The notes: generated from the letters alone by a model not told the origin. A stretch of 64,000 nucleotides of DNA from an uncultured Chlamydiales bacterium (GCA_963700985.1 OY969554.1:128001-192000), one strand, 5' to 3'; positions 1 through 64,000 are shown, counted from the stretch's first letter. Numbers and translations: made by a program.

Positions 1-276
1 ATTATTCGAGAAGTAAATAGAGTTCTTAGGAGTGAAAATGTGCCCTCTGTATTTCCCATTATGGAGTTATCTCCTGAGGAATTTTCTCTTTCTAAATATG
101 AGAATTTACAGCGAAAAACCCCTGAGGCAAACTCATGGGATTTGATTGATAACTGTCTTTTGGGTAACGCGCGCATACTTGGAAATCAGATCCAGATTGT
201 TTGGGGGCGTTTTGGAACAGTAGAGGCTCAAAAAAAAGACAATAAGTATTATCTGGTTTTTGCAAAGAAAAGCTAG
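1..276 (+). CDS. 3' part of a gene truncated by the window edge; possibly a class I SAM-dependent methyltransferase C-terminus
   Basis: Frame is open from base 1 (IIREVNRVLRSENVPSVF...) to TAG 274-276. The 'REVNRVLR' motif resembles the post-motif-II helix of methyltransferases. A terminator follows. Confidence 0.4.
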   Translation: MIREVNRVLRSENVPSVFPIMELSPEEFSLSKYENLQRKTPEANSWDLIDNCLLGNARILGNQIQIVWGRFGTVEAQKKDNKYYLVFAKKS

Positions 277-301
277 TAGCTTTCTGTAGAAATTTTCTCA
301 T

Positions 302-337
302 AACCGCGCCTTGTAAAAGTGCGCGGTTTTCTTTTTT
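302..337 (+). terminator. Rho-independent terminator
   Basis: AACCGCGC (302-309) / GCGCGGTT (321-328) stem followed by TTCTTTTTT. Confidence 0.7.
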
Positions 338-390
338 AATATCAAAAATTCAGCCGCCGAGATTTGTTTAAATATTCCTAAAAAAGAGTA

Positions 391-419
391 TTGACAGCAG
401 ACAATCTGATGATCACAAT
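391..419 (+). promoter_or_regulatory. sigma70/sigma66-type promoter for the SDR-azoR-ADH operon
   Basis: TTGACA (391-396), 17-bp spacer, CACAAT (414-419), 24 bp upstream of ATG 444. Confidence 0.55.
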
Positions 420-443
420 GCGTGATTAAAAATAGAGTGAATC

Positions 444-1205
444 ATGGGAAAAGTTTTAGAAGGCAAAGTGGCGATTGTCACGGGTGGCACAAGCGGTATT
501 GGGCGAGCGAGTGCAATTGAGCTTGCCAAAGCCGGTGCTAAAGTTGTGGTTAGCGGCCGACGCGAAAAAGAGGGGCAAGAAACTGTGCAGCTCATTCAAA
601 AAGCTGGCGGCACGAGCCTATTTGTGAAAGTCGACATCACTAAGGAATCTGATATAGCCCAAATGGTGAAAAAGACGCTTGATACTTATGGAAGGCTTGA
701 TATCGCTTTTAACAATGCTGGTATTTTAGCTCATGGTCCAATTACTCAGGTGACGGAAGAAGAATACAAACAGGTCTTTGACGCAAACGTGAAGGGAGTG
801 CTTCTTTCTATGAAGCATGAAGTTCCGGCTATGTTGAAGAGCGGCGGCGGTTCGATCATCAACATGTCCTCAATTGCAGGGCTCATTAGTTTAAAAGAAG
901 TATCGATTTATTCTGCGAGTAAGCACGCGGTTGTCGGCATGATCAAATCAGCCGCATTAGAATTGGCAAAGCAGAACATCCGTGTTAACGGAGTGGCGCC
1001 TGCAGGTATAGAGACAGACATGTTAACGAGTTTTGTGCCGGATTTAGAGAGTCAGGAAGCTAAAAAATTTCGAGAGCTGCATCCCATGGGTCGCTTTGGT
1101 AAGTCTGAGGAAATTGCAAGTGTGGTGCTTTTTCTCGCCTCTTCTGCATCATCTTTTATTACAGGTCAAACAATTGCCATCGATGGCGGTTACACAGCAA
1201 CATAA
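444..1205 (+). CDS. Short-chain dehydrogenase/reductase (glucose 1-dehydrogenase-like SDR)
   Basis: TGGTSGIG Rossmann motif, NNAG, YSASK catalytic motif, C-terminal ITGQTIAIDGG. Confidence 0.95.
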   Translation: MGKVLEGKVAIVTGGTSGIGRASAIELAKAGAKVVVSGRREKEGQETVQLIQKAGGTSLFVKVDITKESDIAQMVKKTLDTYGRLDIAFNNAGILAHGPITQVTEEEYKQVFDANVKGVLLSMKHEVPAMLKSGGGSIINMSSIAGLISLKEVSIYSASKHAVVGMIKSAALELAKQNIRVNGVAPAGIETDMLTSFVPDLESQEAKKFRELHPMGRFGKSEEIASVVLFLASSASSFITGQTIAIDGGYTAT

Positions 1206-1220
1206 TTACAGGAAAATAAT

Positions 1221-1850
1221 ATGGCTAAACTACTCTATATCGAAGCTTCTCCCAGAAAAAAGCGCTCTAGCTCAATCTCGGAGGCGAATGTCTTCTTAAA
1301 TGAATACCGCAAGGCTCATCCTCAAGATGAGATCATAACCATCGATTTATGGAAAAAGCAGCTCCCAGCTTTTGACGGCGATGTGATCGATGCAAAATAT
1401 GACATCATGAACGGGCAGACGCCAACGGAGGCGCATGCCAAAGCATGGAAAGCTGTCGAAGAGGTGATTGCTGAGTTTAAAAATGCAGACAAGTATGTGA
1501 TCTCTCTTCCTATGTGGAACTTTAGCATTCCTTACAAACTCAAACACTACATCGATGTGCTAGTTCAACCTGGTTATACATTTAGTTATTCGCCGGAATC
1601 TGGCTATAAAGGCTTGATGGCTGGCAAAAAGATGCTTCTGATTTGTGCCCGTGGGGGCGCTTATGGGCCCGGATCGGGCATGGAGCAGTTAGATATGCAA
1701 ACGCGCTATATGGAAACGATTCTGCAGTTCATCGGCTTCCAAGGCATAACTTCTATCGTGATCGAGCCTACAGGTGCAGGTACAGAAAAAAAAGAACAGG
1801 CAGTCAAAAAAGCAAATGAGCAAGCTTTAAAAGCAGCAGCTCAATTTTAG
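1221..1850 (+). CDS. azoR: FMN-dependent NADH-azoreductase (flavodoxin-like fold)
   Basis: SPR...S.S N-terminal motif, PMWNFSIPYKLKHYID, ARGG motif. Confidence 0.9.
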   Translation: MAKLLYIEASPRKKRSSSISEANVFLNEYRKAHPQDEIITIDLWKKQLPAFDGDVIDAKYDIMNGQTPTEAHAKAWKAVEEVIAEFKNADKYVISLPMWNFSIPYKLKHYIDVLVQPGYTFSYSPESGYKGLMAGKKMLLICARGGAYGPGSGMEQLDMQTRYMETILQFIGFQGITSIVIEPTGAGTEKKEQAVKKANEQALKAAAQF

Positions 1851-1859
1851 GAGAAAATT

Positions 1860-2879
1860 ATGGCAAAGATGCGTGTAGTTCAGGTCTCAAAAGCTAAAGG
1901 TCCTTTAGAGTTGGTTGAGCGCGATATTCCAGAACCTGGTGCTAAAAAAGTACGGATTAAGATCCAAGCTTGTGGCATCTGCCATAGTGACTCTTTTACG
2001 AAGGAAGGAACCTTCCCAGGCATTAAATATCCCCGTGTTCCGGGTCATGAAGTTGCAGGTGTGATTGATAAGTTGGGAGCAGATGTGGCTGAGTGGAAGG
2101 TCGGTCAGCGTGTGGGTGTGGGGTGGCATGGTGGACACTGTTTTCATTGTGAACCTTGCAGACGAGGGGATTTCAATCTCTGCAGAAACGGCCAAGTTTC
2201 AGGCATCTCCTACGATGGAGGCTATGCTGAATACATGATTGCACCCCAAGAGGCATTAGCTTTAATTCCTGATGATCTCTCCGCGGTAGACGCGGGGCCA
2301 CTTATGTGCGCCGGGATTACAACTTTCAATGCCCTTAGAAATAGTGGCGCCCGTCCAGGTGATCGGGTCGCTATTCTCGGAGTTGGAGGACTTGGGCATC
2401 TAGCTATACAATTCGCTGCCAAGATGGGTTTTAATACCGTGGCCATCGCACGCGGAAAAGACAAAGAGGCTTTGGCCAAAAAGCTCGGTGCCAAGCTATA
2501 TCTCGATAGTCAAACTCAAGATCCAGCTGCGGAATTGGCTAAACTTGGAGGTGCTAAAGTCATTCTGGCCACAGCCACGAACAGCGAAGCTATAAATAAA
2601 CTCATTGGGGGAGTGTCGTTGAATGGAAAGTTGGTCGTAGTGGGCATCAGCAATGAGCCGCTACAAATACCAACACTCTCGTTAATTGGAGCGCGCTCTT
2701 CCGTTACGGGCTGGCCATCCGGAACGGCCATGGATTCGCAAGATACGATGTCTTTTTGCTCTTTAACTGGCGTACGATCGATGAATGAGACCTACCCGCT
2801 CGAACGCGCGGCAGAGGCTTACGATCGGATGATGGAGGGCAAAGCGCGCTTCCGTATTGTGCTTACGACAGGCCTATAG
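1860..2879 (+). CDS. Zinc-dependent alcohol dehydrogenase
   Basis: CHSD and GHE catalytic Zn ligands, CFHCEPCRRGDFNLC structural Zn site, GVGGLG NAD motif. Confidence 0.95.
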   Translation: MAKMRVVQVSKAKGPLELVERDIPEPGAKKVRIKIQACGICHSDSFTKEGTFPGIKYPRVPGHEVAGVIDKLGADVAEWKVGQRVGVGWHGGHCFHCEPCRRGDFNLCRNGQVSGISYDGGYAEYMIAPQEALALIPDDLSAVDAGPLMCAGITTFNALRNSGARPGDRVAILGVGGLGHLAIQFAAKMGFNTVAIARGKDKEALAKKLGAKLYLDSQTQDPAAELAKLGGAKVILATATNSEAINKLIGGVSLNGKLVVVGISNEPLQIPTLSLIGARSSVTGWPSGTAMDSQDTMSFCSLTGVRSMNETYPLERAAEAYDRMMEGKARFRIVLTTGL

Positions 2880-2883
2880 TCGG

Positions 2884-3183
2884 TTAGTTTTTGCTGCGTT
2901 TAGTTTTGCGCGCAAATACGAGAAAACCTCCGCCGATTGCTAGGATGATGCCAGTAATTAGGCACATAGCATGCGATCGGTGGTGTTCGACCATTTTTAC
3001 CTCAGGGGTCCCGCCAAAAAACTTGATCAGGGGGTTCCACATGGGATTATGCATGAAGAAATCGGATATCGATTTGCCCACGCCTTTTGCTTCTGGAACT
3101 TTCTCCATTGCATGAATGGAAAAAATAATAAGAAAAAGTCCTGCCACAAAGATAATCATCCCCACAATACGCTTACGGTTCAT
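2884..3183 (-). CDS. Small two-TM membrane protein
   Basis: Two hydrophobic segments with basic termini; ATGA overlap with the upstream GNAT gene. Confidence 0.7.
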   Translation of the reverse strand: MNRKRIVGMIIFVAGLFLIIFSIHAMEKVPEAKGVGKSISDFFMHNPMWNPLIKFFGGTPEVKMVEHHRSHAMCLITGIILAIGGGFLVFARKTKRSKN

Positions 3184-3641
3184 GCTACCTCTTTGGGTTT
3201 TAAGACGGCATCTAAGGGCTTTCTGAGTATGTACATCTTAGAGTCTTTTTCATAGCCAGTGCGCTCGAACTCAATCTTATACCCCAGTTTTTGATAGAAG
3301 GAGAGAGCCTCCCAGTCCATGGCAGTAACGGTGGCGAAAGTACATTTTCTTTTTTTGCCTAACTTCTCAGCTTCATGAATAAGTTGCGTGCCCCACTCTT
3401 TATGACGGTAATCGGGGTGAACCCAGAGTGTATCTATGTAAAGACACCCATAGAAAGTCGTGCCGGTGGCTCCAGCTAGGACAGCGTCTTTAGAATCTTT
3501 GATCAAAAATGCAAAGGGGACAATCTTCCCCATATCTTTGGCTTTTGCGGCTTCTTGGCTAAGCCCTTCTATTAGCGCGTGATGCTCATCGGGAGAAGCG
3601 CTCTCTTTAAATTTGAGTTCGTATACTTCTTTTTTAGCCAT
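3180..3641 (-). CDS. GNAT family N-acetyltransferase
   Basis: LWVHPDYRHKEWGTQL acetyl-CoA motif A, ALSFYQKLGY motif B. Confidence 0.9.
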   Translation of the reverse strand: MAKKEVYELKFKESASPDEHHALIEGLSQEAAKAKDMGKIVPFAFLIKDSKDAVLAGATGTTFYGCLYIDTLWVHPDYRHKEWGTQLIHEAEKLGKKRKCTFATVTAMDWEALSFYQKLGYKIEFERTGYEKDSKMYILRKPLDAVLKPKEVA

Positions 3642-3833
3642 ATGCCAGTAAAAACTCTTTTTAATAGATTAAAACCATATAATATTACTTTTAATTAAAT
3701 GTTATATATTTATCCAGTGTTAATTACATTTAATTATAAATAAGAGCTGTTTATTTGAAGATGTGGACATAAGAGGACATCGACATCGCTACATAATCTG
3801 GTTTTAAGGCAGCTTCTGAGGACTTGATTGCTA

Positions 3834-4871
3834 TTATTCGCGTGAGGATCCAAACCTATAGTTCAGCAGAATCACGGGGAGGTCGGGATTGAAAAAAGTG
3901 GCCCATAGGCTGAGGTTTGAACTTGTGCGGATGAGTAAGCTACACTTCGAAAGTAGCAAGGCGTCTACAATGGCTTGTCTTCCGACATCATATTGATTCT
4001 GGGCAGAGTGGTGCACGCTTTTGAAATTTATCGAGCGTGTTGCTTCTGTGCAGATGACTTTACCGGGGAATTTTGCTGCCATGTAATTTAGAAATGGCTG
4101 CTCGTCTGTTGCAACGAAGATTTTGTAGTGGGCGTGGGTTAGCTTAGAGAGCTGCTGCCAAACTGCTTGTTCTGCTTGGCGGTAGGTAACACGCGGTGCT
4201 TCGGTGGATTTATCGGTGCCGCGATAGTGCACGCCGATGATAAAATGATCTTGGAAATTTTCTGCCGCGAAATTTTCAACTTCTTCAAGAATGTGTTCTT
4301 TTACTTTGATATGTTTTTTTAGAAGAAGAGCGGCGTCTTCGCGTGGGATTTGCATTCTGATGGCCGCGGCTAACTGATTCAGTTCATCTCGGAGTGAGGA
4401 TTCTATGCTTAAACTCATGCCTAAGCTTGGATCTTCAAGAGAGCTGTCGATAAAATTCAGGCTTGGATCGAGGCTGGCATCGAGCTCTGCTGGCTCTAAA
4501 AAAACGCAGCGCGCTGTGGTAGAAGCTAGCTCTAAATTTTTATAGACCGGTTCGAAATAGTACTCCCACCAGTTGGGGCCGTGTGTCGGATCGTAATAAA
4601 TACCCTTATTTCCAAAATCTACTGCTAAACCTCGATAATAACCCTGTTCGAGGAGGTAGAGATGGCCAAGCACGAGGTTGCAAATCGCAAACATGCCTGC
4701 TCGGGGATAGGTTGGGGTAACCCACATAAAATCTTGAAGGCGTCCATCTGCGTTTTTTTCCATAGCTCCCGAAAATGCTCTTTGAAAAATGTCTGGTGAT
4801 TCTTCGCGATTGTATGCATTGAGCTGAGTGGAAAAAAATAGAGCAAAAATAAATAAAAGACGCACGCGCAT
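3834..4871 (-). CDS. NodZ-like (GT23-type) alpha-1,6-fucosyltransferase with N-terminal signal peptide
   Basis: GVHYRGTDK, IFVATDE and DALLLSKC...SSNLS GDP-fucose motifs; NWWEYYFEP as in NodZ. Confidence 0.8.
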   Translation of the reverse strand: MRVRLLFIFALFFSTQLNAYNREESPDIFQRAFSGAMEKNADGRLQDFMWVTPTYPRAGMFAICNLVLGHLYLLEQGYYRGLAVDFGNKGIYYDPTHGPNWWEYYFEPVYKNLELASTTARCVFLEPAELDASLDPSLNFIDSSLEDPSLGMSLSIESSLRDELNQLAAAIRMQIPREDAALLLKKHIKVKEHILEEVENFAAENFQDHFIIGVHYRGTDKSTEAPRVTYRQAEQAVWQQLSKLTHAHYKIFVATDEQPFLNYMAAKFPGKVICTEATRSINFKSVHHSAQNQYDVGRQAIVDALLLSKCSLLIRTSSNLSLWATFFNPDLPVILLNYRFGSSRE

Positions 4872-4884
4872 GGGGATCTCTCGA

Positions 4885-5649
4885 TTAATTGAAGGTTTCT
4901 AGATTTGGAACGGAGTAGCCAAACTGATGCATTAAGCTTCCCAATTGCTCTCCGATTAGATTTAAGTCTTCTTGGGAATAATGGCGAATATGTTTTAACA
5001 CTCCGCCGCTAGGAGGATATTTTGCTACTGCACGGTTTATATCTTCTGCTGTAACTGTGTGGCTGGCTGCCTGCAAAATTTCCCATAGCACAGCATGAGG
5101 ATGCGCATAGAGATCTTCGTAACGCACTGTTAGCACATTGGGCTGCTGATTCCAAAAAATCTGAAATTTTTCCCACATGTCAATAAAATGTAGCAGCAGT
5201 CTTTTGGGGATTTTTGGAGCAAGTTGCTTGCCGCGTCCATTATAAACGCGAAGCGAATAGAAACTGTCGATGGGATGACGGACAATACGTATCGTTTTGG
5301 TTCCGCTTAAAGACCCAATTTTTCTCCACTGTGCAAAACAGGGGAAATGGGTCTTTATGACAGCGCTTTCTCCCGGCTCTGGATAGCGACATCCACCTTC
5401 GTAGCCATGGTCAACCGCATAGCCTCCCCATGGGAAGGGAGTTTTTAAGTGGGCTGGGTCTTTTTCGGGATACATAGAGCTTGTGGCGATGTGCGTAGCT
5501 TCTTCGATTAAATAGCGTATCCAATGGTTACCAGATCGTGGGAAGGTGGCTAAGTAGATGATCTGCCACTCGCTGGCGAGGCCCTGTGCAGTTGTTAAAA
5601 CAAAAAAGAGGCTGAAAGTTAGGAGGGTTAAGAGACGTTTTGCGCGCAT
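4885..5649 (-). CDS. PAPS-dependent sulfotransferase with N-terminal signal peptide
   Basis: TFPRSGNHW 5'-PSB loop, KTH, RHPIDSFYS 3'-PB motif, RYEDL. Confidence 0.85.
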   Translation of the reverse strand: MRAKRLLTLLTFSLFFVLTTAQGLASEWQIIYLATFPRSGNHWIRYLIEEATHIATSSMYPEKDPAHLKTPFPWGGYAVDHGYEGGCRYPEPGESAVIKTHFPCFAQWRKIGSLSGTKTIRIVRHPIDSFYSLRVYNGRGKQLAPKIPKRLLLHFIDMWEKFQIFWNQQPNVLTVRYEDLYAHPHAVLWEILQAASHTVTAEDINRAVAKYPPSGGVLKHIRHYSQEDLNLIGEQLGSLMHQFGYSVPNLETFN

Positions 5650-5736
5650 GTAAATCCATTTTTGTCACGATCTTCATATATACTTGATTTTTTATTCAAG
5701 ACCTCGCACATATCAAGTTAATATGTGAGGTATGTT

Positions 5737-7626
5737 ATGGCAAAAGTTCTGGGTATCGATTTAGGGACATCCAATTGCGCGGCGTCGGTGGTACAAGCTG
5801 GCCGGCCCGTGATTATTCCTTCAGCTGAAGGCGCCGGTGTAGCTTCAGGAAAGGCTTTCCCTTCCTTTGTAGCTTTTACCAAAGAAGGACAGCGCCTAGT
5901 GGGAGAGCCCGCTCGCAGGCAGATGGCGATCAATCCAGAAGGCACAATTTTCGCAGCCAAGCGCAAGATGGGGACCAACTTCAAGTTCAACGTCTACGGA
6001 CAAGAGTATACGCCACAACAAATCTCAGCCTTTCTCTTACAAAAAATTAAGCAAGATTCTGAAGCTTTTCTCGGTGAAAAGATCGATGAGGCTGTGATCA
6101 CTTGCCCTGCCTATTTTGATGACAACCAACGCACAGCGACCAAAGATGCCGGTGAAATCGCTGGATTCAAGGTTCTACGCATCATTAACGAACCAACAGC
6201 AGCCTGCTTAGCCTATGGATTAGAAAAGGCGGGTAAAGAGCTTAAAATCCTAGTTTTTGACTTTGGCGGCGGTACGCTCGATGTCACGATTATGGAGATG
6301 TGGAAAGAGGGTGGATTTAAAGTGATGTCCACTAGCGGAGATACACAGCTTGGCGGGACAGATATGGACAATGCGCTGATCGAGTATGTAGTCAGCGATT
6401 TTCAAAAGAATTCAGGCATCGATCTCAGAAAAGATAAACTAGCCATGAGACGAATTCAGGAAGCTGTCGAGAAAGCTAAGGTTGAACTTTCTAGCACGCT
6501 GACTACCGATATCAATCTTCCATTCATCTCTGCGGATGCCGAAGGCCCAAAGCACCTTACGATGACCATCAATCGCGCCAAGCTCGAAGAGCTGATCCAG
6601 CCTATCGTAGATCGCTGCCGCGGACCGCTGGAACATGCGCTTAAAGATGCGAAAGATGCATTTCAGAAAGAGGGGATCGAATTCACAGAGAAGTCCATCG
6701 ATAAAATTATCATGGTTGGCGGACCGACGCGTATGCCCGTCGTGCAGAAATTTGTAGAGAGCTATTTTGGTAAAAAAATCGAACGAGGCGTTGATCCGAT
6801 GGAGTGCGTGGCCATGGGCGCAGCAATCCAAGGGGCGATCATCAAAGGCGAGATTAAGGACGTACTTCTTTTAGATGTGACTCCACTTTCTTTAGGCCTA
6901 GAAACTCTGGGAAATGTCAACACCAAGCTGATCGAGCGAAACACGACCATTCCTACTCGTAAAACCGAGACCTTCTCTACCGCTGCTGATAATCAATCCG
7001 CGGTTACAATTCGCGTTTTGCAGGGTGAAAGACCCATGGCGAATGATAACGTTGAACTCGGGAGATTTGATCTGGTTGGTATTCCACCGGCTGCCAGAGG
7101 AATTCCTCAAATTGAAGTGACGTTTGACATCGATGCGAATGGAATTGTCAAAGTCTCGGCAAAAGATAAAGGCTCTGGTAAGGAACAATCGATCAACATC
7201 ACGGCACCTAAGAAGCTCTCAAAAGAAGAGATCGATAAAATGGTGCAAGATGCTGAGCGCTTTGCAGCAGAAGATGCGAAGCGTAAGGAAGAGGTCGAGG
7301 TGATGAATCAGGCTGATAGCTTAATTTATGCCACCGAGAAATCCCTTAAAGATTTTGGAAGCAAGGTAAATCAGGGTGAGCGTGGTGACATCGAAGCTAA
7401 ACTCAACCAGCTACGCAATGCGATAAAAGATAAAAATGTTCTCCAGATCAAAAAGGGAATGGATGAGCTCAATCAAGCTTCGCATAAGCTAGCGGAAGAG
7501 ATCTACCGTCAGACGCAAAAAGGGCAGCCTCAAACTGGACAACAGCCGCCGCCTAAAGATAAAAAAGATGATGTCATCGATGCTGAATACAAAGACGATG
7601 ATGACAATCATAGGAAACAAGCGTAA
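5737..7626 (+). CDS. dnaK: Molecular chaperone DnaK (Hsp70), short archaeal/monoderm type
   Basis: [48 protein letters not shown] before ATG 5737. Confidence 0.97.
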
Positions 7627-7645
7627 CACATGCCCCGAGACTCAC

Positions 7646-8533
7646 ATGCCCCGAGATTATTATGAGACCCTCGGGGTCTCCAAGAAAGCCAGTCTCGAGG
7701 AGATTAAAAAGGCCTATCGCGAATCCGCGCTAAGGTTTCACCCAGATCGCGTGCCGGAAGCTGAGAAGAAAGCCGCTGAGGAGAAATTCAAAGAGATCTC
7801 CGAAGCCTACGCCATTCTTTCCGACCCTCAAAAAAGAGCGCTATATGATCAGCGAGGCCATGCTGGAATCAGCCAAAATTATGCTTACGAAGATATCATG
7901 CGAGAGGCCGATTTCGGCTCGATCTTTCAAGATCTTTCCGATTACGGCGTAGGCGAGGATCTCTTCGAGCAGCTTTTCGGCAATTTAGGTGCCGCGCGTT
8001 TTGGAAGAGGATCTCAGGGGCGTCGCCGCAGCTACGATCTTCAAGTCACCGTAGATATTTCCCTGAAAGAAGCCGCACAAGGAACGGAGAAGACTTTCAC
8101 ATTGCCGCTCAAACCTCCGCAACATCTTACAATTACCATCCCCAAAGGCGTAGATACAGGTTCTCAACTTAGGCTTAAAGGTAAGGGAGAAGAGGGCAGG
8201 GGAGATCTATATGTGTTAATTGAGGTGAGGCCTCATCCTCTATTCGAAAGGCAAGGCAGTAATTTATATACTGAGCTGGCAGTGCCTCTTTCCACGGCAG
8301 TCCTAGGAGGAGAGGTGAAGGTTCCTACGCTTTTCGGCAGCGCTTCGATGAAAATTCCCCAAGGCACGCAAAGTGGGCAGCTCTTTCGCCTTCAGGGCAA
8401 AGGCATGCCAAATTTAAAAGGTTCTAGACTCGGCGATGAGTTTGTACGTATCAAAATTCAGATTCCCACTTCTCTCACTTCTGAGCAGCGCAAGCTCATG
8501 GAAGCTTTTGCTAAAGCTCACGGAGATAATTAA
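7646..8533 (+). CDS. Class B J-domain co-chaperone (DnaJ/CbpA-like, no zinc finger)
   Basis: [12 protein letters not shown]-domain with HPD motif, C-terminal DnaJ_C (GDLYV...HPLFER), no CxxCxGxG repeats; real start is probably ATG 7646. Confidence 0.92.
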
Positions 8534-9006
8534 ACGTTTTTTAGGAAATCTTGATAGAGAAGCAAACTACTGCGAGTGCTTTCAGGCAAACTCTTCTCTT
8601 TCAGCTCTTCGATGAGCGTGGAGATCTTTGCTAATCTGACTGAATCTTGAAACTGTTGTTCTTGAGGGATCGCTTTAGTATAGAGATATAAGCTTAGGAT
8701 TTTTAAGCGAAGCGCCTCTTCGGAATTCTTTTGGGCATCTCGAATTTCAGCTAACTCATAAAACAAGTCTGCGCAAAGCACGCACTGTTCAGTGTCAAGT
8801 TCACCAGAATAGCGTCTAAAATGATCTAGAAGCTGGTCTGGGCTGCGATATAAGAGAAGGGAGAGATCGGTCTTTAAATAGAAGCGGCTGGCTGTTTGGA
8901 TCTGCTCAAGCGCTTCTTCAAATTTTCCGGCATTCTTTTTCGAGATAATTGAAGCGAGAAGTTGAACGAAGTGCTCGATGGCGCGCATGATGTAATCTTT
9001 TTGCAT
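8530..9006 (-). CDS. Helical hypothetical protein (DUF6483-like)
   Basis: N-terminal [12 protein letters not shown] motif; helical/TPR-like composition. Confidence 0.65.
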
Positions 9007-9025
9007 GATCGAATCTCTTGCGAAC

Positions 9026-9490
9026 TTAAGCCATTTTTTTGCTGAGCCACATTTGATAGTAGCCTAATGCTTCTTCGCCGGCGGCGATGAGCGGGAGCTC
9101 TAGGGCTTGAGGAATAGTTACCCATTTGGCGTCTAGGTGCTCGCCTAAGCCTAGGTTGATTGAGGGGTAGTCTGTGAACTTCTTGCGAAAGATGTGAAAG
9201 ACATAATCATATTCGGGTTGGCGAATATGGAGCGTGCCCAACTTTTCTAGTTCAGCATCATCGATTTGCAGGCCGACTTCTTCGAAAACTTCTCGAATTA
9301 CGGCAGCACGCGCATCTTCTGTTTTTTCTAGTTTACCACCTGGCACGCACCAAGTGTTGCCTTGGGGCTTGGTAGGTAGTCTCTTTAAAAGCAGGATTTT
9401 ATCTTCGAATTCGCAATAGCATCCAGCAGCTTCCACTTTAGGAGAAAAATCTGCTGGAGGCTCTGTAAAAATGAAGCTCTTTATAACCAT
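9026..9490 (-). CDS. NUDIX hydrolase
   Basis: Nudix box GGKLEKTEDARAAVIREVFEEVGL. Confidence 0.92.
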   Translation of the reverse strand: MVIKSFIFTEPPADFSPKVEAAGCYCEFEDKILLLKRLPTKPQGNTWCVPGGKLEKTEDARAAVIREVFEEVGLQIDDAELEKLGTLHIRQPEYDYVFHIFRKKFTDYPSINLGLGEHLDAKWVTIPQALELPLIAAGEEALGYYQMWLSKKMA

Positions 9491-9493
9491 AAT

Positions 9494-10852
9494 CTATTTT
9501 AGCTCGGCAAGCTCAGCATCTATGGGGTCTTGCTCTTTGCTAATCTGCCCGAGAAACTCGGGTAAGTCAAGTCCTGCCATGGAAGCTACGTCGTGTAGCG
9601 CAGGGAGCGACTTCACAAATTGGCTGATGAAGTTAGAGGTCGAAGAGCCTTTGCCATCACTATTGCTGCCACTATCCCAGACTGTAATCTTATCGATCTT
9701 GATATTCTTGATCGCTTCAGCTTGCAGTTTGACAATCTCTTCGAGTTTTTCGATCAGCAACATAGTAGATGCGCTCTTAGCATCATCGCCACATGCTTCA
9801 AATAGCTGCTTGTAGCCGCGAGCTTTAGCATCGAGTAATCTTTGGATACCTTCAGCTTCGGCTTGTTTAATAGCTAAAATAGCTTCAGCTTCGCCGCGGG
9901 CAATTAAGACGCGGCTAAGTGCAGCAGCTTCTGCTTCAATCTGGATCTTCTTTTTGCTGATCTCTTGAGGCACGATCTCTTCAGCTTCCAACAGTTGAGC
10001 TTGAGCCAGCGCCCTTGCTCTTTGGATCTCAGCTTCGGCCTGTTGTCTTGCCACTTGGCTTCGGCGAGAGGCTTCAGCTTCGTTTTCGGCAAGGCTGGCA
10101 TTTGTAAGCGCGATCTGTGCCTTAGAATCGTTTTCACCTTTCACGGCTTCTGCATTGAACGAGGCAACTGAAACACGGCGATCTCTCTCGGCTAGAGCTT
10201 TTCCGATATCCCCTTGCTTTTCTTGCTCGGCTACATCGACTTTGGCTTGGTTAACAGCTGTAGATGAAGCTTTTTTTCCAATGCTCTCGATATATTCCGA
10301 TTCATCGGTAATGTCTGTGATGTTGACGTTCAGAAGCGTCAAGCCGATCTTATGCAGTTCGGGCTCGATATTCTTCTTAATTGATTCGAGAAAGCGCTCT
10401 CTGTCCTGGTTGATCTCTTCGATGCGTAGTGAAGCTACGGTGAGTCTCAATTGACCGATGATGATCTCGGTGGCCATCGAGTCTAAGCCTTTCTGGTCCA
10501 AGTCGAGCACGCGCACGGCGGCATTGTTCATTACATCTGGTGTGACACCAACAGCTACGGTAAATGTACTCGGCACGTTCACGCGGATGTTCTGTTGTGA
10601 AAGCGCACCTTTTAACGGGATGTGAATCGTACGTGGGGTTAGATCTAAAAAGGCGCAGCCTTGGATGAGCGGCCATACGAATGTTCCACCACCATGATAG
10701 CATTGAACGGTTTTGCTGCCGCCCACGCGTCCATAAACTACCAGAATCTTATTCGACGGACATCTGCGATAGAGTCTTGCCAGAAAAAAGACTGTAGAGA
10801 AGATAAAGAGTAGGAACACGATCACAGTCGAACTCAAAAATGAAATATCCAT
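9494..10852 (-). CDS. Flotillin-like SPFH domain protein
   Basis: N-terminal TM, SPFH domain (GGGTFVWP...), Ala/Glu-rich coiled coil, KIDKITVWD. Confidence 0.93.
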   Translation of the reverse strand: MDISFLSSTVIVFLLFIFSTVFFLARLYRRCPSNKILVVYGRVGGSKTVQCYHGGGTFVWPLIQGCAFLDLTPRTIHIPLKGALSQQNIRVNVPSTFTVAVGVTPDVMNNAAVRVLDLDQKGLDSMATEIIIGQLRLTVASLRIEEINQDRERFLESIKKNIEPELHKIGLTLLNVNITDITDESEYIESIGKKASSTAVNQAKVDVAEQEKQGDIGKALAERDRRVSVASFNAEAVKGENDSKAQIALTNASLAENEAEASRRSQVARQQAEAEIQRARALAQAQLLEAEEIVPQEISKKKIQIEAEAAALSRVLIARGEAEAILAIKQAEAEGIQRLLDAKARGYKQLFEACGDDAKSASTMLLIEKLEEIVKLQAEAIKNIKIDKITVWDSGSNSDGKGSSTSNFISQFVKSLPALHDVASMAGLDLPEFLGQISKEQDPIDAELAELK

Positions 10853-10861
10853 AAGTACCTA

Positions 10862-11434
10862 CTAGTTTGTTGTAACGGGTTCGACAATCACAGTTTTATC
10901 ATCGGCAATTTTTATAATCTTGACCGGCGTAAAAGAAGGTAACTCTTCGCTTTGCAGCGCGATTGCATCGATCTCATGTGTAAAATTGTGCAAAGACACC
11001 GTCACCCTGCCCATACCACCACTTGGAATCCGCTGATAAATCATCGCTTCTTTGCCTAGAGCATCTTCGATTCGGAAAACCGTGCCTGAGCTACGCAGTT
11101 TTCTCGCAGCCTTAAAGAGGAATCCAGTAATCAAAATTGAAGCGACTCCACCCGATAACGCAAAGGCTATCGTCAATGTGGCTGATAGATCGAACTCTTT
11201 TCTGCAGGTGAGCCCAACCCAGCCAAATAACATAAGAAAGCCAGTAAGCGCCTGCTTCGATAACCATTGGAACTGCCCAGCATCGCTTTCTGAGCTACCT
11301 TCATCACCCGATTCACCTACGCCAAAAAGCGTTAGCAAAAACTGAATGATAAACGTGCCCGTGCCAGCCAGCGCACAGAACCAGAAAATTGAATCTTTAT
11401 CGAGATTATTTAGATTGGAAAATAACTCTTGCAT
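10862..11434 (-). CDS. NfeD-like membrane protein (flotillin partner)
   Basis: Three TM segments plus a C-terminal OB-fold-like region (G+V.V...IDA); directly upstream of the flotillin gene. Confidence 0.85.
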   Translation of the reverse strand: MQELFSNLNNLDKDSIFWFCALAGTGTFIIQFLLTLFGVGESGDEGSSESDAGQFQWLSKQALTGFLMLFGWVGLTCRKEFDLSATLTIAFALSGGVASILITGFLFKAARKLRSSGTVFRIEDALGKEAMIYQRIPSGGMGRVTVSLHNFTHEIDAIALQSEELPSFTPVKIIKIADDKTVIVEPVTTN

Positions 11435-11480
11435 AAGCGCAAAAGCATATCACGAAATTGCTTGAAAAACAACTAAATAG

Positions 11481-11510
11481 ATAAGGCAGCAAGTCGACCT
11501 GCTGCCTTAT
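11481..11510. terminator. Hairpin downstream of the small secreted paralogs, probable terminator
   Basis: ATAAGGCAGCA (11481-11491) / TGCTGCCTTAT (11500-11510) perfect 11-bp stem. Confidence 0.5.
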
Positions 11511-11536
11511 AAGAGAGTGCTCACTAAATTTATTGA

Positions 11537-11833
11537 CTAACGGCGTCCGCCGCCACCACGACCTGCGCGCTCACCCCCGCGTGCTCCGCCTCTGCGAAGG
11601 CGATCGTCGCCTCGTCTATGATTGTCATAGTTATTTCTATGCCATTCATTATATTCGCTTTCATTATTGAGCCAAACGCCCCCATATAACCCAGGTCCAA
11701 CCCATACGGGGTTAGCGTTATAGTGGCCGCCATTTTCCACTTCCTGACTTTTCTGCGCGCTAACCGCAAAAAGAGAAGAGCTCGAGCAAATGAGAGAAAG
11801 CAGGCTAATTGCCATTTTAAAATAAAATTTCAC
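11537..11833 (-). CDS. Small secreted protein with Arg/Gly-rich tail (paralog of 11866-12168)
   Basis: Signal peptide, shared core FAVSAQKSQEVENG...VWVGPGLYGGVW..E.EYNEW, RGG-rich tail. Confidence 0.75.
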   Translation of the reverse strand: MKFYFKMAISLLSLICSSSSLFAVSAQKSQEVENGGHYNANPVWVGPGLYGGVWLNNESEYNEWHRNNYDNHRRGDDRLRRGGARGGERAGRGGGGRR

Positions 11834-11865
11834 AGTGAATCCTGCTTATTATTGTGTTCGAGGGT

Positions 11866-12168
11866 TTAATGATGTCCACGATCATCATAGTCTCTGTGAT
11901 CGTCATGGTCTCTACGATCATCATGATGATAGTCGTGATCACGATCACGATCATGGCGGTCATCATCATCATGTCCCCACCAGTTATTGAAATCGGCTTC
12001 GGTATCGATCCAAGTCTCTCCATACCATCCCGCCCCTAGCCAAACGTCATCTCTAGCATAATTTCCACTTTCGATCTCTTGGCTTTTCTTGGCGCTAACT
12101 GCGAAAAGAGAAGTGCTTGCGCAGCTCAGATAAAGAAGACTAATTATCGTTCTTACATAGTTTTTCAT
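11866..12168 (-). CDS. Small secreted protein with Asp/His/Arg-rich tail (paralog of 11537-11833)
   Basis: Signal peptide, shared core FAVSAKKSQEIESG...VWLGAGWYGETW..E.DFNNW, DHDRH-rich tail. Confidence 0.75.
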   Translation of the reverse strand: MKNYVRTIISLLYLSCASTSLFAVSAKKSQEIESGNYARDDVWLGAGWYGETWIDTEADFNNWWGHDDDDRHDRDRDHDYHHDDRRDHDDHRDYDDRGHH

Positions 12169-12253
12169 AAAATTCCTGAGTGTTTTCCAATGAAAGCCTT
12201 TCTAAATTTTTATATATCTTTTTTCACGATTTATCGAAAGATAACCTTTATTG

Positions 12254-13702
12254 CTAATCAGGGCTAATGCCAGCTAAGGATTTAGCCATTCGACGGAAAA
12301 TAAAAAAATGAAAAGGCAAGAGAGAATACCAATAAAGCCGCCCAAAAATGCCTTTCGGGCGAAATGTAGCTCGTTGAACAAGAAACCACTGATTTTCCAA
12401 AGGTGTGACCTTAAATTCTAGCCAGGCTTCTCCAGGCACTTTCATAGTAGCAAATAGGATGAGATGGCCTTTTTCTTTATCCGCACGCAGCACTCTCCAG
12501 AAGTCGATGGAGTCACCAACGATAATTTCTGATGGGTGCCTTCTTCCCCGATTAAGCCCTACACCACCGATCATCTGATCCATCAAGCCTCTGAGCTTCC
12601 ATGCCCAATCTAGTGCATAATACCCCTTATTGCCGCCGATACACCACACTCGATCTAAAGTGGCTTCTTTTGAATCTTTTATCGCGACCTTTTGTTCATC
12701 ATATAAGCAGCCGTCAGTTGGAACTTCGACGTAATTTTTGATGTTTGCATCTGCGGTGTTCACCTCCCAAGAGTCCATCCAGGTCGAAATGACGGCATTT
12801 TGAGAGATCTTTTGAAATGCTAATTCTAACGCTTGTCGATAGGTTAAAGACTTATGAGGAAGGATTTTCTGAAGCTCATCTAATTTAACAACCGAATCAT
12901 TTTTGATGCTCTCGACTAAATAGAAGCAGATTGAAAAACGCACAGAGGTGATAAAGACCAGCCAAAAACTAGACAAGCGGGGAGTCAGGACCGGAACATT
13001 TATGATGTATCTTTTTAGATTTCTAAACTTAGCATATTCTAGTAGTAGATCCTTAAAAGTTAAGACTTCTGGGCCGCCGATATCAAAGATCTGGTTATAG
13101 CACTTTTCATTAAGGAGCACCTGCTTGAGATAGAAGAGTACATCGCGAATTGCGATCGGTTGGCATTGCGAGCTCACCCACTTGGGAGCAATCATAAATG
13201 GCAGTTTTTCGCATAGATCGCGAATGATCTCAAATGAGGCACTACCAGCTCCGATGATCACACTTGCACGCAGAATAGTGGTGGGAATAGAACTTTTTTT
13301 TAAAACTTCTTCAACAAGCAGTCTAGATTTTAGATGTGGAGAAAGAGCTCTTTCATCGTTGATAATTCCGCCCAAATAGATGATCTGCTTCACTTGGGTG
13401 TGTTTCAAGCCTTTTACAAATTCTTCAGCAGTCTCTAATTCGATCTGTTTCAGGTCACTTGCGATTTCAGACATCGAATGCACAAGATAGTAAGCAGCGT
13501 CGATGTCCTTAGGCAGATTGCGCAGTGTTTCGGGATTGCGTAAGTCTCCCCAAATGTGATTTAAATGTGCTTTGTCTTCGGCAAACACTTGTGTGCCTGG
13601 AATGCGGCACAAAGCATAAATTTCGTGGCCCTGATCTAAAAGAGAAAGAATCAATCTCTTTCCAACAAAACCAGTCGCTCCGCTAACTAGAATTTTTGCC
13701 AT
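12254..13702 (-). CDS. NAD(P)-binding oxidoreductase with C-terminal DUF2867 (YbjT-like)
   Basis: GATGFVG, AYYLVHSM, IGGNKGYY...GDSIDFWRV, MKVPGEAWL, G.LYWY. Confidence 0.88.
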   Translation of the reverse strand: MAKILVSGATGFVGKRLILSLLDQGHEIYALCRIPGTQVFAEDKAHLNHIWGDLRNPETLRNLPKDIDAAYYLVHSMSEIASDLKQIELETAEEFVKGLKHTQVKQIIYLGGIINDERALSPHLKSRLLVEEVLKKSSIPTTILRASVIIGAGSASFEIIRDLCEKLPFMIAPKWVSSQCQPIAIRDVLFYLKQVLLNEKCYNQIFDIGGPEVLTFKDLLLEYAKFRNLKRYIINVPVLTPRLSSFWLVFITSVRFSICFYLVESIKNDSVVKLDELQKILPHKSLTYRQALELAFQKISQNAVISTWMDSWEVNTADANIKNYVEVPTDGCLYDEQKVAIKDSKEATLDRVWCIGGNKGYYALDWAWKLRGLMDQMIGGVGLNRGRRHPSEIIVGDSIDFWRVLRADKEKGHLILFATMKVPGEAWLEFKVTPLENQWFLVQRATFRPKGIFGRLYWYSLLPFHFFIFRRMAKSLAGISPD

Positions 13703-13793
13703 TTTTCAATCGCCTTATTTAATTCCTAAATGCGGATGCTTGCTTTGTTGGATTAGAGGATAAAGTATTTAAAAAGTCAACTCAACCTACTTA

Positions 13794-14039
13794 GAGGGTG
13801 TCTACAAAGTAAACCTTCGATCTTTGGAAGCTTTGAAGAACTCCTCCTTCGGGTAGGAGATTCTTGCTGGCGTTGTTTTTTTACTAAAAAAGATAGCTTG
13901 CCTTTGGCAAGCGGCCTATCGCGATCTTTTTCCTCCCCCTCCTCAGCCATGTCATCTCGACATTGTCTTCGTCAGGAGAGAAAAAACCTCATCGAAAAGC
14001 TTCTCAAATCTCTAAAAGGTCTACTTTGTAGACACCCTC
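13794..14039. mobile_element. MITE (246 bp, non-autonomous, IS5 family IS1031-type ends)
   Basis: 24-bp terminal inverted repeats GAGGGTGTCTACAAAGTAAACCTT / AAGGTCTACTTTGTAGACACCCTC (1 mismatch); TTA target duplication at 13791-13793 and 14040-14042; no transposase. Confidence 0.85.
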
Positions 14040-14740
14040 TTAGAGGGGACAAGGCCCAACATGCGGATGGGAGCTTCAGTAGCAGAGAGGGCATTCATAG
14101 GAAGAGCGATTACATATGCGCCTTTAGGAGGAAGCTTAGAACAGTCGGCCACATTCTCAATGATGTAGAGTCCAGCACCTAAGATTAGTTTGTGAACTGG
14201 AAAAGAGTGATCTAAACAGTCGGGAGAGAGCGTGTCGATGGCAATACCGGCAATTTTCCTTTTGAGCAAAAGTTCAGCCGCTGCGGCAGAAAAGGCAGGA
14301 AAGTGCATCTGCCCTTTCTCGTCTACATTGCGATAGGCGTCTGGATCAGACCAGAGATGGCTCCACCCCGTATAGCCAATTACTAAGCTATTGGGTGTGA
14401 TCACGCCATATTTGGCCTCATATTGCAGGACATCTTGAACAGAAATCTCATATTCGGCTGTGGCGATTTTCGTCACATCGATTACGCAAGCTTGAACAAT
14501 CAACTTTTCAAGCGAGATATTGTTAATCGAAGCTGCGCCTTTGAATCTATGTGAGGGAGCATCCATGTGTGTGCCGACACCCGCGTGGCATTTGATCTGC
14601 TGCACACGAAATTCCTGATCATAATCCTTCTTAATTTCAAGACAAAACCCGCACGATCCATTCCAAGTGGGTGCGTTAGGAGAAAGGGGCTGCGTAAGCT
14701 CGAGAAGAGAAAAGTGCTCTAGTAACATCTTAATAATCAT
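14021..14740 (-). CDS. Cyclase family protein (kynurenine formamidase-like metal hydrolase)
   Basis: HAGVGTHMDAPSH motif, IDTLSPD, H..L......IEN; last 5 codons and the stop lie inside the MITE. Confidence 0.88.
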   Translation of the reverse strand: MIIKMLLEHFSLLELTQPLSPNAPTWNGSCGFCLEIKKDYDQEFRVQQIKCHAGVGTHMDAPSHRFKGAASINNISLEKLIVQACVIDVTKIATAEYEISVQDVLQYEAKYGVITPNSLVIGYTGWSHLWSDPDAYRNVDEKGQMHFPAFSAAAAELLLKRKIAGIAIDTLSPDCLDHSFPVHKLILGAGLYIIENVADCSKLPPKGAYVIALPMNALSATEAPIRMLGLVPSKRVSTK

Positions 14741-14843
14741 TAAAACCGGTCTGACATTTTTGTGCTAGACAACCTGATTGGCTTCGGATAAAAGAAATCT
14801 TTTTAAAGGGTTGTCCCCATTTGTTTGATAGGAAAAGCAAAAG

Positions 14844-15737
14844 ATGAACAAGAAGCTCAAGATCATACTTTTTGGCGTGCTGTCTATCGGAATAGTCGTA
14901 GTAAGCATGCTTTTTATGGGTGAGGGTAATGTTGCAGTGATGGATCCGAAGGGATGGGTCGCCCTTAAACAACGCGACTTAATCGTCATCTCAACGCTGC
15001 TGATGTTAATCGTGGTGATTCCCGTATTTATTTTGACATTTGGAATCGCTTGGAAATATCGCGCGAGCAACAAGAAAGCAAAATACACACCAGATTGGGA
15101 TTTCAATGTCATTGCTGAATCAGCTTGGTGGGGCATTCCATTTATAATAGTCATTGCGCTCAGCGTAGTGGCTTGGAAAAGCAGTTATGAGCTAGATCCA
15201 TTTAAGCCGCTTGAATCTGATGTGAAGCCAGTAAAGATACAGGTGATTGCGCTGCAATGGAAATGGCTGTTTATCTATCCAGAATACGACATTGCCACGG
15301 TGAACTTTATTCAATTTCCAGAGAAGACACCGCTCAACTTTGAAATTACGGCAGATGCACCGATGAACTCATTTTGGATTCCCCAGCTTGGGGGACAGAT
15401 CTACGCCATGCCCGGCATGAAAGCCAAGTTACACTTGATTGCAGACGAACCAGGCTCTTTTAGGGGTTCATCGGCCAACTTGAGTGGAGATGGTTTCGCA
15501 GGGATGACATTTGTGGCCAAAGCTAGTTCGCAAGCGGAGTTTGAGGCATGGGTTGCGTCAGCAAAAGAGACGACTAATCGGCTGACTTTAAAAGAATATA
15601 ACAAGTTGATTCGGCCCTCGGAAAATAACGCAGTAGCTTACTACTTACTTCAAGAAGAAGATTTATGTGATCGGGTAGTTATGAAATACATGATGCCCAT
15701 GCCTGGAATGCATAGCCAAGAAGGAGAGCTAGATTGA
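14844..15737 (+). CDS. cyoA: Cytochrome bo3 ubiquinol oxidase subunit II
   Basis: [36 protein letters not shown]; no CuA ligands. Confidence 0.95.
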
Positions 15738-15738
15738 T

Positions 15739-17724
15739 ATGTTTGGAAGATTAACCCTTCAAGCCTTCGAACAAGATTTGATAGAGCATATTGCAGGATT
15801 TTCGATGTTCCTGGCCGCAGCGGTTGTGATCGGTCTTTTATTTTATTTCAAGCGCTGGAAGTGGCTCTGGACAGAATGGCTCACAACCCTGGATCCGAAA
15901 AGAATCGGCACGATGTACATTCTGGTTGTCTTTACCATGCTATTTAAGGGGCTGGTAGATGCGATGTTGATGCGTGGACAGCAGATTGTTTCTGTAGGCG
16001 AGTCATATGGTTATTTATCCTCCTCACATTTTCAACAGATCTTCACGGCTCATGGCACAACCATGATCTTTTTTGTGGGCATGGGGGTGGTGTTTGGCAT
16101 GATGAATTTAATTATACCCTTGCAAATTGGCGCGCGCGACGTAGCTTTTCCTTTTCTAAATTCACTTGGCTTCTGGCTATTTGCTGTCGGATCGGTTCTG
16201 GTAAACTTGTCGCTAGTTATCGGTAAGTTTTCAGGTGCAGGTTGGCTTGCCTATCCACCACTTTCGGGACTGGATTATAATCCTGGAATGGGGATCGATT
16301 ATTGGATATGGACGTTGCAGATTGCTGGAGTGGGGAGCTTAATTTCAGGCGTTAATTTTATCGTCACAATCTTCAAGATGCGCTGTCCCGGCATGACGCT
16401 CATGAGAATGCCTATATTTGTTTGGGCATCTTTAGGCACGCTTGTTCTAATCATTTTTGCCTTTCCAATCTTAACAGCAACGCTCGCCATGCTCTCACTC
16501 GATCGCCTCATGGGCATGCACTTTTTTACTCCAGATTTTGGTGGCAATCCAATGATGTTCATCAACCTCATTTGGGCATGGGGGCATCCCGAAGTATACA
16601 TTCTCGTTCTGCCTGCATTTGGAATTTTTTCTGAAGTGGTCTCAACGTTCTCTCAAAAGCGCTTGTTTGGTTATGTCTCAATGGTATGGGCACTTGGCGG
16701 GATAACAGTTCTCTCGTTTATCGTATGGCTGCACCATTTCTTTACCATGGGAGCCGGTGCTAACGTAAATGCATTTTTCGGCATCATGACTATGTTCATT
16801 GCCATTCCCACAGGTGTGAAAGTTTTTAACTGGTTATTTACCATGTATCGAGGCCGAGTTCACTTTACTACGCCCATGCTCTGGTTTTTAGGCTTTATCA
16901 TTACCTTTACGGTTGGGGGCATGGCGGGTGTTTTAATGTCAGTGCCTGCTGCAGACTTTCAAGTGCACAATAGTCTGTTTCTAATCGCACACTTCCATTC
17001 TGTGATCCTAACAGGAGTGATGTTTGGTTTCTTTGCGGGTTTCACGTACTGGTTCCCAAAGATCGTTGGTTTTAAATTGAATGAGAAATTGGGCGTGTAT
17101 GCCTGGTGGTGTTGGGTTGTTGGATTTTTATTAGCCTTTATGCCGCTTTATATACTTGGTTTAATGGGTGCCACCAGACGACTTGATCACTATGAAGCAG
17201 AGACAGGCTGGCAGCCCTTATTTATCGTGGCTGGTGTGGGTGTTTTGCTTATCACTCTAGGCGTAGTTTTTCAGGTTTTACAAATCATTGTCAGCATTAA
17301 AGAACGCAAAGCGAACAAAGATGTCTCTGGAGATCCCTGGAATGGCAGAACATTGGAATGGTCTACGGCATCACCTCCTCCTATTTATAATTTTGCAGTA
17401 ACTCCCGAGGTGCATTCACGCGATTCTTTTTGGGTAGCAAAGCAAGAGGGAAAAGAGCGGTCGAGAAGTTTTAAATATGAAGCGATTCATATGCCTAAGA
17501 ACAGCCCAATGGGGATGATTGTCGCAGGCTTTTCTTTCCTGCTTGGTTTTGGAATCATCTGGCTGATCTGGTGGCTTGTCATCGCCAGTTTTGCAAGCAT
17601 AATCGTTTGTCTGATCATCCGTTTATCGAGCGATGATACCGATTATTACATTACAGCTGAAGAAGTGGCAAAAACAGAAGCAGAAACTTCAAATAGAGGA
17701 CCAAGTCCATGGCCGAATCAATAA
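15739..17724 (+). CDS. cyoB: Cytochrome bo3 ubiquinol oxidase subunit I
   Basis: [20 protein letters not shown] heme-copper ligands. Confidence 0.97.
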
Positions 17725-18323
17725 TGCAGAGCCAAGGCGATACCGCTCACCACGACGTGCATCAAGAAGTTTACTCCAGAACTATTTTTGGGTTTTGGGT
17801 CTATCTGATGACCGACTGTGTTCTGTTTGCAACGCTTTTTGCGACCTATGCAGTGCTGCATAATGGCACGTTTGGGGGGCCAACCTCTCAAGATCTATTT
17901 GAGTTGCCTTTTGCGTTGCAAGAGACGCTTGTGCTTCTCGTCAGTAGCTTCACCTCAGGCCTCGTTGGTCTTGCGGCACAACGCAATGACACTAAAAAAG
18001 TTCTTCTATGGATGGGTGTTACATTTCTGCTAGGCGCGACCTTTGTGGGCATGGAACTCAATGAATTCCATAAATTCGTCGTCGAAGGTAATAGTTGGCA
18101 GCGAAGTGCCTTTTTATCCGCATTTTTCACGCTGGTTGGAACGCACGGAGCGCACATCAGTGCCGGGTTGATCTGGATGATAGTGCTATCTGGGCAGATT
18201 CTATATCGGGGTATGACATTGTCTACACATAGAAGACTCGAGTGCTTTCGCATGTTCTGGCACTTCTTAGATGTGGTTTGGATTTTTATTTTCACAGTCG
18301 TCTATCTCATGGGAGCTAAATAG
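17709..18323 (+). CDS. cyoC: Cytochrome bo3 ubiquinol oxidase subunit III
   Basis: [34 protein letters not shown]. Confidence 0.96.
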
Positions 18324-18324
18324 C

Positions 18325-18699
18325 ATGGAAAATCACTCATCTATGCCCGTTTTGCCGGAAGGAGCCCAACACTCCACGCTTAAGTCTTATCTCATCGGTT
18401 TTGGGCTTTCGCTGATTTTCACACTTGCCGCTTATTTTCTAGTTGCGGATCACCTGCTTACAGGTTGGGCGCTCGGTGCTAGCATCGGCGTGCTTGCCCT
18501 ACTTCAGGCAGCAGTTCAGCTGCTCTATTTTCTCCACTTAGGTAAAGAAGGAAAACCGCATTGGAACACGCTGATTTTTGTTTTTATGTTCATGGTGCTC
18601 TTGATCATTATATTGGGTTCTCTCTGGATCATGCACAACTTAGATTATCGCGTAATGGATACGATGGATATGGACGCATTAATGAAGCGTAATTTGTAG
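18325..18699 (+). CDS. cyoD: Cytochrome bo3 ubiquinol oxidase subunit IV
   Basis: SYLIGFGLSLIFT, VQLLYFLH, GSLWIM; ATG at 18325 just after the cyoC stop. Confidence 0.93.
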   Translation: MENHSSMPVLPEGAQHSTLKSYLIGFGLSLIFTLAAYFLVADHLLTGWALGASIGVLALLQAAVQLLYFLHLGKEGKPHWNTLIFVFMFMVLLIIILGSLWIMHNLDYRVMDTMDMDALMKRNL

Positions 18700-18734
18700 G
18701 GGAATGTATTAGTACGATCAAAAACTATTATAAG

Positions 18735-19562
18735 TTGACCAAGCCAGGAATCATCTACGGCAATGCCATCACCGCAGCCGGTGGATTCGCGCTCGCTTCC
18801 AAAGGGCATTTCGATTGGAAGCTCTTTCTTGCCACACTTTTAGGTTTATCGTTCATCATCGCATCAGCATGCGTCTTTAATAATTATCTCGATCGATATG
18901 CTGATAAAAAGATGACAAGAACGCAAAGCCGCGCGCTTGTGAAAGGCTTGATCTCAGTTCGAAATGCGCTTATTTTTGCCGTAGTGCTTGGCTTGCTCGG
19001 CACATTCATTTTGGCCCTATTTACAAACCTGCTAACCACATTCATCGCACTCGCAGGCTTCGTAGTTTACGTTTTCTGGTATAGCATCTGGAAATACCGC
19101 ACGCGTCATGGAACCTTGATTGGCAGCATTGCCGGCGCCGTGCCCCCTGTTGTTGGGTATTGCGCTGTGAGCGGCCGCGTGGATGCCTGCGCGCTTATCA
19201 TCTTTGCGATTATCGTCCTGTGGCAAATGCCGCACTTTTATGCGATTGCCATATACCGGATGGGAGACTATGCCGCAGCCTCCATTCCTGTTCTTCCCAT
19301 CGTCAAGGGCATGCATAACACTAAGGTTCACATGCTGCTCTATGTCATTGCCTTTACTCTTGCCGCCCTTATGCTCTTTGTGTTTGGCTACACCGGATAC
19401 GCCTACCTCGCCGTGGCAGCTCTCCTTGGCATCGCCTGGCTCTGGCTCTCCATCAAAGGCTTCAAATGCGCCAATGATAAGATCTGGGCGCGCAAGATGT
19501 TCCGCTTCTCTCTCGTCACCGTCACCCTCCTCTGCGCCATGATCTCCATCGATCTAGCCTGA
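18735..19562 (+). CDS. cyoE: Protoheme IX farnesyltransferase (heme O synthase)
   Basis: TKPGII, NNYLDRYAD..M.RT..R, WQMPHF. The start is uncertain: in-frame IKNYYK precedes TTG 18735, and ATG 18704 is one base out of frame. Confidence 0.93.
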   Translation: MTKPGIIYGNAITAAGGFALASKGHFDWKLFLATLLGLSFIIASACVFNNYLDRYADKKMTRTQSRALVKGLISVRNALIFAVVLGLLGTFILALFTNLLTTFIALAGFVVYVFWYSIWKYRTRHGTLIGSIAGAVPPVVGYCAVSGRVDACALIIFAIIVLWQMPHFYAIAIYRMGDYAAASIPVLPIVKGMHNTKVHMLLYVIAFTLAALMLFVFGYTGYAYLAVAALLGIAWLWLSIKGFKCANDKIWARKMFRFSLVTVTLLCAMISIDLA

Positions 19563-19708
19563 TAAAAATATAATTTACAGAAACTCCCAGATGAACTTGA
19601 TGGGTGTATTTATTAAAATTTTGCAGAATGATCTCACGTTATCGCGACAAAAATGACATTCGTGGCTATTTGACATATTTTTAAATGATTGATTATTAGA
19701 TGTTTAAA

Positions 19709-19777
19709 AAATCATCCTGCTCAAAACTAACAAATGTCGATTTTGAGCAGGATGATTTGACGTAAACATCCTGCTCA
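19709..19777. promoter_or_regulatory. Operator-like repeat array upstream of the AAA ATPase
   Basis: Perfect 18-bp inverted repeat AAATCATCCTGCTCAAAA (19709-19726) / TTTTGAGCAGGATGATTT (19741-19758), plus a third partial copy CATCCTGCTCA (19767-19777). Confidence 0.6.
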
Positions 19778-19793
19778 TTTAAGATAGGCAAAT

Positions 19794-21245
19794 ATGAAAC
19801 CATTTGTCGGAAGAGATAACGAGCTAAAAAGACTGGAAGACCTATCTAAATTAGATCGGGCCTGCTTGCTGTCCTTAAGGGGCGACGTCGGATAGGAAAA
19901 AGTCGCCTTGCTGAAGAGTTCGGAAAGGGTAAAGTGTTCTTGTCTTTTAGTGGGCTGGCCCCAGTTAAAGGGGTAACGGCTCAAGATCAGCGTGATGCAT
20001 TTGCACACCAATTGACGACTTTGTTTCATCTTCCTCCTTTTAGCTTTCTCGGATTGGAGCGATGCTTTTGCGCATCTTTCAAGACATCTTACCGAGAAAC
20101 CCACTGTCATTCTTTTTGATGAAATTTCATGGATGGGTTCGAAAGATCCAACTTTTATCTCCAAATTGAAAGTTTGGTGGGACCTTGTCTTGCAAAATCA
20201 TCCATCTGTTATGCTTATTTTATGTGGCTCTATTTCAACTTGGATCGATAAAAACATTATCAATAGCACAGCATTTTTTGGACGGGTCTCTCTTTATCTA
20301 GAGCTTACAGAATTGTCCATTCCACAATGCAGAGAACTACTGAATCTCCAGGGCTTCAAAGGATCAGATCTCGATTTTTTTAAGATTCTTAGTGTGACTG
20401 GTGGAGTGCCTTGGTATCTAGAGCAGATTCAGACGCATCAAAGTGCTGATGAGAATATTAAACGCCTTTGTTTTGAGAAAAATGGTCTTTTAGTCAATGA
20501 ATTTGATCGGATTTTCAATGATCTTTTCAGCTCAAGAGGAGAGATCTATAAGAAAATTATTACAAGTATTAAGTCAAGGCATGAAGGATCGAGCTAGCTC
20601 TGCAAAAAGCGATGGCTTATTCTCCGAGCGGCACATTCAGTCAGTCATCTTAAGGCTCTTGAAATTTGCGGGTTTATTAGCAAACACCCAGATTGGTCTT
20701 TAAAAACAGGCAAGCCAGGAAAATCGACTTTGTATCGCCTTTCTGATAATTATCTTCGCTTTTACATCCATTATATCGAACCCAACCTGTACAAAAATTG
20801 AACAAGGATCGTTTTTAGAAGTCCCGCTTTCAAGTTTACCTGGATGGGAGCCGATGCTTGGCTTCCAACTCGAAAATCTTCTGCTGAAAAATAGATCGCT
20901 TCTTTATCAGAGCACTTGGAATTCATGCTCAGGATATCGTCATCGATAATCCCTATTTTCAAAAAGCCAGTGGCCGAAAAAAGGGATGTCAAATTGATTA
21001 TCTGATTCAAACACATTCCAATACTCTTTTTGTCTGTGAAGTTAAAATGCGCCGTCGTGAGTTAGGCCTTGAAGTGATCGAAGCGATGAAAACTAAAATC
21101 GCCTCTCTTTCTGTTCCAAAGGGCTATGGGATCTCACCTATTCTATTTCATCTGGGTCCAGTCTCCGATGCTCTATCTAAGCAGTCGTTATTTTTACCGT
21201 ATTGTCGATATCGCAGACCTCTGTGAAGAGTGCGTTTTACTCTAA
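19794..21245 (+). pseudogene. AAA+ ATPase of the archaeal-ATPase/DUF234 type (ATPase-wHTH-PD-(D/E)XK), broken by multiple frameshifts
   Basis: MKPFVGRDNEL, Walker A GRRRIGKS, Walker B ILFDEISW, TGGVPWYL, Y.L.DNYLRFY and C-terminal GCQIDYLIQ...VCEVK are spread over different frames. Confidence 0.85.
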
Positions 21246-21622
21246 TTGCTGGAGTAGGCGATGGTGGTCATGAGCGCGTTTTCAGCTTGGCGCGAGTCTA
21301 GCCGCGTGTGTTGAACGACTATGTCGACATCCGATTCGATTAGACTGGCGAAATCGGTGCTTTTAGGAATGGGCTGAGGGTCTTTCAGGTCATTAAATTT
21401 AATGTGCTTGGTTCTTAGTCCTTGAACAACAATTTTATAAGGTCCAACCGGATCTTTGTCTGCGAAGAAGATTGTGATTTGAACATGTGCATCTTGATGG
21501 GATGTATTCAAAATACACACAGTCTCATGGCTTTCGAGTTCTTTGGTTGTGGCATGACCAGAGGGAGGGATATATCCTTCAGCAATTGCCCATCTTTTAC
21601 GGCCGATTGGTTGAATCATCAT
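21242..21622 (-). CDS. Anabaena sensory rhodopsin transducer (ASRT) family protein
   Basis: IGRKRWAIAEGYIP, SHETVCILN, VVQHTRLDSRQAENAL; TAATG overlap with the upstream haloperoxidase. Confidence 0.88.
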   Translation of the reverse strand: MMIQPIGRKRWAIAEGYIPPSGHATTKELESHETVCILNTSHQDAHVQITIFFADKDPVGPYKIVVQGLRTKHIKFNDLKDPQPIPKSTDFASLIESDVDIVVQHTRLDSRQAENALMTTIAYSSN

Positions 21623-22482
21623 TAGCTAGCCTTACGATGTTTTACAGCTGAAGCTTGGATGAAATCGAGCAGCTCTTCGTTGATCTGATCTTTGAGGGTT
21701 GAGCACATGCCATGCGGTGCGCCTTTGATGATTTTTAATTCTGCGCCCTTGATCAATTTTGAAGAGAGCATGGCGGATGCTCGAATTGGCACAATCTGAT
21801 CATCATCACCATGCAAAATTAACGTTGGTATATCGAATTTTTTAAGATCTTTAGTGTGATCTGTTTCAGAGAAAACCTTAATGCAATCATAGGCTCCTTT
21901 GAAATCACACAGCATTCCTTGCATCCAAAATGAATCGCGCAAGCCTTGTGAAACCTTAGATCCTGGTCTATTGGCGCCATAAAATGGGGCGCTGAGATCT
22001 TTGAAGAATTGCGAGCGATCTTTTTGCATGCCAGCACGAATGTCATCAAATGCTTTCATGGGTGTTCCATTTGGATTGGCAGCTGTCTTCAGCATGAGTG
22101 GTGGTATGGCGCTGATTAAAACAGCCTTAGCCACGTTTTTTGTGCCGTGACGGCCGATATAGCGCGCAACTTCTCCACCGCCAGTGGAATGGCCGATGTG
22201 GATGGCGTCCTTCAATTTCAGAGCTTTAACTAGCTTTGCGAGATCATCCGCATAGGTATCCATGTCGTTTCCTTTCCATGTCGAGCTAGAGCGTCCATGT
22301 CCTCTACGATCATGGGCAATGCAGCGGTATCCCTTGTTAGCTAAGAAAAACATTTGATCTTCAAAAGCATCGGCGCTAAGGGGCCATCCATGACTGAAAA
22401 CGATGGGTTGACCTTTGCCCCAATCTTTGTAAAAAAGCTTGATGTCTTGGTTGTTTTCTTTTCCGACAGTGATGTAACCCAT
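21622..22482 (-). CDS. cpo: Non-heme chloroperoxidase / perhydrolase (alpha/beta hydrolase)
   Basis: [35 protein letters not shown]. Confidence 0.92.
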
Positions 22483-22538
22483 AATGCCTCCTATTCTTTC
22501 TTCAACGAAATAGCAAGAGGAGTCTAAGCTGTCAAGAT

Positions 22539-23252
22539 CTAGTTTGCGGTGAAAACTTCATCTAAGAAGTTATGGATGGCAAGCTGCGCGCGCTTGGCTG
22601 CAACGGGATGGTAAAGGATGCCTGCGGCAGGTTCGTTGGAACCTGGCGTGGCAAAAGCGTGCATCGCTCCGCCAAAAACGTGGGTCTGCCAGTCTACTTT
22701 AGCGCGGTTTAAAGTCTCTTCAAAAGCAAGCAGGTCACTTAGTGGGGTGATAGGGTCGTTATATCCATGCAGAATGAGAATTTTGGCTTTAATAGGTTGG
22801 ACAAGTGAAGGGTGTGGAGGCTCAAAGTGTCCATACACACTAATAGCACCTAATAAATCTACCCCGCTACGGGCAAGGTCAAGTGCGCATATGCTGCCAA
22901 ATCCATAACCTAGCACAGCAATTCGATCTGCATCGACATAGGGGAGTTGGCGTGCTACCTCGAAGGCTTTTAAAACGCGTCTTTGCAGGAGTTTTCGATC
23001 CTCAACGAATGGTTTCTTCAAGGCTGCATTTTCTTCTGCGGATTTTCCTAAAACACCTTTGCCATACATGTCTAGGGCAAATCCGACATATCCCCAATTG
23101 GCAATCTGCCTTGCTTGCTGACAGATGAAATCATCGCGGCCCTTCCAAGCATGACAGAGAATTACGGCCGGCTTTTTTTCGCGAGAGGGATATGCAGCAA
23201 AGGCCTCCAGCTCGGTCTCAAGGTCGCGGTAAGGGACAAAAGCGTTAAACAT
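22539..23252 (-). CDS. Dienelactone hydrolase family protein
   Basis: [16 protein letters not shown] nucleophile elbow (usual Cys replaced by Gly), HG..DP, GAMHAF. Confidence 0.85.
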
Positions 23253-23258
23253 ACAGCC

Positions 23259-23801
23259 TCAAGAGAGTTTTCGAGCGATCCATTTGCCTGTTTCTTCAAA
23301 CGAAAAATGCACAGGCACACAATTGTCGATCGCCCACGCATGTTCTTCGATGCCCATTAAACAGCAAATTGCCCAGTGCACTCCACCGTGCGCTACAACT
23401 AGCGTTGGGCCCGGCAGTGAAAGAGCATGGTTAAGGCCATTTCGGACTCGATCCATAAATTGACGTGCGGCGCCTTCTTTCGGCAGGGAAGTATACATAC
23501 CCAGATGAGACATCTCATTCCAGATTTGCATAGAGCACTCACCGAGATCATGGATTTCATGATGATCAACGATTAACTTTGAGCTAATAATCTCTTTGGT
23601 CTCTTGCGCACGCTTGAGTGGGCTCGAACAGATCGTTTGAATTGGCAATAAAGAGATCGTAGGCTCGATCAATTTTGCCTGCTTCCTTCCCGTTTCATTC
23701 AAGGGAGTTTCCGAAGGGTGATCTTCCTTGGGATCTTTTAGAGAAATATTGTGATCTGTTTGCCCATGCCGAATGAAGTAAAATTCTTTCTGTAAAATCA
23801 T
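23259..23801 (-). CDS. Histidine phosphatase family protein
   Basis: RHGQT, SSPLKRA.ET, VAHGG; likely start ATG 23801. Confidence 0.88.
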   Translation of the reverse strand: MILQKEFYFIRHGQTDHNISLKDPKEDHPSETPLNETGRKQAKLIEPTISLLPIQTICSSPLKRAQETKEIISSKLIVDHHEIHDLGECSMQIWNEMSHLGMYTSLPKEGAARQFMDRVRNGLNHALSLPGPTLVVAHGGVHWAICCLMGIEEHAWAIDNCVPVHFSFEETGKWIARKLS

Positions 23802-24070
23802 GAGTCCTAACCTGCCTGCTCTAAAGAAGTTCTCAGTTTTCGAGTGCTTCGAGACAGGATAAACAAATCCATCTTTTTTTGAAGAATAAGTTCTCGCCTC
23901 CGAGTCAAATCTGGACAATTATAGACTTCTTTTGCCGTAAGAGTGTTTTATATCTAAATTTATTTTCTTTTATGAAATTAATAACAATTATTAACAGTTT
24001 TGTATTTACAAATTAATTATTAGTTTTCATAATCAAAAATAGAGTGGTGTTTAAAGGAGAGGGTTGAAAA

Positions 24071-24433
24071 ATGATTATGGAAATCATCGTGGGAGCAATA
24101 GCTCTTGCGTTTGTCGTCCTGGTAGTTTTTCTGATCCTAACACTTCAAGATACACGTAAAACGCTGAAGAAGACCGATCGCATCCTTACAGATATTCACA
24201 AGACTTTGGAAGGAATTGCTGAGCCAAGTGCACATTTAATTCATAGCGTTGACAAACTCACTCTAGATATTAAAAAGAAGGCGGAAGGGCTCGATGTTCT
24301 TTTCCATCCACTCTATGCGATGAAGGAAGGAAGCGGACACAAGAAGGGGAGTGACAAACTCTCTGAAATTGTCGAATGTGTTGCAGATGGAATCCGACTG
24401 TTTCAAAAAGTAAAAAAAGAGATAACCAGATAG
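24071..24433 (+). CDS. DUF948/YtxG-like membrane-anchored coiled-coil protein
   Basis: N-terminal TM (IALAFVVLVVFL) followed by an amphipathic coiled coil; upstream of YtxH-like genes. Confidence 0.75.
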   Translation: MIMEIIVGAIALAFVVLVVFLILTLQDTRKTLKKTDRILTDIHKTLEGIAEPSAHLIHSVDKLTLDIKKKAEGLDVLFHPLYAMKEGSGHKKGSDKLSEIVECVADGIRLFQKVKKEITR

Positions 24434-24438
24434 GCCAT

Positions 24439-24729
24439 ATGTCAAATCAAGATAAAGATTCGAAGCTATTTACAGGGCTATTGATTGGCGGAGCGGTAGG
24501 ACTTGGCGCTCTGGTTTTCTTCTTGGCCACCCGAAAAGAGAAAGCGCCGATGAATGCGATTGGAGAAGCGATCCTTCGCGTAGGTGAGATATTAGAGGAT
24601 CATAACATCGACGAACCTGAGACTGTCAGGCGCTTTGAGAAAAAAGTCCATAGCCATGAAAATACCATTGGTGACGTGGTAAATTGGGTTGCAACAGGGA
24701 TTCAACTTTGGAAAAAATTTAAACACTGA
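24439..24729 (+). CDS. Small membrane-anchored protein (YtxH-like N-terminus)
   Basis: FTGLLIGGAVGLGAL glycine-zipper TM; ATG 24439. Confidence 0.7.
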   Translation: MSNQDKDSKLFTGLLIGGAVGLGALVFFLATRKEKAPMNAIGEAILRVGEILEDHNIDEPETVRRFEKKVHSHENTIGDVVNWVATGIQLWKKFKH

Positions 24730-24737
24730 GAGTCAAT

Positions 24738-25151
24738 ATGTTCAAATCTAAACACTCATACGTCGACTTTCTAGAAGGGATATTGATCGGTGGATCTTTA
24801 GGAGCGGCTGCCACATTCATATTCGGCACAGAAAAGGGCAAGAAACTGCAAAAAGAAGTGAGCCAGAAATATAAGAAACTTGAACGCAAAGCAGGCCACT
24901 ATCGCCACAACGTCGAAAAAGCCTTCAAAAGTCCTGCGGCTAAAAAATTACAAAAAGAGATACGTCAGACATACAAGACGCTTAGCCATAAAGCGGATGA
25001 TTACCGCAAAGGCATTGAAAAAGCTCTTAAGAGTCCTGCAGCTAAAAAAGCCAAACGCATCGCTAAGAAAACTGCGCGAAGCCGTGTCGCACGAAAAATT
25101 GTCAGAAAAGTTAAAAGCAAAATCGTGCGTCGAAGAAAAGCTCTCCGATAA
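24738..25151 (+). CDS. YtxH-domain protein with internal repeat and Lys/Arg-rich tail
   Basis: FLEGILIGGSLGAAATFIFG.EKGKKL; two KKLQKE...EKA.KSPAA repeats. Confidence 0.8.
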   Translation: MFKSKHSYVDFLEGILIGGSLGAAATFIFGTEKGKKLQKEVSQKYKKLERKAGHYRHNVEKAFKSPAAKKLQKEIRQTYKTLSHKADDYRKGIEKALKSPAAKKAKRIAKKTARSRVARKIVRKVKSKIVRRRKALR

Positions 25152-25161
25152 AAAAATAGAC

Positions 25162-25629
25162 TTAAGAAGAAGCGCTTTGGGCGAGTATTTGCAGCGCTTT
25201 AAGAATTTTCGATTCTTTTAGATTGACTGTGCCAAAAAACGTTGCGTCTGCACGTTCAACTGCGGGTAAAGCCTTAGCTAAGCTCTTAGTTCCAGCTGCG
25301 GTAAGGATGGGGTGTTTACTTCGTTCATTAGCCATATGCGGCCGTTCGATTAATCCTTTGGATTGTAGGCTGCGCAATACTTGTGAGGTGGTATTGGGGT
25401 CGAGCGCCGCTTGCCTTCCAATCTCCACCTGACTTGCTCTCTTGCCCTCTCTTGTCAGCCAACCGGTGCTGGCCAGCACCACAAACTGCGGATGCGTGAG
25501 GCCCAACGGTTTTAAAACTTCTTCGATGGCTCTACGCCATAAGGTGCTAGCACGCCAGAGCAGAAACCCCGGGCTCTCTTCAGCTGAAGGGTGAACACTG
25601 ATCTCTTTGAAATTAACAGTTCGGCTCAT
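25162..25629 (-). CDS. MarR family transcriptional regulator
   Basis: SPGFLLWR...W, LTHPQFVVL, DPNTTSQVLRSL..KGLIER. Confidence 0.9.
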   Translation of the reverse strand: MSRTVNFKEISVHPSAEESPGFLLWRASTLWRRAIEEVLKPLGLTHPQFVVLASTGWLTREGKRASQVEIGRQAALDPNTTSQVLRSLQSKGLIERPHMANERSKHPILTAAGTKSLAKALPAVERADATFFGTVNLKESKILKALQILAQSASS

Positions 25630-26045
25630 GGAATAAGAATCTCCATGCTGGATGCTATCAAACGAAAATCGCTTAAAGAGATGGAAAAATGGCCGCGCCG
25701 AAAGGGAAAGCCCCAGCGCTGTTTATTTTGGATGAAGGTAAGCTGATCAATCAAAGGCTCTATGGGAGCTTCCTGAGAGCTCAAAAATGCGATATCGCGG
25801 CGCCAAGGAATAAAGTCTGGGCTCATGATGTGCTGATAAGGTTCTCGGGGCTTTACGCGCCCAATGGCGGTAAACTTGCGGCAAGGCATCTTTTCTCCAA
25901 ACTGCTCAGTAGGGGAGTAATAAACAAGCCAGTCATCCGGCTTCATCAATTTTAATGGCCCAGGCTTTCCATGACAGACTTGGGCAATCCCTTCAGCTAC
26001 GCCTCGTTTAACATGTTCTCGGCTTGCCACTGCTACCCAATACAT
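25626..26045 (-). CDS. EVE domain-containing protein
   Basis: YWVAVASREHV, QVCHGK..PL, YYSP, WGFPFRRG. Confidence 0.9.
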   Translation of the reverse strand: MYWVAVASREHVKRGVAEGIAQVCHGKPGPLKLMKPDDWLVYYSPTEQFGEKMPCRKFTAIGRVKPREPYQHIMSPDFIPWRRDIAFLSSQEAPIEPLIDQLTFIQNKQRWGFPFRRGHFSISLSDFRLIASSMEILIP

Positions 26046-26416
26046 TAATGCTCCTCCTTCAATCGATAGACTCTAATTCGATGTCCGTCGGGATCAAGTG
26101 CTACAAACGTACGGCCAAAATCCATATCGGTTGGTTCTTGCGCCATGGGAATGCCGAGATCTGTCCACTTTTTATACACTAGGTCTACATTTTCATCGCC
26201 AAAGGCAATTTCCGATCCGCCTCCAGTAGCAATTACTGTCGGTTCTGCGGTTTTTCGTGACCAGAGACCAAGCATGACCCCATTCTCAAGTGCGAACATC
26301 ACAAAGGTAGGTGCTTCTTCTAACGGCTTTCGGTTCAAAATCTGGCTATAAAAAGCCCCGCTTTGTAGGGGATCCTCAACGAACAAAAGTACAAAACCTA
26401 AATTTGGCTTGAACAT
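26045..26416 (-). CDS. VOC/glyoxalase family protein (EhpR-like drug-binding protein)
   Basis: LFVEDP..S..FY, GLWS, MDFGRTFVALDPDGHRIR. Confidence 0.88.
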   Translation of the reverse strand: MFKPNLGFVLLFVEDPLQSGAFYSQILNRKPLEEAPTFVMFALENGVMLGLWSRKTAEPTVIATGGGSEIAFGDENVDLVYKKWTDLGIPMAQEPTDMDFGRTFVALDPDGHRIRVYRLKEEH

Positions 26417-26451
26417 AAATTCTCCTGGTTCTTCTTATACGCATCAATATA

Positions 26452-26465
26452 ATACGTATACGTAT
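26452..26465. promoter_or_regulatory. Candidate MarR operator upstream of the VOC-EVE-MarR operon
   Basis: Perfect palindrome ATACGTATACGTAT 35 bp upstream of the VOC start, with a related half-site TATACGCAT nearby. Confidence 0.45.
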
Positions 26466-26503
26466 ATAAAAGCAAGCAAGGAATGAAGAGAGTTCTTTTG
26501 AAC

Positions 26504-27526
26504 TTATCCGGCTTTGCGAATTTTATTAGGATTTCCGCCTAGAGCCCTCTTAAGGCCGACGACTTCGCGAATCCCAATGTTTTTCTGAGAGAACAGGATG
26601 TAAGTAGGATGTTCTTGAGGATTGTATTTTCCCCAAAATGCACTCAATCCATCGAGCCTTGCCACGATTCTTGCAATTCTAAATCCGATATGCGCAATCC
26701 ACTTGGATAATCCGTTTAGGCCGATCATTACGCCGAGTTTTTTAGGCGTTACAATCCCCAAACTGACATAGCGACAGCCTTCATTATTTACTGTCTTGAG
26801 TGCCGTGGTAACGAGTAGTTCCGAGGTTCCGTGCGGAGCATTGGGGATCATCATCAGGTGATTTAGATGCCAGCCCTGATGCTTTTGCAGCTCATTTAGA
26901 CAGACGACTCCAACAATCTTTTCATCTTGTTTTGCATAGAACCAGCGCTTGCCCTCCACGTCCTCGAACAAGTGAATATTGGAAATATGCATCTGTGTGC
27001 CGCGTCTTGCGCTTAGCCACTTATCTCCCACGTCTATCATTGCTTGCCTTAAGCTGGGTTCATGTGAGAGATATTCTTGCACAAGCACCTTATCGCGAAT
27101 TGCAGAGCGCACTTTTCTGCGCACTAAACTCCCATGTTTGCCGCTCTCTTTCATGGGATCATGCGTCGGATCTAAAACCAGCGCTTTTCCGAATTCGACC
27201 AGCGTACTGCAGCCATTTTCAATTGCCCAATAGGCAAAGTCCTTACAAACAGAGATATAAATTACATTTTTGCCTTGCTCTTCGATGAAACGATGAAAAG
27301 CTTGAGTTAGAAGGGGGCGATCTGCTTCTGCACAGGTTGGTTCACCAAAGACGATGGCTGAATTAGACTCTAATCGATAGGCGATGAACCCATCGATATT
27401 GGGTAAAAAAAACATTTGCATAGCCGGATCTAAAATTGCATCCGTAGTAGCCCCGGCCCAGCGCCGTACGAGTTTTACTATGCGCAGCCTTTCTTCTTGA
27501 TTAACAGCCTTTTGAGTTTGTTCCAT
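26504..27526 (-). CDS. Stand-alone aminoacyl-phosphatidylglycerol synthase (MprF C-terminal/DUF2156) domain protein
   Basis: IVFGEPTC, FGKAL.LDP, APHGTSELL, VSLG, GL..F..KY.P. Confidence 0.8.
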   Translation of the reverse strand: MEQTQKAVNQEERLRIVKLVRRWAGATTDAILDPAMQMFFLPNIDGFIAYRLESNSAIVFGEPTCAEADRPLLTQAFHRFIEEQGKNVIYISVCKDFAYWAIENGCSTLVEFGKALVLDPTHDPMKESGKHGSLVRRKVRSAIRDKVLVQEYLSHEPSLRQAMIDVGDKWLSARRGTQMHISNIHLFEDVEGKRWFYAKQDEKIVGVVCLNELQKHQGWHLNHLMMIPNAPHGTSELLVTTALKTVNNEGCRYVSLGIVTPKKLGVMIGLNGLSKWIAHIGFRIARIVARLDGLSAFWGKYNPQEHPTYILFSQKNIGIREVVGLKRALGGNPNKIRKAG

Positions 27527-27636
27527 AAATGACCCCCTTCGATCTTTCTATATTAGAATTCCAGTTATTAATTAAAGAATTTTTTAATAATATTGGATTG
27601 GTTTTTAGTATGAAAGTGGTATATAATAGTTGCATT

Positions 27637-29592
27637 ATGAGCTCATTTATTCACAGATTGGGAAGACAAAGCTATTGCAACGTTTTAAGTTTTTGCGATG
27701 CCGTAGATTTATGCGCACTTACGAAAACTTCGCATTTTGGGAAGTGGAGCGGGGGAATCCTGAAAGCTCAGTGCGTGCTCGCTCAAATAGGCAAGAAGTT
27801 CGCCGCTCTTCTTAATGATGAAACGCATACACTTTTAAAGCAGCATGGTATTTTCAACCCCTTATACCCATCAGACTTTTTTTTGCGCGTAGAACACATA
27901 AGAGCGGTCTGTCTTGAGCTCACGCAAGACCACTTAAGCGATTATGAGAAACAGCTTATTCTACTACACACCCTTAAAATGACTTCACGGCATCCAAATC
28001 CAGAATGCACGCCTTTACATCCTTCCTTAGTAAATGTGCAGAAAAAATTTGAGGGCGCCAACATAGTGCGTATTAAGCCAGTCATTAAGATCGCTGTGCT
28101 TAGAGAGGGGAGTGAACGAATAGCTAAAATCATGGCTCTTCCAGAGCTGCGCACAGGCAAACTTGCCAATATGAGGAAATACAAACCAAGACATCTAAAT
28201 GCAAACTGTGCAGCTTATGAAATGATGCACGCTTTAGGTAGCTCCAGCGTGGCTCCCACCCAGCGTCTGCCAAGCGGTTTGGTGGTGCAGCATTATATTC
28301 ATGATTCGCACACACTCTGCGATGCAATTACATATGATGTGCGCGCAGTTAAACAACTAACGAGTATTAGCGTTATTGAAATAGCTTTACATGCGATTCT
28401 AGGCCTTCTTCGTGGACGCGAAGACGGCCATGATGAGAATATTATTCTCTTTCAAGATAAGCAGAAGAAATACCATCTTTGCGAAGTTGATCAAGAAAAA
28501 GATTTTATTAAGCAAAACATGATCGTCCGTCGCACTGCCGATGAACTGGAAGGTCAATGGGAGCATTTGTTGGGACTCCCACAAGCAGCTTTTCCGCTTC
28601 CTCAATCTGTCCTGAAACTCTTTTGCTGGTCTGGATTGAAAGACAAGTGTGTCACCATTTTTAAGAAGTATGATCTTGGCAATCCCTCTGCTCTCATTGA
28701 AAGATGTGATAAAATTCAAGCGCTTTGCCGCGCTGCCACGGCAGAAAAAACACGCCAGATAACTCCGCGGCAGTTTTATTTCGCTCTATATGGAAGAGAC
28801 TTTCTGTTCGAGAAGTGTGTTAAACTCGGCATGCCCCCTTATCTCTTTTTTTCGAAGGCTGTTCAATGGGCAGATTCTTTAGAGCCGAATTTTGAGCTTG
28901 AAGACTCGAATGAGAATATGCTTGCTTTAGCCGCTTTAGAGCCAGCTGCCAGCTTCCCTTTCTCGATGCTGACAAAATCAAAAGAAGAAAGCCTACCTGG
29001 CGAAAAGCTGACCTCAAGACTCAGCGAAAAGATTTGGGAACAGGACATAGTTAAGTGTTTTGAGATTCCTGAGGGCGCCTTTAATCTAGCCCGTTATAAC
29101 CTGCATCTTGAAAACCACCCTAATGTCACGTGCGCCATGCGCTCATTTCTTCTCTCGGATTGTCTAGAAGGTTTTGCCAAACGCATGGCCAGACAATTCA
29201 GCATAAACTTCCCGATCTGCCCTTTAGAAGTTGTAAGAGATAATAATAAATGCCAGTGGCTTGTCATGCATTCGCATCCTATCTTGAGGAATTTTGCAGA
29301 AGCATTAATAGAGGATGGCGGTCAGTCGAATATCCAAATCATGGAGCTTCCGTTTCAAGATTTTTCCCATCTCAAATGGCTGAAATTTCAGGCAAGTGGT
29401 CCTAAAGAACAAAATCCGCAAGATGTGTTGGATTTTGTCTCTGGCACTACAAAAACAGTCGTAGATTGGCTTGCGGAAACTTGGGAAATGGATGGATCTA
29501 TCTACATTGAAAAACGTGGCGTGCATTTTTTCCTCATGTTCAAGGTTTTTAGCAAAAGCGTGCGCTTTGAAGAAGATTCTGACCCTGCTTAA
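27637..29592 (+). CDS. Putative effector: degenerate F-box-like N-terminus plus PI3/4-kinase-like domain
   Basis: NVLSFCDAVDLCALTKTS (F-box-like); AAYEMMHALG...VAPT, EDGHDENII and EVDQE resemble the PI4K-II/HipA catalytic motifs; start ATG 27637 is likely. Confidence 0.55.
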   Translation: MSSFIHRLGRQSYCNVLSFCDAVDLCALTKTSHFGKWSGGILKAQCVLAQIGKKFAALLNDETHTLLKQHGIFNPLYPSDFFLRVEHIRAVCLELTQDHLSDYEKQLILLHTLKMTSRHPNPECTPLHPSLVNVQKKFEGANIVRIKPVIKIAVLREGSERIAKIMALPELRTGKLANMRKYKPRHLNANCAAYEMMHALGSSSVAPTQRLPSGLVVQHYIHDSHTLCDAITYDVRAVKQLTSISVIEIALHAILGLLRGREDGHDENIILFQDKQKKYHLCEVDQEKDFIKQNMIVRRTADELEGQWEHLLGLPQAAFPLPQSVLKLFCWSGLKDKCVTIFKKYDLGNPSALIERCDKIQALCRAATAEKTRQITPRQFYFALYGRDFLFEKCVKLGMPPYLFFSKAVQWADSLEPNFELEDSNENMLALAALEPAASFPFSMLTKSKEESLPGEKLTSRLSEKIWEQDIVKCFEIPEGAFNLARYNLHLENHPNVTCAMRSFLLSDCLEGFAKRMARQFSINFPICPLEVVRDNNKCQWLVMHSHPILRNFAEALIEDGGQSNIQIMELPFQDFSHLKWLKFQASGPKEQNPQDVLDFVSGTTKTVVDWLAETWEMDGSIYIEKRGVHFFLMFKVFSKSVRFEEDSDPA

Positions 29593-29723
29593 TTAACTTA
29601 AAAAAGAAAGCTGCTCGAGATTAGGCTCTTTGTTTCATATTGTTCATCCTCTTAAGCTATGTTTTCTGTTGACGGCGCAAATTCGAAAAACATATAGGCA
29701 AAGAAACAGATCGAGGTAGAAAT

Positions 29724-30668
29724 ATGAAAACTAAACAAGACATGAATTTTTCGAGTTATCCACAAACGCTTTATCACACCAAAAGCATCGATGGAATGGA
29801 CATTTTTTATCGAGAGGCGGGAGAAAAAGATAAGCCTGTAATTCTTCTGCTTCACGGCTTTCCCAGCTCATCTCACATGTTTCGCAATCTTATCCCTAAG
29901 CTCGCCAAAAACTATCACGTTATCGCCCCCGATTATCCTGGCTTTGGACATAGCGCGAATCCAAATCATAAGAAATACGCATACACCTTTGATAATTTTG
30001 CCAATCTCATAGACAAGCTACTGGTTAGCCTTGGAATAGATAAATATGCCATCTATGTGTTTGATTACGGTGCCCCTGTGGGTTTTAGGCTTTTCATTAA
30101 ACATCCAAAACAGATTACAGCGATCATTTCACAAAATGGGAATGCTTACGAAGAAGGATTAGGTAAATTTTGGGATGGTCTGAAATCTTATTGGAAAACA
30201 GCTGCAAATAAAGAACGTGAGGCAATCCGCTGGCTTACCAGCATGAAGGCGACACGTTGGCAGTATGAAAACGGTGTGCGTCCAGCAGACTTGGCAAAGG
30301 TAAGTCCAGATGGCTGGCAACATGATCAAAGCTTGATGGACAGGCCAGATAATAGCGATGTTCAGTTGGATATTTTCTACGATTATCGAAATAACCTGCC
30401 GCTCTATCCTAAATGGCAAGAGGCTTTGCGTAAGTATAAGCCTCCGCTATTAGCTATGTGGGGAAAAAACGATGAAATCTTTATTGCCCCTGGCGCCGAA
30501 GCTTTTCGAAGAGATCTGCCTGATGCAGAAATTCACCTGCTTGATACAGGGCATTTTGCTCTAGAAACCCATGGAAATGAAATCGCCACGCTTATTATCG
30601 ATTTTTTGAATCGTAAAGTTTTAAGTAGCACTTCAAAAGAGACAAAGGGCAAACGAAAAGCCGCCTAA
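29724..30668 (+). CDS. Alpha/beta hydrolase (epoxide hydrolase/dehalogenase-like)
   Basis: LLHGFPSSS, DYPGFG, FDYGAP, QNGNAY, DTGHFALE. Confidence 0.92.
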   Translation: MKTKQDMNFSSYPQTLYHTKSIDGMDIFYREAGEKDKPVILLLHGFPSSSHMFRNLIPKLAKNYHVIAPDYPGFGHSANPNHKKYAYTFDNFANLIDKLLVSLGIDKYAIYVFDYGAPVGFRLFIKHPKQITAIISQNGNAYEEGLGKFWDGLKSYWKTAANKEREAIRWLTSMKATRWQYENGVRPADLAKVSPDGWQHDQSLMDRPDNSDVQLDIFYDYRNNLPLYPKWQEALRKYKPPLLAMWGKNDEIFIAPGAEAFRRDLPDAEIHLLDTGHFALETHGNEIATLIIDFLNRKVLSSTSKETKGKRKAA

Positions 30669-30739
30669 TTTATATGCAAAAGTCATCTTGACCCTTAAAA
30701 ACTCCTCGGGTAGCTTTTTCGCCTATCCGAGAAGGATTT

Positions 30740-31423
30740 ATGTCTTTAGCTGTTAAATCTGTTTCAAGCGCGCATATCTATTCGGGAAATGCAGAGGTCA
30801 AATTTTTCCCAAACGATGAGAAAGGGCTATCAGTCACGATTGATACAAAGCGACTGCACATCAGATCTATTTTTCCTTCCGAAGAGGAATACGAGCGGCT
30901 ATCTGCTTTATATGGTGATCCAATAGTCATGCAGAAACTTTTAAATGGAGAGACAAGGACGAAAGAGCAGGTATGTAAGCGTACTAATGATGTCTGGAAC
31001 GCTCGTTGGCGAGCAAATGATCCCTATTCTAATTTGCTGGTTTTTGAAAAAGCCACGGGTGCTTTTTTAGGGCTAGTAAGTTTAAGTCATGGAGACTTAC
31101 CAGGCGAGGCAGAGATTAGCTATCTCTTTCATCTTGCATATTGGGGGAGGGGGTTTGGAACCGAGGCTGTCAATGCTGTGTTAAAAGAATATGCTCCAGC
31201 TACCGTTAAAGAAGGGTATACTTTAGAAGGCAAACCCTTAGAAAGAATCGTAGCAACAGCGAGAATAGATAACGAACGATCATTTCAAATTTTAGACAGA
31301 CTCGGAATGCAAATCGTTGATATCAATGAAAAGTACAATGCTCTCAGATATCAATATTCTATCGATCTAAGCGATATGCAAAATCCCAAGCGCAGAAATG
31401 AGAATTGGATGACAATTCTCTAA
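30740..31423 (+). CDS. GNAT acetyltransferase (RimJ/RimL-like) with N-terminal extension
   Basis: IDTKRLHIR, EISY....YWGRGFGTEA, N.RS..IL.RLGM. Confidence 0.85.
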   Translation: MSLAVKSVSSAHIYSGNAEVKFFPNDEKGLSVTIDTKRLHIRSIFPSEEEYERLSALYGDPIVMQKLLNGETRTKEQVCKRTNDVWNARWRANDPYSNLLVFEKATGAFLGLVSLSHGDLPGEAEISYLFHLAYWGRGFGTEAVNAVLKEYAPATVKEGYTLEGKPLERIVATARIDNERSFQILDRLGMQIVDINEKYNALRYQYSIDLSDMQNPKRRNENWMTIL

Positions 31424-31471
31424 AGGTCAGCCTATTTATCGCTGCCAATCTAGAGGAAACAGGAGTTTAGA

Positions 31472-31897
31472 ATGCTTGTTAGCTATCAAAATCATGAAGA
31501 AGAAATAGAAGCCATCACCAAGGGTCTATCAGAATTCAATGCTCCCTTTTTTGGTTATAAAAAGTATATCGACTTTGTAGTCAGTTTTAAGGATGAAGAT
31601 CAAAAAGTTTTGGGCGGAGTAGTGGCTTGGATGCGGCCTGGAATCCACTTGCTATGCATAGATACGATCTGGGTGACTGAACATCTAAGAAAGCAGGGCT
31701 ACGGCAAAAAGCTGATGCAGACTGCAGAAGCAGAGGGCATCAAACACGGCTGCACCCATTCTCAATTAGAAACACTCTCATACCAAGCGAGAGGTTTTTA
31801 TGAAAAACTTGGTTATGTCCAAATTGGATTCGTTGAAAAACTCTATGGTCCGCACGACGCTTTCTATATGCGTAAAAGCCTAAAAGTTTTTTCTTAA
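31472..31897 (+). CDS. GNAT family N-acetyltransferase
   Basis: IWVTEHLRKQGYGKKLM, QARGFYEKLGY. Confidence 0.92.
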   Translation: MLVSYQNHEEEIEAITKGLSEFNAPFFGYKKYIDFVVSFKDEDQKVLGGVVAWMRPGIHLLCIDTIWVTEHLRKQGYGKKLMQTAEAEGIKHGCTHSQLETLSYQARGFYEKLGYVQIGFVEKLYGPHDAFYMRKSLKVFS

Positions 31898-31902
31898 GAA
31901 TC

Positions 31903-32115
31903 TTAGAAGGTTCCTTCTTCTTTGCGTTTTTTAGCTTCTTCTGGGCTAAGAGCTTCTTCTTGTTCGTAGTATTGATAATCTTCTGTATCGCCCCTTTGAT
32001 CTTCTGGCGTCAAGAATGGCTTTTTTAAACGATCGCTTGGCCCTGTTTTTTCAGCATGATCAAAATTAAGAGGCTTAGGATCTTCAGAGGGTTCTTTCTT
32101 TTTTTTACGAGGCAT
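31903..32115 (-). CDS. Small charged hypothetical protein
   Basis: 70 aa, ATG preceded by a GGAAGGTGA RBS, fills an intergenic gap. Confidence 0.6.
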   Translation of the reverse strand: MPRKKKKEPSEDPKPLNFDHAEKTGPSDRLKKPFLTPEDQRGDTEDYQYYEQEEALSPEEAKKRKEEGTF

Positions 32116-32212
32116 ATCACCTTCCTAGTTTAGCTTTTCAATTGGGGTATCTTAAAAATTGGATATAAGCGCAATAAGAAAGGATTTGGGACGCTGATCT
32201 GGAATGTTGATT

Positions 32213-32251
32213 TAAGAAAAGGAAAGCGCCGCCCCTTGAAGAGCGGCGCTT
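32213..32251 (-). terminator. Rho-independent terminator after the F-box gene
   Basis: AAGCGCCGC (32224-32232) / GCGGCGCTT (32243-32251) stem with a T-rich tail on the minus strand. Confidence 0.7.
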
Positions 32252-32259
32252 GAAGTTAA

Positions 32260-33138
32260 CTAGCTGCGTGCCTCTGAGGGGATCCAGGTGCGAGTTTCAG
32301 CCATGGCTGCGTCGCGCGCGCCATTGATCCTACTTTGCGTTACATGACTGAAATTACGCATTGAAACGTCGATTCTGTAGGTGATCGCCTCAGCATAAGT
32401 TTGAAACTCTCTGGTGTCGGTATAGTTCATGCGTTCATTAAAATCGCACTGGAGTTGCACGCGCTTGCCTTTATAATCAAGCTGAAGCACGTCTCCATGA
32501 TTTTTCAAGCTGCCATCGCGCTTGTAAAAGAGTCTAAGAGGTAGAGATTTAGGAAATTTTCTTGTAGGAATTTTCGGATAATCATAATGCCATTCTCCAC
32601 GCAGACGCATTGCGGCCTTTACGTCTCCTTCTTCGGCTTTACGTACGGTTATATCCAGACTTTCTTGATTGTATACTGTTACCGGGATAAATGGTTCTTC
32701 TTCGCTTCTTCCCCAAGGTAGATTTGCAAGAAGGCCTTGTTTGCCAGGTATATTTATATAAACGTTAGAGGGATCTAATATGACCGTCCCATGAATGACA
32801 TGCGCAAGTTCCTTGTAGTTTTCATCGGCGTATCCAAAAATAAGATCGAATGTTCGCGTAGCACCAAAAACTGAAGCGAGTGCTGCACACGTGGCGTCTT
32901 CTGTGCTTAAGCCTTCCATTTCGGCAGAAAGCTCTCCACGTGAGGGAAAAGTATACAAGTGTGTGTTTCGACAGAAGATGCGCCACGTGTGGTGATCTTG
33001 AGAGGTAATCTGTAAATGCCAGTCTTTGCATACACCTTCTGATCTGGCCAGTGATTGTTCATCTAAAAACTCATAGATATTATACAGTGCTTCAGGTGGA
33101 AGGGGTCTATATGCGCCAATTGCTGTGCTTGCTGACAT
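32260..33138 (-). CDS. F-box domain protein (putative host-targeted effector)
   Basis: LPPEALYNIYEFLDEQSLARSEGVCKDWH matches the F-box consensus; Ser/Thr/Ala N-terminus. Confidence 0.82.
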   Translation of the reverse strand: MSASTAIGAYRPLPPEALYNIYEFLDEQSLARSEGVCKDWHLQITSQDHHTWRIFCRNTHLYTFPSRGELSAEMEGLSTEDATCAALASVFGATRTFDLIFGYADENYKELAHVIHGTVILDPSNVYINIPGKQGLLANLPWGRSEEEPFIPVTVYNQESLDITVRKAEEGDVKAAMRLRGEWHYDYPKIPTRKFPKSLPLRLFYKRDGSLKNHGDVLQLDYKGKRVQLQCDFNERMNYTDTREFQTYAEAITYRIDVSMRNFSHVTQSRINGARDAAMAETRTWIPSEARS

Positions 33139-33347
33139 TGTATTATCCTCTTATTTGAAAGTTATTAAAATTATTGTAATAATTTTAGGCTGAAATTGAA
33201 TTAAATTCAATTAAAATCTTTATTAATAAAGGTCTTGTTTATTAAAACTTGTAGAAGTTTGTTTAAACTCTTTATTATCAATGATTTATGAAAAACTGAC
33301 TGTTAATTAACCCATATTGCCTGATTTGGCATTGAAGTTTGGTTTTC

Positions 33348-34124
33348 CTAATCTTTATGAATTTCGTTCAATGGCAAGTCTTCATAAGAATGGATAACTT
33401 GAGTGGCTCTTGAGAAATCTTGATCCAGAGTGAATTAATTGGGGACAGCTACAGGAATCATTCCAGCTGAGGCTGCGGCTTCAATCCCAGCAGTAGTATC
33501 CTCAAACACTAAGCATTTAGAAGCAGGTACGTCTAATCGTTTGGCTGCTTCGATGTAAATGTAGGGCTTGGGTTTATTTTTCCCTTGAGCATCCGTGTAG
33601 TTATCTAGATCATCAGAACCTGAAATGATTAAATCGAAACAATTTTCCAAGCCAATTTGCTGCAGGTTTTGGAGAATTTCTTCTGTGGGAGCAGAAGAGG
33701 CTAAACCAAGCTTAATCTCTAGATTCCGTTTGTTTTCAGCAAAATAGTTGGCAAACGCGATCATTTCACGAATGGGAGGAACCCCTTGTTTTTGCAAGAC
33801 GCGATATTTTGCGTTTTTCAATTCGATGACTTCTTCTGGGATCTCAATGTTTTTAAGTTTTTCGATCATGAGAAGAATGTTTTTTGAGCTATGCCCGACA
33901 ACAGGTGCATATTCTTCTATCGTGAAGGGGATGTTTTCGCTAGCTAATGCATCTTGCCAAGCGAGAAATTTTAAATACTCCGTATCCACCAGCACGCCAT
34001 CGCAATCAAAAATCACCGCTTCAATTTTATCTCAATAAGGAGTTGAAATGCTGGCAAACAGTGCTCTTCCTCCCATCAGCATGAAGAATAAGAACAATTT
34101 TACATTGGTAGAACATCTTCTCAT
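33348..34124 (-). pseudogene. HAD-family phosphatase (beta-PGM-like) with two in-frame nonsense codons
   Basis: DCDGVLVDT, KPKP..Y and FEDT..G motifs. One frame runs from ATG 34124 to TAG 33348, interrupted by TGA (34032-34034) and TAA (33435-33437). Confidence 0.8.
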
Positions 34125-34666
34125 AAATCCTCCTGAATAACTTGATACTTCAATTGTACTAAACCGCTTGGATAGGATTGTGTAGAAAGAAGACGATATT
34201 TATGTTCGCTACTCATTTTGCTAAAGAGGGGAATTCCTGCTCCCAAAGTCATAGCGATTATGGATATTGTAACTTCATCTACGAGACCAGACTCTAAAAA
34301 CTTAGAGGCAGTGATTCCTCCATCCACCCAAGCATGTTTGACGCCTTCAGAATGAAGTTTAGATGCCAATTGAGTTAGTGGTCCGCAAAACAGCTCAGAT
34401 TCCTTCCTAACCGCCTTTAATGTATTGCTAAGCACAGTGACTCTTTTGCCCTCATAAGGCCATTTATCAAACCCAGAAACTACTTCGTAGGTATTTCGGC
34501 CCAGAATCAATGCATCAATGCTATTCATAAATTTCTTGAAGCCGTAATCTTCATCACCTGTATGCCCATACTCAAGCCAATCAAGGCCTCCGTCTTTTCG
34601 GGCAATATAGCCGTCAATGCTCATCGCAATGTATATGGAGATTTTTGGTCGCTCACTTTGCTTCAT
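34121..34666 (-). CDS. Dihydrofolate reductase/RibD C-terminal domain protein
   Basis: IAMSIDGYIA, LGRNTYE, WVDGG, LVDE, G.GIPLF. Confidence 0.9.
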   Translation of the reverse strand: MKQSERPKISIYIAMSIDGYIARKDGGLDWLEYGHTGDEDYGFKKFMNSIDALILGRNTYEVVSGFDKWPYEGKRVTVLSNTLKAVRKESELFCGPLTQLASKLHSEGVKHAWVDGGITASKFLESGLVDEVTISIIAMTLGAGIPLFSKMSSEHKYRLLSTQSYPSGLVQLKYQVIQEDL

Positions 34667-34801
34667 CTTGTGATCATCCCTTAACTATTCCCAAAATCAT
34701 ATGGGAAATCGCTTCTTTCCAGCTACTGCGAACTCTATGTTCAATTTCTTTATTATTGCGCAATCTGGCAGACTGTTTTGCAGATTAAAGGGAGATCTAT
34801 C

Positions 34802-35167
34802 ATGGCATCAGGAATTAAACCATCAGCAGCTAAAATCATAGCAGAGTTTTGTGGGCCGCTTGTCCACGAAAAAGAAAATGAGCCGGACACAGACACGATG
34901 GTCCGAGAGATCATCACTAGCCTTGGAATAAAAATACGCCATAACCCAGAACGTCTCGAAAAAATCTGGGCAAAGGCACAAGAACGATCGATGTGGAGTA
35001 ATCGTATGTGTGTGGTAATGGCATATCAGAGGTATCTGTCGCTTAATAGAGACTATGAAACTTCAATGGGTATATTGACTTTTCGGCCCGCAACCAGAGC
35101 CGATATAGCGATATTAACTCCAAACGAACTTAATGGGTTATTTACACACTTACCTATCGCATATTAG
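34802..35167 (+). CDS. Hypothetical protein
   Basis: ORF fills the gap between dhfr-like and photolyase genes; AAGGGAG RBS before ATG 34802. Confidence 0.6.
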   Translation: MASGIKPSAAKIIAEFCGPLVHEKENEPDTDTMVREIITSLGIKIRHNPERLEKIWAKAQERSMWSNRMCVVMAYQRYLSLNRDYETSMGILTFRPATRADIAILTPNELNGLFTHLPIAY

Positions 35168-35210
35168 TTCTTAAGTTCAAGCGGAGTTAGGCCTACCAGT
35201 GTGAGAGGAC

Positions 35211-36578
35211 TCAGACAGATCTATAGGCGGCAAGAGCGTCTTTGGCCGCTTTTTCATGATCGGTCATCGGAGCTGGATATGTGCATCCAGTATGCCACTT
35301 TTCCGCATACCAAGCATGAATGGCTTTTGGAGGTAAATCGCGAAGTTCAGGAATCCATTTTTTAATATAGGCACATTCTGGATCGAATTTTTTTTGCTGG
35401 TTCCAAGGGTTGAAAATGCGAAAATAGGGTTGGGCATCACATCCAGTGCTAGCCACCCATTGCCAATTCCCATTGTTCACCGCAGGGTCGTAATCGAGTA
35501 AAGTTTGCGCAAAATATTTTTCACCCCATCTCCAATTAATGTGCAAGTCTTTGATTAGAAATGAAGCCGCAATCATGCGAACACGATTGTGCATAAAGCC
35601 TGTTTCATTCATCTCTCTCATTCCTGCATCCACAATTGGAAAGCCGGTAGAGCCTTCACACCAGTGCTGAAAAGCTTTTCGGTTAGAAGACCACTTGAGC
35701 TTATCAAATTTAGATCGGAAAGCACCTTCAAAGACGTGAGGAAAGAAAAACGCAATCGAGGTAAAAAAGTCTCTCCAGTAAAGAGAGCGGATCAGTTCAT
35801 GGTGCGGACTTAAATTACGACAGATTGCTGCGTAAACTTCGCGAGGGGAGTAGACGGTGAATTTCAGATAAGGGGAGAGATGCGTTGAGTAATCTTCGGC
35901 TGGAAAGTCTCTCAGTTTTCCATACTTACTAAAAGCAACCAGTTTTTTGAGAATTTTGCTTGCTTCTGATCTTCCTCCGGTCAACTGATTCTTTACTGTT
36001 AGTTTAGGAAAGACCGACTGGTCTTTTGCAAAGGGGATCGATCCGCGAAAGTAATTAACTCCGCGGTTTTGCGTTGGAGGCAGAACTTTCAGTTTTGAAG
36101 CATTGCGAAAATAGGGTGTGAAAATCGTATAAGGCTTTCCGTCTTTTTTCAGAGTCTCTTCGGGTGGATGAAGAAGAGCATCATCAAAAGAATAAAAAGG
36201 GATATGGCTCGTTTTGCAGGTTTTTTCGAGCGTTTTGTCTCTTTGTTGGCTATAGGGAGTATAATCGCGATTTACGATCAAAGCCTCGATATTAAGTTCG
36301 CGGATACATTTGCGCACAACTGCTTCGGGTTTTCCCTTAAAAAAGAAGAGCTTGCCTCTTTTCTCCTTCAGCTGATTTTCGAGATCTTTGAGACATTCGA
36401 TCATAAACTTCAGGCAGTGATCACTTCTAAAAGGATTTGTCTCGATCTGTTCTGGTGTAAAAATGAAGGCCGGAATTACGAATTCTGAAGAGTGCAACGC
36501 AAAAATGAGCCCAGTATTATCCTCAAGGCGCAAATCCCTCCTGAATAAGAAGAGGGATCTTCGAAACTTTTTCTCCAT
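35211..36578 (-). CDS. phrB: Deoxyribodipyrimidine photolyase (class I CPD photolyase)
   Basis: FRRDLRLEDN, TGFPIVDAGMR, GFMHNRVRM, DYDPAVNNGNWQW, YFRIFNP. Confidence 0.95.
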   Translation of the reverse strand: MEKKFRRSLFLFRRDLRLEDNTGLIFALHSSEFVIPAFIFTPEQIETNPFRSDHCLKFMIECLKDLENQLKEKRGKLFFFKGKPEAVVRKCIRELNIEALIVNRDYTPYSQQRDKTLEKTCKTSHIPFYSFDDALLHPPEETLKKDGKPYTIFTPYFRNASKLKVLPPTQNRGVNYFRGSIPFAKDQSVFPKLTVKNQLTGGRSEASKILKKLVAFSKYGKLRDFPAEDYSTHLSPYLKFTVYSPREVYAAICRNLSPHHELIRSLYWRDFFTSIAFFFPHVFEGAFRSKFDKLKWSSNRKAFQHWCEGSTGFPIVDAGMREMNETGFMHNRVRMIAASFLIKDLHINWRWGEKYFAQTLLDYDPAVNNGNWQWVASTGCDAQPYFRIFNPWNQQKKFDPECAYIKKWIPELRDLPPKAIHAWYAEKWHTGCTYPAPMTDHEKAAKDALAAYRSV

Positions 36579-36809
36579 TTTATCCTAAGGGGTGTCAACC
36601 AGTCTTTTCCTGAGCTGTCTCAAAACTTGCAGCTTATCATTCTAAGCATATTTTGTTTTTGATCTTTTGTAAGAGCCTATCCACCAAGCGTATTAAAAAT
36701 GGAGTTCATGACGGAGAAATGAGTAAACATTTACTTGACTTGACGCAGGCAAAATGCAAGATGAGATTTTTCTCGGAACTTTCTAAATCAGTGTTAATTA
36801 AGCGTGACA

Positions 36810-37470
36810 ATGAAGAAATATTTTCTGTGTGCTCTTGCGCTAATCGGATGCTGCGTTTTCATTTTAACCAAGCAAAAAGAGAAGCGCGCTCTTTTGATTA
36901 CCGGATGCGCTCGTAGCGGAACTACCTACATCGCCAAAGCTCTTCAAGAAAGCGATTTGGAGATTGGACATGAGAGAATGCTAAAAGATGGTGTGAGTTC
37001 CTGGTATCTTGCTGCTTCTCCCAAGAGAACTAAAAGGAGGGTGAATCCTGAGAAATACCGATTTGCTCACACCTTCTATCAAGTGCGCAATCCTTTGCGC
37101 ACTATCTCGTCGGTATATGCAACTGAAAATCGACACTCTTTGGAATTACATTCTATCTCAAATTCCTGAAATCCGCATAAGCGATTCACACCTCGTCAAA
37201 TGTGCTAAATACTGGTACTACTGGAATTTGAAAGCTGAGAAGCTCGCAGAGTGGACCTATCGCGTGGAAGATCTAGATAAGCTCTGGGATGAATTTGAAA
37301 AGCGTCTCGGCAAAAAAGTCGTCCGCCCATCGGAAGAGCGCGTGCCAAAAAATACCAATACCAAAGGCAGTCACACAGAATTTTCTTGGGATGACTTGCA
37401 CCGTGAGTTAGACTCCGATCTGTTTCAGAAGGTTCAGAGTTTAGCCCTAAAGTACGGTTACTCCATCTGA
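36810..37470 (+). pseudogene. Sulfotransferase-like P-loop protein split by one frameshift (possibly a sequencing error)
   Basis: ITGCARSGTTY, GHE, VRNPL..ISS in the first frame; WN...YRVEDL in the next frame; shift at a T-run near 37139. Confidence 0.7.
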
Positions 37471-37500
37471 GAGATTCTCAATAGACACTCTAGTTTTTAA

Positions 37501-38298
37501 ATGTTTGCTAGGAAAATTTTTATGCTTAGATCGATAGCCTTTATACTTTTAACGTTTGTCGGATCTCTTTGTGCTGAAACAAGTCCTTATGTGTTTCAAT
37601 TTGAAGGACAGTTTGAGCCGCTTTTTCAATCTGGCCGTTATGATTTGATCGCTAGAATTATCGAGCCGGATGATGTTTTGCTTGAAGCAGGTGGATTTGA
37701 TGGGGGAGACACAATTCATTTAGTCAAATTGGTTCCTAATGGTGAAATTATCAGTTTTGAGCCAAATCCAACACGCTATAAAGAACTTGTAGAGAAGACA
37801 AGAAATCTTGCTAATGTAAAAACTTATCCCTTTGCATTGGGCGAAAGAAATCAGACAGTTACTTTTTATCTTTGTCATGGAGTTCAAAATAATCCAGCAT
37901 TTGACGGTGCAAGTTCTATCTTGCCACCCACCAAAGAAACAAGACCGAATTACCAAGGTCCCATCGTTCAGGTGCCTTGTGTAAGATTAGATGATTGGTG
38001 CAGAGAAAATAACCACAGCAGAATTGATTTCATGTGGTTAGATTTAGAGGGATATGAACTTCAAGTTTTGAAAAGCTCTCCTCAAATTTTAAGCACAGTA
38101 AAGGCGATGTATGTTGAGACTAACCTGTATGAATTTAGAAAGGGCATGACGCAATACAAAGATCTACGCGCTTTCCTTGAAAAAAACGGCTTCCGTCTGC
38201 TCTCTCATGGTTATTACAAGGGATATCAAGGCAATGCCATTTTTGTCCGCGCAGACTTATTTGATGAAATTGTACGAAAAATCGAAACACAACCTTAA
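37501..38298 (+). CDS. FkbM family methyltransferase with signal peptide
   Basis: LEAGGFDG, SFEPNP, RLDDW, IDFMWLDLEGYE. Confidence 0.9.
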   Translation: MFARKIFMLRSIAFILLTFVGSLCAETSPYVFQFEGQFEPLFQSGRYDLIARIIEPDDVLLEAGGFDGGDTIHLVKLVPNGEIISFEPNPTRYKELVEKTRNLANVKTYPFALGERNQTVTFYLCHGVQNNPAFDGASSILPPTKETRPNYQGPIVQVPCVRLDDWCRENNHSRIDFMWLDLEGYELQVLKSSPQILSTVKAMYVETNLYEFRKGMTQYKDLRAFLEKNGFRLLSHGYYKGYQGNAIFVRADLFDEIVRKIETQP

Positions 38299-38331
38299 AA
38301 CAAACTCATAGCAACCTGTTTAAAGACAGGG

Positions 38332-38388
38332 TCCTGAATCTCAAGAAGCAGCTGATATTTCATCAGCCAAAATGCTTGTGATTCAGGA
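38332..38388. repeat. Long imperfect palindrome between convergent genes
   Basis: TCCTGAATCTCAAG / CTTGTGATTCAGGA outer stem (13/14) with inner GCTGAT/ATCAGC stem. Confidence 0.55.
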
Positions 38389-38459
38389 TTCTCTAGAAGT
38401 TCTCTATTCATGACAAATTTTGCTGCACCAGCATCTTTTGCAAATGGCGAATTTATAAG

Positions 38460-39374
38460 CTATTTTCTGGAATCTCTTCTGAAAGGTTTCCAGAATTCAT
38501 TATAGTTTTCGGGATAATAAGCCTTCAGATGATCTAAAACACCGTAATTTTTTTCCGAGTTAAATGCTTTGTGATGTTCTTGCATTAAGCGAGGATCAGG
38601 GTCTCTAGGAAGTCTGATATTATAAAAGTAGTTTTCGTCGCGATGTGCGTAATGGTTAATCCGTATGTATTTTGAATGGTTTTTACCATCGTTGGACATT
38701 AAAATATCACCCCTAAAGGTGAATGTTTGATTTCCATCGCCATTTACATAAACACCCTTTGTAAGTGAGCAAAAATGCTGAGACCATAGGGCATCAATTT
38801 TTGCACACTCTGGCCGTATGATACTTTTTCCTACAGCATTTCTAGGATGATTTTTGCTAGAGCACTTGATCAATCTTGAAAGCATGGGCTCATGCGCGGC
38901 TAGGGTAATTCCCGAAGTTCCAAAGTTATGCCAATTGACATAGACAGCTGCAGCGTGAGAAAACCTTTTTTCTAAACACTCAGGGATAGATTTATCCTGC
39001 AAAGGTAAGATGAATTCATCTTGATCCAATAAAGCAATCCACTTCGCAACTCCAAATCCTCGTTTTAGACCGTCTTGAAAAGCGGCTATTTGCGCCCCGG
39101 TCCAATCAGGCTTTTCTGCCGGCCAGTAAAATACTTCAACAAGTCCGCTTTTTATGTACGAGGAAAGCTCCGACTGCCAGTCATCTGTGCTAGCATCATC
39201 ATATAGCCAGAAATGATCCACGCCTAACACCCTGTGATATTCTACCCATTCTTTTATATAGGGAGCGCAGTTACGAAACATTGAAACAACAACAAGCTCG
39301 TAAGCAAACAGGCTTTGAAAAAAGCCACCGGAGAAACATAACAAACAAAGCCAAATAGCAAATGCCTTTTTCAT
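38460..39374 (-). CDS. Glycosyltransferase (GT92/DUF23-like, GT-A fold) with signal peptide
   Basis: EWVEYHRVLGVDHFWLYDD.STD, WIALLDQDEF DxD motif, KSIIRP, RINHY. Confidence 0.85.
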   Translation of the reverse strand: MKKAFAIWLCLLCFSGGFFQSLFAYELVVVSMFRNCAPYIKEWVEYHRVLGVDHFWLYDDASTDDWQSELSSYIKSGLVEVFYWPAEKPDWTGAQIAAFQDGLKRGFGVAKWIALLDQDEFILPLQDKSIPECLEKRFSHAAAVYVNWHNFGTSGITLAAHEPMLSRLIKCSSKNHPRNAVGKSIIRPECAKIDALWSQHFCSLTKGVYVNGDGNQTFTFRGDILMSNDGKNHSKYIRINHYAHRDENYFYNIRLPRDPDPRLMQEHHKAFNSEKNYGVLDHLKAYYPENYNEFWKPFRRDSRK

Positions 39375-39527
39375 TAACTACCTCATGCTAATTCTTATTG
39401 CCGTATTTCTTCAAAAAATTGCCTTGCAAGACGTAAGTTGATTATCACTCCCGCTGCAAATGGGCTCTCAAAGCGTTATGAACCCAGCAGCTACCTCGCC
39501 AAAATCATGGAGGAAGAGAACTTTTTC

Positions 39528-39977
39528 TTATTTTTCGAGGGTGATGTTCATAGAGATTTTGGTGTTCAGAAGGCGAGAGATGGGGCAGCCCTCTTTTGCA
39601 TCTTTGGCTGCTTTATCAAAAGCAGCAGGATCGGCGCCCGGCACTTTAGCTTTAACTTCCAAAAGAATGTCAGTTACCGTCCATCCCTTTTCTGTTTTAT
39701 CTAGAGTAACAGTGGCGATGGTCTCTATTTTTTCAGGCTTCATACCAGCTTCGCCTAATTGTGCTGAAAGCGCCATCGAAAAACAACCGGAGTGAGCTGC
39801 GGCTATGAGCTCTTCAGGGTTTGTACCAACTCCATTTTCAAAACGCGTTGTAAATGAATATTGAGCATTGGACAGAGTTTTGCTCTCTGTGGAAATGCTT
39901 CCCTTCCCTGATTTTAGATCACCATTCCAAATAGCTGATGCTTTTCTTTTCATAACCGCTCCTTTTTTGATGCTCAA
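39528..39977 (-). CDS. osmC: OsmC peroxiredoxin
   Basis: W.GDLKSGKG, GTNPEELIAAAHSGCFSMAL, AKEGCPISR. Confidence 0.93.
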   Translation of the reverse strand: MSIKKGAVMKRKASAIWNGDLKSGKGSISTESKTLSNAQYSFTTRFENGVGTNPEELIAAAHSGCFSMALSAQLGEAGMKPEKIETIATVTLDKTEKGWTVTDILLEVKAKVPGADPAAFDKAAKDAKEGCPISRLLNTKISMNITLEK

Positions 39978-40380
39978 ATGTGCTTATACATTTTTTGGTC
40001 AAATGACTCAACCGTATCAATTCTACAGAACACATGGATTGAATTTTTTTCCGGATCATCCGGTAATCCCTCTTTTCGATGCTGCTCAGATTTTCATGGG
40101 TTTTTTATACAGATTTTTGAAGGCTATACAAAAAATTTCACGCTTTTCTTTGTAGGGGCATACGAACCACAATTGGAGCATCATCAATGACGAAGATAAA
40201 AGGTAATTCTTTGAGCGAAGTAACTAAATCAGACACTCTTCCAGAAGACTATAAAGACACTTTAGTCTCGATTGTTTCCAAAATCAGAGATGCTAAAAGG
40301 AAATAGACTATTTGGAAGCCCATATCCCAGAGCTTGCTGAGTTGGCATTTAAATAAGCCTCCAAAATTCAAATGCTTGAG

Positions 40381-40435
40381 AAGAAATGTGGGGCAACCTG
40401 GGTTTGAACCAGGGACCGACGGATTATGAGTCCGC
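40381..40435 (-). repeat. att direct repeat (displaced 3' part of the tRNA)
   Basis: AAGAAATGTGGGGCAACCTGGGTTTGAACCAGGGACCGACGGATTATGAGTCCGC equals 58658-58712 except G40402 vs A58679; no D-arm or 5' acceptor strand. Confidence 0.95.
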
Positions 40436-40541
40436 AGCACCCACGCCACTTCCCAGCAGCTAACTCCCCGAAATCATAGCGGAAAGCGCCCCTTTCCAGC
40501 TACCGCGATCTATCGTCAATTATCGCGCTTTTTTGCATGCC

Positions 40542-40565
40542 AGTGGTCCACAAATGGTCCACGGA
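40542..40565. repeat. Integrase arm-type site pair (tandem TGGTCCA), distal end
   Basis: AGTGGTCCACAAATGGTCCACGGA, 22/24 identical to 58562-58585. Confidence 0.75.
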
Positions 40566-40688
40566 AATTGTCGCAGCATGATGCGACTTTTGAATTGTTC
40601 GGAGATTTCGAATGGTTCAATTTTCTCTAAATCATTAAAAATCAGATGTATAACAGATTTTTAAGAGGAGATAGATTTTTGGTCTCAA

Positions 40689-40744
40689 CTGTTCAATATT
40701 TCTGTCTGTTCAATATATAGTGAACAGTGTAATATAATGAACAG
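40689..40744 (+). promoter_or_regulatory. Operator array over the promoter of the AbiE-like operon
   Basis: CTGTTCAATAT at 40689 and 40706; TGAACAG at 40721 and 40738 (17-bp period, inverted pairs); overlaps TATAAT 40733-40738. Confidence 0.7.
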
Positions 40745-40756
40745 AAGGAGATCGCA

Positions 40757-41488
40757 ATGAAAGGTCGTTTCCTAGTAAATTCCAATGAAGATCCAGCAGA
40801 AGGGAATGTCTATGCAGACAAGTCTTCTCTCGTGCTTGATTGGCTGCTTCGAGAAGGACTTTCTAGAGAAAGCTTCTCATTGAGAGAAGTTGCTAAAGAC
40901 GTGGGAGTAAGCCTTGGTCTGGTTCAACGTGTTTTTAATATTCTGGTCCTGAAAGGACTTCTGCAAGTTGAAGGTGTAAGAACTGCCAAGAGATTTTCCT
41001 TTAATAAGCCAAAAGAACTTCTAGAAAGCTGGTTAGAGCATTATAGCATCGTGAAAAAATGCAAAATCAGAACGTATCGTTCCGCTCTTTCTGGAAAGTC
41101 AGAATGGTTCAAGGCTTTAAAGAAATCTGGACTTGGGGCAGACGTAATCTTGGCCCTTCATTCAGCAGCCGAAGCGTTTGGGCTTAAGAATACCAACCTG
41201 GAAGGATTAGAATTGTATATCCTTGATCCTTCGATTAGAGCGAAATTGGAAAGTGCTCTGCAATTAGAACCACAAGAAAGAGGATATGAAATTTTGTTGA
41301 TCGAGCCTTACTATAAGATGCTGATCAAGCAAAATAAGAAGGACGGTAAAGAAATTGGCGTTTGCCCTCTTCTCCTTACCTTTTTAGATCTTTATCATTT
41401 TCCCCTGCGAGGACAAGAACAAGCAGAATTTATAGCTCAGCGAGCACCTGAACTGAAACGCATCTACAAAAGCCCTAAGAACAAATGA
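40757..41488 (+). CDS. AbiEi-like type IV toxin-antitoxin antitoxin (wHTH + AbiEi_2-like C-terminus)
   Basis: SLREVAKDVGVSLGLVQRVF wHTH; ELLESW; C-terminal PLLLTFLDLY....RGQEQAE. Confidence 0.8.
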   Translation: MKGRFLVNSNEDPAEGNVYADKSSLVLDWLLREGLSRESFSLREVAKDVGVSLGLVQRVFNILVLKGLLQVEGVRTAKRFSFNKPKELLESWLEHYSIVKKCKIRTYRSALSGKSEWFKALKKSGLGADVILALHSAAEAFGLKNTNLEGLELYILDPSIRAKLESALQLEPQERGYEILLIEPYYKMLIKQNKKDGKEIGVCPLLLTFLDLYHFPLRGQEQAEFIAQRAPELKRIYKSPKNK

Positions 41489-42273
41489 AACAGCCTCAAG
41501 AAGATAAAATCATTTCAGAATTTTTAAAGTCACTGGGACCATGGCGTGAGTTCGTTGTTATTGGGGGTGGTTTTGCTCTTTTTATTTACAAGCTTTACCT
41601 CGCCGATCCCAAGCTCGAGAATCTTCCTGTCGGAACGCGAGATATCGACTCGTTGATTCCCAGAAGAGTTCCTGAGATCTCTAAGAAGAACATCGCCAAA
41701 TATCTCAATGAAGCGGGCTTTACTCACGTCTTCAAAGATGTCGATATTCCTGCAACCGAAAGTTTTGTGAAAGAGATCGATGGTGTAGAAGTAGAGATCG
41801 AGTTTTTAACGGACTCGGCTACCCGAGATGATAAGAATAAAAATGTCATGATCGCAGGCATTGTTGCTCAGCCATTGAGCTACTTGACGCTGAGCCTGCA
41901 AACGACAATGGAATTTCGAACCTATTCAGGAGAAGCGGGAAAAGTCGTCTCACCTGGAGCATGGATCTTCCATAAAGGGCTTACTTTTACTAGGCGGAAA
42001 AGCTCATCAAAGATGCTCAAAGATCTCTATGGGATCTGGTATGTAGTGACACAGCTGGGAGATTTCTCCGATCAAGCGCTTACGGAGTTTGCTTTCCTCT
42101 CTCAACAGCATCCAAAATGGTTGCAGACATTTCAGAAGCAATTGTCCAATTGGATAAATCAAGCTTCTCCAAGTGATTGGTCTAAATTAGAGTCTCAAGA
42201 TCCGTCTGGAAAGCTGAAAAAGCTAAGTTTTGAGCGATCTATACAGAGGCTTGCGAGTGGCGCAAGAGTATGA
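41485..42273 (+). CDS. Nucleotidyltransferase-fold toxin (AbiEii/GSU2403-like)
   Basis: VVIGGG...TRDID Pol-beta-like motif, IEFLT, P...IFHK, KDL; ATGA overlap with the antitoxin. Confidence 0.8.
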   Translation: MKQPQEDKIISEFLKSLGPWREFVVIGGGFALFIYKLYLADPKLENLPVGTRDIDSLIPRRVPEISKKNIAKYLNEAGFTHVFKDVDIPATESFVKEIDGVEVEIEFLTDSATRDDKNKNVMIAGIVAQPLSYLTLSLQTTMEFRTYSGEAGKVVSPGAWIFHKGLTFTRRKSSSKMLKDLYGIWYVVTQLGDFSDQALTEFAFLSQQHPKWLQTFQKQLSNWINQASPSDWSKLESQDPSGKLKKLSFERSIQRLASGARV

Positions 42274-42278
42274 GGTCT

Positions 42279-43064
42279 TTAGAGGCTTATCCCTTTGCAA
42301 AACCATTCTATTGTTTCTTTGCTTTTTATCCCTGCACCTCCTAGGGGATAGCCATAGCTTCTATATGTTGAAAGGAAGTAGAGATTAGATATGACCTCTT
42401 CGAGGTAGTCAATATAGATTTTTACGTCTTTCCATTCTGGTTGATAAGCTGGATTTTTGAGGTCAACATGAGCTGCAACCCGATCTCTGTAATCATTGAT
42501 TATTTTTCTTTTCTCAAATAAGTCATTTCTAATTTCTTCAAAATTTTCGGCGCGTGGCTGTCCTTGGTCGTTTAAACCGAATTTAAAAAACACTTTTGAA
42601 AGCTGTTCATGTCGAGTGAGGCACGCTAAATATTCGTTTTTGCGAACCGGATCAGCATTACCTTGTGCCTCTACGAGTTTCTTTAGAGGAGTCTTTTTAA
42701 ATAGGCACGTGTATTTAGAGGTGATTGAATTAATTAGAGATAAGGTTTTATCTGTGATGTCAGAAAGTGCGATGGGAATAAATTTACACAAGTCTTCGAA
42801 TAACAAAATAAGAGAGATATTTCGGATTGGGATATTTGGTAAGTTCTGCGCGACAGCAACAAGTATTTCGAACTTATGTTTCAATATATCAAATGGATCG
42901 AAGATTTCATTCTTTATTCTATTAGAAAACTCTTCTCGCAATAAATAGTGCACGTCAAGGTTTTCTGTAATAAATTTAACGTGTTCTTCTGTCAGTGGGT
43001 GAAGTTCAGCCCCATTGTATAGCCAATCAATCGTTCCATTAAGAAATGGCGGCAAAGTCTTCAT
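42279..43064 (-). CDS. HEPN domain protein (AbiU2-like predicted RNase)
   Basis: All-helical 261 aa with Rx4-6H motif YRDRVAAH near the C-terminus; AT-rich. Confidence 0.65.
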   Translation of the reverse strand: MKTLPPFLNGTIDWLYNGAELHPLTEEHVKFITENLDVHYLLREEFSNRIKNEIFDPFDILKHKFEILVAVAQNLPNIPIRNISLILLFEDLCKFIPIALSDITDKTLSLINSITSKYTCLFKKTPLKKLVEAQGNADPVRKNEYLACLTRHEQLSKVFFKFGLNDQGQPRAENFEEIRNDLFEKRKIINDYRDRVAAHVDLKNPAYQPEWKDVKIYIDYLEEVISNLYFLSTYRSYGYPLGGAGIKSKETIEWFCKGISL

Positions 43065-43201
43065 TCTTTTTCCCTCGTTAAAGAGAGGAATTCTATAGAG
43101 AAAATGAGTTTTTTTCCACTGACGCCATTTTTCGTTCCAACAATTTGCAATAGAATTCGATCGTTTACAACTAAACTCGTGCTATAACAATAGGAGCAAA
43201 C

Positions 43202-44338
43202 ATGGAACAGAAAGAAAGCTTGGGAAAAACGGAAAATGATCTCAGAGGAATTATCGTGAGGACTCATAGGCATTGCCAAACCTATCGAGTGCGTATTCGG
43301 ATGAAGGGCGGTCAGTGTTTTGATAGATCATTTAGATCGAAGACTCTCGCGAAAAAATGGAAGAGGGATATGGAATCGGCAATCGAGCATGACCGGTATG
43401 AATTCACGAATCCTGCAACCAAACATATCCTTGCGGATCTGATCAACCTCTACATCGAGAGGGTGCTGCCTGGGAAGCCACGGAATGCCAAGAATGTTCT
43501 TCGGCACCTGACTTGGTGGAAGGAGGAACTTGGGCATTTGCTGTTAGCTCAAGTGCGGCCTAGCATAATCGCAGAAAAAAGGGATGAGCTGCTTGCGGGC
43601 TTTGTTAGAAGCGGAAAGCTCCGCTCTCCTACAACGGTGGTGCGCTATCTGAGCAGTTTATCCCATGTCTTTTCAAAGGCGGTCAAAGAGTGGGAGTGGA
43701 TGAGAGAGAATCCTATTTTTAAGATTGAAAAGCCCAAGCAGGCGCAAGGTAGAAAGCGGGTATTAACTGATGAGGAGCAAAAAAGACTTTTGCAGGCATG
43801 CCAAGAGAGCGGATCGAAAGACTTGTTCTTGATCGTTGCTCTTGCCCTAGGAACGGGTATGCGAAAAGGCGAAATCATGGGGCTGAGATGGAGAAATATT
43901 CAGTTGGGAGAGCCCACAGGAACAATTCTGCTTGAGAGGACGAAGAATGGTCGTTCAAGGTCTGTTTTGATTACCGGCCTATTGCTAGGGCTTTTGCAAG
44001 AACGATACAAACAGCAGCGCGCTGATAGCTTGGTCTTTCCATCTCCCAATTATCCCACCCAGCCTGTTGATATCCGATCTGCTTGGGAAAGAGCCTTGCA
44101 AAAAGCTGAGATAGAAGGATTTGTTTTCCATGGATTGCGTCATCAGGCGGCTTCTCAAGCAGCAACGATTGAAAACAGTCCTTTGGTCATTGCAGAGTTG
44201 CTCGGCCATCAGACCCTTCAGATGACCAGGCATTACGTTCATTTGCCAAGCGCTCATATGCACACGATGGTCGAAGCACTTCAATCAAAAATCTTTCAAA
44301 ACTATCAGGAGGGCAGCCATGCACAACTTAGAAAATAA
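43202..44338 (+). CDS. Tyrosine recombinase/integrase (internal paralog)
   Basis: TGMRKGE, TKNG, FHGLRH, LGHQTLQMTRHY: full catalytic set. Confidence 0.93.
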   Translation: MEQKESLGKTENDLRGIIVRTHRHCQTYRVRIRMKGGQCFDRSFRSKTLAKKWKRDMESAIEHDRYEFTNPATKHILADLINLYIERVLPGKPRNAKNVLRHLTWWKEELGHLLLAQVRPSIIAEKRDELLAGFVRSGKLRSPTTVVRYLSSLSHVFSKAVKEWEWMRENPIFKIEKPKQAQGRKRVLTDEEQKRLLQACQESGSKDLFLIVALALGTGMRKGEIMGLRWRNIQLGEPTGTILLERTKNGRSRSVLITGLLLGLLQERYKQQRADSLVFPSPNYPTQPVDIRSAWERALQKAEIEGFVFHGLRHQAASQAATIENSPLVIAELLGHQTLQMTRHYVHLPSAHMHTMVEALQSKIFQNYQEGSHAQLRK

Positions 44339-45043
44339 GCCACAGGCATCATTGTGGAGGCCAGAGCTGCTCAGCGATGAGGAAATGCACGAATGCTTGA
44401 AGGAAACGTGCTGGACTGCCAGAAGAGCCGCTTATTATGTCCTCGGCTTGAAAATCCCCGATCTCGGTAGCCTTGAGGAAGAGAAAAGGCTTTGCCCTGA
44501 TTTTGAGAAGTATTTCGAGCTTTTCGAAAACTGTTTTGAAGAGGGAAGAATTGCAGTTCATTCCTTCTACTCGGAATATGGCAAGACTGTTCGGACTGCC
44601 TTGCCTGTCGATTGGTTGAAGCTAGTCCATAAGGGACGGCTGAAAGATGATGCCATCGAATGACAAGGAGGTAAAGCGGGAAGGTCTGTATGTCGCTCCT
44701 TTGCTCACAGAAGCTTGGCTGCTTTTGCAAGGGAAGGCGGTCTTCGCCAAAAGGCGACCTGCTCAAGAAAGGGACGATAAGCTTTTTGCTTGGAGTGCTG
44801 CCAGAAAGCTGCGCAAAGATTTTCCTCAGTTGTCCAACCGCCAAATGGCACAGATCATCTTCAAGCATTGCTCGAAGTGTGCAGAAGTATCCCTTCAAGA
44901 CTGTTTACGGCTGGGTCATCGATTCAGCCATTCCGATAAATGAAGAGCCTTCGCAAAGCAGAAGAGATAGAAATGGTCGTCCTAAAAAAGACAGCTATCA
45001 GAAGCTCTCTGTCGATTTCTCCTCCTATTTCAATAATTTGTAA
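44319..45043 (+). pseudogene. Hypothetical gene coupled to the internal integrase, probably one ORF split by frameshifts
   Basis: Three overlapping same-strand ORFs (44319-44663, 44647-44943, 44690-45043) tile the interval; TVYGW...GRPKK end is typical of small DNA-binding proteins of mobile elements. Confidence 0.45.
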
Positions 45044-45058
45044 CTCACTGCTATTCAA

Positions 45059-45120
45059 CGCATTTTACGGTTTTCCCACCGACGCCATTTTTTCATGGCG
45101 ATAGGTCGCCGTAAAATGCG
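45059..45120. promoter_or_regulatory. Stem-loop upstream of the xis-like gene
   Basis: CGCATTTTACGG (45059-45070) / CCGTAAAATGCG (45109-45120) perfect 12-bp stem enclosing CGCCAT/ATGGCG. Confidence 0.6.
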
Positions 45121-45158
45121 GTTATTAAATTCAAACTGCAATAGCAGAGGAGTGAGAA

Positions 45159-45452
45159 ATGAAAAACGATAGATCAAAAAATATAGACGAAGTGGCTGCA
45201 GAGCCAAAACAGACACGGTTCATCCCTGTGTCGAAATGGAATGAGTTTCATGAATGGCCACCAGTCGGTGGAATGCGCCACTTGATCTTTTTTCGAAACG
45301 AAAATGGGTTTGCCAAGGTCTTAAAGCGCCCTAATCGAACCTGGCTCATTGATGAGAAGGCATTTTTCAAGTGGGTATCTGAGAAAAAATACAGACCCCG
45401 CAAAAAGGAGCCCGAAGTCCAGGAAAACGCTAAAATCGCAGTACAGCCATGA
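45159..45452 (+). CDS. Excisionase/AlpA-like small DNA-binding protein
   Basis: RFIPVSKWNEFHEWPPVGGMRHLIF..NGF...LIDEKAFFKWV winged-helix pattern; GAGGAG RBS; lies between integrase and rep. Confidence 0.7.
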   Translation: MKNDRSKNIDEVAAEPKQTRFIPVSKWNEFHEWPPVGGMRHLIFFRNENGFAKVLKRPNRTWLIDEKAFFKWVSEKKYRPRKKEPEVQENAKIAVQP

Positions 45453-46503
45453 TAACTTCCGAAGGATTCGTAAAACTTTATCGAGAGGGACTTGCGCTTT
45501 TAGAACTCAGCCTTCCAGCTTTCGCGTTGTTGACGCAGATTGCTTTGCGTGCAAACCGGATGGATCCCGCTTATTCAATCTATCAACTCAAGGCTAACGA
45601 AGCACTCGTTGGCGATCATAAAAAGATTGGTTTGTCCAGGCAGCAATATCGTGATGCGGTACTGAGGCTTGAAGCACACGGTCTTGCGACTTTCCGAAAA
45701 ACCAATCAAGGGACTATTGCAGTTCTCACTAACAAAGCCATTTTTGACATCAATGCTGAATCGGATGAAGGGCCTATAAAGGCGTGCACAGCCTTAGAAA
45801 AAGAACCAAATTACAGCCAAGCAAAACCATTCATCAGCCATTAGAGAACCAAAAAGAAACCACTTTGGAACCATCAAAAGAACCATCAGATTTGTCAATG
45901 AAAAATCGAGAAAAAGAACCACCCAAAGAACCAGTTAACAACCACCAAAGAACCATAAAAGAACCGGATAGAAACCAATCGGGAACCAATCCAGAACCAC
46001 TAACAAAGAAAGAAGAAAAAGAAGAAGAAAAAAGAGCTGCAGCAGCCTATTCACGCACTTTTTACAAATGCTTGGATGGATTGGATTTGAGCGATCAGGA
46101 GAAGAGATCCCTGATGTGCTATAGCGAACATCGTGTGGCTCATGCTGCGGAATTTGTGAGAAGAAAGCACAATGTCGACAGCCCCATCGGGCTGATGATG
46201 TGGGTTTGCCAACAGCCTAGCCTCCCTGAGCTTCCCAAGGAAAATCGAAAAAGTATGACTCCTCAGCAAAAGCTTGCTTGGGAGTACAACCAATTTCTTA
46301 GCAGCAATGGCTATACTGCTCAAGCAAAGCAGAATGAGGAAAAGATCCCCAATGATCGAATGGTGATTTTAGAACAGGGGCAACTTATGCCGATTACGCT
46401 AAACCATCCCCTTCAGATCCTGCAGGAAGATTTTCGAAAGTCCAAAGAGGAAATTTTGAAAAGCCAGAGGATAGTTCGAGGGCTGCAAGGTGATAAATTA
46501 TAA
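45449..46503 (+). CDS. Phage-type replication initiator-like protein, split by a single -1 frameshift near 45820
   Basis: N-terminal GFVKLYR...GLSRQQYRDAVLRLEAHGL wHTH, repeat-rich linker ending KKEEKEEEK, C-terminal VDSPIGLMMW; ATGA overlap with xis. Confidence 0.7.
45803..45999 (+). repeat. Iteron-like array (putative origin of replication) inside the rep gene
   Basis: NA(A/G)CC(A/G) units at 45803, 45814, 45824, 45835, 45846, 45857, 45868, 45880 and 45916, 45928, 45939, 45950, 45961, 45972, 45983, 45994 (~11-bp period). Confidence 0.75.
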
Positions 46504-46629
46504 GCGGTCTGACAAGGCACAATGGGGAGACTTTAGGGAGGGGTTTTGCGGAGCTAATAAAAAGAGAAAATACCCTAGCAAAACCTCCACCCATCCCGTA
46601 AATATTTTCCGTTTTTCAAGAAGATTCAT

Positions 46630-46658
46630 TTGACACAATGTTATCCTTTGGATAACAT
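46630..46658 (+). promoter_or_regulatory. sigma70-type promoter containing a perfect palindromic operator
   Basis: TTGACA (46630-46635)-17 bp-TAACAT (46653-46658); ATGTTATCC-ttt-GGATAACAT (46638-46658). Confidence 0.75.
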
Positions 46659-46687
46659 GATGAAAGTTCAGCAAAATAGGTTTCCAG

Positions 46688-49600
46688 ATGAGTGAGTCTG
46701 AAGTAAGAACAATCGAACCGCAAGCAATCCGGCGCATTCGAGGATCGCTTGGGTTGACTCAAGACGAATTCGCAAAAGAACTGGGAGTTTCAAAGATAAC
46801 GATAGTTCGATGGGAATCCGGAGATAGGGCTTGTAAAGGTGCTTCCGCGCGCCAAATTTATGATTTGGAGCGAAAAAGATGTGCTAATATGATTCGTCGG
46901 ACAACTACAATCTTTTCAGTCGGAGTAGATGATCTTTCACGCCTGGATGGGATTCAAGCAACTCGAACATTTAGAGATTTTCTATACTGCGAAGCCCGCA
47001 GAATAGGCATTCCAATCAATGATATTGATATTTGCGAATCAGAGCTCTCCGATGGGGGAATTGATGCAAGAGTGAATGATAAGCTTCTTATCGCTACAGA
47101 TAGTATTATCTTGCCGGGGAAAAATTATTTTCAGATAAAAGCTGGGAGTAGCGCCAAACCTTGGAATAAATCTTGGGTTCAAAAAGAATTATTCGGCAAA
47201 AGTGGGCTATCGCATGTTTTAAGAGAAAAAATCGGTAAAGAAGTTCTGAGGTGTTTAGAAGAGAATGGGCGATATGTATTAGTTTGCTTTGGAAAGGATC
47301 TAACCCCAGAACAGATTTCGGATGCTAAAGCTCACCTTGTATCGCATTTCGCGCAGTGTGGCTATCCAAATGCTAAAGTAGAAGTATGGGGGCAACAGCA
47401 TTTGATCGGGATGATTTCTCCCTTTCTTTCCCTGTGTTTGCAACTTACCGATCGAAAGGGATGGAAATTTAAATATTACTCAAGCTGGAAGCTGGATCAG
47501 GACATGGCACAAGCTTTTTGCCTGGATGAACAGAGAAACCGTCTAATTCTAGAAATACGTGAACATTTATTTAAGGACGAAATCCGTCATATTCGATTGG
47601 TAGGAGATTCTGGAGTGGGGAAGACGCGCCTTGCTTTAGAAATACTATCTCATTATGCCTTGTTTCCGTCAGTTGTCTATGTCCCTAATGCAGAAGATTT
47701 TCAAAGTGGCTCATTATTCAACAGCTTGTGTAGGTCCGATGCTGAATATTTTGTTATCTTGGTACTTGATAATTGCTCTTCACAAAAATGTAAGGAAATT
47801 TGGAATTCGTTACGTAATCGATCAAATCAATGTAGAATTATTTCAATTGATCAAAGCGGTTACAAGACTAATGACCAGTTGGAATGTGTACTTGAATGCC
47901 CTCTTTTGCCAGAAGATAAAATTAATGAAATAATCAAAAATTACATTGGAACAACTTCTGATTTGAGACGTTGGGCTGAATTTTGTTCAGGCTCTGCTCG
48001 AGTTGCTCATGTGATTGGACAAAATCTACGGGATTGTCCAGAAAATCTTTTTCGAGAGCCATCTACTGTTTCAATTTGGGATAAATTTATAGCTGGATAC
48101 AGTTCTTTAGAAAGTGTTGATGTTCAAAACAAGCTATTCGTTTTGAAATACTTATCTCTATTTGAAAGATTTGGTTTTGAGTCTCCTGTAACAGAAGAGG
48201 CAAAGTTTATTTGGGGCCTCATAAATAAGGCTGATCCTACAGTCACTTGGAGTAAGTTCCAGTCGATCATCCAAGAGCTGAAACGACAGCGTATTCTTCA
48301 AGGGGAAACAACTCTTCGTATCACTCCAAAAGCGCTGCATATTTATTTGTGGCTTCGCTTTTGGAACGAAAACGGTCGCGGCTTCCTCGAAGGGGATTCA
48401 ATGGACAACATGCCTCCTCAACTCTACCTATGGTTTGGGAGAATGTTTCCTTATGCCCATGCTTCCCAAGTTGCGGCTCAAGAAATTAAACAATTGCTAG
48501 TTACTGAAGGGCCATTTTACAAGTCAAAGGTATTAAATTCGACGGAGTTAAAGCTTCTTAACGAACTGGCTCTTGCGTCCCCAGAAAGGACTTTAACCTA
48601 CATTGAGGCAAGTATTGGTCAATGCAGCTATGAGAATCTTTTGGCGTTTAAAAAAGGAAGGCAAGACGTGGTTTGGGCTCTTGAAAAAATTGCCTGGTGG
48701 CCACATTTATTTTGCCGAGCTGCTGAGGTTCTGCGTAGGCTTGCTGAAACTGAAAACGAAACACATTCAAACAATTCCAAAGGTGCTTTTGCTGATCTTT
48801 TCAGTCTCGCGCCAGGATTTTCCCCTACAGGTGCCACTCCCTTAGAGCGATTATCCGTTTTAGAAAACGCTCTTAATTCATCTTCTTCTATCACGCGTGA
48901 GGTTGGGGTCATCGCCTGCCGCAAGGCTCTTTCTTTACCCATACATTCGGGATTTCGCATTGTTGGCTCCGAGTACCAAGGATTACGGCAAACTCTTTCG
49001 CCTTGGATGCCTAAAACATGGGATGAGTATAAAGATGCATACCAAATTATTTGGAAGCTTCTTACTGATGCCAGCCGAAAGTGGAGTATTGATGATCGCG
49101 CAAAGGCTAATTCTAATCTTACCGATTCAGCAAGATATCTATTAGATTTCGACTGGATGAGAGAACCCATTCTTAGAACACTGAATGAACTGGCAGATGA
49201 CGAAGCAACAAATATAAGTAATTTTTTAGATACATTAACCCATCTAATACGATTTAAATCTGAAGAACTGCGTCAGATCTCATCGTTTTCCTCAAAGCGA
49301 TTGATGCCCGGATTACCGGCACAACTTTTTCTTCGCACATCAGACGATGGATTCATTTAAGCGGTTATAATGATCATTTCGATGAAAATGGAAGAAATGA
49401 TGATACTTATAATCAGCGGATTAAGAATCTTGCTTCGGAGGCTGTGTTAAATAGTGATCTGGTCAAAAAAGAGCTTCCTAATCTTATAACAGAGGTAAAT
49501 AGAGTTGTCTTTCAATTTGGGAAAGATATAGGCGAATGTGATAGTGAAAAGAGTCTGCTTAGGAAATCATTGAGGTTTATAGACTAAACCTGTAAATGCT

Positions 49601-50634
49601 TCCTCCATTCTAGGAGGCTATTTAAAAGCTATCTTCGAGTCCAGCCCAACTCAGTGGGAAGAGCTTGTTTTTGGGCTAATTAGTGATATCACCTTCTGTA
49701 AATTAATTGGGATGTTCATTCGAGATTCTGGTTTTACAGACACCTCTATTGAACAACTACTCAGTGAGTATGATGCAGGGAAGCTTGACATAGATAGTCT
49801 TCTTTGTTTTCACCATTCTCAAGGATTAAAATCTTTGAAGTTAGTAAATATTCAAAAGCTTGCTGAACGGTTCGAAAAAGCAGGCAAAATTCTCAATGCT
49901 TTGGAACATTTGGAAGACATATATGTAATAAAAGAGCTCCGAAAAAACTCCCTAAGATCTCACAATGGGCTCCTAAAGGCCATCAATGTCTCACCTCCTT
50001 GTCATTCAATACATGAGTATCATTGGAATATTCTGGCTGAACAATTTATATCTCAATTTCCTAAGAGGAATGCGAGGTATTTCAAGCGGTTCTTGATAAA
50101 TCTTCTAAAGACATTGGATGCTTTCATTCCGATAATTCAATTTTAAGATTATCCAAGGAATTATCGCCTCTTGCCCCGAACAATGCTGGTCTATGATTGC
50201 TTCAAAGCTTGATACACTAAAAGAAATTGAAATATTCAGATTCACTCATTGGTTCAACTCTAGCGGCCTTCATCTGACACTATTTCCTCCGAAAGTTATC
50301 CTTGATTGGATTGCAGAAGCACCAACTAATCGAGCAGTTTCTATTGCGGGCATAGTTCCTCCTTTGCCAACTGAGGAATCTGCAGGTTTTCGTGCGTGAG
50401 CTACTAAATAGGTATGGGGATCAAGAGCAGGTTCAAGACGTACTTTTATCGAATTTCTTTTCCGGTAGTTGGGTAGGGCTCGAAAGTGCATATTTTCAGA
50501 GTAAGCACGAACTTGCGCATGAATGGCTTAAAAAGGAAACTTCAATGCGAGTACGAAGATGGTTGGAAAAATACGTTGCTGTTCTCTCAGAACATGTTAA
50601 AGGAGCAAAAATTAGAGAAGAACGTGAATTTTAG
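46688..50634 (+). CDS. XRE-HTH + PD-(D/E)XK nuclease + STAND-like NTPase + helical-repeat protein (Avs-like); 3' third frameshifted
   Basis: LTQDEFAKELGVSKITIVRWESG (HTH); DGGIDA...FQIK (nuclease); GDSGVGKT Walker A and ILVLDNC Walker B; coding continues in shifted frames from ~49270 to TAG 50634. Confidence 0.75.
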
Positions 50635-50643
50635 ACGGATTTT

Positions 50644-52125
50644 TTAGTTAAGCGATATTGATACGTTCTTAAAATTCGCAAGAGCTGCTTCTAGATTTTC
50701 AATAATCTCAGATGCCAGTATTTCCGGATCGGGGAGATTGTCGAGATCGGTCAGGCTTTTATCTTTAAGCCAAAAAATATCCAAGCTGGTTTTGTCTCGG
50801 ACGATCAACTCTTCATAGGTGTATTTGCGCCAACGCCCTTCTGGGTTAGTCTCAGGATCCCACGACTCTTTGCGAACATGACGATTTTGTGGGTTGTAGC
50901 ATTGAATGAAGTCTTGTAGATCGCTAAAACGCATTGGCTGCTTCTTCAGCGTGTGGTGGATGTTCGTTCGATAATCATAGTACCAAACCTCTTTTGACCA
51001 ATGAGACGGGCTGGCTTCGCGGTTGTCAAAGAAGAGCACATTAGCTTTGACTCCATTTGCGTAAAAAATACCAGTGGGTAAACGCAAAATGGTATGCAAG
51101 TCGGTATTCTCTAGAAGCTTTCTCCGAATGATTTCCCCTGCACCACCCTCAAAAAGGACGTTATCAGGCACTACAACAGCGGTACGCCCTGTTGTTTTGA
51201 GCATCGTCCGAATGTGCTGCACAAAATTGAGCTGTTTATTGGAGGTCGTTGCCCAAAAGTCCTGGCGGTTGTAGGTTAAATCATCTCTCTCTTGCTCTCC
51301 TTCATCATTGGTAAAGCTCATACTGCTCTTTTTTCCAAAGGGAGGATTGGCAAGGACATAGTCAAATCGCTGTCCGCTATCCGCAATTAGAGCGTCATTC
51401 GGAGAAACTGGGGTGTCGCCGTCAATTTCACCAATGTTATGGAGGAACATATTCATGAGGCAAAGACGGCGTGTGTTTGCGACGATTTCATTCCCGTAGA
51501 AAGTTTCTCGCTTTAAAAAGGCTTTTTGACTCTTATCTATTTGAGTCTTATTCGAATTGATGATGAAATCATAGGCAGCAAGAAAAAATCCTCCCGTTCC
51601 GCAAGCGGGATCTGCAATCGTCTTGCCAGGCTCGGGGCGGATACATTCCACCATGGCTTTGATAAGCGCGCGAGGGGTGAAGTACTGTCCTGCTCCTGAT
51701 TTCGTATCTTCTGCGTTCTTCTCTAATAGGCTTTCGTAGATATCTCCCTTGATATCAGCCTCCATGACTACCCACTCAATTTCATCGACCATGTTGATGA
51801 GGCGATATAATTTGGCAGGATCTTGGATTTTATTCTGCGCCTTGGTGAAGATCTGGCCAAGCATGCCTTTTTTAGATCCTAGCTCTCGTAATACAGTAAG
51901 GTAATGTGTTTCTAGCTCTGCACCTTTTTTTGATTTAAGGGTTTGCCAACTATAGAGCTCTGGGATTCCTACATTTCTACTGTAGGGTGGCCTAGAGTAT
52001 TCGTCAGCCATTTTAAGAAAGATGAGATAAGTTAGTTGCTCAAGATAATCGCCATAGCTGACGCCATCATCGCGTAAAGTAGTGCAGAAGCTCCAAACTT
52101 TGGATACGATTGATGCTGTGTTCAT
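50644..52125 (-). CDS. hsdM: Type I restriction-modification methyltransferase (m6A)
   Basis: GQYFTPR, DPACGTGGF, NPPF, VVPDNVLF, LRLPTGIFY. Confidence 0.96.
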   Translation of the reverse strand: MNTASIVSKVWSFCTTLRDDGVSYGDYLEQLTYLIFLKMADEYSRPPYSRNVGIPELYSWQTLKSKKGAELETHYLTVLRELGSKKGMLGQIFTKAQNKIQDPAKLYRLINMVDEIEWVVMEADIKGDIYESLLEKNAEDTKSGAGQYFTPRALIKAMVECIRPEPGKTIADPACGTGGFFLAAYDFIINSNKTQIDKSQKAFLKRETFYGNEIVANTRRLCLMNMFLHNIGEIDGDTPVSPNDALIADSGQRFDYVLANPPFGKKSSMSFTNDEGEQERDDLTYNRQDFWATTSNKQLNFVQHIRTMLKTTGRTAVVVPDNVLFEGGAGEIIRRKLLENTDLHTILRLPTGIFYANGVKANVLFFDNREASPSHWSKEVWYYDYRTNIHHTLKKQPMRFSDLQDFIQCYNPQNRHVRKESWDPETNPEGRWRKYTYEELIVRDKTSLDIFWLKDKSLTDLDNLPDPEILASEIIENLEAALANFKNVSISLN

Positions 52126-53617
52126 ACGGCGACCTTTTGGAGTTGTTTGGATTGCTTCTTTTTGGGTTGTTTAGTTTCTTTTTCAGCCTTAATGTGTTCT
52201 AAAAGAGTGTTGGCAGGTTCATCATGGGTATCTTGAGAAACCAATTCTCCTGAAAAAGCTTTTTTTAGGATAGACTGACGAAGAGAATTGCTTCGTTTAA
52301 ATTCTATTTCAAAAGTTTTCTCCAAATGCGAGATCATAGATTGTACACTATCTATGATTCTAACAATTTCTAATGTTCTGCGTACGATGGCAATGGAACA
52401 GGAAAAGCGCGAAGCTTATTTAAACTAATCGAAGCTAGATTTGTAGTTTGCTTTCCTTCGCGGAGGAAGTAGCTTTACCAAAGACGCCGCTGTAATATGA
52501 AAGAAACTTTGAGTTGACCTCTTGGGTGTATGGACGAGCTCTAAATATATGGTTTTGATGGATGCAATACTCAATTTGACCATCCCAAACCCATCCTCTA
52601 CCTAATTTATCTCGATCCCCGCCTTCAGTGAAAAGAACATCGCCCACTTTTAATAGTAATTGATCTGCTTTTTCTTGATTAGTTTTAATTAATTTAATAT
52701 GCTTAAAATCCAAATATCCATCTTGAACATTAGCAACTCTCAAATAAGGAACTTCAATAGGGTTTGATATCTCCGTTTCTTTCTTCGCATCAACAGTTAG
52801 TCCACCCCTGATTTCACATAACGCGCCTAGCGTTGTATAGAGCCATTCCTTAGGTAATGCTGGCAAGCCTGTTAAATTCAGGTTTTCAGGCTCTTTGTAA
52901 TTCTCAGGAATTTTCGATCGCTGCCTTCTTTCTTCAAAAATATGCTGCAATAATTGCTTACTGTCATCAATGCAGAGCTCTTGTCCTTCACGCCATTTTT
53001 CAGTAAGTTTTCCTTCGAAAGCATTCTTGAGAATTGATTGGCGATATGCTTTTAGGAGTTCCTGCGCTTTCAGTAAATTTTCTATGCCCTTATCGATTTC
53101 AGAGAAAAGCTCTTCGATTTTGGCGACAATGCGTTTTTGCTCTTCGAAGGGAGGTAAAAAGATATTAACATATTCAGAAAATTTTTGGTAATTCCGCCCT
53201 GAGCGGCTCCTCGGAAATCTTGTAGATCTGTTTTTTTCCTGTCGAGAAAGTTGATAGAAAATCCATTTTGCTTCTATACATTTTGGAATTTTAAGACGGA
53301 AAGATGTTCGTGATAGTCGCAGTTTATAGGGGAATTGATTTGCTACAAAGGATGTTCTGCCCGTTGTGGCTCCGTCTTTAACAACTAAATGTCGTTGCGT
53401 TCAATTAATCCTGAAGTCATCTTCTGAAGGAATTCAAGTGGTATAAATCGAATTTTAGAAAAATCGAATCTTCCATCCAAACTTAAGTGCTTCCACCTAG
53501 GCTTGGAATCCGTTGGTCATAATGATCCACGCCACCTTTGGGCCTCTTTCCGGATTCAAGAGATAGTGAATCTCACTGAGTTTACATTCGATCCAGATTA
53601 TTACGATAATTTGTCAT
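52122..53617 (-). pseudogene. hsdS: Type I R-M specificity subunit with many frameshifts
   Basis: LPPFEEQKRIVAKIEELFS...RQSILKNAFEGKL, LPKEW, PYLRVANVQDG, LRQSILKKAFSGELVSQD across several frames. Confidence 0.88.
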
Positions 53618-53619
53618 CC

Positions 53620-56452
53620 TAAATGCCAATACCTCGTTAAGCTCAAGTATCAAACCTTCAAATTTTTCCCAAAAAGCTGATACATTTTCCCTAAGCCTCC
53701 TTTGGAATCAAAAGGGGCCATATCAAGGTCTGTCTTATCCATATGGAAAGAACTGATAATATGATCGCGAATCATTCTTAGCCAAGCCATTTGTTCTTCA
53801 TTGAACTTTTCGCCGTCGCCACTATGTCTCCTCATAATCCAGTTTTGGAAGTTGTGCCGTATTGTTTCAGAATATTCAGACATTTTTTTGTCGATTCCGC
53901 AAGCGCGACGTATAAGGGCAACTAAAGCAGTGAGTTCGTTAATCGGTTGGGCACCTTTGTATTCTTCTAGTTGAGCATAAGCCATCCATACGCGTAATGG
54001 GGCTAGCGTTAATCGGTTGGGCGCCTTTATATTCTTCAAGTTGGGCATAAGCCATCCATACACGTAATGGGGCAAGTTTTGGCTTATCTTGGCGTAGTTT
54101 GTCCAAGACTTGGCGAATCATGTCATAGGTGATTTCTCGTCGTCTTTGAGGTTGGCTGTAAAATATGCTAAGAGCTTCAATCTCATCTCGATGAATTTCC
54201 AGATATTCTTGGAACTCTTTTACCAGATTTTGAGCATTCTCTTTGGCGTCTCCATCCCACTCTGCACGTAGAATGGCATCCAGATTATCATGGTCGATCG
54301 TCTGCTCCTTATCTCGGCGAATATTCTCTAAGAGTTCAACCATTTCTCCATTTAGGACATTAGCTGCTTCGCCTACAAGAATCTCTTGAGCTCGCAAGCA
54401 GTCTGCATCGCTTGGTGAAGTGGCGGTTCCAACTGGTTGCATGTCATGAGCTTTCTTTTCGATCTTGTCGGGGTCTATGGCAGCCAGGAGATTGCCTATG
54501 ATAGTGCTTAGCTCAATGCCGCCTGACTGTTCTTTAATTCGCTGAAGATCCTTTTCCTCGAGCTGCTTATTTAGACGTGCCAACCTGCCAGCTAGCGAGC
54601 TGACTGTGTCCTCATCCCTCGCTCCCATCATGATGCTCATTGCTAAATCTTTTAATGGCACTGAAGGTTTGGTAATTAAAGGCTGGCTCGCAGTTTTTAG
54701 AGATTTGGTAACTCCAATGGCATCGACGATCACATAATGCGTTTTCGCACTGGTTGCAGAGGGGGTCACTTTCTTTAATTCGTCATGGCCAAATGTGCGT
54801 GTCCCACGTCCCTTCATCTGCTCGAAGTAGTTATGACTCTTTACGTCTCTCATGAATAATAAACATTCGAGGGGCTTCACGTCTGTGCCAGTAGCGATCA
54901 TGTCTACAGTGACCGCAATCCGAGGGTAGTAATCATTTCTAAATTGAGCGAGGACTGATTTTGGATCTTCTTCATTCTTGTAAGTGACTTTTTTGCAAAA
55001 TTCATTTCCCATCCCAAATTCTTCTCGGACAGTTTGAATGATGTCGTCGGCATGACTGTCAGTTTTTGCAAAGATCAGTGTTTTTGGCACTTCCTTTCGC
55101 CCAGGGAAAATATCCGGTAAACTATCTCTAAAGGCACGCAATACGGTCCTGATCTGGTCTGGATTTACGATGTCGCGGTCTAACTGCTTAACAGTATAGG
55201 ACTCATCTTCATCTTGTTGTTCCCATCTTTTCTTGCGGGTCAGACGCTCTCTTTTCTGAACTGGTTGATTGGCCTTGATGGTGCCACCGAATTTTGTTCT
55301 TTCAGTTTCTATGACATAGATCTCATTTCCGACATTCACTCCATCGGCAACGGCTGTTTCGTGGCTGTATTCACTGACGACATTTTTCTTGAAAAAGCCA
55401 TAGGTGCGGTTATCTGGGGTCGCTGTCAGGCCGATAAGATAGCCGTCAAAATAATCGAGAACTTGTTGCCATAGATTATAAATTGAACGATGGCACTCAT
55501 CGATAAAAATGAAGTCAAAAAACTCGATGGGAATTTTGCCGTTGTAAACAACTGGGATTGGTTTTTTTACCTGAGCTATTTCGGCAGGATTGATCTCTTC
55601 AGCAGATTCATCTAAGGACTGTTCTTTTAGTATGGAATACATACGCTGGATAGTGCAAATGCAGACTTGGCTATCTCTAGCAATGGAGGACGATTTTAGC
55701 CTCTGCACGTTATAGAGTTCTGTAAACTTGCGATTGTCATCGTTAGGGATGAAAGACATGAATTCTTGCTCGGCCTGCTCTCCTAAGTTTTTGGTGTCTA
55801 CCAAAAATAGGATTCGCTTTGCATTCGCATGCTTTAGAAGGCGATAGATGGTGGTAATCGCTGTAAATGTTTTGCCTGCTCCAGTGGCCATTTGGATAAG
55901 AGCGCGAGGGCGGTCATCTTTGAATGACTGTTCAAGATTTTTAATGGCGGTGATTTGACAATCTCTTAATCCTTCTTCGGTAAGGAGAGGAATTTGCTGG
56001 AGTCGGCCTCGGATCGAGTTTTTTTGAAGAAGCCATTCGTTTAAAGTTTCGGGGCGGTGAAAGTTGAATACTTCGCGTGATCTTGGTTTTGGGTCTCTTC
56101 CATCAGTAAAGCGTGTAATTACCCCTGTGCTCTCGTAGATGAAGGGTAAGGATTCATTGTTATTCACCCATTTCAGCTTAGCAGTAGCATATTCGCTAGA
56201 TTGTTCCTCGACGGTTGTAATGCGGTGTCCCCAGTCTTCGGGTTTCGCCTCGATCACTCCTACAGCTGTTTTATCAATAAATAGAACATAGTCAGCGGGA
56301 CCAACATCTGTTTGATATTCGCGGACTGCGATACCAAGACCTGCATTCGGATCGAATTTTTTGATTGATTGAACGATCCATCCTGCTTGTGCAAGGAGGG
56401 CATCTATTTTATCACGAGCGATTTGTTCTGGATTTTGATTTCTGTAGCTCAT
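53620..56452 (-). CDS. hsdR: Type I restriction endonuclease subunit R (EcoEI/type IB-like); C-terminus disrupted by a 70-bp duplication
   Basis: ADY.L...IEAK, MATGAGKT, DECHRS, GLTATP, TGTD, QMKGRGTR; start ATG 56452; 3' end approximate. Confidence 0.92.
53937..54076. repeat. Imperfect 70-bp tandem duplication in hsdR
   Basis: 53937-54006 and 54007-54076 differ at 6 positions; both encode LAPLRVWMAYAQLEEYKGAQPIN. Confidence 0.95.
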
Positions 56453-57189
56453 GCCAGGAGTGCCCCTAATTCTGTTTGGGTAGCAATTCGATAGCTGCAG
56501 AGGGAACATGTGGCATGAGAGGATGGAGGCTGGGAAGCGGTTAGCACAGCTTGAATCTCAAGTAATTTAGGCTCAATCCAACTATCATCGCCAAGATAAG
56601 GGATGACCGAGATCTCGAATTTTAGACATTCGTCAAATGCAGGGACGTCCTTCTTGCCATTGCAGTAAACAAAATAGCCTGTCGGGGAAACTGAGAATCC
56701 GTTTTTTCTGAATAGCCATTGGTAAATTTCCATTTGCCTTTTGTAGCTAATTTGCCAGTCTGCATCTAAGTTGATTTCTCCAGCTTTACTGGTCGCCTTA
56801 TAGTCCACAATGATCAGTTCTCCAGAAGGAGTGATCCAAACGTCATCAATGGCTCCTGCCACTAAAAATCGAGTCGGTTCGTGTAAGTAGGAAATGCCCT
56901 TCAGATTTTTTCGCCATTCATCAAGTTTTTCATGTTGAAAAGGGATTGCATCAATTTTATGTTTGATCATCAGCGGATGGGCTTCGCCTTTTGCTCGGTA
57001 GAAATCGAATTCTTTTTTCAAGAGATGGTCAACAGCAGAGTTGAGATTGAACGGAAATCCTCCAGGTTGCGCAACTCCAAGTTTGCGATCGAGGTAGAAG
57101 CAAAAGGGACATTCACAAAAAAGCTCGATCTTTGATCGGCTTAATTTGAATGGTTTTGTGTCTTGTGGATCAAAGCCCTTTCTTTTCAT
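56449..57189 (-). CDS. PD-(D/E)XK nuclease (RecB/Cas4-like)
   Basis: LSRSKIELF.ECPFC, GAIDD, IVDYKAT, QMEIY, C-terminal CSLC; ATGA overlap with hsdR. Confidence 0.88.
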   Translation of the reverse strand: MKRKGFDPQDTKPFKLSRSKIELFCECPFCFYLDRKLGVAQPGGFPFNLNSAVDHLLKKEFDFYRAKGEAHPLMIKHKIDAIPFQHEKLDEWRKNLKGISYLHEPTRFLVAGAIDDVWITPSGELIIVDYKATSKAGEINLDADWQISYKRQMEIYQWLFRKNGFSVSPTGYFVYCNGKKDVPAFDECLKFEISVIPYLGDDSWIEPKLLEIQAVLTASQPPSSHATCSLCSYRIATQTELGALLA

Positions 57190-57428
57190 CTTTTCCGTTT
57201 TAAGTTGTTGATTTAACGTATAATAAGATAGCAGAATTGCAAATAATGCGATATATTGATTTAACGACAGTTAAACTATTTTATTTGATTTTGATTTGTT
57301 TGTTGTTTTAATGGAGGCGGTCAGAATAAAGAAATTTTTTAGGGCATTCTAAATCAATGCGTAAAGGTTTGTCTCTTCGTCAAAGAATTTTTGATTTTTG
57401 GAGTGCTTCCTTTCTGCTGAATGCTATT

Positions 57429-58496
57429 TTATTTTTTACTACTGAACAATTTCTCATTTAGACCCACAGCTGCTGAATAGATATGTGCATTGGAGAGATG
57501 GGCGTACCGCTTGGTCATTTGGACGGTTTTGTGGCCCAGCAGAGTTCCGATCTCTAGCAGACTCGCTTGATTCATGGCCAAGTAGGAAGCGGCTGTATGG
57601 CGAAGGTCGTGAAAGCGGAAGTTGAAAATATTGGCTTTGCTTAGAGCGGTTTCCCAAGCAGAGCGGATGTCGATAGGTTTACATGGAGCATGTGGAGCAG
57701 GAAATACTAGAGAGTTAACGGCTTGATTGGCGTATTTTGAACGCAAAAGATCTAGAGCTGTTCCGACAAGAGGGATAAAACGCCGCTCACCATTCTTTGT
57801 AATTTGTAAAAGGATCGAACCTCGAGCCAGATCGATATCGCTCCATTTGAGATTCATGATTTCTCCTCTCCTCATGCCTGTTGAAAGAGCTAGTATAACA
57901 ATTGGGTAGAGTCCTTTTGATTCGCTTTCTCGGCAGGCAGATAGCAGTCTTTCCTTTTCATCATCGTTGAGAAAGCGAGTTCTGCCATTTGAGATTTTCG
58001 GTTTTGAGATTTTCATGATGGGATTTTCCTGGATCCATTCCCAATCCTTAACCGCGATAGCAAAGGCATGAGACAAACTGGCAAGGTAGCGAACTACGGT
58101 TGTGGAAGAACGGATTGTGCCTTTATAAGTCAGCCCTGAAAGCAGCTCATCCCGTTTTTGTGCGATGAGGCTTGGCTTGATATCTGAAAGGAGGCAATGT
58201 CCCAGTTCCTGTTTCCACCAGAGAAGATGTTGGCGGACGTTTCTTGCATTCTTTGGCTTTGATGGAAGAACTCTTTCGATATAGCGGTCGATCAGCTCCG
58301 CTAAAGTATTTTTGCTGCCAGGTTTGTCATATGCATATTTGCCTTGTTCAACAGCTGATTCAGTATCGCGTTTCCATTTCATGGCGAGAGTTTTGGAGGC
58401 GAATGATTGGATGAGGACCGGATGTCCTTTGATTCGAACGCGGGCGCGGTAGGAAACCGTCCCGTTTTTATGGGTGCGTTTATCGATGCCTTTCAC
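57429..58496 (-). CDS. Tyrosine integrase adjacent to the tRNA att site
   Basis: TGMRRGE, TKNG, FHDLRH, LGHKTVQMTKRY; N-terminal arm-binding-like YRARVRIKG; GTG start. Confidence 0.95.
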   Translation of the reverse strand: MKGIDKRTHKNGTVSYRARVRIKGHPVLIQSFASKTLAMKWKRDTESAVEQGKYAYDKPGSKNTLAELIDRYIERVLPSKPKNARNVRQHLLWWKQELGHCLLSDIKPSLIAQKRDELLSGLTYKGTIRSSTTVVRYLASLSHAFAIAVKDWEWIQENPIMKISKPKISNGRTRFLNDDEKERLLSACRESESKGLYPIVILALSTGMRRGEIMNLKWSDIDLARGSILLQITKNGERRFIPLVGTALDLLRSKYANQAVNSLVFPAPHAPCKPIDIRSAWETALSKANIFNFRFHDLRHTAASYLAMNQASLLEIGTLLGHKTVQMTKRYAHLSNAHIYSAAVGLNEKLFSSKK

Positions 58497-58561
58497 AAGC
58501 TTACCTTTGTTTTAGATTTTCAAAGGTTAGCTGCTGGGCTTATCGCCAATTGTTGTAGGCG

Positions 58562-58585
58562 AGTGGTCCATAAGTGGTCCACGGA
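58562..58585. repeat. Integrase arm-type site pair (tandem TGGTCCA), tRNA-proximal end
   Basis: AGTGGTCCATAAGTGGTCCACGGA matches 40542-40565. Confidence 0.75.
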
Positions 58586-58665
58586 TGTGAACCGCGCTTT
58601 GAGGCTGATTTGGGTGCTTTATCGCAACCAGCTCAGTTTCAGCCTTATGAAGGCAAAAAGAAATG

Positions 58666-58738
58666 TGGGGCAACCTGGATTTGAACCAGGGACCGACGGA
58701 TTATGAGTCCGCTGCTCTAACCGCTGAGCTATTGCCCC
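58666..58738 (-). tRNA. tRNA with CAT anticodon, elongator type (probably Ile2, possibly Met)
   Basis: GGGGCAA-TA-GCTC..GAGC-A-GCGGA-CTCATAA-TCCGT-CGGTC-CCTGG-TTCAAAT-CCAGG-TTGCCCC-A cloverleaf; paired 1:72 and no triple G-C anticodon stem, so not initiator; CCA not encoded. Confidence 0.95.
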
Positions 58739-58888
58739 AAGGGTGGGTTTGAAAAAACAAAAACATCTTAGCGCAGACGGAATTTGTGTGCTCGGAGAAA
58801 TTGCAGATGTGTTTTCTCTTTGCGGCAAAACGCTACATTTGTTTATACACATACATTTATTTTAAGACATTTCTGCGAGTTCACTTTG

Positions 58889-60157
58889 ATGAAAACGGGA
58901 TTGCTACTTTTTGCGACTTCGATGATGTGTTATTCGCTCTATGCAGACGCTGTGGCGTTGGCTGATGAGAATGAATTGGCTGAGATGGAACAGGTGGCTG
59001 TGGCAGATGGAGCAATAGAGGGCTCCGAGCTGACGGCTAAGCTTGAGACCTATGTGCTGACACGGGCGGACAGCTTGCCTGAAGAGGACTTTGAGGGGAT
59101 GACGGATACGTACCTTGAGGGATATATCCAAGCTCTCTTGGATATGCACTATTACGAGCAGCGTGTGCTGGTAACGGTGAAAGATCATCATGTTTACCTT
59201 GCTAACTTGCCGAAGAACGATCTGCTTGCAAATAGTATTCTTTCTTTTGTCAAGGGTGTACCGGGTGTAAAATCTGTTGAGATTAAGGATTTGTCCCCAG
59301 AAGAGCTAGCAAAGCGGCAGAAGCAGACGGAGATGCCACGGGTAAGGGGTGTCTGGTTTCCGCAGTCGACGGTGCTTTACCAGCCGATGATCGCAGATCC
59401 ACGCGAACCGATGTATTATGTGGCCTATCGCGGTGGAGATAAAGTTGTGGGCCGGGTTGCGGCTGCGGTGGCCATGGGTGATGACTTTCCTGTCTTCCGT
59501 TGGCGCGATATTATGCCCTGGCATGGCGACATGCAGATCGGCATCCAAGCGAGTATCTGGGCGGTTTTCAACTATCGCAATATTCCTCATCGTTACAATC
59601 ATGAAACATGCGAGCTGGTTAACACAGACTATTTAGTGGGCATTCCGGTTACATATGCCGTGGATAGATGGTCATTTCGTGCACGCATCTACCACATCTC
59701 AAGCCATCTGGGTGATGAGTTTCTGGTCAACCATCCTGATTTTTTGCATAAACGTAAAAACCCAAGCTTTGAGGCGGTCGATTTTTTCACTTCCTATCAG
59801 TTTTCTGGCGGGTTAAGGGGCTATTTTGGTCCGGGTGTGATTATTCACAGCGATCGTTCATTCAGAATGAAATATCTCTATGTAGAATATGGCATGGAGT
59901 TACGTCTTTTTGGTCGCAAATTAGATTACCATCGTCTGTATGGCACGCCTTTTTTGGCGATCCATTTGGAGAACTGGCAAGTGCGTCACTGGTCGCTTGA
60001 TACGACCATTAAGGTGGGCTATGAGCTAAGTAAGATGCAGGGCATTGGCCGCAAGATGCGCATTTATGCCGACTACCATCAAGGCTTCTCATATGAAGGT
60101 CAGTTTTTCAAGAAGCGTGTTAAATACGGCGAAGTGGGCCTATCTTGGGGCTGGTAA
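58889..60157 (+). CDS. DUF1207 family exported protein with a BON-like N-terminal region
   Basis: Signal peptide, YLEGYIQALLD, PMIADPR, RIYHISSHLGDE, terminal aromatic residue; family best known from Chlamydiota. Confidence 0.8.
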   Translation: MKTGLLLFATSMMCYSLYADAVALADENELAEMEQVAVADGAIEGSELTAKLETYVLTRADSLPEEDFEGMTDTYLEGYIQALLDMHYYEQRVLVTVKDHHVYLANLPKNDLLANSILSFVKGVPGVKSVEIKDLSPEELAKRQKQTEMPRVRGVWFPQSTVLYQPMIADPREPMYYVAYRGGDKVVGRVAAAVAMGDDFPVFRWRDIMPWHGDMQIGIQASIWAVFNYRNIPHRYNHETCELVNTDYLVGIPVTYAVDRWSFRARIYHISSHLGDEFLVNHPDFLHKRKNPSFEAVDFFTSYQFSGGLRGYFGPGVIIHSDRSFRMKYLYVEYGMELRLFGRKLDYHRLYGTPFLAIHLENWQVRHWSLDTTIKVGYELSKMQGIGRKMRIYADYHQGFSYEGQFFKKRVKYGEVGLSWGW

Positions 60158-60166
60158 GACAGCTGA

Positions 60167-62287
60167 TTATTCGTAGATAGCAAAGCCATCTTGGAAGATC
60201 GGGCCTTGCTTGCCGATAATGCGCGTTCCACTGAGATATTCGCGATAAAGTCTTAATGCTGCATCGGCGTTTTTCACACAGATAAAGCAGTTACTTACCC
60301 ATTCTGAGCCCGCGATGGTGCCGGTGGCGAGATTGCACTGAAAGCGCGCCGTGACTTTTTGGCGCCAGTAGTTTGGGTCGCCGAAGAGCAGCACGGGTGT
60401 GGCTCGCGTAGATCCAACCTTTCTTCTAACTTCTTCCAGCGTGTATTCAAAATCCGTGCCAATGCCGCCCATCAAGAAGATGGGGAAGTCGAGATTGAAC
60501 TCGGCTTGACGCTCAACTAGGCGATCGATGCGGTAGGTCATCTTGGCATCGATATACGGGTTCTGTTTCTGCTCATTTACAACCGCTCCTCCTCCTTTTG
60601 GGCGAAAATCCACGATATCGGCGCATGAGAGGATGTTCAGTGTTTTAGCGACTTTGTTGCCCAGCTCCATTACGCCCGGGCCACCACCGGTGATAAGCGC
60701 AATAGGTGTCTCGCGATTCAGCATCGGATGATGGCTCTCTTGGCGCAATTTTTTAAGACCATCAAAAAGAGCGATGAGCTCTTGCTCGAAATCCGCGCTC
60801 GGCATGAGGTTAGAGCCGTAGACGCCAAAAGAAGTAGCTTTTAAGAAGATATCGACCAGAGGAATGGGAACAAACATCCCGCAATCTTTTTCAGGCTTGG
60901 GAACGTATTGTAAAACTTTGCCCGAGGTGGCATCGACCCAGAAAACTGGAATGGCGAATTTGGCTAAGTCCAAAAGCATCGAACGGTCTTCGTGTGAGAA
61001 ATAATCTCCTGTCGAAAAAGAAGGGTGTTGGAAATAGAGAGCTTTTAAATTGCGCTGAACGAGATCGCCGATGAGCATCTTTTTCATGAGGGGAGAGGGG
61101 AAGTAGCGCGCCAGCAAAATGCCTTCGCTGGTGATTAGCCCATCTTCAATGCTCTTTAGAAATGGATAGCTAGGCTGTTGGTGGATATAGCGTTCCACCA
61201 TGAGCGCTTGTCTGCCTGGATGAATAAGGCCGGGAAACTCGCTTTTAACGGGCTCGCGTGAAATCCAGTCAGTGGGCTTGAGGTTGAGCATCTGTTCGCC
61301 TTTAACGATGAAAACTGCCGTATGCAGTTGCGCAGGCTGAGGTGCGGTATCGAAGGCTCGAAAGATATAAGCAGGATCTTCTAAGCAACTTTGTAGCTGG
61401 TCGCGATCGGCGAAAAAGACGTGCTCGCGATGCGGCTCCAAGGTGTAAAATTCTAAAGGGATGTCGGTGAGCTCTTTGGGAGACGCACCATAAAGTTCAT
61501 ACACGTCGCCCGAGGCGCGCGTAGTGGGATCTAAAATGCAGGCGGTGGTGTGATGCAGGCCTTGCGGGAGGAGCTCTTCTGCAACACGCCCAAAGACTGT
61601 TCTTACATGCAGCGGCAAGGTGCGCACCAGCAGGATGTTATCGTCCTTAACGACGCGTTTGGTATCGGTGCGCCAAACCTGCAGCATTTGAAGAAGCGAG
61701 CGCAAGCTGACATCAGTGCGATGCAGGGCTTTGGCGATAATCGGCAAAAAGCCATAGATCTCATCGTATTCTAAAGTGCCTTCCTGTAGGGTCAAAAAAG
61801 CCACAGTGCGTCCTTCGATAACTTCTAAGACAATCTGATCGCTACCTTGCAGCCCACCGAGTGAAAGAAGTGGCCGGCCTTGTCTATCTGATCTGCCAAA
61901 CATGCGCAGCAGATAGTCAGGGTCGCGTACGCGCCGCTTGGGATCTGCCGCAAAAAGCTTACCGATGTAGGCGCCTTCCGTAATTAGGGCGAGCATCTTT
62001 TTGGCGATATCACCGATGCCAAAGAGATGCACCTTCACTTCGGCTACGTTCTTTTTCGGATCGAGCATGTACTCTTGGCCTATGCCATTTACACCGAGCT
62101 GTGCGAGAGTGCTTTTAAAATTGAAAACGAGATGCTCTTTTTCGATCTGATAACCCACGAAGGCAGGTGAGATCTTTTCGATGCGGACAATCGCTTCCTT
62201 AGTTCCATCTGGCAAGAGTTTAAGCTCTTTGATGAAACCGTCGGGCGAGGCTAGGTCGTAATGCGTAGAGTAAAGGTAGCTTTCCAT
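60167..62287 (-). CDS. Conserved protein with C-terminal LOG/lysine-decarboxylase-like (SLOG) domain
   Basis: ITGGGPGVME, ERQ, GGIGTDFE, PVLLFG...W. Confidence 0.8.
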   Translation of the reverse strand: MESYLYSTHYDLASPDGFIKELKLLPDGTKEAIVRIEKISPAFVGYQIEKEHLVFNFKSTLAQLGVNGIGQEYMLDPKKNVAEVKVHLFGIGDIAKKMLALITEGAYIGKLFAADPKRRVRDPDYLLRMFGRSDRQGRPLLSLGGLQGSDQIVLEVIEGRTVAFLTLQEGTLEYDEIYGFLPIIAKALHRTDVSLRSLLQMLQVWRTDTKRVVKDDNILLVRTLPLHVRTVFGRVAEELLPQGLHHTTACILDPTTRASGDVYELYGASPKELTDIPLEFYTLEPHREHVFFADRDQLQSCLEDPAYIFRAFDTAPQPAQLHTAVFIVKGEQMLNLKPTDWISREPVKSEFPGLIHPGRQALMVERYIHQQPSYPFLKSIEDGLITSEGILLARYFPSPLMKKMLIGDLVQRNLKALYFQHPSFSTGDYFSHEDRSMLLDLAKFAIPVFWVDATSGKVLQYVPKPEKDCGMFVPIPLVDIFLKATSFGVYGSNLMPSADFEQELIALFDGLKKLRQESHHPMLNRETPIALITGGGPGVMELGNKVAKTLNILSCADIVDFRPKGGGAVVNEQKQNPYIDAKMTYRIDRLVERQAEFNLDFPIFLMGGIGTDFEYTLEEVRRKVGSTRATPVLLFGDPNYWRQKVTARFQCNLATGTIAGSEWVSNCFICVKNADAALRLYREYLSGTRIIGKQGPIFQDGFAIYE

Positions 62288-62330
62288 CTACCCTAAATTA
62301 GCTTTTTAAAGAGCCAACGTCAAGTTTAGT

Positions 62331-64000
62331 TTATGCTTTTTTATGGTCAGAGCGACCAGCATTGATCTGAGTTTGTAAGCTATGTGCGGTTCCGCGTTTG
62401 AGTGAAGAAGCCATGCCATGGATCGGTAGAACGCCTTTTTGGTCTTCTTCTTTTCCTTTCAGCATGTGGTGTGAGCCGGTCACTCTTCCAGAAGGCATGA
62501 TGCCCATCTCTTTTAGACGCTTTAGAAATTTACGCACCTTCTCGCCACGGCGAATTTTAAAAGGCTCTGGTTCACTTGGGCTTTCCAGCGAGAGTGGCGG
62601 AGGCGGTGTAATAGGCGTAGCACGAGGAGGGGTGGCTTTAGCTTTTTTGGATTCAAGCGAAAGTGGATGCCCAAGGCTTTTGCCTGCAACAGCGCTAACT
62701 AAAATCGGGCCACTTGCAGGTTTAGGCTCATCAATAGCGGGTGTTAGAGGAGCCGCAGGAGTAAATGCCTTTGCTAAGAGTTCTTCAAGCCCTTCGAGTT
62801 CCATATAACTGACTAACTCTTCAGTTAGCAGGTGCTCTTCAGAATCGATCTTTGAGAAATCTGCATGTAACTCAAGGGCGGCGTGGGCGTCTTGGACGAG
62901 CATGCTCGCACGGCAGAAGTTTAAGCTTTGAGTGAAACAGACCTCTTGAAAGAAAGAGATCCATTTTTCAATGTGGATGCCTTGATTTGCTTTATCCAGC
63001 GTTGTAAGAAATGCCTCGATTTCATCCATGTGTTTATGGCGTAACTTATCCAATTGGGGTGTAAGTTGTGCCAGGTGGTCAATCACGGGTTGTAGATCCT
63101 TCAAAAAAGTGAGCCAGGATTCATACGAAAACACATCTTTTTCATCTCTTATCGAATTCCATTTAATAACCGTAGTAGTCGTGAGAAGGGATCGGAGAGA
63201 ATCTTGATCCCAAAGCTGGGCTGCATCCTGATGCATGCTTAATAAGAGAAAATCTAAGCGAGCTGCTTCACTAGAGGATAAAACAACAGGAGAAGTAGGT
63301 AAGGGTCTATTTGGGAAAGAGGCATCATCTAGCAGTTTCTTAAACAACCAATGCGCATTTAGTTGTAAACGCGTAAAGCAAAGATCTATGGATATGTATT
63401 TATCTGGATAAAGCGGCGCCAGAATTTGTTGATCCAGAATTCTAAGGCTTACATGTAAAAAATTTGAAAGCATGAAATATTGCACGAATTCTCTAAAGAG
63501 ATCCCGAACTAATTTTCCACGTACTGTTTTGGCCGCATCACTTTCACCTGGCCTGACTTGTGCTAAGGTTTTCATGATCGTCAGACCCGAAAACAGACTC
63601 TTCTCAACTTGTAAATTTAGTTCAGAAGCTATCATGATTTTCAATGGTTGCGCGATGGCTATTTTGTTTTTTTGCTTGGCCATTTTAACTAGATACTCTT
63701 GCATCTTTTCCGCGAGCAGGCTTTTAAAAGAAATAGCGTTACAATTGTGCCCATAAGACAGACCCAGTACATAAAGCTCTGTCAGCCTCATTAACTCTTG
63801 CAGAGCAACCTCAGACGTAGAGATTTTGGCTTTTGGACGATAGGGGGTCTTAGTGGATGCAACTTCGGCAGAGAACTTCCCTAGGATTTGAACAGGCGAA
63901 AGCTGTGCAACGAGTGTTAATCCAAGTTCTATTCTCTTAAGCACCTCATCAGCTTGTTTTTGCACTCCTTTGGAACGGCTTGTGCGTACAACTTGGGCGC
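62331..64000 (-). CDS. Large helical protein (5' end outside the window) with Pro-rich linker and C-terminal HicA-like domain
   Basis: Frame is open to the window edge; ends KVRKFLKRLKEMG....RVTGSHHML........VLPIHG....LKRGTAHSL. Confidence 0.7.
   Translation of the reverse strand, partial: AQVVRTSRSKGVQKQADEVLKRIELGLTLVAQLSPVQILGKFSAEVASTKTPYRPKAKISTSEVALQELMRLTELYVLGLSYGHNCNAISFKSLLAEKMQEYLVKMAKQKNKIAIAQPLKIMIASELNLQVEKSLFSGLTIMKTLAQVRPGESDAAKTVRGKLVRDLFREFVQYFMLSNFLHVSLRILDQQILAPLYPDKYISIDLCFTRLQLNAHWLFKKLLDDASFPNRPLPTSPVVLSSSEAARLDFLLLSMHQDAAQLWDQDSLRSLLTTTTVIKWNSIRDEKDVFSYESWLTFLKDLQPVIDHLAQLTPQLDKLRHKHMDEIEAFLTTLDKANQGIHIEKWISFFQEVCFTQSLNFCRASMLVQDAHAALELHADFSKIDSEEHLLTEELVSYMELEGLEELLAKAFTPAAPLTPAIDEPKPASGPILVSAVAGKSLGHPLSLESKKAKATPPRATPITPPPPLSLESPSEPEPFKIRRGEKVRKFLKRLKEMGIMPSGRVTGSHHMLKGKEEDQKGVLPIHGMASSLKRGTAHSLQTQINAGRSDHKKA

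Follow-up and report, generated by a model that had tools for sequence, protein, structure and literature searches.

A palindrome in its own promoter suggests self-regulation of an Avs8-like receptor with a fused helix-turn-helix domain in an uncultured Chlamydiales bacterium

Bacterial NLR-like receptors carry nucleases that are able to kill the cell, and to our knowledge little is known about how the level of such receptors is kept safe. The known regulators of defence systems, i.e. C proteins, CapH/CapP and CapW/BrxR, are encoded by separate genes. A gene located on a 64,000-nucleotide stretch of DNA from an uncultured Chlamydiales bacterium (GCA_963700985.1 OY969554.1:128001-192000, in the following termed the window) raises the question whether a receptor of this kind may act as its own repressor. 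The first-pass annotation of the window had described a self-regulating immune protein that combines an XRE-type helix-turn-helix (HTH) domain with a nuclease, a STAND NTPase and a helical sensor, and all elements it described are indeed present where it placed them (Table 1). We propose that the gene encodes an Avs8-type receptor whose fused HTH domain binds a palindrome in the promoter of its own gene and represses its own transcription, and put the probability of this reading at roughly 0.7.

Table 1. Positions of the receptor gene, its promoter elements and the encoded domains in the window
Feature	Position	Strand	Remarks
-35 hexamer TTGACA	46630..46635	+	promoter scan: TTGACA-17-TAACAT
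Predicted operator, perfect palindrome ATGTTATCC-ttt-GGATAACAT	46638..46658	.	9-3-9; fills the spacer, right arm holds the -10 box
-10 hexamer TAACAT	46653..46658	+	promoter scan; within right arm of the palindrome
HTH-Mrr-STAND-sensor gene	46688..50634	+	1319 aa in the intact allele; frame broken after 49270 in this record
XRE-type HTH domain	46706..46897	+	residues ~7-70; Pfam HTH_3 and fold
Mrr-like PD-(D/E)xK nuclease domain	46904..47461	+	residues ~73-258; motif at 47051..47140
STAND NTPase module	47510..48457	+	residues ~275-590; Walker A GDSGVGKT 47603..47626, Walker B ILVLDN 47756..47773
C-terminal sensor region	48458..50634	+	residues ~591-1319; structure model ends at residue 660; contains 13 one-base deletions

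A coding region of about 3.9 kb, specifying about 1300 residues once the frame is repaired, had been postulated and agrees with the extent of the gene in its intact form. In the window the longest open part (46688..49360) encodes 890 amino acids and other frames carry on to the stop at 50634. When the intact 1319-aa allele P0001 was used as a query in tblastn, residues 1-1319 were all found in the window, split over several frames. The frameshifts reported earlier are real in this record: comparison with the intact allele L081, which is 98.7% identical at the DNA level over 46400..50900, revealed 13 one-base deletions between 49271 and 50390 (at 49271, 49565, 49589, 49607 (two), 49610, 49924, 49954, 49968, 50069, 50141, 50387 and 50390), all of them within the final 1.1 kb. 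Over its first 2573 nt the gene differs from L081 by nine substitutions and no indels, over the last 1374 nt by 18 substitutions and 13 indels, all of the latter being one-base deletions and eight of them affecting a C. The letters missing in the window are present in contigs of all four runs, stemming from four other studies, and the frame is open there. The breaks are thus probably errors of this record rather than signs of a dead gene, in which case the organism probably possesses an intact gene. The alternative, a genuine pseudogene within a defence island undergoing decay, would mean that neither expression nor regulation takes place here and that only the relatives are functional. Thirteen frame-breaking deletions would fit such a gene, the neighbouring hsdS and hsdR genes of the same island are broken or split as well, and the version in the window is reproduced by none of the four runs, so that the breaks are not attributable to a known error. 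We nevertheless regard decay as the less probable case, though one to be taken seriously: a dead gene would be expected to decay evenly along its length, while the indels are confined to the 3' part, so many indels at less than 1% divergence point to poor sequence in that stretch, and promoter, operator and start codon are all intact. The next gene in the window is a convergently oriented hsdM (50644..52125).

The N-terminal domain had been assigned to the XRE-type HTH proteins, an assignment that is borne out by profile and fold. Pfam HTH_3 matches residues 14-47 with 35.2 bits against a cut-off of 23 (E 1.3e-8), the PADLOC capH profile matches residues 7-96 (E 2e-6), and the structure model reaches pLDDT values of 95-97 over residues 11-60. 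Comparison of this model with known structures (VIA-align) yielded Z scores of 9.9 for HigA2, 9.8 for Aca10, 9.1 for C.Kpn2I, 8.5 for MqsA and 7.0 for the N-terminal domain of CapH; HipB is also among the structural matches. The modelled fold therefore resembles that of known autorepressors, namely C.Kpn2I, HigA2, MqsA, Aca proteins and CapH. When two copies of residues 1-76 were modelled together with an alignment, the predicted dimer scored 0.09 versus a mark of 0.42, a value that speaks neither for nor against dimerization.

The second domain carries the motif DGGIDA (D122..A127) followed by FQIK (F148..K151), on the basis of which it had been classified as PD-(D/E)XK/Mrr-like. Among 44 homologs no variation occurs at D122, G124, D126, Q149 and K151, and the motif residues are likewise invariant in a set of 27. 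A restriction-endonuclease fold agrees with this classification, the model matching the FokI cleavage domain (Z 7.8), the N-terminal nuclease of LlaBIII (Z 7.5) and MspJI (Z 7.2) with middling values; a similarly middling Z of 7.0 relates residues 75-258 of the model to residues 1-177 of Avs4. These matches were seen with VIA-align only, as a Foldseek search with the two-domain N-terminal model returned matches for the HTH exclusively, with E > 0.001. Both Walker motifs proposed for the following module are present, and their key residues belong to a set that is invariant in the 44 homologs (G306, G311, K312, D361). The model of this module (pLDDT 86.7) found Apaf-1 (E 1.6e-8), Dark, NRC2/3, MalT and CED-4 as its top Foldseek matches, and VIA-align gave Z 16.2 for the WRR4A NLR and 16.1 for the G10 resistosome (over 312-313 residues), 13.4 for CED-4 and 11.5 for Avs5. 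AAA+ clamp loaders and ORC reached Z 11-12.5, aligned over the nucleotide-binding domain only. By its fold matches the module thus has the STAND layout of nucleotide-binding domain, helical domain and winged helix as in Apaf-1 and NLRs, and its earlier placement in the STAND class holds. Sequence profiles scored below the Pfam gathering cut-offs, with 20.3 versus 23.5 bits for NB-ARC, 13.9 versus 27.2 for nSTAND3 and 19.5 versus 32.6 for AAA_16. Searches of the PDB by sequence, with the single protein as well as with a family profile, returned no match beyond the HTH and in this way no solved Avs8-like structure, and no NCBIfam family matches the body of the protein.

The affiliation of that body was provided by PADLOC. 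PD-Lambda-4_A was the best family for the 890-aa ORF (E 2.6e-26), and residues 74-1317 of the intact allele P0001 correspond to positions 2-1273 of the 1283 positions of this profile (E 1.2e-27, 94 bits). The same family came out best for the four other members scanned (five out of five in total, E 1.7e-28 to 4.2e-36); PADLOC gives no curated cut-off for it. Ninety-four bits over about 1250 residues is low per residue and indicates a distant relative. According to two recent reports, PD-lambda-4 is identical with Avs8, and Avs8A consists of an Mrr nuclease and a P-loop STAND NTPase and binds lambda gpE and other HK97 capsid proteins, upon which its DNase is activated (10.1101/2025.07.02.662641; 10.64898/2026.01.04.697583). 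Since the match extends from end to end, the window protein can be described as an Avs8-like receptor with about 73 additional N-terminal residues. The designation as Avs-like thus stands as far as the architecture is concerned; the protein is, however, not an orphan but an end-to-end relative of the characterized Avs8. As in Avs8A from E. coli ECOR07, an Mrr nuclease is followed by a STAND NTPase and a long repeat-like sensor; a body length of about 1250 residues and the location in defence or mobile islands are further features in common. It differs from Avs8 by the XRE-type HTH of about 73 residues in front and the matching predicted operator in the promoter, by the lack of a partner gene for Avs8B, by its distant sequence (94-122 bits over the whole profile) and by its origin, PVC-group bacteria as opposed to Gammaproteobacteria. 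With regard to the partner, none of 62 co-directional downstream ORFs of relatives matched PD-Lambda-4_B at E <= 1e-5, and the neighbour in the window is the convergent hsdM. Because Avs8B is missing, the phage trigger may differ from that of E. coli Avs8.

From this relationship we infer a single-protein defence receptor in which the Mrr-like DNA nuclease would serve as effector, the STAND NTPase as switch and the long C-terminal region as sensor. Judging from the homology to Avs8, this sensor most likely recognizes a conserved structural protein of phages, the HK97-fold major capsid protein, and capsid binding would lead to oligomerization and DNA cleavage. The XRE-type HTH most likely binds to the palindrome in the spacer and -10 box of the receptor's own promoter; the bound receptor would block RNA polymerase, and the resulting repression of its own transcription would keep the amount of a nuclease that may be toxic to its own cell low and buffered.

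The perfect 9-3-9 palindrome noticed earlier within the promoter, 29 bp upstream of the gene, was confirmed. The promoter itself matches the consensus at ten of 12 positions, with 29 nt separating the -10 box from the ATG. Within the window the palindrome is the sole match at <=3 mismatches, where 0.01 are expected by chance, and one in 100 shuffles reaches it. A role of the repeat as an RNA hairpin or terminator was considered (-11.5 kcal/mol, z -2.4; four of 200 shuffles fold as well) and rejected because no run of T follows the palindrome and because it lies upstream of the predicted start. The direct adjacency of HTH and nuclease would also be in line with a function of the HTH as a DNA tether or targeting module, which parks the receptor on DNA or recognizes a feature of invading DNA, so that the nuclease acts locally and any effect on the promoter is incidental. 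This appears improbable, as the gene's own promoter contains the sole site at <=2 mismatches in the 2.07-Mb genome and as the closest structural relatives of the HTH are dedicated autorepressors.

Further evidence came from 129 non-redundant homologous loci. Those with the HTH type of the window (class A) carry TTGACA or TTGAAA 6-8 nt before the operator in nine of nine non-redundant cases. The motif TATCC-N3-GG[AC]TA occurs in eight of the nine and a variant, TAACC-N3-GGTTA, in the remaining one, whereas it is found in none of the 120 other loci; over the 1.216 Mb of these loci it was counted eight times in class A promoters and twice elsewhere. In the class A relatives, too, the -10 box (TATTAT, TACCAT, TATCAT) is formed by the palindrome's right arm. 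The class A proteins are only 40-50% identical, and at such a distance intergenic DNA free of constraint would be expected to have diverged. Class B members are fused to HTH_37 (PF13744), a domain unrelated to the HTH of the window, and exhibit T[AT]TATC-N0-8-GATA[AT]A in 22 of 28 loci and in none of the 101 others. Its strict form, TATATC-N6-GATATA, was found 28 times in class B promoters and once elsewhere in the 1.216 Mb. Here the palindrome is often present in two copies about 29 bp apart, with GATATAAT representing the -10 box behind a TTGAC -35 element, and it occupies the same promoter position as in class A. Both motifs were derived from the very loci used for counting them, and only their absence elsewhere constitutes an independent check. 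A third HTH clade (class C) weakly points in the same direction: two tandem GCAAT-N4-ATTGC sites are clear in two of four loci, and the motif occurs five times elsewhere. Relatives without HTH possess neither the class A nor the class B palindrome. The same trend emerged when inverted repeats scoring >=7 within 120 nt upstream were counted irrespective of their sequence, with five of nine class A and 25 of 28 class B loci as opposed to ten of 61 HTH-less loci and four of 26 with other extensions. The association of HTH fusion and upstream palindrome in homologs, a check suggested in the first-pass annotation, is therefore clearly found, and this in no fewer than two mutually unrelated HTH types that each have a palindrome of their own; this clade specificity supports autoregulation. 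It likewise speaks against a tether, since both of these HTH classes have their conserved palindrome placed precisely between the -35 and -10 elements, where a repressor would be expected to bind.

The same comparison bears on the idea that some other factor of the host binds the palindrome, or that the latter is a mere promoter element, with the HTH inhibiting the nuclease intramolecularly or contacting proteins. The half-site TTATCC is similar to a portion of a DnaA box, both promoter hexamers belong to what is conserved, and XRE domains are also found as antitoxin modules that bind toxins, HigA2, MqsA and HipB being among the structural matches. We consider this explanation very improbable, even more so than the tether. 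The conserved core ATCC-N3-GGAT falls within the spacer, a stretch not read by sigma-70. Each HTH class has a different palindrome, TATCC-N3-GGATA in the case of HTH_3 and TATATC-N6-GATATA in that of HTH_37, and the HTH-less relatives have neither. Nor would a host factor accompany the fused domain from one phylum to another.

Self-repression by the fused HTH would have arisen more than once. In a FastTree phylogeny built from 120 rows of the core (residues 74-860), each HTH class forms one well-supported clade, with local SH-like supports of 99, 99 and 100. The fusions thus took place independently of one another and arrived at one promoter design by convergence, and as every class has a single origin the number of independent events combining fusion and palindrome is two clear and one partial rather than 40. 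One receptor family would accordingly have reached the same solution several times, each time with an operator of its own at the same promoter position. Autoregulation is no requirement of the family, as most members have neither an HTH nor an adjacent regulator. Among 77 upstream ORFs (hand-picked from 252, loci L004-L080), separate HTH genes were found at L073 and L078 and an M78 peptidase at L029; with separate HTH genes at only two loci, a separate regulator is not the usual arrangement among the loci examined.

Parts of the arrangement have counterparts in other systems. Avs4 (PDB 8dgf) also combines a STAND NTPase with an Mrr-like nuclease at its N-terminus; its sensor differs, the PDB searches by sequence gave no match to Avs4, and it lacks an HTH. 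C proteins of restriction-modification systems, CapH and CapW/BrxR resemble the domain described here in their XRE fold (C.Kpn2I Z 9.1, CapH Z 7.0) and in a palindromic operator overlapping the promoter, but they are separate small proteins, whereas in the present case HTH and receptor form one covalent chain. The likely repressor being a part of the receptor itself, the amounts of the two are locked at a ratio of 1:1. A DNA-binding region within a defence enzyme is known from M.SsoII and M.Ecl18kI, in which an N-terminal region of about 70 residues regulates transcription of the enzyme's own system via an operator (PMC3978073; PMC2760811). The window protein shares this design, its operator being a predicted one. 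M.SsoII and M.Ecl18kI, however, are the methyltransferases of restriction-modification pairs and the region coordinates two genes, while the gene studied here encodes a single-gene abortive-type receptor that appears to regulate itself only. Finally, a STAND NTPase and a DNA-binding HTH are united in one chain in the transcription factors MalT, AfsR/SARP and GutR. In those proteins the HTH is the output, a nuclease is lacking and metabolic or antibiotic genes are activated, whereas the window protein has a nuclease effector and the predicted site of its HTH lies in its own promoter, in the position of a repressor site.

Beyond constant repression, the fused HTH might report the activation state of the receptor to its own promoter. 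The resting receptor would then sit on the operator, and capsid binding and NTPase-driven oligomerization would either pull the HTH off or clamp it on, such that one and the same molecule would raise or lower receptor synthesis upon infection, a separate regulator being dispensable. We offer this extension tentatively and think it rather unlikely. The locus provides a simple model in which it can be tested whether immune activation feeds back on receptor synthesis, as it comprises one gene, one predicted operator and a known class of trigger. A full-text search of the literature retrieved no paper on an Avs protein with a fused autoregulatory HTH; such fusions may be listed in bioRxiv supplements (domain tables), which lay outside that search. 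If this extension holds true, control of dosage and feedback in cis would be a rule of design that recurs among the single-protein NLR-like receptors of bacteria. The DNA-binding domains fused to this receptor family number at least four or five and comprise two kinds of HTH_3, HTH_37, an MqsA-like domain and MerR.

An intact homolog of 1319 aa (P0001, 99% identity) aligns over residues 1-1319 with the window as several frame pieces. The frameshifted coding region of about 3.9 kb that the first-pass annotation had described, with its nuclease and Walker motifs, and a perfect 9-3-9 palindrome within a TTGACA-17-TAACAT promoter were recovered by ORF calling, alignment of P0001 and scans for palindromes and promoter consensus; every detail of that observation is confirmed. 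The domain assignments are borne out as well. In an AlphaFold model of residues 1-291 (mean pLDDT 86), residues 7-70 match XRE repressors (Z: HigA2 9.9, Aca10 9.8, C.Kpn2I 9.1, MqsA 8.5, CapH N-terminal domain 7.0), and residues 73-258 match restriction-endonuclease folds with middling Z scores (FokI cleavage domain 7.8, LlaBIII nuclease 7.5, MspJI 7.2, Avs4 residues 1-177 7.0). Residues D122, D126, Q149 and K151 are invariant among homologs, in keeping with the D...QxK form that the PD-(D/E)xK motif takes in Mrr. Membership of the NTPase in the STAND class is supported by the model of residues 275-660 (pLDDT 86.7), whose best Foldseek matches are Apaf-1, Dark, plant NLR resistosomes, MalT and CED-4, and by VIA-align comparison with plant NLRs (Z 16 across >310 residues); Pfam NB-ARC scores slightly under its cut-off.

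Features of the receptor gene and its surroundings (window coordinates unless stated otherwise)
Feature	Position	Strand	Remarks
Island	40388..58738		~18 kb, between tRNA-Met and repeat of its 3' half
Repeat of tRNA-Met 3' half	40388..40455		~55 nt
AbiEi-like antitoxin (PF09952) and adjoining nucleotidyltransferase (PF12281)	40757..42273		island edge
Integrase gene	43202..44338	+	
Promoter	TTGACA 46630..46635, TAACAT 46653..46658		17-nt spacer; 10/12 matches, consensus scan
Palindrome ATGTTATCC-ttt-GGATAACAT	46638..46658		perfect; upstream of receptor gene
Receptor ORF	ATG 46688, in frame to 49360	+	890 aa; remaining coding sequence in other frames up to stop 50634
DGGIDA	residues 122-127		receptor protein; sequence
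FQIK	residues 148-151		receptor protein; sequence
Walker A GDSGVGKT	47603..47626		sequence
Walker B ILVLDN	47756..47773		sequence
Type I R-M system	50644..57189	-	
hsdM		-	intact, 493 aa
hsdS	52122..52337 and 52435..52950	-	split or short
hsdR	53650..54075 and 53939..56509	-	overlapping ORFs; EcoEI_R_C domain (C-terminal) divided between both
PD-(D/E)xK ORF	56449..57189	-	
Integrase gene	57429..58496	-	
tRNA-Met	58665..58738	-	

The best PADLOC family for the 890-aa ORF is the Avs8 receptor profile PD-Lambda-4_A (E 2.6e-26), and residues 74-1317 of the intact allele correspond end to end to positions 2-1273 of 1283. The same profile is the best match of four other relatives, in two of them over almost its whole length. 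Avs8 is the new name of PD-lambda-4, presented in two reports as a two-gene system with Avs8B (10.1101/2025.07.02.662641; 10.64898/2026.01.04.697583). The window holds no Avs8B-like partner, the next gene being the convergent hsdM, and none of 62 co-directional downstream ORFs of relatives matched PD-Lambda-4_B. Because architecture and profile agree while the relationship is distant and the partner gene is missing, we call this single-gene receptor Avs8-like. The proposal of an Avs-like immune protein thus stands as to architecture and Avs family, and can now be made more specific. Among known systems Avs8 is one of the closest in kind, sharing this body but lacking the HTH.

The frame breaks were compared with a metagenome locus carrying an intact allele (L081; 98.7% DNA identity across 46400..50900). 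Thirteen single bases, eight of them C, are missing from the window between 49271 and 50390; the gene is free of indels over its initial 2573 nt. This initial part carries 9 substitutions, against 18 in the final 1374 nt. Four public runs, each belonging to a different study, gave contigs with 95-99% identity to the window; every one has the extra letters at the deleted positions, and none of the four runs reproduces the deleted version. Decay of a dead gene should be spread over the whole of it, yet here thirteen one-base deletions crowd into 1.1 kb at low divergence; we put the probability that the breaks reflect low sequence quality in this part of the record at roughly 0.7. A real pseudogene in this genome, to which the splitting of the adjoining hsdS and hsdR would also point, is unlikely but deserves serious consideration, and would concern this copy only and not the family; the broken hsdS and hsdR could represent either further sequence errors or an island in decay. 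Over 43686..52267 the gene flanks differ from L081 by 4-9% and the gene itself by <1% outside the broken part, a pattern suggesting that strains exchanged the gene recently or that it is far more constrained than its neighbours.

Exhaustive searching with the 890-aa ORF yielded 595 cluster representatives at E <= 1e-30 and 1672 at E <= 1e-10. Among the best 120 clusters of an indexed search, ranked by likeness to the HTH-bearing query and hence biased towards HTH forms, 22 carry HTH_3, 24 HTH_37, one MerR domains, one an MqsA-like domain and 72 no DNA-binding domain. For 159 loci fetched with flanks (80 from genomes, 79 from metagenomes), gene start and length of the N-terminal extension were defined, and extensions of at least 35 aa were classified by Pfam (61 scanned). 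Eleven loci were dropped because the 5' end was open, a usable start was lacking or the first match lay past residue 130, as were loci with <120 nt upstream and near-duplicates with >90% identical upstream sequence. The 129 loci kept comprise nine of class A (HTH_3 of the type seen in the window, its conserved helix reading ...VARWESG), 28 of class B (HTH_37), four of class C (another HTH_3 type), one MqsA-like form, 61 without extension and 26 with some other extension, either without a family match or below the length scanned.

In classes A and B the HTH fusion co-occurs with an upstream palindrome. All nine class A loci have TTGACA or TTGAAA and, 6-8 nt further on, a palindrome core whose right arm supplies the -10 box (TATCC-N3-GG[AC]TA in eight loci, TAACC-N3-GGTTA in L002), and the motif is absent from the remaining 120 loci. 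These nine loci represent about eight lineages, L001 and L089 being close and L081 standing in for the window, and their proteins share only 40-50% identity. In L002, a single case, the recognition helix differs along with the half-site (ASQITVARWESG versus V[SGAT]K...). The class B motif, T[AT]TATC-N0-8-GATA[AT]A, occurs in 22 of 28 loci versus none of 101 others; the sites printed out have the strict form TATATC-N6-GATATA, often in two copies ~29 bp apart, and in loci with a visible TTGAC -35 box they occupy the spacer, the -10 box being GATATAAT. Class C is weak, with two tandem GCAAT-N4-ATTGC sites in two of four loci and five further occurrences of the motif elsewhere. In the 129 loci, 1,215,765 bases in all, motif A is found at eight places in receptor promoter windows and at two others, motif B at 28 and one; the motifs were defined on the very loci where they were counted. 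A motif-free measure, a best inverted repeat scoring at least 7 within 120 nt upstream, is positive in 5/9 loci of class A, 25/28 of B, 2/4 of C, 10/61 without HTH and 4/26 with other extensions. The window's palindrome occurs once in the window at up to three mismatches (0.01 expected) and once in the entire 2,067,302-base genome at up to two. Recognition of the palindrome by a different factor, which would leave the fused HTH without part in it, appears very improbable beside this class-specific distribution.

In a FastTree phylogeny of residues 74-860 (120 rows with local support values; L002, L055, L075, L089, L103, L126, L130, L141, L146 and L151 were left out for stops or short sequence), classes A (8 rows), B (27) and C (4) form one clade apiece with support of 99, 99 and 100. 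A and C share one branch with HTH-less forms, B and the MqsA-like form share the other, again with HTH-less forms. Since the HTH classes fall in distinct clades among HTH-less forms, different DNA-binding domains have joined the receptor body at least four times, or five with the MerR form P0031, represented here by its protein. In the two well-sampled classes, A and B, a palindrome specific to the class arose at one and the same place in the promoter; given a single tree origin per class, independent events of fusion plus palindrome number two clear and one partial.

The sequence data establish the architecture, the family relationship and the promoter with its palindrome, conserved class by class, and this comparative support for self-repression is unusually clean. 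The HTH would bind the palindrome, probably with two receptor molecules, one on each half-site, and block RNA polymerase at the -10 box, and such negative feedback would hold the nuclease-bearing receptor at a low, steady level. That the HTH serves tethering is improbable. By analogy with Avs8, the sensor would bind a phage structural protein, the NTPase would drive oligomerisation and the Mrr domain would cut DNA; that receptor activation alters operator occupancy is a tentative and rather doubtful extension of self-repression.

The defence enzymes M.SsoII and M.Ecl18kI are also close in kind, their ~70-residue N-terminal region regulating their own system. C proteins, CapH, CapW and BrxR are separate regulators, unlike the HTH fused to the receptor, and in the STAND proteins MalT and AfsR the HTH is the output. 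A passage in Kaur et al. (2020) mentions HTH domains among the effector modules of these NTPase systems and speaks of neither operators nor autoregulation. Full-text literature searches turned up no account of an autoregulatory HTH fused to an Avs protein; supplementary domain tables of the bioRxiv preprints may list the fusion.

The island may consist of two tandem integrative elements, and the gene pair at its edge is likely an AbiE-type toxin-antitoxin or abortive infection pair (AbiEi/AbiEii). The receptor gene is present in one copy in its genome. A search of 40 relatives, 5 sharing the genus, 19 the family and 16 the order, did not recover it, and it is therefore accessory and mobile. 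Homologous loci also lie amid defence genes, including toxin-antitoxin genes and type I R-M, TIR, PDC and HEC candidates. Class B includes four Nitrospirales loci (L017, L022, L028, L044) in which a gene for a type I methyltransferase begins 16-34 nt past the receptor stop on the same strand, so the fused HTH may control an operon that includes R-M genes.

Leaders differ within class A. In the Planctomycetota-type loci L001, L002, L086, L087 and L089 the start codon lies only 7-9 nt past the predicted -10 box, which would give an mRNA with little or no leader; the leader measures ~25-30 nt in the window, L020 and L082. The promoter at L116:2200..2345 contains a ~20-nt unit, AATATCCTTTGACATATTA, in three tandem copies, and the left half-site and -35 box are thus repeated ahead of the full palindrome. 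L075, L157 and L159 have, in place of an HTH, a Lys/Arg-rich N-terminal tail of 31-46 aa (MAKGNRK...RRPKRAQRKAHK...), which matched no Pfam family and might bind DNA or RNA non-specifically. Possible split forms are an XRE ORF that stops just ahead of the nuclease domain (L106:65..382) and separate HTH_3 genes directly upstream of HTH-less receptors (L073:3399..3707 and L078:3127..3744).
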